A program made the position numbers and the translations under genes. From positions 6,634,001 to 6,698,000 of the forward strand of contig CM102290.1 of the NCBI GenBank assembly GCA_046563655.1: a stretch of 64,000 nucleotides of DNA, given 5' to 3'. The notes beneath the pieces were generated by a model, which saw nothing but the letters and a program-made list of their open reading frames with translations, was not told the origin of the DNA and ran no database searches. The DNA comes from Yuukianura sp. NJ FZ-2021 (Eukaryota). Below, one piece after another: positions 1 to 64,000 of this stretch (position 1 is its first letter; the number at the start of each line of letters is the position of its first letter).

Positions 1-4
1 GGAA

Positions 5-1890
5 ATGGATCATCGTCAACTTTTTAGTAACGTGGACTTGTCTTCTGGACAAGGCGATCATGGAAGTTCTGAGGTCGAAGGTTACTCTGTCACAGGATCG
101 TCTTCGCTTCTAGCTAGAAGTATTTTGCATGGTTCCATGGAGGATATCCATCAAAAAAGTTATGGAAACTAGCTGGTCAAGAAGTCACTAGCATCGTCTT
201 CTTCTACTCCAGCATCGTCAGCGTCATCAGATCACTCCCTATCGTCAGATCAAGATACTATGACTCCATCCAAAGCCAAGGCCAAGATTTCTTTGACGAA
301 GCCTGCGACTCTTAACAGAGGAGTTGGGACTGAAGTAGAAAATGGAGCGCTGTACAAGTACATTCAAGAGGAAAAACGAGCAGTACTTCTACGCAAGGTC
401 ATTACAACGTTTCTGTGCGGGGACTTAGAAAGACTTCGCAGAAACTGAACGAAGCCGAAGAGCAGCGGAAGTTGAAAGAAGTTGAATGTGCTGCTCGAAT
501 GATCCTGAACACTATATTGCTCAGTTCGTGGGGGCAGGATAAGCAACAACTCACAAAACTTCTACATGAAAATGCTCAACTAACAATTTCGATAATTTTT
601 ATCAAAATTGTAGTTGTCAAAAAAAAATCTTCTGAAATTAATGTTGGCTTTATATTCCAGGTTGAAAATTTAACTCTGCAACTTCGAGCTCTTCGGCATT
701 TACAAGGTCAGGAAAAGGATCGAGCCAATGAGAAAGTCACCGAAATTCGGAATTTGAAAACACAAGTGGCTAATGCTCAAAAGTCGCTCAAAAATTCTGA
801 AAACGTGAGTTGCAAATCAACATTCAAAAACTTAGTTTAAATGCTCCGATCTTCCTTTATCTTCCAGGATTTGGCAAGTATTCAAGAAGAGTTACGCTAC
901 TGCCGTGAAGACAATCAGAAACTGACTGAGCAGAAGACATTTTTACACAAGGAACTGGAAGAGCTGATTGCTGAAGAAAGTCGAATGGTCGAAACCGTTG
1001 AAACGGAACGAAGACGTGCCAGTCGAACGGAGGAGGAATGCCGAATAACTAAAGCTGAGGTACACTGATTCAGTTTTTGAAATGTTTTGCACTTTTCACC
1101 TTTGAAAGTGAAATTGAAAGCAAAATTAACATTTCCAACTTTTTTTTATTTGCAGTACACCGATTTACGAAAAGAAGTCAAAGACTTTAGTGCGCAGAGC
1201 TTCCAGTGGAGAGAGCGAAGCCGAACACTGGAAACCCAAGAAATTCAAATTCAAGAAAATCTTGACCTTAGAGAAACATCGCTGCGCCTTTTGGAATCTA
1301 ATTTCAAATTGCTTTTGAGTGAACGAGAGCAACTGGAACTGTAAGCTTGAGTTACATTTTTGGAAATTTTTTAAAATCAGAATTTCGATTTCGTATTACA
1401 GGAACAAGAAATCGCTTGAAGACGCCTGCAGTGATATGCAAGAACTCCTCAACGCGGAAGTATCAAAAAGTGAATCGCTGAAACTACAATGGCAGCTACC
1501 GAATCTCAAGAGGAAAAGTTAGCAGCGCTCGAGGAATCAGTGCTCATATTGCGGTGAATAATTGATTGTTGTTGACCTTCCAAATTTAAAAAATTTTAAT
1601 TTTTCAAAACTAATTAATCATTTTTTCTGTTTTTTGTTTTTAGCAACGAAAATCAGAAGACAATGAAAGAACTCTACTGGCACAAACTTCGCAATGTTCG
1701 TAGTCGTCGAGGTAAGAATCTTTACTTTACAACAATTTCGTTCGTATTTTTGACAAAACGATGACAAAATTTTGTTTTACATTTTAGCATGGGTCAATGC
1801 GGTAGAAAGTTTTAGCAGTCCTACGTGGTTGATCAAGTATTTACTATTTGGTGGAGAAACATCGAACGAAACTCAAGAGGTAGAAAAATG
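5..1890 (+). pseudogene. Multi-exon coiled-coil protein gene of unknown family, disrupted
   Basis: E/K/Q/L-rich exons separated by ~55-90-bp introns (e.g. gtgagt at 805 to ttccag at 868). In-frame TAG at ~170, frameshift at ~420-445, probable GT>AT donor loss at ~592. Confidence 0.55.
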
Positions 1891-1996
1891 AACAAATCTT
1901 TAGACAAACGATCTGTGAGTATTGGATTAAAACAATTTCAATTCAAGTGTTAACTTTCTGCAAGTCTTCTCAAATTTTCAAAAAGGTTAGGTTACG

Positions 1997-4429
1997 CTAA
2001 CTCGCTGTCCTAATCCCTGTTTTCAAACTGTCTTGTTACACATCTTGAACAGTTTCCGGTAATCGCTTATTCTTTGTTGCTGGAAGTAGAAGCGCTACGA
2101 ATCCGGCTATAAGCGACAGTGTTCCAAACAACGTCGGAGGAATAGTTTTGTTTTCACTTCCCTAATTCCGTTTTTTAAACATTCCGGCTAGTTTGTGATG
2201 TTTGAATTCAAAATTTTTTGGAAAACATTTCAAAATGTCGTACCAAAATATCAACAATGTAAGGAGCCGAAGCAGAACCGATTCTACGCGCCATCGAAGC
2301 AGATCCTACCCCAAACGTTCTGAGTAATGTCGGTATCAACTCCGTTGCATAGAGGTAAATCAATCTGTTAATTAACAGTTAACATTAATTAGTTATAATT
2401 TATAATTACCTAATTGCTTCTTTTTACTTACGAGTAGGCTGCTCCAATCATCAACTTTCCAAACAGGACTAGGCAAACGATCATTGGCGTCCCTTGGCCA
2501 AACAGCAGCGATCCCAGAAGACTTGAACCGCAGAGCAGCAGGAACGCTGAAAATATTTTCTTCCTTCCGAAGTATTTGATCAACGGAGGAACCATGAGAT
2601 AGGAGGGTATTTCCAGAACTCCGCTTAGAAAAGTGTACCTACAAGAATTTGACCTTTGACCTGCCGGAGTATTTGGTAACAAATTCATAGTTAATGTACT
2701 TAGAGGTTTGCTGATAAGTTTGGAGAAGTCAAGGCTACTCCGTAATATATCATTGAGCAGGAGAACCAACAGACGTAGAGCACCAGTCTCCTTGTTCCAA
2801 GTTTTGGTGTTCGAAACAACTGCGCATGGCCCTTAAGGGTTACCTTCAGTTTTTCTGTCCAGGATTCCTTGGGCTTATGTTCTTCTTTTTCCTAGAAAAT
2901 GAAGAAAAATGCTTAATTTGATTTCAGAAATTTTCAAAAATACTAATTTATAAAATAACAGAAAGTTTTGGACCAACTGAGAGAAGTTCGAAGGAAGACG
3001 ATTGGCTCTACCGTTGACTTGAGCAACATTTCGAAGTATTGTTTCAGGTTCAGTGATTCTTCCTTTTCTTAGGAACCACCGTGGACTTTCTGAAGCGATG
3101 AAACAAGTTAGGATTTGCAACATTGCTTGGACGGCTACCACTAGCTGCAAAGTTATCCAGTCACGGAAGAAGTAGGCGAACACTGGTAAGGCCATGTACC
3201 CTATAGTAACAAAAATCTTAAAACCGTGGCAGTACTTTTGTTAAAGAATTTACAAATATTTGAAAACGCTGTTTATTTAGAAGTTTACCAAAAGCAAATG
3301 GAAGGCAAAACAGGTTTCCAACCAGACCTCTCCAGGAAGTTCCAAACGCTCTCTACAGCTGAAATCAGAAAATCAGTGCAATTTTCAGTGAAATCAGCAG
3401 ATTACTCCATCTTGTAAGCGTTCCAGCGCTTGCAGCGACGGGTGAGAGCAAGCGTCTTACCTAAAACAAATGAAGTGCCATACATTCCAGGCGAAGATGC
3501 TGCAAGAACGAATCTGCCGATCATCAAAGTGGTCAGCGTTGGTGCAACGGCAACGAATGGTCCAGCGAAAATGAAGATCGTACTGGCAATTGCAATCGTC
3601 TTCCTTTTTCCGATTCTGTCCGACAGTGAGCCAAATATTGGACTGCCAAAGAGAGTTCCCAATGTAGATCGACTGGACTGTTGAAGCGACTGCTTGCGAA
3701 CCACAGATCAGGTCAAACTATAAACAAAAACAAACTTCAACATTGAAATTTTAGTAAACATTTGAGTTGAATTGTTGTAATTTTTAGTTAAACTCACTTC
3801 TGTTACAATAAATTGTGGATTGGAAAGTGCCGGTATCGAATTCCGTGGCGGAGCAAGCGACTTTGTGACCTTGGTCGATTGGTGGCAAAGTTTCGTTGTT
3901 CCAAGGCACTCCATTGTTATCCCACGGAAGATAGTACTGCGAACATTTTTCATAAGCACCGGACGAATCCCTTAGCATAAAAACAATTTTGAGTAATCTA
4001 CAGTTAATTGTATTTAATCTTTCCAGATAGACAGTAATGACTGAAAATTACACTGGAATCAAGAGAGCCTTGACCTCTTCAGGAGTTAAACCTTGAACCG
4101 GCGGAAGCTGACACCAATGATCCGGAACGGCTCCAATGAAAGCATAAACCAAATTGCTAAGAGCCGTTAAAAAGCCACAAAATGACACGGCCAGGACGAG
4201 CTGTTAAGGTCAAAGGTCAAAATGTTTTAGTTGACGTTTGGCTTGTATTCATTATTTCCCTTACCCGCAATTGCCACCTACCGGCATGTCCGCAAATTTT
4301 TAGCAAATCTTCAAGCGTTTCGGCTGTACCGACCTCGGCTTTTTCAGCGTTGGAGTCCTCAGACGAACTCACGCTCACTTCTGACGCTGTATCAGACGGC
4401 AAAGAGGGATGCATATCTTCTGCTTCCAT
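1997..4429 (-). pseudogene. SLC22 / organic cation transporter-like MFS gene, pseudogenised
   Basis: Motifs DHWC, FDLICG, GSLSDRIGKRK, ESPRWF, FLSGVLEIPSY, ELIPTLLR and LPET across exons. Frameshifts at ~3660 and ~3810, a damaged donor at ~2700, and a premature TAA at ~2036. Confidence 0.85.
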
Positions 4430-4901
4430 GTTCACCTTATTGCGTCAACTTCTAGCTAGGGTATTTTGGCCTTTGACCTCTGAAACGACTTTGGATCACA
4501 CAGAGATAGTTGGCGTCCGGAATTTCCTGAGCAAGAACCTAATGCTGTTATGTTCCTCTCGCTTTACAACTCCAGACATTTACTATTTCGTTCCAGATAC
4601 TAACTGTGGTTTGGCCAACTATAAAAGCAAATTTGGTTTTCATTAAAGCGACTTATAAGTATAAGATGTAAATTATTATGTATGGTGTGATGCAAATATT
4701 GTATTACTACTGGAGAAAACAGTAACTCGAGAACGTTTGGAAACAGCAAAAACCCATATTTGCAAAAGCAAAACTAACCTAAACTACCTTTAAACCAATT
4801 AACTCTCTCGTATCAAGTTTTGATTACTAATCTTTCTAAATCTTACGACAAATTCTCCAGGCTAAGTAGCTTGGAATCTAAAGCTGCACTGCAAGTACAT
4901 T

Positions 4902-5712
4902 AGGGGTTCTCACGGTCCAAAAAAGAATCCGATTCTTTTTAGAAGAGGATCTTTTTTTCTCGGTTTATAATCCGCCTCCGTGAATGGACCGTTTCTGACA
5001 AAGCTGATTATAATTTATAATCAGTTCTTTGGGGCGGTGATAGGAATTTGCAAATCGTAAATAACCTATAACGTCACTAGTTGAGTCAAATTGTTTATTT
5101 GATTATGACTTATAAAACAATTAAGGATGTCGCCAAAGAGTGACCAGGGTTAATGAAGGAGTTAGTGGTTAGTCTACTAGTCCCATTGGCTGGCAAATAA
5201 CTGTTAGGTGGGAGGTATCAGCCTGAAATCGTAATATTTACGATGCACGATTTAACAGAACTACTGGAGCTGTTGACCACTTATCGATACATGGAAACTG
5301 ACACCAGTTCCTAAAAGTATCCATTGCATTGGCTGGAAACTATCAGAAGCCAAAAAAAAATAAGGTGTAACTTTGGCTCGTGTCTTCAAGTATCAGTCAT
5401 CACTGTTTCAGTTTGATGTGTCCATTTGAATGAAGATGGAGTGACCGCACTATCACTAAATGGTTGGTGGGCATTTGGCTTGGCAATTAGTTAGATATAG
5501 TAACTAATTAAACTAATTAAAAACTTAAAAACTTCGAAAACCGAATAAGAGAAACAGCGAGAATCGGATTCTTTTGAAAAAGATCCACTCGAAAGAGGAT
5601 CCGAGGAAAAAGGGATTATAATCCATTTTTTGAATTTCGCGCCCGAGAAAAAAGAACCGATTCTGAAAAAGAATCGGATTCTGGATTATAATCCACCACC
5701 GTGAGAACCCCT
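4902..5712. mobile_element. Non-autonomous TIR element (MITE)
   Basis: TIRs AGGGGTTCTCACGGT / ACCGTGAGAACCCCT. Flanks read as an ATT 3-bp TSD (or TA if the TIR starts at GGGG). Subterminal GAATC(C/G)GATTC palindromes at both ends. No ORF. Confidence 0.8.
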
Positions 5713-5784
5713 ATTGTGATTCAAAGCATCATACGAGGGTCAACTGTGAAGTGTAATGAATTTGTAATCATTTGAAGTCTTGTT

Positions 5785-7898
5785 CAGTAAGTATTTGTGA
5801 AATGTGTAAAATAATTAAATAAGTTGTGTTACATGTATTTTTTGATCGTTTCCAAATTTTGGGGGAATGAAATACCTTTTCAAAGAAAAATTTTGGTGAA
5901 AAAAATTTGACCCTAACGCAACCCGTTGCTGAGTTGTGAGAGGTCAAGGTCGCCATTTTGGAAATGTTCACCCGCGTGTATCTCCGGAGTTTCTTAACCG
6001 ATTGAGGTGATCTTGGTGTCAAATGAAAGCCCTTGACATGCTCCAGATGGCTTTTTTTTTCAAAAATTTGGTCAAGGGCCCATGGACCCTTATTTTTTTT
6101 AAATCAAGGCACCTTGGGGTTTCTAACTTAAAATTTTAATCTTTTCGGTACGATAACGTGAAAATAGCAAAACTCGACAAAACGGACCCTTAAGGGCCTC
6201 CTTATGATATTAAGGGCCCCCCTGAAATTTTTCCTATATGCTCCCAAACAACGTTTAAACAAGTTGTAGTGACGCAGCTGCAACGGGGTGATTTCTTAGC
6301 GCTCAATAAAGTCTCTATTTTAACATTTCTGCTCAGTCGTTCTCTGAAAACGACTGGGCTACGCTTATGCTCCTAGCTTCTGCGGGTCTAATACCCGCCA
6401 CCCCCTCCTGACCTAATCATTTGACCTAGGCATCCCCTAACTCATGACCTACATTGGGTGGAGCTGGTCCCACCAACCCACATCATTTAGTGTATGAATC
6501 TACAAGTGCTTCTACTGTTTTTCTAAACCTTGGATGAAAATGGAAGATTCCCTTACCTCAATCGGCTGCAGTTGATCTGGTGAGAGTACAAGCGGCGGAA
6601 TACGTGAGAGTCGTAGAAGTGAAGCGGTCGAATGGTGTAAAGGATTTCCAGGAAGAGTACTTTATTGTTCAGAAGACTCAGTGCCCTTAACCGTTTAAAC
6701 TTAAAGCTTACTAGAGAAAGAAACAAGCTTAGCCAAAAGCTATTCTAGAAATGACTTTCCCTAGCTTAACGAAAGTGGCTAATCTGACAATAAGAACTAA
6801 CTTACTTAGAGAGAGAGAGAGAGAGCTTAGTGCTAAAGCTTATTTAAAAATGACTTAATGCTAACAAGGTTCCGCTTATATTTATAACCTTACACTTGAC
6901 CTGAACTGTCCTTCAACTGAGGGACGCTTAGCGACCTGAGTTCAAAGTTGTACGTTAATGACCAGGATCTATGATCTTGTTTTGTCATTAATGTCCAAGA
7001 TTGAACAAAGTTACGAGCCTATGCAAATTGATAAAACAATGATTTTGAATGGGAGAATCAACTCTCTTGCGAGTGGACACCCCATGTTTGACAGATGTCA
7101 AACTTTCTGAGCAAGTTGTTTTACATGACAAGTCCTTTGGACTTGTCAAATCACCTTTTTCTTATCATAAGTCTTGAGACCTCCTGTCTCAATTTCCCAA
7201 TTTTCCTTAATTATCAATCTGCATACTCAACATGTCTCTTACCCGGTTTTAACTAGTTTTGTCTTAACTTAATTCGGCGTCCGAATTCGGCCCAACCCCA
7301 GATCAATTGATTGATTTGGAGGTGGCTCGAAATCCGGCGTTACACAGCCCCACCTTTAGGGTACCCTTAAACAAAAAATAGCATTAAATGGTTGCTGCGT
7401 CACTACAACTTGTGTAAACGTTGTTTGGGAGCATATAGGAAAAAATTTCAGGGGGGCCCTTAATATCATAAGGAGGCCCTTAAGGGTCCGTTTTGTCGAG
7501 TTTCGCTATTTTCACGTTATCGTACCGAAAAGATTAAAATTTTAAGTTAGAAACCACAAGGTGCCTTGATTTAAAAAAAATAAGGGTCCATGGGCCCCTG
7601 ACCAAATTTTTGAAAAAAAAAACGCCATTTAGAGCATGTCAAGGGCTTTCATTTGATACCAAGATGACCTCAATCGGTTAAGAAACTCCGGAGATACACG
7701 CGGGTGAACATTTCCAAAATGGTTAGGCCTTGACCTTGACCTCTCACAACTCAGCAACGGGTTGCGTTAGGGTCAAATTTTTTTCGCCAAAATTTTTCTT
7801 TCAAAAGGTATTTCATTCCCCCAAAATTTGGAAACGATCAAAAAATACATGTAACACAACGTATTTAATTATTTTACACATTTCACAAATACTTACTC
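5785..7898. mobile_element. Non-autonomous foldback DNA transposon, Sola2-like
   Basis: ~495-bp near-identical TIRs (5785-6278, ~7395-7898). Right end ...CTTACTC equals a 5'-GAG terminus (left end reads CAG). 4-bp TSD TGTT (5781-5784, 7899-7902). Confidence 0.75.
6279..7344 (-). mobile_element. Solo LTR (Gypsy-like, 4-bp TSD) inside the foldback element
   Basis: TGCAACG...CGTTACA termini and CAGC TSD (6275-6278, 7345-7348). TATA-like and AATAAA motifs on the minus strand. Confidence 0.75.
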
Positions 7899-8357
7899 TG
7901 TTACATACAAATCCTGCGTAAAATTCTTATGCTTGAATCCTTATCGACCAATCGTAATCCTAGAAATGCAGAATCAATCAAGTACAACTGTCATTCTGTC
8001 TTCTCTGACCGTTAAATTAATTGATATGTAGGAGATCAATGGCGAAGAGTCTTCTCCTTACCTAATTATTTACAGAAGGTATGCATAAACGTTCCTAAAT
8101 GTAAACTTATTCCTGTTTTTCATTCTTCTCTGCCTTGCTTCTTGCTCTTGTCACAATCTCCAGCTTCTCCCAAGATCGTGGAAATAAGTACGTCCCGTAC
8201 TAGTCCAGAACAGAATAGTCCAGCGTACTTATTTAGTTAACCATGACTTGATTCTAATGACCCTTAAACATAGACTGGGGCCCATAGGTTTCTACAGCAG
8301 CAATGACCCAGAAGTACCCGGGAACTTAATAAAACATTGCACTTATCATTCGAAGTC

Positions 8358-8636
8358 TGTTGTCGCATTGCAGTATCTACTACAGTTGGAAACCCAGTGA
8401 GACCCTGCCTCCAAGCCGTGAATAGCTTGATATCTGTATTCCAAGGAATGTTTCTTGTTGATGGTTTGAACGGATTGTTTTTGGAGACATGAAGAAAAGC
8501 TACAAGAATATGGCGATAGAAATCTCTCCAACATAACTCACTAACCCAGCATACCAAACCTTCAGTTCCACTGCTCAAAGATGCGTTTATATCCAGAACC
8601 TTGTTTAAAAGATTTCTCACAGTAATCATGCCCAAA
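8358..8636 (-). pseudogene. Fragment of class I CPD photolyase FAD-binding domain, fungal/microbial type
   Basis: GTEGLVCWVSELCWRDFYRHILVAF..VSKNNPFKP...IPW...FTAWRQGLTGFP.VD.AMRQ. Intronless and truncated at both ends. Confidence 0.8.
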
Positions 8637-8722
8637 ACATCTGCTTCTTTGCATAAATAGTTGTTAGCAGATTCAAAATGAAAAGATACATGAGAAATAA
8701 ACTTCTTGCAAAGACGACGTAA

Positions 8723-10012
8723 ATAAGTATCGTCAGATCAATGATAGAGAGTTCCGGCGCGGCAAATTGTTGACCGAGACCTCTGATATTGTTCGAGGTC
8801 ACTAGAGGTCAAACAACATTCGGAATTTTAGTCCTCGCGTCGTCAAAAATCCATCCTCGGAAACCACTTCCGAATCGGTCCATTTCCGAATTGTAGAGAA
8901 AAAGAGGACGTTGAGCCTTGACCCTGTTAGAGGTCACTCGTAGTGATCAAAATGGGATCCCTAGAATCCGCTTCCGATTCGATCTATCCGTTTCCGAATT
9001 TGTACAAAAAAAAAGATGACCTTGACATTTGTTCCTGTTAGAGTCAAAATCAGGATCTCCGCAAACCCATTTCCGAGTCTGCCTATCCGCTTCCGTAATG
9101 TAAATGGAGCATAACCTTGACTTTTGACACCAATATAGGTCACTGTAGCTGAATCCAAAACCTGATTTTTAGTCATCTGGTCAGTAGTTAATATTTAAAA
9201 AAAACTGCTTAGAAATGAGTGCAGTGGTTATCGAGTTATAAGCATTACGGACAGACAGACAGATGGACGGAGGGACGGAGAATACGATCTTTATAAGTAT
9301 CTGACGATGCTTAAAAATTATCAACTCGGATAAACAGCTTTCGACCGTTGTAAACGCCGTAACTAAGTAGCGAATTGTGCATAAGGGTTTGTGACGATGA
9401 TTCATACATTTGAAGCACCAGGTCAAAAGTCAAGGTCACGAAGTTGTTGTCTCAATGAGATGAACACCTTCTGTAAGAGACATTTTTTCGATTTCCGTGA
9501 AAGAAATGTACTTGACCTTGACCTTTGACCCGGAATTTGGCCACTTCCGGTTAATTCAGAAACCGATTAGTCGCCCCCATACCATGCGAAGGTCAACTGC
9601 GAAAACAGGTTGAACATCGGTTCAGTGGTTCCAAAGTTATAGACGCTCGTAGTATGAGCGACGCCATTTTGTAACTTGCAGCGCCAATATCTCTAGAACC
9701 GTAGGTCAAAGGTCAAGATCACCGACAAAAAAGTTGTTCCTCTCATTGAGATGAACAACTTTTGTAGAGACCATTTTTCCAAATTCCGTCGAAAATGAAC
9801 TTGACTTTGACCTTTGACCCGGAAGTTGGCCACTTCCGGTCAAACCGGAAACCACTTGTCCACCCCTGGACCAGGTGTAGTTCATATGTGAAGACAAATT
9901 GAAAATCGGTCCAGCGGTTCCAGAGATGTTGTGGCTAGTATACAGTCGGACGGACAGACGGACGGACGGACGGACGGCCATTACGATCCCTATAAGTATC
10001 TGACGATACTTA
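8723..10012 (-). mobile_element. Helentron-associated non-autonomous elements (HINE/DINE-1-like), two tandem units
   Basis: 5' hairpin AAGTATC-GTCA-GATACTT at ~10010, with a variant at ~9310, each followed by a (GTCC/GTCT)n microsatellite. Inverted subterminal copy at 8724. A/T-run insertion site, no TSD. Confidence 0.65.
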
Positions 10013-10035
10013 ATAAGCTTTTCACTCAGTCCAAC

Positions 10036-10646
10036 ATCAGGCAAGCTTCTACCTGCACTGTTGATGAACGTTTTAATTTACCGAAAGAAATTTCCAATCT
10101 CCAAGTATTTTAACGTAGCGTTAGTTACTCTCGGAGTGGGTGGTTTCATCTTCTTTGACCAAAAACCAACCTCGAATTCTTCTTCCTTCGATTCTCGAAG
10201 TCTGATGGGAGTCGGTCTGTTGCTGTACAACTTGTTTCTCGATGGAGTAACGAACTCCACGCAAGATTTTATTCTCGCTCATTTCAAAGTACGCAGCCAG
10301 AGTAATGATGTTCTTCATGAACGCTATTTCAATCACCTCTTTATTTTCATTCTAGTTACTCAATCCGTATTCAAACGAAATAAGCAGTGCCCTCAAGTTC
10401 CTTACTCAGTATCCCTCTCCAATAATGGATTTTTTTTTGCATTTTGTGGGGCATGGGGCAGAATGTTATTTACTACACGTTTGAAAAGTTTGGTTCGATG
10501 TGCTTACTGAAGTTACAGTAACGAGAAAGCTCTTTACAGTTTTGATTTCATTGATGTACTTCAACGACAACCTCAATTGCATGCAATGGGCTTCTGTTGG
10601 TTTGGTGTTTGTAGCATTGGTACTGGAGAACGTGTTTATAGGTTAG
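10036..10646 (+). pseudogene. 5'-truncated fungal-type UDP-galactose transporter (HUT1/SLC35B1 family) fragment
   Basis: KLLPALLMNVLIYRKKFP..KY, NLFLDGVTNSTQD, FAFCGA.G, EKFGS, VTVTRKLFTVLIS, QWASVGLVF. Intronless with several frameshifts. Flanked by direct repeat TTCACTCAGTC. Confidence 0.85.
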
Positions 10647-12738
10647 GCTGAACTATTCACTCAGTCAGTGATAGTTAGCTGAATGATGCTTTTGCTTATT
10701 CCTTCAATAAACTAACAGCACATGCTGAAGAAAATCATGCGCATTATGCTGGAAGCGCTGCTGCACATGCAACTGCGGTATAGTTGCTGCTTTTCAGTTC
10801 ATGTTCTGAATAGCTAGACTGATGGAAAATATGTCGTCCGACAAGCAGCACTTCTCATTTCCAGCAGTGTCCAAGTCCAACAAACTTGTGAACTTCGAAA
10901 AGTATTTCACTTTTGACTTAATCTGGTACCAAATCTAACGAGAAAAAGAAATTAATTAACACTCTTCAAATATTACCCTGAACTTTGTTAAACCTCCAAC
11001 TCGTTGTTTTCACCCAACTTGACCAAACCTTATGCAGAAACTATGCAACCGCAACATAATCCATTACCAGCGGTTTTAAAGCGGTTCTTTTAAAAAGTTC
11101 CTCTCATTCTGAATTTTGGTCTCATTTACCTTTTGTTAACTTTTGTCGAAGAAAAATGTGAAAACATTGATGTCAAAGACGCTGTTTTTTCTATGCAAGT
11201 TTTCGCTTACAAAATAGGTTAAAAGGAACTGCGGATTTATTTATGATGGCATTAAAGTGGCTATTTAGACTTTTATTTTCTCTTTCAATGAAAAAGTAGC
11301 TCAAAATTTTCTTTCATGCCTTTTTAACTAACTAACTGGTATCTTCCATTTTTCAGAAAAACCCTATGCTTGTTGTTGTTTGTCGGTAGCGATTGAATAC
11401 TCCTGAAGAGTGAATTTTGAATGCTGCATTTCAGTTTTTAAAAACGTTTGTAAATATTCTTCATTGTTTGAATGAATCTCGTTTGTACGGAAGCGACATA
11501 TTTTTCCTCCAAATTTTATGACCGTAGAGATCGTTTAGTAAAAGAATGGAGATTTGCACATCTTTTTAATTACTCAGTTCTCTCTTTGCAATTATTACAT
11601 AATTTCAACCCTGTTACTGCATAGTTATTAAAAAAGACAAACAAAAGAAGCAACTAATTTTTCCAGCAACTCAGGTATTTGCTTTGGATCAAGTTGAATA
11701 GCGTGCCGAACAATTAATTTTTGCATGAAACTTCAACCTGTTCAGTGCAAACGATGGACTTCCTGCATAGCGCTCTTCCAAAGTTTTCAGTACAAAATCT
11801 AACAATTCCTTTGAATGATCAGTGTTTTCAACAATCAGCAAAACAAATTGAAAAGCAGGGAATTAGTGTTATACCTTGGAGTAAGCGACCCCAGTTGATA
11901 CGCAGACGGAACGCCGGTGGGTTGGCCAGTTACGAAAACGGCCTCACCTCCAGCTACAAGGACAATACAAATTTTTTTTTGAACCAATTTATTAATTTAT
12001 TTGGTCTAAAATTTTTTTATCGATATAACAAAACAAGTGTTACATCGAACTCAAAAACGGTTGTGAGTAGCACAAAAAAAACATTTTTCTTTTGCAAAAA
12101 TTAACCAGTGCTCATTTCGCAACCATTTCACAAAACAAGTGCTCAAAAATCCGACATTCAGCAAGTTACGAATTCTACAGCACGATTGGGGGCTGGTACC
12201 ACTCTCACCCTGACTTTGGTTGGTGGCGGTGATTGTCCGGAGTAGACATCAACACTCAGCAGAGCTTCGACGCACTCAGCGATCGAGCAGTTGCTGAGCA
12301 CTGCTGAGAGAAAGAAAGCACAAGAGTCATTAGAACGCAATTTTGGGCTGGGTACTGGGTAGGGAACTTTGGGTTAATTGCGCTCCAACTTCTTCATTTG
12401 TGTTCACACAACGAGGTAAGACTGTAACATTAATTGGCTTTTGATTCAATTAAGAATACTTTGATTGCCAAGTCTTATTGTTAGTAGGATCACAGTCCCC
12501 AAGGCTAACTGTAGGCCCCTTTGAAATTTGGAATTAGACTGGAGGATCGACAAGCACTACTTAGGATCTACTCACAAATTTAAGAAGTTGATCACTTTAA
12601 GTCATTTGAATGTATAGTATTGGTGACTGACTCATGAACTCAAATAAGCGAACTCTGAAGTATTATTGTTGTTAATTGGTCTTTTTTTATTTTGTTTGCA
12701 CTGAAAATAGGCTTCCAAATTGTTGAAATTGTCATCAC

Positions 12739-14372
<1,634 letters not shown>

Positions 14373-15938
14373 ATTTCAAAATGTAAACTCTTTAGTGATC
14401 GGAAAATCAAAAGGTAGAGTCGGAATGCAATTTTCAACTTGACTTATTGAAGTTGAAGAAATGGAATTAATTCAATTTATTGATTAAATTGAAATTGAGT
14501 TGAGACTGTTTGAGTTGAGAGAGTAACAGCTGGTAGTGTGACTACAGTCTCTCTCTAAATACTGAATTAATTGCTGTCTCAAGTGCTACATCTCCATAGT
14601 TTCCACACACCAACTGATAGGTTATGCTCTCCTCTATACGGTGATCATTGCACAGTGTGGATTAGTGACAGTTATCAGTGTTTAATCAAACAATCAAAAC
14701 TGTTCTTACAAACAACCTGTAAGTCTTAAGTTCCCATTCGAAGGGCCAGATGGAGCTGGACATCAATCCAGCCAAGGATAATGGTATTATTTTACCATTC
14801 TTTCCGAAGTATCGTTTATTCCATTACCTAAGTGAAATGGTCTGAAATGGTCGATCCAAAATCAGTAACTGATGCTGGAATGTTCGGCCCTCGTACAGTT
14901 GCAATCTTTTTTGAAAATGAAGAAGCGATGATCAAATCTATTGGTGCTGGAACAATCACAATTGGTGACTCTTGTTTACCAGTGTCACCCTTCACCAGAT
15001 CTTATTCGAAGATCTTCATGCGGAATGTGCCTCCATTCATTCCCGATGAGCTAATTGTCACTTCACTAAGTGGATTTGGTAAAGTTCTGGCTACATCCAA
15101 GATTAAATTCCGGTCACTTCCGGAAAAGCTCAAACACATCAACACGTTCATGCGGGAGGCAACTATGGAACTTACTGTTGAAAAGTCTGACATTCCAAGG
15201 TCAACTATTCTGAACTATGAAGGTCGCCAGTATACCATACAACTTGACACAGAAGCACAGCGATGCCATTTCTGCAATGGAACGAACCACTTCGCGAGTA
15301 AGTGCAAGAAGAGACTTGCTTCACTCTCTACAAATGATCCAAAGAATGTTCCGAAAAAACCAATTACCAACATCAGCACTCCAGTCTCCATTCCAACATG
15401 GGCTGACCTTGCAAAATCGAAAGGAGTTTTAAATTTGCAAAATACTACTCGCTCCGAAGGTGAAAACACCTCTGAATTTGACACTGACGAAACAGAAAAA
15501 GATGAAGATGGTTTCGAGAGGGTACGGAAACGAACAAGAAGATCACCACGAAAAGTAAATCAATCAGGGAGACTTGCCGTTCCCAATCAAATCCTAACAC
15601 CAATCTTCAGTGGCCCTTCAACTTTAACTCAACAACATGCTCCTGTACTTCCTCATTCTTCAAATACTTCCGAAGTCGAATCTGATCGTGATGACTCACT
15701 AATTGAAAACGTCCAACTCGAGCCACTTCCAGAAATTAGTCTTCCACAGGGTGTGTAGAAACACTGAGGACTCAATACCTACCCGGTACTGACTTCCTCC
15801 TATTTGGAATACTTGAACGATCTTTTAAGTGTACAAACTTTATTCCGAATTCAAATTAATCAAATGAAAATCCCAATTAGTAAAAAAGAGCCAATTTTAG
15901 AAGTAAGAGTATGCTCTATCTTACAAGACACACAAAAA

Positions 15939-16690
15939 GGTAGGGCAGTGCTCAAGGGTTGAGCACAGGTCTTCTGGAGGGAGTTGACAATTGATACGAC
16001 ATTGCGACCGGCCTACCGCAAAACTGTACGCACAAAATGCACAAAATTGAACGTTAAGAAGAAGGGGTCGAATATCGTTCTTGATTGATGTTCTTCATTT
16101 CTTGAGGAAGATGCACATAATGTATTGTCGATGTTGCCATGGCAATGCTCAAGGTAGTTCTCACAACTGCACAAACCTTCAATTGTGTGCATCATGCACA
16201 AAATTGTACGTTGTGGGGTAGGGGTCCAATATCGTTTCTTTAAAATCAAAATCAAAGAAATTTATTGTGAATGCAAATTTGAACCCTCCCATTCGCTGCT
16301 TACATGTTACGAATTTAAACCGGAGTTTGAGCCCTCTCATCAGTCCCAAATTAACAACGTAAATAAACATACTGTCAGAAAATGACCAGGTCAAAACTTC
16401 GTTGTTTATAAATATTTTGAGTGCAATCGAAACCAAAACAGTTTTGCGGAGCCACGATACTGCGGGTACGTAAAGTAGCCGCCAACTTTTACGTTGTTAA
16501 TTTAACACTTTGAGTGCAATGTAGACCTACTGAAAACTCTTGAGCCATACATAACCCCCCGACTGCGATGGGGCTAATGTTTCAGTACAATGAGTCCTAA
16601 AAAACGTGACAGACGGACGGACAGACGGACAAAGTCGTATCAATAGTCTTCTTCAGCACGTCGTAGACGTGCGTCTCCAGAAGACTAAAA
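15939..16690 (-). mobile_element. HINE (Helentron-associated) element inserted in the BEL 3' LTR
   Basis: Absent from the 5' LTR and inserted in a T-run. 5' subTIR AGTCTTCTGGAG with a GTCC microsatellite. 3' CTCCAGAAGAC followed by hairpin GTGCTCAA-CCC-TTGAGCAC. Confidence 0.85.
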
Positions 16691-17002
16691 AGGAACTATT
16701 TTCAAAAATGGCTACGTGATGATTTCATAACTTGAAAACTTATGCTTACTTTTAGAACTTTTTAAACTCAAAAACCCAAACAAAAGTTCCCGCCCTTCTT
16801 ATCCATTACGCATAGTCACAACCCTTACACAAATAATAATTTTAACACATTTTAACTTATTTCAACCTATTTTAACATATTTTAACCTAGTTTTAACATA
16901 CTCCACCTTCGATTGACGGAGTCAATTGAACTGTTAAAAGCATTCAAAGGAAAATTAAAATATAAGAGAAAACAATACAATCAAGAAATACAACTTAACT
17001 AA

Positions 17003-20000
17003 TCAAACAGATCCGAACCTTACGGGCTTCTTAACATTACGACCGCTCCTTGTCTTCACAATTTCAGATTCTGAAACTTCTTCCATTTCTTCCGGTTTTG
17101 ATTCTTCCGTAATCACGGTCCGCTTGTGCTTCTTTGTGGAAGTGGATGCATCCACTCCATTCGTTGTCACCGGAAAGATGACTTCTCCAGGCGCCAATTC
17201 CAGTGGGTACAAGCGTTGTATTGGACGAGTTAACTCTCCGCTCTCTGTTTTGACCTTGGCAACTCGATTTACTCCATCAAGTCCTGGATAGAGTTCCAAA
17301 ATTCGCCCCATTGGCCAAAGTACACGCTTGACGTCTTCACGGCCGATCAAAACCAAGTCGCCAATTTCCAGTGGTTTTGACTTCTGCTCGTTTCCTCGTT
17401 GGATCAAAAGTCCCAAGTACTCGCTCCGAAACCGATCCTTCAGCTCCTCTAAAAGAACACTCAAATTCTTTCGTTTAATACCCAATTTAGAAGCGGTGAG
17501 TACCTCGATCTCCGGTAAACTGGTCACCGGTAAGTCGTACAAAAACATCGCAGGAGTTAACGGAACGAAGTCGTTTGAGTCTTCGGTCACGAATGTAAGT
17601 GGACGATGATTGAGTGACCATTCCACTTGACAAAGGCACGTCTCCAGATCCTGGTATGTCAGCTTTGCGTGTCCACACATCCGTTTCAGCAAATCTTTCA
17701 TACTCCTGATGATCCTTTCCCACCACCCACCCCACCAGGGTGCTGATGGCGGGTTGAAACGCCAGGAGATCCTCTGTTGTTTTGTTTTCTTCTGGACTTC
17801 GTCCCAGTCAATCAACTTGAAAAGATTAGCAGCTCCAACAAAGTTTGTCCCGTTGTCGCTGTAGACAATGGACGGACGTGTCTTCCGCATCGAAAATCTT
17901 GTGAAGGCGAGTAGGAATTCTACCGTAGATATGGCTGGAACCAATTCGATGTGGACACATCTGTAAACCGCACAAGAAAATATTGTTATCCACACCTTTG
18001 AATTGTTCTTTAGCACCAATGGTCCGGCCAAATCCACGCCAGTCACGTGAAATGCTGTGACATCCTTCACTCTATTTTCTGGTAATGCTGGTGTCGGTTC
18101 AATTCTCTTCGTGGATGTGAAGCGCTGGCAGATGACGCATGAGCGTATAACTTTCTTCACTGCTAGACGTCCCTTCACAATCCACACTTTTTCACGCAGC
18201 AGTCCCATCATGATCTGTGCTCCACCGTGACAATTGAAAACATGTTCCTCTCGAATTAGCTGGGTTGTGATAGGATGATCATTCGGCAGTAGCACTGGAG
18301 TTTTAAATCCCACTGAGTCCTGTCGATTTGTCAATTTCGTTTTCACCCTAATCAGTCCGTATTCGTCTCTGCAGACTCGAAGCCCAGCAATCATGTTGTC
18401 ACCAGTGTTGAACGATTCTTGTTGAACCAGTAGAAACAACTTCCGTTCCGCATGATCGATTTCCTCCACCGTCAAAGTTATGGAGTCTTCTCTTCTTTTC
18501 GTCTTCAGTGCCTTCAGAAATCGAAGGACAAATGCCAAGATGCGAACGTTCACACTGTAACTGTTTTTGACCAAGTACCACAGCTTATCTGTGGAACAAA
18601 AAAGAGAAGTTATAAGACCTTTACGTCTTTCTGAATTAACCAGATCAGGGTCCGAATTAAATTTCTGTTCTGGCCAATCTATTTTCCCCAGTTTTAACCA
18701 ACTAGGCCCCTCCCACCACTTCAGCGAAAGGAATTTCCGAGGTGTAACCCCTCGAGACGGCAAGTCGGCCGGATTTAAATGTCCGGGAACAAACTTCCAC
18801 TGTTCAACTGTGGTCAGGGAGAGGATCTCACGCACGCGATTTCCCACAAATGTGCCCCACTCGTCGTTCTTTTTAACCCATGACAGGGCCGTTGTAGAGT
18901 CCGTCCAAAACCACGTGGGAACATCCTCCATGCCCAATGCTTTCTTTACACTTTTTGCCAATCTAGCACCAATTGAACAGCCTAAAAGTTCGAGTCGGGG
19001 AATGTTCACTTTCTTGACTGGGGCCACTCGTGATTTAGCTTGGATCAATTGAACTTCCACTTTGTCATCAATTTCGGTTCGTAAGAAGATAACAGTGGCG
19101 TAAGCACTTCCACTTGCGTCCGAAAACACATGTAGTTGAAACTGACTTTGTCCATTCGGTTGTCCAAAGGTACATCGTCTCGGAACACTGAAATTGAGAA
19201 ACATGTCACTCAGTTCACTATGCCACAAACGAAATTCCTCAACTAATTCACTTGGAAGTGGCTCATCCCACTTGCGATTCTCACTCCAGGCCTTTTGAAT
19301 TAACAATTTTGGTACAAGTACCACTGGAGCCAATAATCCAAGCGGGTCAAAAACTTGATGGACGAATGACAACACGACTCTTTTTGAAATCTTTTCTGGA
19401 AGTGGATCTGAAATGGAATCAACACATAAAGTATCTTCCCCCTTATTCCATTTCAGTCCTAGCACACTTGTCACTTCCCCCGTCTTGTCGCCAGTACACT
19501 CCCATTGTCTGAGGTCCATTCCAGCCAATTTCAAGATGTCGATGGCTTCTTGTTTGAAAATTTCAAACTCTTCGGGCGTATCGACAGACAGAACGCAGTT
19601 GTCCACGTAAATGGAGCTCTTCAGCTTTTTGATTGTCTCCGGAAACTGCGCTTCTAACTTGTGAAAATGAAAACTGAGAACTGCGCCTAGGAGAAACGGG
19701 CTACAGTTCATCCCGAACACTACCCGGTTATGTCGATAGATGGTCATCGTTTTGTCTTCTAGATTTTCCCACCACAAGAAGCGAAGAAAATCTCTGTCAT
19801 CTTCATTGACCTCTATCATCTGGAAAGCCTTCCTGATGTCTGAGATGACCCCAACTCGACCCAACCTAAAACGTAACAAAAGTGATGGGATCAGTTCGAG
19901 TAGATTAGGTCCCTTTTCGAGGCAACCATTAAGTGACGGCGCTCTTCCCACTTTGCAGGAAGCGTCGAACACTGGCCGAATTGGTGTAGTCTTGCTCTCT

Positions 20001-22246
20001 GGCTTCAATACGGCACGATGAGGAAGATAGTGACAGTTTTCCATTTTTTCTGTCACACGGGAAATCAATCCTTCCTTCTCCCACTCCAAAAAGATAAGAC
20101 TGTAATCTTCTACTTTACCGAGAGCCACCAATTTTCTTGTGGTAGATTCAAGCCGCTGCTGAGCAACTTGCAGATTCGTTGGGATTAGTACTCCATCAGA
20201 CACCCACGGTAGGCAAACTGAGTACATTCCTTCGTCACGTTGTTTGACTGTCTCAATAAAATGCTGCTGCGCTCTGGAATCCTTTTCTTCCTGAGACATG
20301 GCTTCTGCAGGATCTGTAATGCCCAGAACGTCCAGTGACCACAAGTCACAAACACTAGCACTTTGCACAGTCATACAAATCGAAGTCATTGCCAAGTTCA
20401 CTTCTTTGGGCTGTTCAAATTCCCCCATCAAAGTCCAACCAAGACGAGTTTCCGTTGCCAAGAGTCCATTCTTCAATCGCTGCAACTTTCCTGTCAACAG
20501 ATTAGCTAAAAGATCAGCGCCGATTAGAAATTCAATTTCTCTTGGAATATGCTCATCAAGGTCATTCACAAAAATTTTCAAACTTTTCAGTTCTTTCATC
20601 CAGGATCCTCTAGCGACACGAGGGAGGTTACCACAAATAGTTACCTGGTCCATGACTCTCACGTCCATCACAAAGGGACCACTTACACTCCGTAGATTGA
20701 CGTCAAAAATTCCGTGTGGAGTGTTCGAAACTTCGGTCCCACCAAAAAGTTGATGGTTCATCGTGAGGGTCTGAAATGGCAGCAAGTCCAAGTCCTCAGC
20801 AGTTTTCTTGAGCATATAGCTCCGTTGTGACCCACAATCCAGAAGGGCACGAACAGTCTTGCATTTCTTTGAAGTTGGATTCTCCAATTTCACCATTAAG
20901 GTTCGAAGTACCACTTCACTGGTACAATTCAAGTTCGTCTGAGTCGTTGCCGAATCTTCCTTCTTCTGTTCTGCCTTTCCCATGTTCCGTGGATTAGTAG
21001 GGCACATCAAAGGTTCATGTCGCTTTCCGCACAAGTTGCATTTGACATTCGACTTACAAGTTTTAGAAATGTGACCTGGCCGAAGACAAACAAAACAGGC
21101 ACCTTTCTTCTTTAATTTTCCGTTGCGCTCCTCCATAGTAATCTTCTGCGCAGCGAAACAATTCTTACTTGCATGGTCCTTGTCACAAAACACACACAAA
21201 GGCTTAGCAGAGCCGCTAAATAGTCCAGCCGCAGTGAATGGGTCATTTGATTGCTCAGTTGACTTCGACTTCCGAGAATCCGACCTTCTGTCAGCTGAGT
21301 CGAATCCACTTTTGGCTAATTTTCTCTGCTCCTCGTTATCGATTTCATTTCTGAGAAATTCCATCAAGAAATCGAGTTCACTCTTCGGTGGGGTCAATTT
21401 AGAGCCGTCTTGTCCAAAACTGGAACTTCTCTGCCATGCCACCAGAATTTCTTCCGGTAGACTCGACTCTACCATTGGGAATAAGAAAATTCCCATCTGC
21501 TCCACCGTCACTCCAAGAGAGTCCAAAGATCGAATGTGAGATTCAAGTCGGTCGTAAAGTGTAGAAAGCGCCATCTTTTCTCTCGATTTCATCAGAATCA
21601 TAGAGATCAATTCCCTAACATAAACTTGCTTGAGAAGTTTGGGCTTCCCGTACCGATTCTGTAGCGCAGACACAGCGTTTTGGTAATTGGCCTTCGATTG
21701 AGGATATCCCTTCACCAACTCTTCCGCTCGTGATCCTTTCTGCATTGACTGGATGAGGTAAGTAAACTTGTCCGCCTCGTCCAGACCTTCGTCCGTATGG
21801 ATTTTTTCGTACTGGGCCCACCAACCCAGCCACTCCTTCAATTCACCCCCGAATTTCCGAAGTTCAATTTTTGGATATTTTGTAGTCGTTTTCCGTTGTG
21901 AATATGAAGAGCTGTCGAGACTGTCACTCCGAGTGCTGCGAGGAATCGATGGATGTAGTAAGTTCTGTACTCTGACTCTGATCTCACTCACTTTGAATTC
22001 GTAATCGTGACATGAGTTCATATCTTCCTCCAGCATCTCTTCAGTAAACTCGTCATCGTCGAACAACAGATTTCTGATGGCCTCGTCAACTTCACTCAGT
22101 TTGATCGACTGATTTTCAAGAACCGGCATCGTAGCTTCGATCTTCACGAAATCGCTTTCGGTCTTCTTCAATTCAGCATCCAGTGCATTAACCCATTTTG
22201 TAACAGCAATTCGAAGCAGCTTCCGATTCTTCTTAAGTTGATCCAT
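17003..22246 (-). CDS. BEL/Pao gag-pol polyprotein (1747 aa)
   Basis: Gag CCHC fingers, protease LLDCGSQ, RT YVDN, RNase H FSDAS, integrase GVDLAGP/SDNGTNF/GGWWER. Uninterrupted. Confidence 0.96.
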   Translation of the reverse strand: MDQLKKNRKLLRIAVTKWVNALDAELKKTESDFVKIEATMPVLENQSIKLSEVDEAIRNLLFDDDEFTEEMLEEDMNSCHDYEFKVSEIRVRVQNLLHPSIPRSTRSDSLDSSSYSQRKTTTKYPKIELRKFGGELKEWLGWWAQYEKIHTDEGLDEADKFTYLIQSMQKGSRAEELVKGYPQSKANYQNAVSALQNRYGKPKLLKQVYVRELISMILMKSREKMALSTLYDRLESHIRSLDSLGVTVEQMGIFLFPMVESSLPEEILVAWQRSSSFGQDGSKLTPPKSELDFLMEFLRNEIDNEEQRKLAKSGFDSADRRSDSRKSKSTEQSNDPFTAAGLFSGSAKPLCVFCDKDHASKNCFAAQKITMEERNGKLKKKGACFVCLRPGHISKTCKSNVKCNLCGKRHEPLMCPTNPRNMGKAEQKKEDSATTQTNLNCTSEVVLRTLMVKLENPTSKKCKTVRALLDCGSQRSYMLKKTAEDLDLLPFQTLTMNHQLFGGTEVSNTPHGIFDVNLRSVSGPFVMDVRVMDQVTICGNLPRVARGSWMKELKSLKIFVNDLDEHIPREIEFLIGADLLANLLTGKLQRLKNGLLATETRLGWTLMGEFEQPKEVNLAMTSICMTVQSASVCDLWSLDVLGITDPAEAMSQEEKDSRAQQHFIETVKQRDEGMYSVCLPWVSDGVLIPTNLQVAQQRLESTTRKLVALGKVEDYSLIFLEWEKEGLISRVTEKMENCHYLPHRAVLKPESKTTPIRPVFDASCKVGRAPSLNGCLEKGPNLLELIPSLLLRFRLGRVGVISDIRKAFQMIEVNEDDRDFLRFLWWENLEDKTMTIYRHNRVVFGMNCSPFLLGAVLSFHFHKLEAQFPETIKKLKSSIYVDNCVLSVDTPEEFEIFKQEAIDILKLAGMDLRQWECTGDKTGEVTSVLGLKWNKGEDTLCVDSISDPLPEKISKRVVLSFVHQVFDPLGLLAPVVLVPKLLIQKAWSENRKWDEPLPSELVEEFRLWHSELSDMFLNFSVPRRCTFGQPNGQSQFQLHVFSDASGSAYATVIFLRTEIDDKVEVQLIQAKSRVAPVKKVNIPRLELLGCSIGARLAKSVKKALGMEDVPTWFWTDSTTALSWVKKNDEWGTFVGNRVREILSLTTVEQWKFVPGHLNPADLPSRGVTPRKFLSLKWWEGPSWLKLGKIDWPEQKFNSDPDLVNSERRKGLITSLFCSTDKLWYLVKNSYSVNVRILAFVLRFLKALKTKRREDSITLTVEEIDHAERKLFLLVQQESFNTGDNMIAGLRVCRDEYGLIRVKTKLTNRQDSVGFKTPVLLPNDHPITTQLIREEHVFNCHGGAQIMMGLLREKVWIVKGRLAVKKVIRSCVICQRFTSTKRIEPTPALPENRVKDVTAFHVTGVDLAGPLVLKNNSKVWITIFSCAVYRCVHIELVPAISTVEFLLAFTRFSMRKTRPSIVYSDNGTNFVGAANLFKLIDWDEVQKKTKQQRISWRFNPPSAPWWGGWWERIIRSMKDLLKRMCGHAKLTYQDLETCLCQVEWSLNHRPLTFVTEDSNDFVPLTPAMFLYDLPVTSLPEIEVLTASKLGIKRKNLSVLLEELKDRFRSEYLGLLIQRGNEQKSKPLEIGDLVLIGREDVKRVLWPMGRILELYPGLDGVNRVAKVKTESGELTRPIQRLYPLELAPGEVIFPVTTNGVDASTSTKKHKRTVITEESKPEEMEEVSESEIVKTRSGRNVKKPVRFGSV

Positions 22247-23435
22247 CCCTCAATTCCAAACAATCAACGGTGAGATAAAGTCAACCAAATGAACTTGGAA
22301 CGGTCTTTACCTAAATCTGGTCTCGTCCGGTGAGACCAACCCACGACGTAAACAGGTGGTTAATGGTTGATGCTATCGTAACGTCCTTCCGTCTCTCGTG
22401 GTATCGAACTCGCCAAAATCAAAGCAAAACGAACGGTTAGATTTCCACCAATCTCACGATAATTGGAACGGTAATCACCTGATTCAGCCCTTGTCCGGTA
22501 AGGGCGTACCACTACGCAAACAGTTGATTGTGGTGGTCCTTGTGTCCAAGATCAAGTGTGTTCCAACTCCCAGTGTCAAGTCCCAGTGTCAGTTCAATCG
22601 CCAAAAGTCATCCAAAAATGTACGAGGTTAGAATGAATCAAAATCAGTTTTGAATCAGAACTTAATTCACCTTAGTTAGTCCTCATCCGGTTGAGGACAT
22701 ACCACGATGCAAGCAAAGTGATCCGGTGTCAATGTTCAGATCCAATCGTTCGGTCCAGATCGTCAAGTTATCCCTCAGGTTCGGTATATTCTTAATTAGC
22801 ACAGGGTCGCCAAAAAATGTAGAAACACTGAGGACTCAATACCTACCCGGTACTGACTTCCTCCTATTTGGAATACTTGAACGATCTTTTAAGTGTACAA
22901 ACTTTATTCCGAATTCAAATTAATCAAATGAAAATCCCAATTAGTAAAAAAGAGCCAATTTTAGAAGTAAGAGTATGCTCTATCTTACAAGACACACAAA
23001 AAGGAACTATTTTCAAAAATGGCTACGTGATGATTTCATAACTTGAAAACTTATGCTTACTTTTAGAACTTTTTAAACTCAAAAACCCAAACAAAAGTTC
23101 CCGCCCTTCTTATCCATTACGCATAGTCACAACCCTTACACAAATAATAATTTTAACACATTTTAACTTATTTCAACCTATTTTAACATATTTTAACCTA
23201 GTTTTAACAGGGTGTCCAGATCGAAGACTTAATTTTGTTTCTTTCATCTTTCAAATCAGGAAGAGTAACAAAGAAAAAAATTGAATCTACTCTCATCACT
23301 GTTGCTGTTTCCCGGGCAAAGATGAAAACAACGCTTCTACTACTTAAAAATGAGGTGTCACCAACATCGCATCCAATTTTGCGTAAGATTTTAATACAAT
23401 TTTAAGATTCTAAGATCTAAATACAAACCAATACA

Positions 23436-26400
23436 ATGGGATTATCTGTATATAGTTTTAACACCCAAGGCTTAAAAAATCTACAATCTAAAATTAAATT
23501 AGTAAAATTATTAAATTTATTTAAACCCGATATTTTATGCTTAGAAGAAACGAACATTGATCCAAAGTTCGATCAAAAGGTAATTCTTCAGGGTTATTCT
23601 GTCTCTTATAACCCTCCAATTGCCCCATTCAGTGGCACCGCAATTTTTTACAACAGTAGGTTTAATTTTGTTTTAAGTGAAATATTAGCCGAAGGTAGAT
23701 TACAGTATATTAGACTAAAACACTCAAATAATGAATTTGGTATTTTCAATATCCATATTCCCCACAATTTACGTGATTTCAATTTTGTCTTCTCCGCACT
23801 ACAATCAAAATTAACTAATATTCCACATGCGAATATTATACTTTGTGGTGACTGGAACTATGTTGATGATGTTTATCTCGATTCACTTAACCGAAGCACA
23901 AATAACGCTAAATTTCGAAAATCAATGTTAAAATTGTATAAAGACTTCAATTTACACGATTCTTTTAGAATTTTTTTTCCCACAAAAATTTCATTCACAC
24001 ATACTGGAAATCAGTATCACCAGCCTATGGCCAGGCTTGACCGTATTTATGTAAACGCTAAACTTATTAGCAACGTTAAATTTGTCGACATTTTACCGTC
24101 TTTTTCTGATCATAAAATGATTTGTACAAAATTTAATTTTCTACACCAAAATTTTTTTCGAATCTGGAAATTTCCAAATTACATATTAAATGACGATTAC
24201 TTCACCGTCCAAATTAAACAACTATTAAATGATTTTTTAAATTTGAATGTGAAGACGTTCACCTCTTATGAACTTTTAAAGTGGAAATTGAAAAAATGCG
24301 CAATTTCCTATTTAAATTACAAACATTTCGAAAAAATTTCAAATTATAATGAGATGAAGTTTCTTATGAAAAATAATCATAACAAATTCTTTAATCTGAT
24401 TACAGATAACGAACGTTTCGAAGACAAATTCGAATATACTCCAAATAAAATATTCAACGTCAACTGTGAGGTCACAGTTGATTCTGTTTTCAACAATTTT
24501 TCAGACGAAACCAAAACAAAATTATTTTATGATTTTTTCTCTACAAAATTTAAATCTAATACGGTTCAAAACAATATAGATGAGAACTTTTTCACACTTT
24601 TACCAAAATTAAATAATGACCAAATTGATTATCTTTCTAAAGATATTTCCCCTGAGGAAATCAAAACTGCAATCCTACAACTAAAGAATGAAACGTGTCC
24701 TGGTCTTGACGGGATTTCAAGTGAATTGATTCAAAAATTTGTTGCTGAATTTACCAAGATATTCGAATGGCTATGGAGCGAATGTTTATTTCGCGATGAA
24801 ATGCCGGACTCTCTTAAGTGTGGAATTGTTACCTTGATTTATAAAAAAGATAACCCTATGAACCTCTCAAATTGGAGACCAATTATTATGTCAAATTCGG
24901 ATTACAAAGTCTTCTCCACTGTTTTTAAAAATAGAATTTCAAAATTTCTTGATGATTTGATTTCTTCTGCTCAGACCTGCAATGTCCCTGGAAGAAATAT
25001 TTTTCACAATTTAAAATTTTTATCAGAAAACATTTGTGATAAATACGATGGTGCAATTCTTTCAATTGACCAAGAATCTGAATTTGACAATATAAACCAC
25101 GATTATTTGTTTTCAATTTTAAAATACTATGGATTTCCTGACACCTTTGTTAACTCAATTAAAATACTTTACAAGAACAGCTTTGTTCATGTAAACTATG
25201 GTAATGGACTTACAAATAAGATAACAGTTGGTAAAGGGGTTAAACAAGGTGATCCTATTGCTTCTTCTTTATATATTCTGTGTTTAGAGCCTTTAATTCG
25301 AAACTTGTCTGAAAAGCTACTTAAAATTGGTCCAAGTCCTTTTCTTAATTATCCCAATTCTAATATCAGTGCATATGCCGACGACACTACTATTTTTATA
25401 TCATCACTAAGTCAGTTTGATGTTGTAGTCCAAGAATTTGAAAACTATGGAAAGCTTTCAGGTGGAAAGATTAAAGACTCCAAAACGGAAGTTCTATTTT
25501 TGGGTAAATGGAAAGTTCTAAATATACAAACAAATTTTAAAGTTGTAAACCGGATTAAAATCCTTGGTGTTGTCTTCGGAGAAAATTTTGAAAATAATTG
25601 GGACTCTTTAATAACAAAAATTAAGTTAAAAGTTGATTCATTTAAAACAAAGTACCCAAACTCAAGTCTCTTTTTAAAATCCAGGATCCTAAATATGTTT
25701 ATCCTCCCACTCACTTACTTCCTTTTAAAAATTCTAAAACCTCCGGAGAATTTTGTCAAAAATCTTGAAGATATTGTCTGTGAATATATATGGGAACGAA
25801 AAAGAAATTGGGTAAAAAAATCTTTTATTTATTTGCCGAAATCCTTTGGTGGACTTGGGATCAAACATCCCAAGGTCCAGAGCTTTATTTTTCAAATTCG
25901 CCACTTAAAAGAATTAATCCAGACAGCAGATAATCACTATTATTTGAAAGAATCAAAAAAAGATGCTTACAAAATACTTTTTGAAAATTCGTACGAAGAC
26001 GACTATTTCTCTGAACTATGTACCGCTATCCATAAGATCAAACTAAATTTCTAAGAATTACCAGAATTTCTTTTAAATAAAATTTGTATACAAAATAGGG
26101 CAATTTTCCCAAGACCACTAAAGCTTCTAGAATCCTTCGGAATAAAGTACATTTCTGAATTTTCTTCAATTAAGGATCTAACCGTTCCGATTTTTCGTAA
26201 ACGGTCATTTGAAACCGAAATTAAAACTTTCGAGGAAAATTTAAAAGTTTTCAAACAAAATTTATCTTCAAAAGGTGAAAAGGTCAAATTGAAACCTCTA
26301 AATCCAATTCTCGACGATTACGTTCCGTTCAGTAACAAAAACGAATATATTACGATTTGTTTCTCATTGTTTCACTACGAGAAACTTTCACTAATTGATA

Positions 26401-26933
26401 AACAAAAACTTGAATCAAAGAAATGGGAAAGATTGAAAAATAAGTTACTTCCCATTCATATTAAGTCTTTAATGTGGAGATTTTGGCATAATGCCATTAT
26501 TTCTTTCGATATTGCAAAAAATATGGGCCTAATTTCAGACGGCAGTTGCCCATACTGCCATCAAACAAAGACTTCCTGCACTCATCTAATTGTGTGCATA
26601 TCTTCCAAAAAATTGTGGGAATATGTTCACTCATTATTGAAAAGATCGAATTCAAAGAATAAGGTTTATGATAAGACTTTTGGTTGTAATGATGAATTTG
26701 CTAACTATCTAATTTTTAGTGCAATATATATTTTATATAATAGATTTATCTATAATATTAATTCTGGTAAGACAGATTATATAGTAGGCAAATACAAGCA
26801 ATTTGTGTTCCAAAATATATTTTTAAGCTTCCATAGTTTTAAAAGTAAAAATGACGTTGATCAATTCAGACTTCTTTGGTCAGATGCCCAATTTATTAAT
26901 ATTAACGCAAATTCTGTAGAAATTAGGTTGTAA
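23436..26933 (+). pseudogene. LINE ORF2 (APE endonuclease, RT, C-terminal CCHC) with one nonsense codon
   Basis: LCLEET, CGDWN, RLDRIY, FSDH, PGLDG, WRPI, GVKQGDP, YADD, CPYC..H...C. TAA at 26052-26054, with the downstream ORF in the same frame. Confidence 0.93.
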
Positions 26934-27354
26934 TTTTAAGTTACACTATTTCTAAGTTATAGCCGTTATTTTAAGTCACATAATGAAAAACCAAATCTAG
27001 TTTGAAGAATAATAAACTCCATTCTTATCTGAAAAAAAAAATTGAAATTGAAAGCAATTGACTTCAAAAATGAGGAATGAGGAATGAATTGAGGAATGAC
27101 AAAACAAATGAGAATGAGTTGAAGAAGTTGAATTAATGTCAATATTGTTCTTTTTCTTGAACAACAATATTTTCCCGCCAAATAAATTTCTCAAACGACC
27201 CCAGCAGAGTTAGGAGGCTAACTAACGGAAGTTACGCGTCAAACGTACCTTTTAGCGTCAGTCATACCATGTGATAAGTAACTTTTGAGTTTTGACTCTC
27301 AATGAACTTCTAGTCCTACGCATCGTCGTCGTGTCGTGATTAATGATAAGATAA

Positions 27355-30007
27355 TTAAGCGGATCGTGTAATTGTAACCGTACGATGTGGACTTCGGAGG
27401 CGTTGGAGGTCAAAATTCATTTTCAATTTGCAATTTGCAAGCGATTTGCACTGTTTGCAAGGACACTTTTGTACAATTTCCCACTTTTGTCCGTTGACGC
27501 AATCGCATGGGTAATGACTGTCTGAGACGAGTGGCAACTTGTTGGGCATGTCCACTAAGGAAGTGAATTCCTACAAATTGAAAATTGAAAAATTGCGTCG
27601 AAGTTTTGACTTATTTGTTAAGCTTAATTTAAGTGTTCCAAACTCGGTGAAACACGTTTAACCTAAAATTTCATCAAAAGTTGTTTGTTCATCGGAGTAA
27701 ACCACACGATCTCAGAATAGCCGACGTGGTTCGTAAACCCAAACCTGAAAAAACGATTTCAAGTGCGCATGACCAACATTGGTATGTGCTGGATGCTGGA
27801 TGAAGTACAAGCGTGAACCGACCTGGACAAACTCCGTCACCGACTTGACCTCGGAGGTCATATCACATCATGCCGAAGACCCAGTTCTTAATATCTCTGG
27901 ATGTAAATTGGTAGTGATTTTGTTGTTAGTGCGGAAATGCTTTTCCCACTTCTTCGTAAACAGCGATTCAATTTCGGCCTCTGATTGGCCAACGGCGGCT
28001 GTCGGATGAAGCGATTTGAGACAAAGTGCCATACGTTTTGTAAATTAGAATTAGCTTCTCTTGTAGAGGTTCCCTAAACATTGTTTTTCAATCAATTATT
28101 TATTTGTTGACTTCGGCGGCACACCCTATCAGCATGAATGTAAATTTCAGGTAGATCATAATATCTCCCTAAACATTGTTTTTGATATTATAAAACAATG
28201 AAAATTCTTTTTGAAAAAAAATGTTTTCAAAATTTTTAGTTTCGTCAAAACTCACGTGACGATGCAGTAGGGAATGTTGGAAGTGAATCTTTGGGGAAAG
28301 TCTGTAGCGTCCATCTGAACTTCTCAGCGAGATGCTGACAATAATTTTGACATTCCTGATCCAAATCCCAAATTGGTATCGTAGTAGAATCTTTATGCGT
28401 GATGAGGATAAGGCAGTCGAATCCGAATTTAGCCGTTCGACAATGGATGATAAGCAGTGACTCTCCCCAAAGTCAAAGGTTGTAACTCAAGCGCAGTTTG
28501 AGCCCAGTGACATGCCAGATTCAGCAACAGCAACTTGAATGTCCATGACATTCTTTTACCGTTTTCTCACTCTTTGTTTTTGAACAATTTCAGGAACTGC
28601 CACTTCAGTATTTTTGTCCTTCTTCCAACGCGTCTTACTTTCTTGTTAAACAACTGCAGCAACTGGAGCTCCTAGTTTAGTATCCTTTACCTTCTTCGAC
28701 CCACTAGTTATGGAATCCACTTTGGCTTTCGAGTTTCGCTTTCATCCGACACTGTTCGGAGCAGAAGACTTTGGTGATACTACTTCTGAATCCTTCCTTC
28801 CAATCGCCTTTCATTCGTCCCATGGATTTCTTAACCTTGGATAAAGCAAGGATTCGATTTCAACTTCACGCTCTCATAATTTTTTCTAATTTTCTAATTT
28901 TGAACTTTAATACGCGATATTCTGATGCTGATACTGCTGAATTTTTAGACATCAGTGACAATTCCAGCGGCTTGTTGATTCTGGAAGATTCCTTGAGCTG
29001 TGATTGGATGCTGACGTTGGGCAGCGAGGAGCTACAATTTTGAACGACTTCACTAAGCACCTGATCAGCTTTGGTCATCGAATCGCTGCTGCAGAGCTTA
29101 ACCAAAATCGCTTTATGTTTGGGCTGGAATGTTGGCGCTGCTGATGCTGGAGCTGGAGTTTTCTCGCAGTATAACCTTTGACCCGGGGAGTCTGAAAAAT
29201 CAAAGGGCACAATTTTCCTCTGATTGTGGTCACGACTAACATTGTTCAAGCCAAAACTTTTCAAAATGTGGTATTTTTAGTGGGGCGGATTGTTAATGTT
29301 AACACTTTGATGAAAATTAGAAGATAAAGGTAGTACATTTCTTGCTCATGCGAAATACTTTGACAAAACATGATTTCAGCGTAATTCTGGAAGGTGTCCT
29401 TTATGTTCTAGCGTCGTGTCCGATGGCCTCTGGAATACTATTTTCAAAATATTGGCTTTCTGTCGCTCGTTTCCTGCTTCATGTTGGAGTTATGCGATCG
29501 TTCTGTTGGTAATTTTGCTCTTGAAATGCGGTTTATCCTTACTGCTGCCCAAATTTCCCAAAATGGAAACTTTCATTGACTTTCTGATAGCATTTCCGCT
29601 GATTAGCAGCGGATACTGATTTCTGAGTAATCGGTTGCTGAATTTCAGACTTCTGGGTAATCCAATGGTGAGTCAACAATATGGTGATTCTCAGATTTTT
29701 GAATAATCGATTGATCTGCTGATTTCCGAGTGATCGATTGCAGATTTTCCGATTTCTGAGTAATCGATTGCTAGTCCATTGGTTCCAGTATTAGTGGCAT
29801 CATGCCCCTGGCCGTTGCAGCAGTCATGTGGTAATCGAGTAAAACGTTGTATGACTTGACTCTTGTCTTGCCGACTTAAATCTCTGCTAGGTGTCGTGGC
29901 AAATAGTCTATAGTGAACTGAGTTGGAAATGACACGACATGCTGCGACCACTGAAGCACCAGATGATACCCATCTTCATTTCATCTTCGTCTTAGATTCT
30001 AACTCAT
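27355..30007 (-). pseudogene. Heavily decayed multi-exon gene, possibly a Mutator (MULE) transposase with SWIM finger
   Basis: Across stops and frameshifts: LLSAS.EVQMDAT.FP (MDGTF-like), AVYEEVGKAFP (A..FP..C.FH-like), CDC...PCK (SWIM-like). Long low-complexity N-terminus. Confidence 0.35.
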
Positions 30008-32000
30008 AGACTCTTTTTCAAAAATAAATTTCAACAAAGAAAATTTCGAAATTTCAAAACTCATTCTTGAAAATCCTACCCACTGCTCGGCTGGAACTGA
30101 AATTTCTGCAGTGGTTGGCAGCCGATTAAAACAAATGTGAATCTCGACTTCTTAAATTTTTAAATTTCCTCCGCTAGTTTTCTCGATAAAAACCACTGCA
30201 GCTTGCCAGGTCAAAGGTCGAGTGACCCGCCAATGTTTTTAAAGAGGGTGGGTGTGGTGGGTCTAGTGGGAGGTGGGGCTGTGTCTAATACTTTCCCTTT
30301 CAATCTTAAATCTCCTTCATCCATTCTCCTCCGAAATGCAATGGAGAGACGCATCTCGACAGATTATTTTTCCTCATCTTCCTCCATACCTAACCTTAGC
30401 CTAACTGTAAAACCTAACATAGAACCTAACATCCTAAAACATACTGACACAAGATAAACGCCCTAATCTCATTCCACCTACTTTCTTTTCTTTTACTACT
30501 TTCTACTTTCACTGCCACAAAACAGAGAAAACGAGAAAAAAGTGACTTTTATAGAATTCAAAAAAAACTTACTCAGAAAAATTCAAAAAACTTATGTTTA
30601 AAAAGTTTCTAAAAGTCTACGTTTTTTTAAGCAGTACAAATCTCCGAAGCATTTCTGAACTATACTCAAAACTGTGTAATAATTTTCAATTTTTTAAAAA
30701 TTTTGTGTCCTGCAAGTTTGTACTTCAGTTTAGAACAGTTTAGTTATATTTTGGTCGAAATTTGGAAAACGAAAGTTCTGTATTTGGTTTTTCGAAATTC
30801 CTTGTTCTTTTTTTTGGAATTGGTCACCCGTTTTGGAGAAATTGGTTTGTTCAAACATGTTCTAAATTTGAAATTGGTTTCGGCGGGGTTTTGTGACTTT
30901 GTGTGTAAGTGAATCCATAATCTTAATCAAAGGGACTTTAGTCACTGCGGGGGAGTTGTAATTGGTTTCACTTAAGATTAGCCACAAATTAACCAATCAA
31001 AGTCAAACTTTCCACAATTCTGGAAGTCTTTACTTGATACACTTGTACCACTTTCTCCACTCGTCGAAGGGCCCCCCAATTTTCACTGGAGGTGATTAAC
31101 GACCCTGGCGGTAAATCAAGGAAATTGGCTCCCGAAGGGCTTTCCTCCCTTCAAGTTCTTCATTAAGGGTCCCCCTTTTGAGTAATCCAGAAGTGAAATG
31201 GTAAATTGAGCAGCATAAATCTATACAGTCAACATGTAATCCAACATGTAATTCGCATAATTTTACAATTCAAACAGCCCTGGGATTCGAAAAGGAGTCA
31301 AGTACAGATTTAAATAATGTTAACGGCTCACTCACATGTCAATTTTCAGTTTATACAAACGTCAAACCCCACTTAACCCGTCTATTAAAGTGTTGATCCC
31401 TACAAGACTTCTAAAGTGTCGCACAATCTCCCGAAAAACTTGTAATTTTTAATAAGTTTTTTCAAGTTTTTTAAAAACTAAAAAAAATTCGATTAGAAAA
31501 AGATTTTATTTTCTCGTTAGCGCAACACTTGGAATATATAATTTGCCAAATTGGGGCGTACCCCAACCTTATCGATTATTGAATATTTTCGGTCCTTTCA
31601 GTTTTTATTTGCACTTTTTGTTTGTTTCTAATATTTATTCAAAAAATCCCCTACATAAACATTTGAATGACGAGGGAAAGCTAGCATCGCGTGTGACTGG
31701 TACAGAGATGTAATCTTCAAGTTCAATGTTAACTTGAAAAGTTATGAGAAATAACAACAGTAAATTCTATTATAAAATTGACATTTGATTACAACATTCC
31801 CAATAGTTATAGTATTTGCATCAGGTGGGGCGTAGCAGTTTGCTTCGCCGAACATATTACAATTTGAAATTGTAATATCGAAAATGTCATCTTTTATACG
31901 GAAAACTGCTTTTTTTTCTTCACAAATTGTTAAGATGTCATCTTTCACACGGGAAATTGCTTTCTCTTCACAAAATGTCAATGTCGAATGGTGTGGCAGT

Positions 32001-35000
32001 TTATTATAATAGCGAAGCTATTATGATAAAAGAGGTTTGTCTGTCCGTCCGTCCCTCTGTCCGTCCGTCCCTCTGTCCGTCCGTCCGGATCACGTACCTC
32101 GGAAACTACTGGTCCGATTTGATTCCGGTTTTCACCAGTGACCATGTCATGACCCGGACTTGGTCACTATTGAATATGACCCCCGTGTGTCAACTCCTTC
32201 CTCGTCAAAGGTCAAGGTCAACCAGTTTTATCCCCGGTAACCGGGAAAATGACCTCTACAAAAGTTGTTCATCTCATCGAGGGGAACAACTTTTGTGTTT
32301 AATGTGTGACCCTAGGTCACCTGCTTCTGGGTCAAAATGGATTTCAATGGTCATTTGTAATGCACGTGTGGGTACAAAAAACTCTGCTTGTGAGAATGGA
32401 AAGGCAATTGGCATGGGACTTGATTCTCTGCTTAGCAAAAAATCTATTACGCAGTTGACATATACACTTTACACCCTCATGCATTGTGTCCACCGTGTGT
32501 CACCTGTCACTTGCCGGGTGTCACCTGTCACGTGCCTCGTGTCACCTGTCACTCACGCTCAAGTGTCACTTGAAGGGTGTCACCTGTCACGTCTCACCTG
32601 TCACTTGTCACGCCTCAGCTGTCACGTCTCACCTGTCAACACCCCCTGGGGGGCGGGAAAGTGGGGGGGGGGAAACACCTCCTCTGCCCCGTGGAACCAC
32701 CCCCTCTCCTCCGGGGAACCACCCCCTCTCCCCCGGGGAACCACCCCCTCTCCCCCGGGGAACCACCCCCTCTCCCCCGGGGAACCAGCCCCTCTCCCCC
32801 AGGGAACCCACCCCCGCGCTCCCTGGGGTGCGGAGCAAAAAAGTGCGGGGAACACCCCCACTCCACCTGGGGGGCGGGAAATTGGGAGAACACCCCCCCC
32901 TCCCGCGCTCCCTGGGGTGCGGAGCAAAAAAGTGCGGGGAACACCCCCACTCCCCCTGGAAGGGGGGTCGGAAAAGTGGGGGAACACAACCACTCACCCT
33001 GGGGGGGGCGGGAAAGTGGGGGAACACAACCACTCACCCTGGGGGGGGGCGGGAAAGTGGGGGGAACACACCCCCATTCCACCGGGGGGGGGGGCGGGAA
33101 AGTGGCGGGAACACACCTCCACTCCCCCGGGGGGGGGGGGCGAGATAGTGGGGGGAACACATCCCCTTCGGGGGGCCTTATCTTCGCTATTATCATTATG
33201 GGCGGTTTACAACCGGTTTATTATAATAGCGAAGCTATTATGATAAAAGTGGTTTGTCTGTCTGTCTGTCTGTCCGTCTGTCTGTCTGTCCAGATTAATT
33301 ATCTCAGAAACTACTGGTCCGATTTGATTCCGGTTTTCACCAGTGACCATGTCATGACCCGGGCTTGGTCACTATTGAATATGACCCCCGCGTGTTAACT
33401 CCTTCCGGGTCAAAGGTCAAGGTCAACCGGTTTTATCCCTGGTAACCGGGAAAATGACTTCTACAAAAGTTGTTCATCTCATCGAGGGGAACAACTTTTG
33501 TGTGTAATGTGTGACCCTAGGTCACCTGCTTCCGGGTCAAAATCGATTTCAAAGGTCACTTGCAAGTGTGTGTAACAAAAACTCTTCTTGTGAGACTGGG
33601 AAGGCAATTGGCGTGGGACTTGGTTCTCTGCTTAGCAAAAAATCTATTACGCAGTTGACATAGACACTTTACACACTCATGCACTGTGTCCACCGGGTGT
33701 CACCTGCCACCTGTCACTTGCCGGGTGTCACCTGTCACCCTCAAGTGTCACTTGCCGGGTGTCACCTGTCACATACCGGGTGTCACCTGTCACCCTCAAG
33801 TGTCACTTGCCGGGTGTCACCTGTCACGTCTCACCTGTCACCTGTCACGCCTCAGCTGTCACGTCTCACCTTTCAACGCCCCCTGGAGAAGGGCGGGAAA
33901 GTGGGGGGAACACACCCCCACTGCCGTGGGGGGGGGCGGAAAAGTTGGGGGAACACACCCCCACGCTTCCTGGGGTGCGGAGCAAAAAAGCGGCAAAACA
34001 TACCCCCACTCCCCCCGGGGGGGAGGCAGGAAAGTGGTAGGGAACAAACCCCCTTCGGGGGGCCTATTGCTTCGCTATTATCAGTATGGGCGGTTTACAA
34101 CCGGTTTATTATAATAGCGAAGCTATTATGATAAAAGTGGTTTGTCTGTCCTCCCCTCTGTCCGTCCGTCCGGATCATGTACCTCGGAAACTACTGGTCC
34201 GATTTGATTCCGGTTTTCACCAGTGACCATGTCATGACCCGGGCTTGGTCACTATTGAATATGACCCCCGCGTGTTAACTCCTTCCGGGTCAAAGGTCAA
34301 GGTCAACCGGTTTTATCCCTGGTAACCGGGAAAATGACTTCTACAAAAGTTGTTCATCTCATCGAGGGGAACAACTTTTGTGTGTAATGTGTGACCCTAG
34401 GTCACCTGCTTCCGGGTCAAAATCGATTTCAAAGGTCACTTGCAAGTGTGTGTAACAAAAACTCTTCTTGTGAGACTGGGAAGGCAATTGGCGTGGGACT
34501 TGGTTCTCTGCTTAGCACAAAATCTATTACGCAGTTGACATAGACACTTTACACACTCATGCACTGTGTCCACCGGGTGTCACCTGCCACCTGTCACTTG
34601 CCGGGTGTCACCTGTCACCCTCAAGTGTCACTTGCCGGGTGTCACCTGTCACATACCGGGTGTCACCTGTCACCCTCAAGTGTCACTTGCCGGGTGTCAC
34701 CTGTCACGTCTCACCTGTCACCTGTCACGCCTCAGCTGTCACGTCTCACCTTTCAACGCCCCCTGGGGAAGGGCGGGAAAGTGGGGGGAACACACCCCCA
34801 CTGCCGTGGGGCGGAAAAGTTGGGGAACACACCCCCACGCTTCCTGGGGCGGGAAAGTGGGGGAACACACCCCCACGCCTCCTGGGGGGACGGGGAAGTG
34901 GGGGAACACACCCCCACGCTTCCTGGGGTGCGGAGCAAAAAAGCGGCAAAACATACCCCCACTCCCCCCGGGGGGGAGGCAGGAAAGTGGTAGGGAACAA

Positions 35001-38000
35001 ACCCCCTTCGGGGGGCCTATTGCTTCGCTATTATCAGTATGGGCGGTTTACAACCGGTTTATTATAATAGCGAAGCTATTATGATAAAAGTGGTTTGTCT
35101 GTCTGTCTGTCTGTCCGTCTGTCTGTCTGTCCGTCTGTCTGTCCAGATTAATTATCTCAGAAACTACTGGTCCGATTTGATTCCGGTTTTCACCAGTGAC
35201 CATGTCATGACCCGGGCTTGGTCACTATTGAATATGACCCCCGTGTGTCAACTCCTTCCGGGTCAAAGGTCAAGGTCAACCGGTTTTATCCCCGGTAACC
35301 GGGAAAATGACCTCTACAAAAGTTGTTCATCTCATCGAGTGGAACAACTTTAGTGTTTAATGTGTGACCCTAGGTCACCTCCTTCCAGGGTCAAAATTGA
35401 TTTCAAAGGTCATTTGTAATGCAAGTGTGGGTACAAAAAACTCTGCTTGTGAGACTGGAAAGGCAATTGGCATGGGACTTGATTCTCTGCTTAGCAAAAA
35501 ATCTATTACGCAGTTGACAGATACACTTCACACACTCATGCACTGTGTCCACCGGGTGTCACCTGTCACCTGGCGGGTGTCACCTGTCACCTCTCAGTTG
35601 CCGGGTGTCACCTGTCACCTGTCACGTCTCAGCTGTCACGTCTTACCTGTCACCTGTCACGCCTCAGCTGTCACGTCTCACCTGTCACCTGCCGGGTGTC
35701 ACCTGTCACCTCTCAGTTGCCGGGTGTCACCTGTCACCTGTCACGTCTCAGCTGTCACGTCTCACCTGTCACCTGTCACGCCTCAGCTGTCACGTCTCAC
35801 CTGTCACCTGTCACGCCTCAGCTGTCACGTCTCACCTGTCACGCCTCAGCTGTCACGTCTCACCTGTCAACACCCCCTGGGGGGGGCGGGAGAGTGGGAG
35901 AACACACTCCTACTCCCCGGGGGGGGGCGGGAAAGTGGGGGAAACACACCCCCACTACCCCGGGGGGGAGGCGGGAAAGTGGGGGGAACAAACCCCCTTC
36001 GGGGGGCCTATTGCTTCGCTATTATCATTATGGGCGGTTTACAACCGGTTTATTATAATAGCGAAGCTATTATGATAAAAGTGGTTTGTCTGTCCTCCCC
36101 TCTGTCCGTCCGTCCGGATCATGTACCTCGGAAACTACTGGTCCGATTTGATTCCGGTTTTCACCAGTGACCATGTCATGACCCGGGCTTGGTCACTATT
36201 GAATATGACCCCCGTGTGTCAACTCCTTCCGGGTCAAAGGTCAAGGTCAACCGGTTTTATCCCCGGTAACCGGGAAAATGACCTCTACAAAAGTTGTTCA
36301 TCTCATCGAGTGGAACAACTTTAGTGTTTAATGTGTGACCCTAGGTCACCTCCTTCCGGGTCAAAATTGATTTCAAAGGTCATTTGTAATGCAAGTGTGG
36401 GTACAAAAAACTCTGCTTGTGAGACTGGAAAGGCAATTGGCATGGGACTTGATTCTCTGCTTAGCAAAAAATCTATTACGCAGTTGACAGATACACTTCA
36501 CACACTCATGCACTGTGTCCACCGGGTGTCACCTGTCACCTGGCGGGTGTCACCTGTCACCTCTCAGTTGCCGGGTGTCACCTGTCACCTGTCACGTCTC
36601 AGCTGTCACGTCTTACCTGTCACCTGTCACGCCTCAGCTGTCACGTCTCACCTGTCACCTGCCGGGTGTCACCTGTCACCTCTCAGTTGCCGGGTGTCAC
36701 CTGTCACCTGTCACGTCTCAGCTGTCACGTCTCACCTGTCACCTGTCACGCCTCAGCTGTCACGTCTCACCTGTCACCTGTCACGCCTCAGCTGTCACGT
36801 CTCACCTGTCACGCCTCAGCTGTCACGTCTCACCTGTCAACACCCCCTGGGGGGGCGGGAGAGTGGGAGAACACACTCCTACTCCCCGGGGGGGGGCGGG
36901 AAAGTGGGGGAAACACACCCCCACTACCCCGGGGGGGAGGCGGGAAAGTGGGGGGAACAAACCCCCTTCGGGGGGCCTATTGCTTCGCTATTATCATTAT
37001 GGGCGGTTTACAACCGGTTTATTATAATAGCGAAGCTATTATGATAAAAGTGGTTTGTCTGTCCTCCCCTCTGTCCGTCCGTCCGGATCATGTACCTCGG
37101 AAACTACTGGTCCGATTTGATTCCGGTTTTCACCAGTGACCATGTCATGACCCGGGCTTGGTCACTATTGAATATGACCCCCGTGTGTCAACTCCTTCCG
37201 GGTCAAAGGTCAAGGTCAACCGGTTTTATCCCCGGTAACATGCAAAATGACCTCTACAAAAGTTGTTCATCTCATTGAGACTAACAACTTTTGTGTGTAA
37301 TGTGTGACCCTAGGTCACCTCCTTCCGGGTCAAAATTGATTTCAAAGGTCATTTGTAATGCAAGTGTGGGTACAAAAAACTCTGCTTGTGAGACTGGAAA
37401 GGCAATTGGCATGGGACTTGATTCTGTGCTTAGCAAAAAATCTTTTACGCAGTTGACACATACACACTCATGCACTGTGTCCAGTGTCGCCTATACATTC
37501 GTTCTGTTGTTGCTTCATCCGAATCCCACCTCTCCACATCTTTGTTTGAAGTCACTGCGACACCCCATGGGGGGTGAGGAAGTGGGGGGACCCGCCCCGT
37601 CTCCCCCGGGGAACACACCCCTTCTCCCCCGGGACACCCACCCCCTCTCCCCCGGGGAACACACCCCCTCTCCCCCGGGAAACACACCCCTTCTCCCCCG
37701 GGGAACACACCCCCTCTCCCCCGGAGAACACACCCCTTCTCCCCCGGGGCAGTCACCCCCTCTCCCGCGGGGCACTCACCTCCTCTTTCCTGGAACACCC
37801 ACCCCCTCTCCCCCGGGGCACTCACCTCCTCTTTCCTGGAACACCCACCCCCTCTCCGCCGGGGCACTCACCTCCTCTTTCCTGCGGCACCCACCTTGTC
37901 TCCCCCGGGACACCCACCCCCTCTCCCCCGGGGAACACACCCCCTCTCCCCCGGGAAACACACCCCTTCTCCCCCGGGGAACACACCCCCTCTCCCCCGG

Positions 38001-38613
38001 GAAACACACCCCCTCTCCCCCGGAGAACACACCCCCTCTCCCCTGGGGAACACACCCCCTCTCCCCCGGAGAACACACCCCCTCTTCCCCGGGGAACACA
38101 CCCCTTCTCCCCCGGGGCAGTCACCCCCTCTCCCCCGGGGCACTCACCTCCTCTTTCCTGGAACACCCACCCCCTCTCCCCCGGGGCACTCACCTCCTCT
38201 TTCCTGCGGCACCCACCTTGTATCCCCCGGGACACCCACCCCCTCTCCCCCGGGGAACACACCACCTCTCCCCCGGGGAACACACCCCCTCTCCCCCGGG
38301 GAACACACCACCTCTCCCCCGGGGAACCACCCCATCGCCCCCGGGGAACACACCCCCTCTCCCCCGGGGAACACACCCCCTCTCCCCCGGGGAACACCCC
38401 CCGCGCTCCCTGGGGTGCGGAGCAAAAAAGTGGGGGAACACCCTCCGGAAAGTGGCGGAACGCACCCCCTCGCTCCCTGGGGTGCGGAGCAAAAAAGTGG
38501 GGGGAACACCTCCACTCTCTTTGGGGGGGGAGGCGGGAAAGTGGGGGAACAAACCCCCTTCGGGGGGCCCCATTACTTCGCTATTATCAGTATGCGCGGT
38601 TTACAACCGGTTT
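32001..38613 (+). repeat. Head-to-tail array of six HINE-like units with internal minisatellites
   Basis: Units start at ~32001, 33218, 34106, 35059, 36050 and 37019. Each has a 5' hairpin ATAATAGC-GAA-GCTATTAT, a (GTCT/GTCC)n tract, G/C-rich repeats, a 3' subTIR CTTCGCTATTAT and hairpin CGGTT-TAC-AACCG. TGTCACC repeats in units 1-5. Confidence 0.88.
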
Positions 38614-38839
38614 ATTTCTTGTAAAAGTTGGCAAATTTATAACGCGTTGTCGGATACGATGGCGGTCACCAAACCTTACGGCAACCAACCGGGAGATGCA
38701 TTTCCGAGTTATCCGTGTAATAGTTTCCCATACTGTTTTTTTACGGAGAAATATTGTGTCAACGTGAGGATTAATTACACCTGTCTAGCAGTATATCGTA
38801 ACTACGATTACCATGTATTTTGGCTACGATAAGCAACAA

Positions 38840-40452
38840 CCCAAGTAGCAAAGTTACATAGATGCGATTTGGATTCTATCTAGTTTCAACTCGTTGTCTA
38901 CAAAGAATCTGGGTAGAATTTGTCGGAATCGATTTCGAATCCTTCCTGCTTCTACCCCGTATCTTGCCAGATATGGTCAGGAATTTGATGAGATTTCACT
39001 TAGACCGAAAGTTGGAAATCATTTGGATTTCTCAGAGACGTTCCTGCTCCAATCCGAAATAGTCTATGTATAAAAAACGGTATTCCTGAATTAAAATTCT
39101 AAAAATTGCAACTAAATTCAGATTAAGACGAACAAGTTAAGTTTATTTTTCGGAACGTAAAAATAAAGTTTTTGAGAATCTAAATGTAAAACTTAAGTAG
39201 CGTTTTTTACGAGCTGATATCTTCAGGTAGTGTCTCGGGAGGCGCAGCATTGTCCTTTGCAGTAGTTTCCAACCTGGACAGCACGGATTTAATTAATTAC
39301 AAATAAAAATTTTCAAAATTTATACGTCAGGGAATTATTCTCACCGCTTCAATCGTTTATTTTCTCAGTCTCCTTCTTTTACAAGCCAGCATATTGCCAT
39401 ATCCTCCTTCACGGTCTGCTTTACCCCACCGCCTACCGCATCTGAAAAAAATGTGTTTAAACTTGGGTTTAAAGTTGCACATTGAAACTGTAAATAACTC
39501 TGGTTTAAAGTTTCACATACCTACCTTTGATATTGATCCAAATATTAACAAGATCCAAAGGAACCTGTGCTTCTTACGACGCCCGAGATAGCTGAATCTG
39601 CAACCTAGACTGTCATCAAAAATACGTCGCATGATCCTATCCAATACTTCCTCGTCATTCTTCCCTCCAAATGACTTGCAAGCAGATTGTCTAAATATAA
39701 ATAAAATTTAAACATATTAAGTACACTAGTTTAGTCAATGTGATTAAATTATGTTAGAAAAATTATGTAAGATTGCGGTTCTATTTACACTTACAAATTC
39801 CTTTCGAATTTCGTCGTCACCCAATTTCTTCTCTAACTTAAGAAGGATCATGCGCTTCTTAATTTGCGAATTCGGAAGCTTATCCAGCACATATCCGAAT
39901 ACTTGAGCAGAACTTTGAGGTTGATTAGCCGATGATAAGAAATTTGATGAAACTGAAATTTCAGAATGCTGTCGGTCTCCTGTCCATCTTCATCAGTGGA
40001 AGAGTTGAAATAACTACTTTTACTCACGTTTAACAAGCTTACGACCAACGTTTTAAGGGATGCGGTACTGAGAATCAAGTCTAATTACTCAATATTAAAC
40101 TAAAGAACTGAATCTTTACTAATCGTTTGCAACTCAGCAACAAACATAGTCGAGAAGGATTTTGATTTTAAAATGTGTCTTTGAGACAGTGCTGAGAGTG
40201 ACACTGATAACGGTTCTGAGACTTGCCGAAACGATTCGGGATGGATTCTACCAAGCTTCTGAGAAGCTAGAATGTTCCCCTAGTAATCCGGCAAGACTAG
40301 TCTAACCAATATCTGGCAAATCGTGTACAAAGATAAAAACTAAGAAATCAACATAGTTTCTTGCTGGAATCTCTCAAATTTTCCGAATATAGAGTTCATA
40401 TCGCTGTTTCCGTTAAAAATCTACAGAGACTCGGGCAACTCTGCTACTTGGG
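38840..40452 (-). mobile_element. Non-autonomous CACTA/EnSpm-like element (CCC termini) with DUF4806-like remnant
   Basis: TIRs CCCAAGTAGCA(A/G)AGTT, 2-bp TSD AA. Minus-strand exon FGGKNDEEVLDRIMRRIFDDSLGCRFSYLGRRKK (~39560-39690). Confidence 0.72.
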
Positions 40453-41333
40453 AACGGTCGAATGGCAACACTTGTAACCGCTAATATAAGGTAGCAACTT
40501 ACATTGCCAGACAGTGTATATACAGCAATTGTAACCGTTAAAAGAATAAACTTTACGGTAACAAATGGTGATCGTCAAAGGTAACTGCAACCACATTTTG
40601 AATTCAGAAACTTCTACTTTTATAATTTTCTGTTCGTAGTCAGCTGAAGTGAATTGGATGGTAGGCGGTGATTGGTTTTTTTTGTATTTTATTATAAAAG
40701 AAGTTATACTTTAAAATATTTACAATTAATTGATTTGTAATTGGAAGAAGCAGACCATGCTGCTTACCATCAGAATTCGAAGTGAAGAGATGGCAGTTCC
40801 TCTGCTCATCTTCTTCTCTTTTACACACACTTTTTCTTAATTGGATATACTTATATCTAACACGCTTTTCGACAATTTGAAATTGGCGCTTCCCTATTGA
40901 GAAGCGTCTCAAATGCCAAAACACCGCCCTCCATTGAATGACTGAGTCATTCAATTTTTGAAAAATACAAAAGAAAAATGGTGACCAATTTTAGATTAAC
41001 ATAACTAACACAAATTTAAAAATTGAAGGGTGCTCCGATGCTACTGGATTCGGTGGCTGAAGGTGGACGAAGCCTTCTTCCAGCTGCTCAGGCTGGATTT
41101 TGCCGTTTACTGGACCCTACCAGTAGATCAGAACACAAAAGATCACCCACACAATCACACATCCAAAATTCAGTCACCTTACGTTCAGTAAATTACTCTA
41201 CTCGAACGGAAGGTGTTTTAGCAAATGATTTTACCCCTAATTTGAAATTTGGAAAGAGATAAATACACTAACCGCTAAACCAACACCTAAAATTTGGAAA
41301 GAGATAGACTTAACACGAAGCCTAACTAACCAC

Positions 41334-41731
41334 CAGTGTTGGTGGACGCTTAAACTTCCAGTGGCTTAATTGCCACTTCCAGTGGATATCCACTGGAAGA
41401 AACGCGCCTGAAATGGACGAAACTAAAAGTGGATGGAAGAAATCACAAATTTTGCGGGAAATTCAAATCAATTCAAATTTAAATTTACGAAATGATATCA
41501 GAAAGCTTTACTTTCGCCATTGTAGTTAATATATTATTTAAAACGTATTCAAAAACGATATTAACATAGTTTTTGTACTGTGTTTTTATGTTTTTTAGTT
41601 TTTTGTAGTCAATTAATTGAAATTCGGAGGGCAAAGCTCCGCCCCGTTGGATTCATCCATTTCGTCCATTTCTTCCACTGGATATCCAGCCGTGGATGAA
41701 ATGTCGAAAAAGTGGATATCCACCAACACTG
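41334..41731. mobile_element. hAT MITE
   Basis: TIRs CAGTGTTGGTGGA / TCCACCAACACTG. 8-bp TSD CTAACCAC/CTAACCGC. Subterminal GTGGA repeats. Confidence 0.85.
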
Positions 41732-43110
41732 CTAACCGCTTATGCTTTGATAGCTTAACTGGTCCGTCTATAACTTGACGACTTTACGTGAAATTTAAGT
41801 ATTTCTTAATTAATTAATAGGTCATAATAAGGTCAAATTCACCTAATTCTTGGACATCTTAATGCCAAGAGTTCAAAACGGGGGTAAAAAATTTAATTAA
41901 ATGTATTTTTTTAAATTATTACACCTATTGTGATCAAAATTTAAAAACGCGTTTTGGCGCCGGTCAGACATCCGACGGATCTGAACATGACAACATTTGT
42001 GACCCCCATTTAGTTGCCCACAGGCCTCACCCCCATAGCCCTCATGGGCACAGTTGTCAAATTGTAAGGCAAGCGCCAATGACAAATGCAAATTGCAAAT
42101 GCCCTAACTCAAGGAAGCGCGCGGAACGACATTCCTTGAAGCGGCTGCTCATCGATTATACTATTGTTAGTTATTAGTAGGTTAGTGTACAGTTTCAGAG
42201 TAGGGGTAAGATGAGATGTGTTGTTGGTTTGAGGGAGATTTGAAGAGAGGCGAGGTGGAGAGCAAGTTAGGATTTGTATGTTAGTTTACAGATCAGTCTG
42301 GTTTTGTGTGTTTGAGAGTGAGGAGATCAGTTATGATTTGTTATTGAGTTGTATCACCGATTATTCAACAGTTTATTAAATATATTTTATATATTTAACC
42401 ACTGATGTGGTTCTGTGGTTTTCGGTGAGTTTCTGGCCTTTCGGGAGTTGGGTGGATCTGCGGATCAGTGATTTGGAGTCTGAGAGCGTGGCTGCGGCCA
42501 TATTGTATTGGAGTAGCGGTGTGAGGACGCTACATCCTTTGTTTCGAAACGAATGGGTATAAGGTTTAGAAATATGATATATATGTATATGCTATATGCA
42601 TATAGCGTAGGGGGCTTTTGAGGGAAATATTGCCTGAGGGAAGTTTTGGGAGGAAATTTTGCCATACCACCTTCTACGGAAATTAACATGGAGGGCAGAC
42701 AGCCAATCACAGAGGCAGAAAGGGGCGCGGAGGGTCTTCGCTCCTCCCACATTCCTTCTTCCTTTGTTCCAAACAAAGAAAGGGCAAAGTCCAAAGTTTC
42801 CAAACAAAGAAAGGGCAAAGTCCAACGTTCGTCCCGCTCTTTCCTGTGTCTGTGATTGGCTGGTGGACGGAACAAAGAAAACCAAAGAACAACGGAACCG
42901 ACGTTTCATTCTAAGTGAAGTTGGAGAAGAGAAGTCAGTTGCTTCCAACTCTTCGTCGGAGCAACATCTCTCCTCTGGAATACTGGGCGAGTAACACTGG
43001 CACCTCGCAGCCAATACACGGCACCAGGGACCCAAGAGATACCTCCTAGTAGGTTCGCAAGAACTTGAACGGACGGACCAACATCCGAGGACTCGAGCTC
43101 CAGCTGCACG

Positions 43111-46100
43111 ATGTCGGACCCCGAGGACCACCATCATCTTGTCTACGTGGATCACGACGCCATGGAGGAGGACGACGCGCAAACCTCACCACCGCAACCA
43201 ACTCCTGCATCCGGAGGACTCCCCGCTCTTCGACGTGGACGTGCATCCCAGCGCAGACCACGCACTCGAGGACCAGCGCTGTACCGCTCCGAGCCGTCGT
43301 CACCACTATCTCAACATGGATCCACCACAGCCACCTGAGGTCGAGGACCACGCACTCGAGGACCAGCCCTGTACCGCTCCGAGCCGTCGTCACCACCATC
43401 TCAACATGGATCCACCACAGCCACCAGAGGTCGGGGGCCACGAACACGAGGGCCAGGCGTTCGTCAAACTTACCAAGGTACGAACACAAGTCGGTTCGGG
43501 TTCGGTGCTGGATCGGCCAGGGTTCGGCCCAGGGTCGAACAGGGTTCGGCCCGAGGTCGAACAGGGTTCGGTCCAGGATCGATCAGGGTTTGGTTCAGGG
43601 TCGAACAGGGTTTGGTCCAGGGTCGAACAGGGTTTTATTAATAGTATATTTTTTTGTAATTCCAGAGGCTACCACTACTCAGGATTTACCCGATGATGGC
43701 TTGGACAGCGGAGCGGATTATTCTTCAAAGTCGGATGACAGTACAGCACCTCCAAGGGAACCACTGGACACGGACACGGACACCGAAGACAGCGAGGAAT
43801 CTGATGCTCAGGCGGGCTCCGCAATTGGAACACCAACATCCCTCAAATCTAGAGATGGTACGGACTGGACCACAACTACGCCACCGCAGGCGCAGACCCT
43901 CGCCCACAACATCTTTCCGTTGACTTCCGGAGGTCGAGGCCGAGCAGATGAATCCGAACATGTTCGTGACTACTTCCAGCTCTTCTTCACTGATGCCATT
44001 ATTGAAGATGTTATCTGCAAATGGACCAATCAGCATGGACGTGCCAGATACGAGGAATTAGACGCCACCAATCCACTCAACGCTCCAAGGGTTTGGAAGG
44101 ATGTCAGCGGGACCGAGATGCTCGCCTACATTGGAATTCTTCTTTATACTGGAGTAAAGAGAGGCTTCGACCAGCCGATGAAGGAATTCTGGAGTAAGGA
44201 GAAGATGACCGGCTCGTGCTTCCACAAATCTGCATTATCAATGAACCGCTTCTCAACGAACCAGGAACATCTACGGTTCGATGATACACTTGCCCGAAAC
44301 AACGCAGATCCAGACACGGTTCCACGCCTCGCTCCCGTTCGAGAATTGTTTGACCCAGTCAACGCCTGCTTCAGTGAAGTCTACACCGCCACACCCTTCC
44401 TGACGATCGACGAGATGCTGGTGCCTTTCCGGGGACGCTAGAAATTTCGTGTTTACATGAAATCTAAGCCGGCACGCTATGGTCTGAAAGTGTGGGCCTG
44501 TGTGGACGCCAGAGATGGGAATGGGCAGCGTTTCTCGGCGCCCGCCCTGTTCAGCTTCTGAGTTGGACACCCAAATTGAAAGCTCGCTCGCCCGGCTTAT
44601 TTTTTTCAAAAACCCGCTCGCCCAGTTGACCAATTGGTCACGCCAAACAAAAACCCGCCCACCCAACTGAACCCTGTACAATTCAATACTTTACAGAACA
44701 ACTAATTTTTTACGTTTCTACTTGTTGGGTGATCCAAACGTTAATTTTATCTTTTTTCTCCCTGTGTAACTGCTCCACTGCACCTTTCATCTCCTACCTT
44801 TGAGTGTTTGGAGTTTATTTGTTTTGTCCAGAGAAAGATGAAATAACTTTGGAACATCCGATATTTAGCTATTGTTGTGAATGAAAGTAGCACTACTTAA
44901 TGAAGAACCGCTCGCTCAGCTATGTAATTTTACATCTAAAATGGTTCCAGTGGTGGAAAAAACGCTTTAATCTGCTGTTTGAGAATATTACAAGTAGAGC
45001 AGTGAATAGCTTTTGACAGTTTATACGTGGCGCCGCGAATCTACTTCCGAGAAATTAGAATAGGATTTCAGAAATCAACAGCCAGTTGGGCAAAATATTT
45101 GAGTTGGGCCCCATCTCGTCTTCCTCAAAATACCCTCCCTGTTCACTAAACTCAAGTGAAAAGCTCGCTCGCCCACGCCCAACTCAAGTTTCTGCTCGCT
45201 CGCCCAATACCCAGTTGAACAGGGTGAGCAACAGGGCCCCAGTTGGGTACAGGGTCCCATTCCCATCTCTGGTGGACGCTACCAACCGGTACGTGCTCAA
45301 CATGAAGATCTACGAAGGACGAGCGCCGGGAGACCCCATCGAACGAAAGCAAGGAGTTCGCGTTGTACAGGCATTGTCGGAACCATTTCTCAACGTTGGA
45401 AGAGGCATTACAACCGACAACTCCTTTACGTGCAAGGAACTCGCGGACTGGCTGTTGGCGAGGAAGACTACCCTCCTTGGAACCATCCGCTCCAATTGAC
45501 GAGAGGTCCCGGATTCGTTTAAGTCGGAGAACACCAAGCGGCGGGCACCGGGGGACACCACTTACATCTACAGTGGCTGGGTTACCTTGATGAGCCATAT
45601 CCCGAAGCGGAATAAGAACGTCTTGCTCCTTTCGACCCAACACAATGGCCCCGGAGAAGTGAGGAAACCGCAGATGATTCAAGACTACAACGAAACCAAA
45701 GGAGGCGTGGACGCCGTTGACTGGATTGTGGGAAAGTATTCCTGTCGACGCGCATCAAAACGTTGGCCCTCCAAGATGTTCTACCACCTCATCGAGGTCG
45801 CAGCTCTGAACGCATACATCTTGTGGACCCTGAAGAACCCGAAGTGGGCGAAAGACAATGGTCGTGTCGCCCGAAGACGCTTTCTATGCCAACTCGCCAT
45901 CGCTTTGATCAGCCCCAACATTGCCGAACGTGCAGAACAGCCGACGATGCCTCACCACTTCCGGGACTCCGTTTCGGACATGGGATTCGACTTCCTTCTT
46001 CGTCGCAAGCCGATTATGTCTGGATTTGGCAAGGATGGTAAACGCACCAACCGACTCACTACCCACACCGTGCAAAGATGTTTCACCTGCAAGAAGAATA

Positions 46101-46396
46101 AGAAAGCCACTAATACCAATACGCTGTGCAACGGATGTAAACGTCCGATAAGCCGCCGTCACCAAAGCGAACGGGTCCTCTGCGACATTTGTAACAACGT
46201 GGACACGGATTCTGAAGAAGACCCTCCAGAACCTCTTCGCATCACTAGGCGTGCCAGAAGATCACTCCCGACGGCTGCAACCTTTGCCGCACCTCAACCA
46301 CCAACTGGCACCTCAACTTCCCAAGCTGCAGGACCGTCATCTGGGGTCGCCATGCACTACATTCCACCTCCCACCTATTATTCCGACTGGGATTAA
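43111..46396 (+). pseudogene. piggyBac transposase (predicted exon 43111-43477, intron 43478-43665), disrupted
   Basis: TIDEMLVPFRGR, KPARYGLK, TTDNSFT, YNETKGGVDAVD, C-terminal Cys-rich domain. Stops at 43336, 44439 and 45497, plus a MITE insertion. Confidence 0.92.
44510..45271. mobile_element. hAT MITE inside the piggyBac transposase
   Basis: TIRs CAGAGATGGGAATGGG / CCCATTCCCATCTCTG. Perfect 8-bp TSD GTGGACGC. The reading frame resumes after removal. Confidence 0.92.
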
Positions 46397-46469
46397 GATA
46401 TTTAATTATGCTTAGGTATTTGAGATAGTTACTAATTAATTTTACTCTTAGGCTTAGTCAATTAATTTT

Positions 46470-49400
46470 TGTTGTGGCTTTTTACCACATAGATTTTTAG
46501 AAATAGCAAAAACCACAGACTCAGAATAGCATCTACTTTTAGCCTTAAGCTATAGGTAGCGTCTCAACGGTCAAAAAAGAAAAAAATCAACACAGCAACA
46601 GAATAGCATTAGTATAGGAATACGAGTCTAGTTTTTACTTACACTTCAATTTCATTCATTAAGTCAGATTTTTACTTTCGCACTTTTCAATTCGCAACTT
46701 CTCACGATTAAGTTTAAATTAGTAATTAATAAAATCAAAGTCATAAAATCAATTCAATTGCTCTCCCTAACTGATCGTTTGCTACATATCGCAACATTTT
46801 ATGGTGCCGAAAGCCGGGACCTTGAGCGGATGTCAACGGAAGACTACAGTCAGCATCAACCGACGACAAACGTTTAAGGTCAAATCATCCACTAACATTA
46901 TAGTTTGGTTAATTGTTGTTTTCTGAGACTGACAGCATGGCAGCAGGAACAAAAACAACATTGGCTGATCTTCTCAAGTTACGTCAGAGCCTGGGTCAAC
47001 AGATTCAGATGCATCACAAGGTCATAGCTATGTACAATGAACAAACACCAATTCCAACAATCAGAACAGCAGAAAGGGAACTGACCAGAGTCAGGAATGA
47101 CCTTGACCTACTCCACAACAAGATCATCATCGCCACGACAAACGATGAAGATATTGAAGATCATTCAAGAACCTACATAGAGCTTGTCACTTTGATTGGT
47201 ACCATGAATGAAACGCTGATCACAATTCAGCCGGCACCAATTCCATCATCAGTACCTGGTCCATCAGCTCCTTCAACTTCTGCTCAGTCACATCACCACA
47301 ACGTCCATTCATACTTCCCAAAGATGTCATTGCCAACTTTCGAAGGAAAGTATGAAGATTGGCTCACATTTCGCGATTTATTTCGCAGTACCGTTATCAA
47401 CAACACAACCTTACCGAACAGTGTCAAGTTCTGGTACTTACACTCCGCTCTCAAGGGTGAAGCTGCTACTGTCATCAAGGGCACTCCCATCACTGATGAC
47501 AACTTCCAAGGAGCATGGCAGCTGATGGAGGAACGGTACCATAACCGAAGAGAACTCATCTTTACACTAATTGAAAAACTTGTCAATTTCCCAAAACTGA
47601 AACATGAAAATTCAGCTCAGTTGAGGAAACTGATTGATTGCTTCAAGGAGTCTCTCACACAGTTAGAGACCCTCAACGAACCAACAGAACACTGGGATTC
47701 CATCATCGTCTATCTTCTAAAAGAAAAGATGGATCCAGACTGCCGCCGTGACTGGACCAAGCAACTAAAGGGCTCAGAGGTTCCGAAATTCTCCGAAACA
47801 AAGGAATTTCTGGAAAATTACATCCGGGGACTCAAATCCACTGGATCTTCATCGTCCTCTGGATCTTCTCGCCAAAGCAAGGCTCACTCCAGTTTCACGG
47901 AAAGCAAGTCAAATGAACAAAAACATAAGTTCACTTGTCCACAGTGCCAGTTTGAACATGGTTTGTTCAAATGTGATAAGTGGCTACAATTATCAGTGAA
48001 AGACAGGTTCAGTTTCGTCAAGAAGAAAAATCTTTGCACTAACTGTCTCAGTTCCAAGCACAATGTTGGAAAGTGCCAGTCCAAGTACAGATGCCGGACA
48101 TGTCAAGAGCCACACAACACTCTACTTCATTTTGACACGGCTAAGGCTCACTCTACGTCACAACAGAATGATGTGGAGACTTCAACATTGGCAAATCATT
48201 GCTCCACCTCCAAAGTACTGTTAAGTACTGCCGTTGTCAAACTGATCGACTCAGCAGGCGAATTCCAAGAATGCCGTATCCTACTGGATCAGGGGTCAGA
48301 ATCCAATTTCATCTCTGATCGCTGTGTGACAAAACTTGGACTTGTACGTAAGAAATCTAATGTGAACATTGTAGGAATTTCAGGTTCTAATGCTGGGAAG
48401 GCACTGGGTCAAGTCACATTTGACCTGTGCTCACGCATTTCAAATTTTAAAATTCATGTCAATGCCTTAATCTTGCAAAAAGTCACAGGTTTTTTGCCAT
48501 CGTTCAAAATCAATCCGCAGAAGTGGACTCACCTCATGGGGATACAATTGGCAGATCCCAATTACACAAATCCCAGAGACGTGGACATAATTCTCGGAGC
48601 TGAGTTCACCGCCTCCATCACACTCAGTGGCAAAATCATCGGTTCGCCTCAGACTCCAATCGCCCAGGAGACAACATTTGGTTGGGTCATCTCAGGACCG
48701 ACGGGTACATCCAGTCAACCCACTGTTCACGTCAACCATGCAAGTGTTGACATTTCGCAAAAATTCTGGGAACTGGAGGAGCTGCCCAAGCGACCAAACT
48801 ACTCAATCGAGGAGCAATTTTGCGAGGATCATTTCGTCGCTACTCACACTCGAAATGAGGAGGGAAGGTACGTCGTAAGGTTGCCACTAAATGAAAACAT
48901 TTCCAAATTAGGTGACAGCCGCGACATCGCACTGCGCAGACTCCAACAAGTGGAAAAGAGGCTACGACTGAACCCAGTCCATCATCCTGCCTACGTCAAG
49001 TTCATGGATGAATATGAAAAATTGGGTCACATGGAAGTAGCGACAGAGCAACTTCCACCCGGGTCAAAGGTCGTTTACCTTCCTCACCACTTTGTACTCA
49101 AGGAGTCCAGCACCACCACCAAACTCCGAGTAGTTTTTGATGGCTCCGCAAAAACATCAAGTGACATTTCACTTAACCAATGCCTTCAGGTGGGTCCAAC
49201 GGTACAAGGTGACATTTTTCCTTACTCCTTCAGTTCCGTAAGTACCCAATTGCACTAAAGGGTGATGTAACCAAAATGTACCGACAATTTTTGGTACATA
49301 AAAATGATCAATGTTTACAATCGATTTTGTGGCGAAAGTCTCACCTTGACCCAATTCAGGAATTTAGGTTGAAGACAATCACCTATGGTACAGCCTCAGC

Positions 49401-52400
49401 TCCTTTCTCCGCAGTCAGATGCCTACGTCAACTTGCAATCGATGACGGGGACAAATTCCCATTGGCTAAAAACGCACTTCTCAACAACTTCTACGTTGAT
49501 GACTTTATGGGGGGAAGTGAGACAGAGGCAGAAACCATCAAACTTCGCCAGGAATTGACAGCACTAGTAAGTTGCGCAAAGTTGGAAATTCGTAAGTTCG
49601 ATTCCAACTCAATTTCGGTGTTAAAATCAATTCCTGACCAATTATGTGAAGTTAACCCTAATATTGATGCAAGTACACTAAATGATTCAAAGGCTTTAGG
49701 GGTGTCTTGGGACTCAAGGTCAGACACTTTCCATTTCTCAGGTTACGAGCCCAAGGCAATGACCAAACTCACAAAACGGACAGTTTTGGCAGAAATTTCA
49801 CGGGTTTTTGATCCGTTGGGATGTTTGGCGCCATTGACCATAGTGGCAAAAATCTTCCTACAGAAGCTTTGGCTGGAGGCAGTCAACTCTAAGCGCCTAC
49901 AATGGGACGACGAGTTACCATCCGAACTTCAGGAACAATGGTTACAACACCAAGGTCACATGGTCAACATTTGTCAGGTCAAAATTCCTCGGTGCATTAA
50001 ACCCGCGGGAAACTTAAAAATGGAAATTCATGCATTTTCGGATGCATCTGAAAGTGCTTACTGTGGTGCAGTTTTTTTGAGAGTATTTTTTCAGAATTCC
50101 ATCGCAGTCAACCTCATTGCAGCCAAAACCAAGGTCGCTCCAATTAAGCAACAGAGTCTCCCCAAGTTGGAACTTTGTGGAGCTCATCTTGTATCAAAAC
50201 TCGTCATGTCAATTTTGGAGTCAACACAAATCAATGCACAAGTCACTGCCTGGTCTGACAGCGAAATTGTGCTGAAATGGCTCCGCCTACAGTCACGCCA
50301 ATTAAAAACATTTGTTGCCAACCGAGTCTCAGCCATTCAGGAGAAGATTCCAGCCAAGTCTTGGAAGTTCATCCCAGGATTACAAAATCCTGCTGACTGT
50401 GGCACTCGAGGGATGACCTCAACGGAACTTCTGAACTGCGACTTATGGTGGCACGGACCTTCGTTTCTTCAAGAACATGGAATTACTACGTTTGAAACAC
50501 CAGACGTAGGTCAAATTCCAGAGGTACGCAAGGTTTTGACCTCAAAGGTCGTAAGTGACTACTCAATTTTGTCAAAATACTCAAATTTCAACAAACTGAT
50601 TCATGTCATGTGCTATGTGAAAAGGTTTGTCAATAACTTAAAAGTTCATGCAGGTCATTGCCATCCAAAACTTTTAACTGTCAACGGTCCTCTGACAGTA
50701 GAGGAACGGACATCCGCAGTTTTAGCTTTGGTCAAACTAGCTCAACAGCAGGATTTCCAACAGGAATTGGATGACCTCAAGGTCAAGGGTAAAGTCTCCA
50801 ACGAATCGAAGTTGGTTTCTATATCCCCATTTCTAGACAAGCATGGAATTCTGCGTGTCGGAGGGAGACTCAGCAATTCGTCACTTCCAGAATCGCAAAA
50901 ACATCAAATTATATTGAACGGAAAAAACCCATTGTCAACTCTAATCATCAGAAACAAACATCATCAACTTCATCATGCCGGATATCAGTTGCTTTGGTCC
51001 ACTCTGCAGACTGAGTACTGGTTCCTGAAGGCTAGAGTCACCATCCGCCAAATTCTGCGACTTTGCATGACGTGCAAAAAACTGAAGGTCAAAGTCACGG
51101 AGCAACTCATGGGTCAACTTCCAAAGGGCAGAACGAATCCATCACCTCCGTTCACACACGCAGGCGTGGACTTCGCTGGCCCTTTCATTCTACAGGAATT
51201 GACTGGTCGTGGTAAAAAACATTTTAATGGATATTTTTGTATTTTTGTTTGTTTTTCAACCAAGGCAGTTCACCTAGAGGCAGTCACAGCACTGTCAACG
51301 GAGGCATTCATTGCCACACTCAAGCGTTTTGTCTCCAGACGAGGATTGCCAGTCGCAATGTACAGTGACTGTGGCTCCAACTTCGTCGGAGCAGAGCGAG
51401 AGCTACGGGAATTGGTTCAAAACCAAAAATTCAACTCAGCAGTCACCGATTTTTTAGGTGATCGAGGTGTCCAGTGGCACTTCAACCCACCCTCTGCACC
51501 AAGTCAAGGAGGGTATTGGGAAGCTGGTGTCAAAAGCACCAAGTACCACCTACGTCGCATCATTGGTACCACTACGCTCACTTTAGAAGAGCTGTTCACT
51601 GTCCTCTGTCAGGTTGAGGCAGTGTTAAATTCTAGACCAATTTGTCCTCTGTCTCCAGATCCTAATGACTTGGAACCATTAACACCAGGTCATTTTCTTA
51701 TTAATAATGCTCTTTGTGCTATTCCAGATCCTGACTTGACCAACCAAAAGGAGAACAGACTCTCCAGGTGGCAAAGAACCACTCAAATGGTCCAGCACTT
51801 CTGGACTCGTTGGCACAAGGAGTACATTAACTCCCTTCAAGAAAAGAACAAGTGGAGGAGTCAAAACCGGAACATTGCAGTCGGTGACTTGGTCATCATC
51901 AAGGAAGATGACACTCCACAACTCAAATGGCGCATGGGCAGAGTTTTGGAAACGTTTCCTGGCCCAGACGGACTTGTTCGTGTCGTCAAACTGAAGACGA
52001 ACAAGGACTCAGTCAAACGTCCAGTCTCAAAGGTCTGCGTTTTGCTGCCAGCAGAAGATCAAAACAGTGATGATCCTGCCATTTACCGCATGAAACGACA
52101 AATACCAAATTAGTCAATTCGAAAATCATCAATCTACCAAGTTTGTATCCCAAATTAACTTTAATTTTAATCATACATTAATTTTAGAGTAGTAACTCAA
52201 TTTTTAACTTTAGTTTTTACCATTCACATACTTCAATTTTCAAAACACATTTTAATTTTAGTTTACTTTTCATAGGTTAACTGAGAGACACATCATGCAG
52301 AGCCCGTTTTCAACTTTAAAATTCAATTTAGCACTCAAAAGTGCAATCTACATGCATTTTGGATCTGTGCCCTTCAATTCTCCTGCTGTCTGTCACCTTT

Positions 52401-52916
52401 CAACAAGGTCATGCAAACGGCAAAATCCTGTCAGCTCCAGCAGGAGAGGGACTTAGTCCACCCCTCAGCCACCGATGTTGAAGGGCCCTTTCTTTCAAAA
52501 CATTCCCCGCACAGATCCTCAATTCATGTAGTTTTCATTTTCATTTTCATTTTTTGCAAAATTAGACTTAGGTCTAATTTGGGGCCCGGCATGTTGTGGC
52601 TTTTACCACATAGATTTGGAATAACAAATGTACGACATAGACTTTTAGAATAGCATCTACTTTTAGCCTTAAGCTATAGGTAGCGTCTCAACGGTCAAAA
52701 AAGAAAAAAATCAACACAGCAACAGAATAGCATTAGTATAGGAATACGAGTCTAGTTTTTACTTACACTTCAATTTCATTAAGTCAGATTTTTACTTTCG
52801 CACTTTTCAATTCGCAACTTCTCACGATTAAGTTTAAATTAGTAATTAATAAAATCAAAGTCATAAAATCAATTCAATTGCTCTCCCTAACTGATCGTTT
52901 GCTACATATCGCAACA
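46470..52916 (+). mobile_element. BEL/Pao element inserted in the piggyBac 3' UTR
   Basis: LTRs 46470-46796 and 52592-52916, PBS TGGTGCCGAAAGCCGGGA (tRNA-Phe-type). Only TTTT is shared between the flanks. Confidence 0.93.
46937..52113 (+). CDS. BEL gag-pol polyprotein with a single 1-bp frameshift at ~49220
   Basis: Gag fingers, LLDQGSE, FYVDD, FSDAS, GVDFAGP, SDCGSNF, GGYWE. The shift lies in a T/C run and could be a sequencing error. Confidence 0.88.
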
Positions 52917-53058
52917 TTTTATGGTTAGGTTAGGTTTGCTTGTAACTCATGTCAAGCTGTAGTTAGTGTTAAGCTTAATTAATTTTATGTAACTTGTCCT
53001 TTTACATAGTTTTAGTTAGTTATAGTTTTAGTTATACGTAGTTTATAAGTATATTTAT

Positions 53059-53199
53059 AAAAAATTTAAAAAGCCAAAAAAAGTTTAAAAAATTTAAAAA
53101 GTCAAAAAAAAGTTTAAAAAATTCAAAAAGTCAAGAAAAAAGTTTAAAAAAATTCAAAAAGTCATAAAAAGTTTAAAAAATTTAAAAAGTCAAAAAAAA
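53059..53199 (+). repeat. A-rich ~30-bp tandem repeat
   Basis: About 4-5 copies of AAAAA(T)TTAAAAAGTCAAAAAAAGTTT. Confidence 0.75.
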
Positions 53200-53207
53200 G
53201 GGCGGAA

Positions 53208-53267
53208 GCCAACGGTCTGTCGTAATGCTCGGCACTGATGAGACATTGGCAGTCAGAAACCGTTGGC
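53208..53267 (+). ncRNA. Type III hammerhead ribozyme fold with a one-nucleotide core insertion
   Basis: Stem III GCCAACGGU/ACCGUUGGC, GUC cleavage triplet (C53217), stem I UGUCG/CGGCA, CUGAUGA, stem II GAC/GUC, extra A, then GAAA. Confidence 0.75.
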
Positions 53268-53573
53268 AATGGCATCCGGAAAGGTAAGCTACACATAAAC
53301 TTTAGAACTAATGCTGAAACACAGTGGCAACTACGGGGGGAAGTATGTTGCACGACTTTCCATAACCTATGGGCAGCCGAGATATCGGCTATTCTGACGA
53401 ATAGACCTGCAGTTATGTCAAAAAATTCCTTTAGTAACCTATGTACGGAGAGGTTAAAAATACCACTTAACACTTAAGATTTTCAATGTAGCTTTAACCC
53501 AAAATTTAAAGTTATGAATAAATGAATGAATTTGTGAATTTAGCATTATTTACACAAGTTCCCTAGACTTACG

Positions 53574-56500
53574 CTACTCTGGGTCTAGTAGCTTGACGAT
53601 TTTCACAATTGGACGCAGAAACACAGGATCCTTAACTTTGGATTGACCCTTCTTGTCGATTTCTGTCGTCTTGTAAGTTACTTCCACAGAACGAACCAAA
53701 TTGTGTTGTCCAGGGAATGTTTTGGTAACTCTGGCGAGTTTCCACTTCAGCGGTGGAGTATCGTCGTCTTTGATTAGGACGAGATCACCAGTTTTTACAT
53801 TTTCGGATTCGTTTCGCCATTTGTTACGCTGCTGGAGTAGATTCAAGTATTCTTTTTTCTAGCGATTCCAGAAATGTTCCGACATCTGTTGGACTCGTTG
53901 CCATCTCGACAGTCGGTTCTCTTTGATTTCAGCCAAACTGGGCTCAGGAATGGCGAGTAGTGACCTCCCAATGAGAAAGTGTCCTGGAGTCAGCGCTTCA
54001 ACGTCATCTGGGTCCCGAGATTTTGCACAAATTGGCCGTGAGTTGAGTCCTGCCTCCACCATTGTCAGGAGCGTATGGAATTCTTCCAGCGTCAATGTCG
54101 TGCTTCTAACCACTCTCCTGAGGTGGTACTTTGCCGATTTGACTCCTGATTCCCATAGTCCACCCATGTGTGGAGCATCAGGAGGAATGAATTTCCACTT
54201 TATACCTGAAATGCACAAAAAATCAGAAATTTTAGTGTCATGTAAAATCTTTTGCCATTCTGCTATTTCATTAGCTGCGCCCACAAAATTTTTGCCATTA
54301 TCAGAATGGATTACCGACACAAGCCCTCTCGTGGAAATAAATCTTTTCAAAGTCGCCATGAACGCTGCCGTGGTCAAGTCTGTCACGGGTTCCAAATGGA
54401 TTGCCCGTGTCGCAAAACAGACAAATACACAAAAATAGGCATCAAACTGCCTTTTACCACGCCCATACTTTTCCTGGAGCTTAATTGGGCCTGCGTAGTC
54501 GACTCCACAGTTTGTAAATGGCGGAGAAGGTCTCTGGACTCTCGCCTTTGGTAGTGCTCCCATCAATTGTTCACTGACTCTGGCTCGAAGTCTTTTACAC
54601 TTAAGGCAGTCTCTGACCACCTGTCGAATTGTGACTCGTGCTTTCACAATCCAGAACCTTTTGGCAAAGTTAGCCCACAACAGCTGATAATTGGCATGTA
54701 AATAAAATTGGTGGTAGTACCTTACCATGATTTTGGTGAAATGATTATGACCTGATAGTATGATGGGGTGGCATTGGTCACTTGGTAGGTCTGACTTTTG
54801 GAGTTTACCTCCAACACGCATGACTCCATGACTGTCCAGGAATGGATTTAGTGATTCCAGTGCACTTCCCTTGTCCACTCGATTATTCCTCTTTAAGGCC
54901 ATTATGTCATCATTGTAGTCGTCTTCTTGCGCTACTTTGATGCAGATGAGGAGGGCTCTGTCCGTTTCTTCAACTGATAGATCACCAGTAAGCCTCTCCC
55001 CCTGTTTCAAATTCCTGCAATTGGAAACAAAACGCATGGCGTACGCTACCGCACGGTTAAGCCTCATGAAATTTGAAAAACGATTAATCATTTCACGATC
55101 AATTATGGCCAGATTCACCATTACCTTTCGTAATTCCAGGAGTTCAGAGTGGTCACTTACTTTACCCACTGACTCAAATACTGGCAAATTTGCATTTTTT
55201 AACCACTCTGGGCCACACCACTACAATTTTGAACTTACGAGTTCCTCAGCAGGAATTCCGCGAGTTCCAAGGTCAGCTGAATTGTCCACTCCAGGAACGA
55301 AATTCCACGAACTGACTGGAAGTACCCCTTGGATTTCTGAAACACGATTAGCCACAAATGTTACGAACTTACGAGATGTGTTCCGTAGCCACTTCAAAAC
55401 TGTTTCACTGTCGGTCCATGTCAGGATAGGACAGTGCAGCCGTGTTGCTTCCAGCACTTTCGGAATTAGTTTGAACAGAAGTAAAGCTCCGCAAAGTTCA
55501 AGTCTGGGTAGACTGATCTGCTTCATCGGAGCCACTTTCGTCTTTGAAGCAACAATGTTAGTAGTGACTCCACCATTCCTCTGAATTGATCGAATGTACA
55601 CTACCGCACAGTACGCAACTTCCGATGCGTCACAAAATCCATGAATTTGGACAATTTCCTGAAAACCAGAGAATAAAAACCTGGGAATGGTTAGACTTTT
55701 TATGTCATGGACACTTTTGACATAATCATGCCATTGTCCAGTCAGGTCAGGAGGAATCTCGTCATCCCATGAGAGAATTCCATTTTCTTTTCCTTGAACT
55801 GGTGACCACAAGACCTGAAAGTAAACTTTGATTTTAACAGTTAGGGGGGACAGAAAACCAAGTGGGTCAAAAACTTTGGACATAGTGGACAAGACCGTCC
55901 TTTTTGTGACCACACCCACTGGCTTTGGAGTGTAACCTTTGAAATGAAAGTAGTCACCTCCACTGTCCCAACACACACCTAAAACCCTGTCAAAGTCAGC
56001 ATCACAAGTAATCACTTCATTTTTACCTCGGTTTACCTTAGGAATGGACTTTAGAACCTCTTTGGAATTCGAGTCCCACTTGGTAATTTGAATGCAACCA
56101 AGACGTAAAAGTCCTTCTAGTTCTGTCACGAGTTGGTTGGCCTCTTGGACACTGTTGGCTCCTCCCATCAAGTCGTCCACGTAAAAGCTTGACTTTAACA
56201 CCTCAGCAGCCTTTGGAAATTTGCTCTTTTCGTCTTCGGCTAATCGCTGGAGGCATCTGACGGCGTGAAATAGGGCGGAGCTTGTGCCGTATGTCACCGT
56301 TTGAAGTTCGAATTCACCAATTTCATCAGTTGGTGTTGCACGCCAGAGAATCCGTTGTTTCTTCTGGTCATTTTTGTCCACGAGGAATTGACGGTACATT
56401 TTGACAATGTCCGCCTTAAGTGCAATTTGATTGGTCCTGAAAAACAACAAATGAGAAAAAATATCAGGTTGGATAGTCGGACCAATTAACAAACACTCAT

Positions 56501-58809
56501 TCAAAGACACATTATAAGACGTTTTGGCAGATCCATCAAAAACCACCCGAAGCTTGGTAGTGGTACTTGTGTCTTTTAACACAAAGTGGTGGGGCAAGTA
56601 GTTCGTCACTCCAATGACCTCACCCTCCTCCGACTTGGTCACTCGACTCATGTGGCCAAGTTCCTCGTATTTTGACATAAATTGGAGATACTCGTCGTTG
56701 TACTGAGGAAACTTTTGCAAACGTTTTTCGATTCCCATTAATCGACTTACGGCCATGTCCCGTGACGAGCCCAATTTGTCACAATCGGTTATGAATGGTA
56801 ATTTTACCACATACCTACCACTCTTAGTTCTGGAGTGGTTTGACACAAAATGTTGTTCTGCCAGTGCGTCCTCCTTAGTGTACACTGGTCGGATTGGGAC
56901 ACTCTCAAGTTCCCAAAATTTTTTGACATATGACACACACAGAAGTAGAGAAATTCACACTTACGTTTTTTGTTGAACTCACCGGGCCAGATATGACCCA
57001 CCCAAATTCAGTTTCCTCAGCGATGGGAAGATTTAGGCTACTTTAGGCTAACCTTCTTTCCAGTCTTCAATCTGGCCACAAATTCACTGCCAAGTAGAAT
57101 GTCCATATCACTGGGCTGAAGATAGGCAGGATCTGCCAATTCCAAATTCTTCACATGTGGCCAATCAGTGTTTTTGACAATGAACGAAGGCAGAGAACCT
57201 GTAACTTTGTTCAAAACTAGAGCACACACATTAAGTTCAAAATTATTAATTCTAGATTTGACACAAAAGTTGGTTTCCCCCAACGCTCTTTCGACCTGGG
57301 TTCCTGAAATGCCTGTAATTGTCACATTAGCACGTGTTTTTTAAGACCCAATTTTTTGACACACGACATTGAGATAAAGTTGGACTCTGAACCTAGGTCC
57401 AACAACACACGACAGTTTTGGTAATCACCAAATGAGTCCATGACACTCACCACAGCGGTAGCCAAAATCACACGAGTACTAGAACAGTACAGTGCTGTGG
57501 TTGAAGTGGTTGGTTCCTCCTCCTTTGTATCCACGGCTGGGGGTTTGGGTTTTTTCTCATAGTGGAGCAGTGTATTATGTCGTTTTTGACATTTTGCACA
57601 TTTAAATTTTGACATACACTTGCTCTCACCATGGCTACCCCTGAGACAACAGAAACATAAATTTTTAGACTTTACAAATTTCTCACGTTCGTCGACTGCC
57701 ATGGAGTTGAACTGTTCACATTTGAATAGTGAATGTTCTCCAACACATTTTTGACATGCGACTTTCGTGGATGTTTGATGCGACTTTTTCTCAGTGGGTT
57801 TGTCAGCAGTCTTTTTCCCACTGTGAGTCGATTTTTCTGAGCCGACTTTCAACCCACGAAGGTGATCTTCTAGAAAGTCCTTGACCTCGCTAAATTTTGG
57901 CATCTGTGTACCTTTAAAATGGCGGGTCCACTCACGTTTTGTTTCACTCGAAACTTTCTCTAAAATCAAAAAAATTAGAAAAGAGTCCCACTTGTCCACA
58001 GGCTCCTTCAACACCTGAAGTGACATGATGGACTGATTAAAAACATCAAGCAACTTCCGTAGTGCTTGTGCGGACTCATTAGCAATTGGTTTGAAATTCA
58101 CAATGTTTTTTAAGAACGAAAGAATGATTTGACGCGGATTCTCATACCGCTCTTTGAGGCTGTCCTATGCCTCCTCAAAAGGCCAATTTGTCAAATCGAA
58201 GTACTTGAGTGCCTCCTCAGCCTCACCCTTCAGCGTAGGCTGGAGATACCCCAATTTCTGACTTCCGGTCAAGTCAGGATTATTGACAATGTACGTCATG
58301 ATTAAGTCCTTGTAGGAAAGCCAGTCTTCGTATTTGCCATTAAAAGTTGGAAATTCCAGCTTCGGCATGTTCACTTTCATTTTTCCTGATGTTGAACCTC
58401 CAATAACCTGGGACTCAAAAGAGATCAATTTTAGATTAATTGCATCTAAAAACTTGTCACACACATTCAATTCCGCAGCCTGCGCGCGTATTTGCGTATC
58501 GTCGTCGCAGTTCATATAGACCTCGCTGCGCAAGTCACTTAGTTTCGATTCGAAACTTTCAAGTTTCTTACGTTCCATAGCCATCCTGGACTTGGACACA
58601 AGTGCTGGAGTAGGCGAGTACTCCTCAACTTTCTGCTGAAAATATTGAAGGTCAATGTTAAACCCCCTGATGGCTTTTACCATTCTTTGTAAGTTTTCAG
58701 ACTCCACCACAGGCAATGACACGCTGAGCGTAGATTTGGTGCCAGCCGGCTTGACCTGACCTTGACCTTTTGCTGCAGCCGCCTTACTCTCTTGTTCTTG
58801 GTCAGACAT
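53574..58809 (-). pseudogene. Decayed gag-pol of the outer BEL element
   Basis: Five collinear ORF pieces with gag fingers, LLDLGSE, FYVDD, FCDAS, GVDYAGP and GGLWE, separated by stops and frameshifts. Confidence 0.92.
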
Positions 58810-59571
58810 TGCTAAAGACACCGCTTTAGCTCTCCTTCTGGTCAACAGTTTGTCAACTTTGATTAAATTTACTCAAAAAGAGCTACACACGATAAGTTAG
58901 ACAATTACTGTTGCATGTACACACATGTCATGACCAAAGATTCAAGAATACACAAAGTACACGATTACACAATTCATTATAGCACAATGATTAAATCATC
59001 ACCACATTTGTTCAATTTGACCCTTTGAACTCACCCAAGTTAACTGCTACGTAGTTAACGATTACCAATTATCCGCAAACTTCATCCTTTGATGATCAGT
59101 TGGTTCGTTGTCTTGTCGACGCAACCGTCTTTCGGCACCATGAAGTGAATTCGATGGTAGGCGGTGATTGTTTTTTTTTGTATTTTATTATAAAAGAAGT
59201 TATACTTTAAAATATTTACAATTTATTTATTAATATTTTAAATATTTTTCTTAATTGGATATACTTATATCTAACACGCTTTTCGACAATTTGAAATTGG
59301 CGCTTCCCTATTGAGAAGCGTCTCAAATGCCAAAACATCAGCTGAGTGCTTCATGACATCGTTATTATACTGTCGACTACCATCTCCTACTAACGACTTG
59401 TTTAAATTGCGAAGTTAATTGGTTGACATCGTCGAATAGGTAAGTTGAACAGAATTTGTCACCAACCGACTATCGACTAATGTAATGTAACGGTATTAAT
59501 ACGCCCTTGCTTTGTTTACTTTGCCTAAATGTTTCGTTCTCGCAAACAGCAGTAGTGAATTTGCCATTGCA

Positions 59572-60050
59572 ATGGCTCCCGTTGTGGGAATTCTTCGAGT
59601 GGTGTCCAAGACCAACCTGGACGATGCTCTCGGAGTCTGGAGAGATAACAAAATCCTAGTAATTATCGAGTCCAAGCTCACGCCAACGTTGGATTTAATT
59701 GCTAATTATCAATTCGTGAGGTAAATTTTGCTTCTTGTTGTTCCAGTTCGTCATGAAATACAAAATAGCGGTGATTATAATCAACTTTTTTTTTCTCAGA
59801 GATCATGGAGTGGTGAAAGTACTTTATCTGGAAGCAGCCGAAGTCGCGCAGCCAACCCAAGATTGCACACAGGCTCTTTACTTCATTCGATCCAGTCTTG
59901 TCAGTGCCAAGTTGGTTTGCGATCAGATTAACAGCAACAATTGCAAATTGAAACCGGGAGCAATGACGTACGGCGTTGTTGTGATTCCTCGAAAACTGCA
60001 CATAATCACTTGAAGCGGAAGGAGTCTACGGATTAATCAAACTGGAGCAT
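59572..60050 (+). pseudogene. VPS33B: N-terminal fragment of a VPS33 (Sec1/Munc18 family; VPS33B-like) gene
   Basis: LDLIANYQFVRDHGVVKVLYLE, YFIRSSL...CDQIN, VIPRK, LEAEGVYG. Intron at ~59721-59798. Rest of gene absent. Confidence 0.72.
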
Positions 60051-60629
60051 CAAACCGTTTCATCGCATTACAATTCTAACTCTGGTCAGTGCACTTCAAG
60101 TAATTGTCGTGGAGTGTCCTACGGCAATGGTCTTCAATGGAAATAACTTCTCTGCTCCTAGATCACCCCACTACGATTCCAGTGAAAATACTAGAACTTC
60201 TCTTGCTCCAGGAAGTCCACTGGTTCTTATAGCCGTGTCACCCTCGGCGCTTCCAATGCCTCCGAGAGCTAACAATCCAATTATACGTCTAGAACTGCGC
60301 TCAATTGAAGAACAAATTCGATTACGAAGTAGAGCCGTAGAGGCTAAATGGGCTTGTGAAGAGTGTCAACAATCGTCAGCTGGTGAGGTCAAGATTTTGA
60401 AATATTCATAAAAAGAAAAACCATGGTTGCTTTGATTTAAAGCAAGATGATTCAGATGATTCAGTCATTGATTAAATGAATTGATTTAATGACTAATAAT
60501 TCGTACAATTTTTTGTGAAAACTCCGTATTTTATCGTTTTTAATTTATTTTTAAAAATCAGCAACCCTGATTACTGATAATAAAAACCAAATTCCAAATT
60601 TTTTGATATTTTTGATTTTTTCCTTCAGG

Positions 60630-62090
60630 ACCAACTTTACAAAAAGTTTTAGCAGCACTGGAAGCACTTGACCTCTACTCGTTCGACAAAGTAGAAAATT
60701 CCGATTGCATCGAAACTTTTTGTACCGAAGTATATTCGCAAGTATCGCAAGTACTCCGATGTGTAGAGAAAATCCAGCAGAAAACGACGCTCCAATTGTA
60801 CTTTTACTTTGTCAATGGGCCGTGGGACTTCAGCGATCTGGAGACTATCGAGCCCTTGTAGTTGCACGACTACTGGAACATCGACAGCATTTAGTCACGT
60901 CAGTACATGACCAAGGAGGAGGAGCAAGTAATGGATCCAATGGATAGCAAAAAAGCAACAATACAGAAAATAGTAAGAATGAGAGCACATCGGGAGATGA
61001 AGTGACGACAAACGGGACAGATACGAATAGCGGAAGCGAGTCACAAGGAGCCAATGGAATTGCGGAAGGAAACTCAGGAAATACGAATTCTAATGCAAAT
61101 GACACAGCAGATGATGATGAGAGTGAAGGCTACATGGGTCTTCCGATTTATCATAATTTGTTGTTCAAGTACTTGGACACCGATGCTCCAACATTGGGTA
61201 AGAAATTTGAAACTTCAAGTTCAAAATCTCAGAAATCGAAGATTTCTTGTTACTATTTTTTTGAAAATATTCCAGATAATACGACTATCAGCAGCAAAGT
61301 CAAATTTTCATCGCTCGTCAACCTATTTGCGGCTATAATATTTGCGGACATGAAATCTTTTCACACGATACTCAGTGTACATCGGTTGCTTGTGGAGACT
61401 TGTCCGCATTTCCACCACCTCCACTTCCACCTTCCGGACAATCCGGAATGGCCCAAGTGCAGTCAGTAGCAACTCCTGGACAAGGTCTATGGTCCCATGC
61501 TGGTCCAATGACTCCTGCTTCTACATCGTCAACTGTAACTCCAGGAGCCACTCCTCATCACGATCTCATGGACGATGGAAATAATAGCATGCGTGGAGGT
61601 GGTCCACTTTTTCAGCCACTCCCACGACTCCACGAAACTCTTCATCGTCACCAAGACTATGACGATCGAATGGACAACATTGACGACGATCTGGACAGAA
61701 TCCTTTGTCATATCACTCAAGAACAACAAGAAAACATGGATCAGATTGATTCACCCAAGGAAGAAAATGTTCCAGGATTCTCTGGAATACAATCTAGTAG
61801 TCATCAACCTCCCAGTAGCAACTCGAATAGTCAGTCAGACTCAATTGGACGCGAGTTTTTAGGACGCAGTAGCTGCTTACCAACAGTTGAACATATCACG
61901 TTTCTCACTGAATTGATGGAAGCTGGACTCAATGTCATGGGAATTATCCAAACTACTGTACATATTTACGAGAACTTCCGGAAGTTGAAGCTCAGTTGAT
62001 CCTAAGAGGAAGTCCTATTACTGGATCATACATCACTTCACTTCAGATGCAAGTTGTTGCAATTTTAAGAAGATATCACTCCTCACTTTT
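60630..62090 (+). pseudogene. MED12: Internal fragment of Mediator subunit 12 (kohtalo)
   Basis: LEALDLYSFDKV, LLCQWAV..QRSGDYRALVVARLLEHRQ, GLPIYHNLLFKYLDTDAP, HEIFSHD, IDDDLDRIL, LPTVEHITFL.ELME, ELPEVEAQL. Intron at ~61198-61274, frameshifts and an internal deletion. Confidence 0.88.
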
Positions 62091-62199
62091 GTGTAAGACA
62101 AAATTCAAAAACATCAGAATTTCAAAAAAATAATGATTTATTTATGACTTCTGACTGATGATTTCTTGGGCTGAGTTACTCTCACAATGTCCTTGGATG

Positions 62200-62525
62200 T
62201 GAATCGGATGTGTTTTCTACATTTCGGAGTTTACTGGTGAACGAACTAGTGCCGGCAGTGCTCCAGCTGAGCACAAACCTCACTCCGTCGAAACGGCTCA
62301 TCTTGCTGCTCATTCAGTGCATCGAGTACTTTGCCATGACCGTGGATCCACAACTGGCTGGACGAAGTGGGGATTTCTTAGAGCTAACAGCCAAGAGGTA
62401 CTTACTTGTTACTTGCCTACCTTACTTTTTTGATTAGTGATTGACATTTCAACAACGTTGTACTCTTGTACTTGTTATTAGGTGGGACAAGCTGTTTGGA
62501 ATCGTGGATCAGATTGAATTTGTTG
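62200..62525 (+). pseudogene. Short two-exon gene fragment, possibly Integrator subunit 10
   Basis: FRSLLVNELVP...LLIQCIEYF...WDKLF resembles recalled INTS10 FRKLFVCDVLP...AEFY...WERLF. Intron at ~62398-62481. Confidence 0.4.
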
Positions 62526-62657
62526 ACGCGAATAATTCTGCGGAAGTTGTGATACGTTTGAGTCAACTTGGTACAAACTTAACTTTCTGAAGGTAACGTC
62601 TTCCCAATCCTGTGAGTTTTAGCGTCTTTGTCAAGCATTTTCGATTAACTAGCCATC

Positions 62658-63918
62658 ATGGCGCCGAAGAAAAAGGCAACTTCCAAAGCCAAAGCTGAGC
62701 CTGCCCTGAAGGTTGCAAGACTTGACGAATCAGAACGTAATTCGTAGAATTATTTATTTTTTAACACAATTAATATATATTTTCTGATATATATCATATT
62801 TATTCAATAGCAAACGAAAATAGTGACGTAATGAGTAATCATGCGCAAAGTACTGCTGATGTGAGTGACTGCATCGAATCCAGTGAACAAACGGCAGCGG
62901 GTACCCTCAGAACGGCAGCGGGTACCCTCAGGTATTGGAAACATAGGATTAAAATATTTTATAGAACTATAACCAATAGTTTGTGTTTGTTTAGCCGATC
63001 AACTTGTGACAATGGAGAGTGAACCCACGCCAGGTCCAAGCGGTACACAAGTATTGATGTCGCCGTTTCAGCAATGGAAGAACCAGATTGGAAAAAATCA
63101 AATGAAATCAAGTGAGGACTATTCGGAATTTCCTGTGATCGATGTGAAACAGCTGAACCCTAACATCCCGGTTACATCTCGAGTAATCGAAGTCGTCGTG
63201 CTGAAAGTTGCACGACCAATGGCAGACGGAAACGGAGGCCAACTGCAGCATTTTGTTTTTGGTGACGAGTCCGGGGAGATCCAGTTCACGTTATTCGGAG
63301 GAATGAAACCACAATGGGAGTCCCTGCTTCAGGTATGCATAACGTATTATTTCTTGAACCATAATTTTAAAATATATTAGAAGTTATCAAATAAACTGTT
63401 TCAGGTCAACTCTTTTGTTCGAGTAGAAGGCTTTCTTCTTCGGCCAAAGGATAATCGAAACAAATGGACGAATGCATCATTTGATGCAAGCAGTACTGAC
63501 GCCACCTCTATTACCGAGCCCAAAGGGGAGAGGCATGAAGTAAAACTAACTCCGATCGACTCAGAAGATCTCAAGTTGATGTCGGATGGTCGGATTCGTG
63601 GACACGGCTGGACTCGTAATTGATGTCGGTGAGATTCGTGAGTTTCCTACATGCAAGCTTCGACAAATCACTCTGGTGGACAAGACGGGAAAATTCAATG
63701 CCAAGTTGTGGAACCACTTGGTGGAAATGGAGGAAATCATCCCCTTTGAGGTGATTCTGTTCAAACTGGTGAAGATCTCAAGTTACAACGGCGTCAACTC
63801 AATTGAATGTAACCCCGGGGATTTGATCTTAGTGGGAAAAGATCATAGCATGGCCAAGCATTTGTTAGAGTGGTTCGAAGCCGCGGAGGCAGATACGCTG
63901 AATCGACTATTTCAATAG
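62658..63918 (+). pseudogene. RPA70-like tandem OB-fold ssDNA-binding protein gene (4 exons, frameshifted)
   Basis: FGDESGEIQFTLF, VDTAGLVIDVG, RQITLVDKTG...KLW, FKLVKISSYNG, LLEWF correspond to RPA1 DBD-A/B only. Basic N-terminus. Frameshifts at ~62885 and ~63590. Confidence 0.8.
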
Positions 63919-64000
63919 TGAAAATATGAATCAATTCTCATACAAAGTGATCAATTTACAAGAACGAAACTAATTAAAAAAAATAAATAAGACAAAAGTG

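Follow-up and report, generated by a model that had tools for sequence, protein, structure and literature searches.

In animals, hammerhead ribozymes are mostly of type I and are found in Penelope-like elements and non-LTR retrozymes (PMC7229834), and the few reports of type III motifs in animal DNA genomes concern termites and flies, where the motifs are isolated and of unknown context (PMC7936874). The type III hammerheads represented by the Rfam family RF00008 come from viroids, plant satellite RNAs and plant LTR retrozymes. Perreault et al. rejected hits with an insertion beside G12 as mostly cryptic mutants in repeats, and the core insertions A6a and U13a are found in natural hammerheads, in which bulged-out extra core nucleotides are tolerated (PMC3088659).

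We analyzed a 64-kb stretch of arthropod DNA, hereafter the window, which contained a single hammerhead-like motif among nested transposons. The motif is probably (probability roughly 0.6) a genuine hammerhead-derived type III sequence of a dispersed repeat family in this genome and not a component of the neighboring piggyBac element. An earlier note on this DNA had read it as a hammerhead of type III, with one extra A, in the 3' arm of a piggyBac transposon, where it might define the 3' end of the transposase mRNA. The first part of this reading was upheld and gained strength from the recurrence of the motif in other contigs and from a full-length but sub-threshold RF00008 match; the piggyBac 3'-end interpretation was left unsupported.

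Architecture of the motif and its relation to known hammerheads

Direct reading of 52700-53600 recovered every hammerhead part that the earlier note had named, each in its place (Table 1). Helix III was made up of GCCAACGGT (53208-53216) and ACCGTTGGC (53259-53267), which form nine Watson-Crick pairs; G53208 and C53209 were the outermost bases complementary to the helix III 3' strand, and no pairing was present upstream of 53208. The motif had type III topology, as loops cap helices I and II, helix III has the open end and A15.1 pairs with U16.1, and it followed the type III core rule (C3 U4 G5 A6 N7 G8 A9...G12 A13 A14), with U53216 as U16.1, C53217 as H17 and GAAA at 53256-53259. The rule that the 10.1-11.1 pair abuts A9 and G12 was broken, as the extra A that the note had pointed out was indeed seen at 53255 between C53254 (11.1) and G53256 (G12). 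The loop of helix II ended in a 3' A and contained UGGC, and the complementarity between the loops that had been claimed could extend to 4 bp, since UGCU of loop 1 (53226-53229) can pair with GGCA of loop 2 (53248-53251). With a relaxed descriptor, this was the only hammerhead on either strand of the window; no repeat of 53201-53420 was found elsewhere in the 64 kb, and no tandem copies of the hammerhead unit were found in the window.

Table 1. Coordinates of the hammerhead, its flanks and the neighboring elements in the window.
Feature	Position	Strand	Evidence
BEL2, BEL/Pao LTR retrotransposon; LTRs 40645-40923 and 59141-59337; 5-bp target duplication TCAGC	40645..59337	-	
piggyBac-type transposase; three ORF pieces, 43053-44441, 45059-45499 and 45500-46396	43053..46396	+	Pfam
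BEL1, second BEL/Pao element, complete-looking, nested past the end of the piggyBac ORF; LTR start positions 46470 and 52592	46470..52925	+	
A-rich minisatellite; 29-nt unit, 4.9 copies, 89% matches	53058..53200	+	tandem-repeat analysis
Helix III 5' strand, GCCAACGGU	53208..53216	+	direct reading; RF00008 alignment covers 53210-53265
GUC triplet; predicted self-cleavage after C53217 (position 17)	53215..53217	+	direct reading, descriptor, RF00008
Helix I hairpin; 53218-53222 with 53230-53234, 5 bp including one G-U; seven-base loop UAAUGCU with 5' U	53218..53234	+	direct reading, RF00008
Core C3-A9, CUGAUGA	53235..53241	+	direct reading, RF00008
Helix II hairpin; 53242-53244 with 53252-53254 (GAC/GUC), 3 bp; loop AUUGGCA	53242..53254	+	direct reading
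Extra A, non-canonical, between C11.1 and G12	53255	+	direct reading
G12 A13 A14, then helix III 3' strand (A15.1 = 53259, to C53267)	53256..53267	+	direct reading, RF00008
Diverged copy; 23 other letters, 1 gap	53238..53401		X3 record 18
Downstream flank complementary to the upstream flank of another copy (7+4+6 bp past the first 7 bp of helix III)	53268..53290	+	
Stretch past the hammerhead common to the diverged copy, ~83-86% alike	53268..53401	+	X3 record 18

A search with RF00008 against 53203-53272 (70 nt) revealed a match at 53210-53265 that covered model positions 1-54, with a score of 29.5 bits and an E-value of 3.4e-05 for that search. The alignment passed over helix II as a local gap, and the gathering score of the family is 48.5 bits. 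The match was full-length and fell below that threshold. The whole-window Rfam scan at the gathering level gave no match to RF00008, and the hammerhead models gave none in 53000-53450 (451 nt) at E-values up to 10, because the filters lose the hammerhead in the longer searches and are laxer on 70 nt. In a separate observation, 53233-53260 matched the Rfam family JPX_2 weakly and at chance level (10.3 bits); the JPX_2 consensus likewise reads CUGAUGAG...GCAGAAAC, which corresponds to an A ahead of GAAA.

The note had also suggested a descriptor search. A strict descriptor, which demanded CUGAUGA, GAAA, U16.1 and H17 together with minimum stem lengths of 4/3/4 bp and allowed 0 or 1 extra base, found the site and gave no match in 599 simulated windows. 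A relaxed descriptor gave 295 matches in 300 simulated windows, or about one per random window, and only 2 of these matches had at least 17 stem pairs like the real site. Judged by its sequence alone, the hammerhead is good but imperfect, and a comparable site could arise by chance in a large genome.

These results bear on the explanation that the motif is a chance or decayed look-alike that was never catalytic and became multi-copy through amplification of its host repeat, which we consider quite unlikely. The Rfam score below threshold, the frequency of relaxed matches, the extra A beside G12, the 3-bp helix II and the competing fold described below all speak for such an origin, as does the fact that cryptic mutant hammerheads are known in repeats (PMC3088659). 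Against it stand the absence of strict matches in the simulated windows and the loop residues, which match a natural loop-loop motif (PMC2632901), together with the behavior of the other copies, which is presented in the next section.

We compared the motif, taken as a genuine type III hammerhead, with the described hammerheads that lie closest to it. The members of RF00008 had the same topology, the same CUGAUGA...GAAA core, the same GUC triplet and the same A15.1-U16.1 pair, whereas the window motif differed from them in the extra A between C11.1 and G12, in its animal host and in a score well under the family threshold (29.5 vs 48.5 bits). CChMVd and other natural hammerheads have the same seven-base loop 1 with a 5' U and a loop 2 with a 3' A, which are the residues of the loop-loop motif in natural hammerheads (PMC2632901). 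The usual helix II of type III hammerheads consists of a 4-bp stem and a 4-nt loop (PMC7936874), in contrast to the 3 bp and 7-nt loop found here. In plant LTR retrozymes, each of the two LTRs around a non-coding body carries a hammerhead, whereas the window contained one motif in 64 kb and no such LTR pair.

The HDV-like, termite and dipteran type III motifs of de la Pena et al. (2021, PMC7936874) likewise occur in arthropod DNA genomes, and they resemble the window motif in the 5-bp first stem of helix I and in a loop 2 with UGGC (their YGGC) that has possible Watson-Crick pairing to loop 1. In those motifs, helix I contains a GCCR internal loop and an extra hairpin of ~20 nt, and helix II has 6 bp, whereas the window motif has a plain 7-nt loop and 3 bp, respectively. 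They are also isolated, unlike the motif described here, which was multi-copy and located among nested transposons, and the portions of their text that we examined describe no extra A. The metazoan non-LTR retrozymes of Cervera and de la Pena (2020, PMC7229834) are also AT-rich, multi-copy, non-coding repeats of invertebrates, including insects; their hammerheads are of type I, and the tandem repeats that hold them measure 150-450 bp. In contrast, the window sequence was of type III, single in the window and without a tandem unit.

De la Pena and Flores reportedly described in 2001 a CChMVd hammerhead with an extra A10/U10 between A9 and G10.1. Like that nucleotide and like A6a and U13a, the extra A in the window adds a single residue bordering the catalytic core and could be bulged out. 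Its location sets it apart, as it follows C11.1 and precedes G12, whereas A10 belongs to the opposite strand. A non-exhaustive search of partly consulted sources found no description of an insertion between C11.1 and G12; the figures on fly hammerheads (PMC7936874) and on core variants (PMC3088659) may bear on its novelty.

Recurrence of the motif in other contigs

The recurrence of the motif was examined in Logan contigs from three DNA runs (X1, X2 and X3), all made from a single sample from which the window itself probably derives; these contigs were aligned to 52700-54000 at 80% likeness. The contig depths summed in this way, which are not copy numbers, were several-fold higher in the hammerhead bins 53184-53271 (563-956 in X1, 2228-3160 in X2 and 241-272 in X3) than in the piggyBac-side flank 52920-53051 (139-152, 291-463 and 13-39, respectively). 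An abrupt drop was present just past the motif, where the summed depth at 53268 was 0 in X1, 293 in X2 and 53 in X3, and contig depth was low in the bins 53272-53359. We found that the contigs over the hammerhead had unlike flanks on either side of ~53210-53267. In particular, among the loose ends listed, three unlike sequences started at 53210, before the motif, and at 53265 and 53267, behind it, and these positions coincide with the borders of the RF00008 match.

A diverged copy in X3 (record 18, Table 1) provided a second view of the same borders. All 19 differences listed for this copy were located in 53268-53370, and among the listed differences none was located in 53238-53267, which is the 3' half of the hammerhead including A53255.

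In another copy, the 30 letters upstream of 53210 were found by eye to pair collinearly with 53259-53288 of the window. The pairing comprised blocks of 7, 7, 4 and 6 bp (CAACGGT/ACCGTTG; CCATTGC/GCAATGG across a one-base bulge; CCGG/CCGG; and CTTACC/GGTAAG), where the upstream flank was taken from one copy and the downstream flank from another, namely that of the window. As these upstream and downstream flanks pair with each other, helix III would be long in that copy. The window copy was complementary back to 53208 only, and its complementarity broke at 53207/8, where the A-rich minisatellite adjoins. At least one other copy had a GC-containing flank upstream of 53210 in place of the A-rich tract; because this flank pairs with the downstream flank, the junction at 53207/8 was interpreted as a secondary breakpoint and not as a design feature.

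Three kinds of observation from these contigs argue against a look-alike that was never catalytic: the copies diverged at the motif borders, the 3' half had none of the listed changes in a copy with 19-23 differences over the 134 nt that follow, and complementary flanks lengthened helix III in another copy. It should be noted that a multi-copy state is also expected for a motif amplified passively within a transposon, and this counts against our preferred explanation, a genuine hammerhead-derived sequence of a dispersed repeat family. According to that explanation, a block of ~56 nt (~53210-53265) would be kept in the family, with the two closed hairpins (helices I and II), the core and the A ahead of G12 inside it, and its flanks would vary; at least one other copy would have a much longer helix III through the pairing of its flanks. 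The window copy would have lost its upstream arm at 53207/8, where it now abuts an unrelated A-rich minisatellite, and would therefore be left with a helix III of just 9 bp.

The best candidate for the missing 5' strand of this helix, 41504-41522, ends in register with the break but was not adopted: among 500 shuffled regions, 36 reached its score of 23, the window-wide search did not place it near the top, and it was located within the foldback 41383-41402/41669-41688. That foldback is part of a series of foldback-like inverted repeats at 41330-41730, which includes the pairs 41383-41402/41669-41688 (95%) and 41410-41426/41647-41663, a further pair seen by eye at 41337-41348/41718-41729, and a repeated word, GGATATCCA; the region is possibly a small foldback element or MITE, and a wider pair at 41229-41246/41872-41889 encloses it. 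Other repeats in the window were a large satellite-like tandem block at 32000-38600, in which numerous stretches of hundreds to thousands of bases matched one another at 75-90%, and an inverted repeat of ~500 nt at 5786-6278/7394-7897 with 95% identity.

Exact and degenerate hammerhead patterns gave no match in viral contigs, and the first hammerhead pattern gave none in metagenome contigs. Two metagenome matches to a looser pattern were attributed to chance, as one had no GUC or helix III and the other appeared protein-coding by eye.

Neighboring transposons and the carrier of the motif

The outermost element around the locus was BEL2, which contained a primer-binding site beside 59141, a purine tract beside 40924, a Pfam span at 53859-58164 on the minus strand and a pol stop at 53550-53552. 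Its left LTR contained ~80 nt that were absent from the right LTR, and its 3' tail held ~12.6 kb of nested material that included the piggyBac ORFs and BEL1, the latter with a Pfam span at 46913-52113 on the plus strand. The LTRs and pol stop of BEL2 bracket the locus, and the piggyBac ORFs, BEL1, the A-rich array and the hammerhead are therefore all situated in the BEL2 3' non-coding region. As BEL2 is encoded on the minus strand, the hammerhead is antisense to it. A third BEL-like pol was observed at 17210-19873 on the minus strand and was 30% identical to BEL1. It lies between direct repeats that are 100% identical (15754-15940 and 16687-16898 vs 22818-23209); within 15754-23209, these look like the LTRs of a young element, the left one interrupted by ~750 nt.

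Much of what the earlier note had said about the layout of the piggyBac side was accurate. With BEL1 (46470-52925) removed, the distance on the transposase strand from the stop (46396) to helix III was 355 nt, where ~365 nt had been given; AATAAA and ATTAAA were absent in between, and only TATAAA and CATAAA were present; and the A-rich repeats directly upstream of the hammerhead proved to be the 29-nt array at 53058-53200. This array contained 65% A with a longest A run of 8, and ended 8 nt upstream of helix III. Base composition changed at this point, as a GC-rich island at ~53200-53400 had 45-52% GC vs 12-14% in the array.

The note had gone on to treat the hammerhead as one of the piggyBac element's own components, within its 3' arm, where cleavage after C53217 might create an mRNA 3' end with an encoded A-rich tail or might attenuate expression. 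The shared strand, the distance of 355-365 nt from the transposase stop, the lack of AATAAA and ATTAAA, and the end of the array 8 nt short of helix III are the features that fit such a design. A low-copy interior with multi-copy subterminal parts would also be expected of a transposon family with short deletion derivatives. Nevertheless, we regard this explanation as very improbable. No piggyBac ends were found to enclose the motif, and the locus is nested in BEL2: in 414 pairs of TTAA (23 x 18), the best terminal inverted repeats matched at 9/13 or 11/20, which is chance level, and blastn-short revealed nothing better. The transposase was in three pieces, with nearest relatives only 30-46% identical. 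Additionally, a helix-forming flank replaced the array in another copy, other copies were homologous across the candidate right end at 53453-53470 (loose ends 53468 and 53501), the array was only 65% A with runs of at most 8, and the hammerhead fold was disfavored in the window copy. A self-cleavage that defines the transposase mRNA 3' end and leaves a pseudo-poly(A) tail was accordingly left unsupported, as the motif could not be tied to piggyBac. The motif is most likely a family member, and its position next to the A-rich tract and piggyBac is probably incidental.

Several candidates for element ends and coding sequence were set aside in this region. The direct repeats ACTTAACAC at 41308/53465 and TAAAAAATTTAA at 41885/53058 were considered as target duplications, and neither was adopted: both are AT-rich and do not fit the 4-bp TTAA duplication, and other copies are homologous across 53468. 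The sequence GTCAAAAAA was present at both edges of the island 53200-53415, and was rejected as a target duplication as its right-hand occurrence is common to another diverged copy. A minus-strand ORF at 53162-53473 (103 aa) was considered spurious, with no Pfam family and no homologue. Among the papers listed by a literature search that combined hammerhead and piggyBac, most dealt with engineered ribozymes, constructs or methods; the two on transposable elements, judged by titles and the openings of abstracts, did not treat a hammerhead within piggyBac. As a separate observation, the N-terminal part of the piggyBac ORF (43256-43627) contained a 90-nt segment duplicated in tandem (96% alike) and a 22-nt repeat that occurs five times, which is unusual for a transposase frame.

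For the carrier of the motif, our tentative first choice is the BEL2 family, with the hammerhead in its 3' non-coding tail; a separate small element, non-autonomous and nested at this place, is about as likely. The loose ends at 53391, 53412, 53468, 53501 and 53545 were found to be diverged homologues of the window sequence and not clean breaks, and these homologues overlap in a chain that runs from 53238 in the hammerhead to where pol ends. The depth over the hammerhead was similar to that of the BEL2 pol bins in two of the runs, X2 and X3. Among the contigs of the three runs, no single contig was seen to join the hammerhead to BEL2 pol in another copy, and the low depth at 53272-53359 also weighs against BEL2.

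A stronger form of the first assignment, which we rate as possible, sees in the hammerhead a conserved module, antisense in orientation, of the BEL2-family 3' non-coding tail that would cut antisense or read-through transcripts; a ribozyme in sense orientation would destroy the BEL2 genomic RNA. The motif lies 283 nt past the BEL2 pol stop and within LTRs flanked by TCAGC, and both the overlapping homologues from 53238 to the end of pol and the similar depths in X2 and X3 are consistent with this proposal. However, hammerhead and pol were linked by no single contig, most of the depth that covers the hammerhead had unlike flanks right at the motif borders, and the motif was absent from BEL1 and from the third BEL-like pol (17210-19873). 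The role of an antisense ribozyme is itself purely inferred, and a literature search that named hammerhead, Pao and LTR retrotransposon gave, by title, no report on a hammerhead-BEL/Pao link. In viral contigs, three pattern matches were obtained in a search for relatives of the BEL2 integrase, and none of them was a relative. It appears unlikely that the extra A between C11.1 and G12 is conserved and that the hammerhead which bears it serves as an active and selected antisense module in the BEL/Pao 3' tail, where it would cut antisense or read-through transcripts.

Predicted folding, activity and significance

Nearest-neighbor folding gave -19.3 kcal/mol for the hammerhead fold vs -24.4 kcal/mol for the minimum free energy structure, and the hammerhead stems made up ~2.5e-5 of the ensemble. 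In the competing fold, which was ~5 kcal/mol better than the hammerhead, C17 and helix I were paired with loop 2. The 3-bp helix II, the extra A that abuts G12 and the competing fold all count against activity, and on this modeling the window copy is probably weak or inactive as a ribozyme. By analogy with natural hammerheads, the loop residues, the UGCU/GGCA pairing and the tolerance of extra core nucleotides at other positions speak for functional ancestry. A rod-like or viroid-like fold of 53196-53545 was also considered and rejected (z = -0.81; 25 of 100 shuffled sequences did equally well).

If the plus strand is transcribed, the RNA would be expected to cut itself after C53217, which would leave a 2',3'-cyclic phosphate and a 5'-OH, and this transcript would be antisense to the enclosing BEL2. 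The role of the motif in the family may be the processing of the repeat's own RNA, or the cutting of antisense or read-through RNA. The idea that a ribozyme and an encoded A-tract together terminate the mRNA of a DNA transposon is not supported.

The locus offers a multi-copy family in which the borders of the motif are the points where the copies diverge, as well as an extra base at a core position for which the partly consulted literature yielded no description, and it hints at an LTR retrotransposon carrier that is read in antisense. If the BEL/Pao antisense module proves to be true, hammerheads would be linked to BEL/Pao elements for the first time, and a further core variant would prove to be tolerated. 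Cleavage by the family consensus would widen the accepted hammerhead core and would provide a tractable case for the roles of ribozymes in animal transposons.
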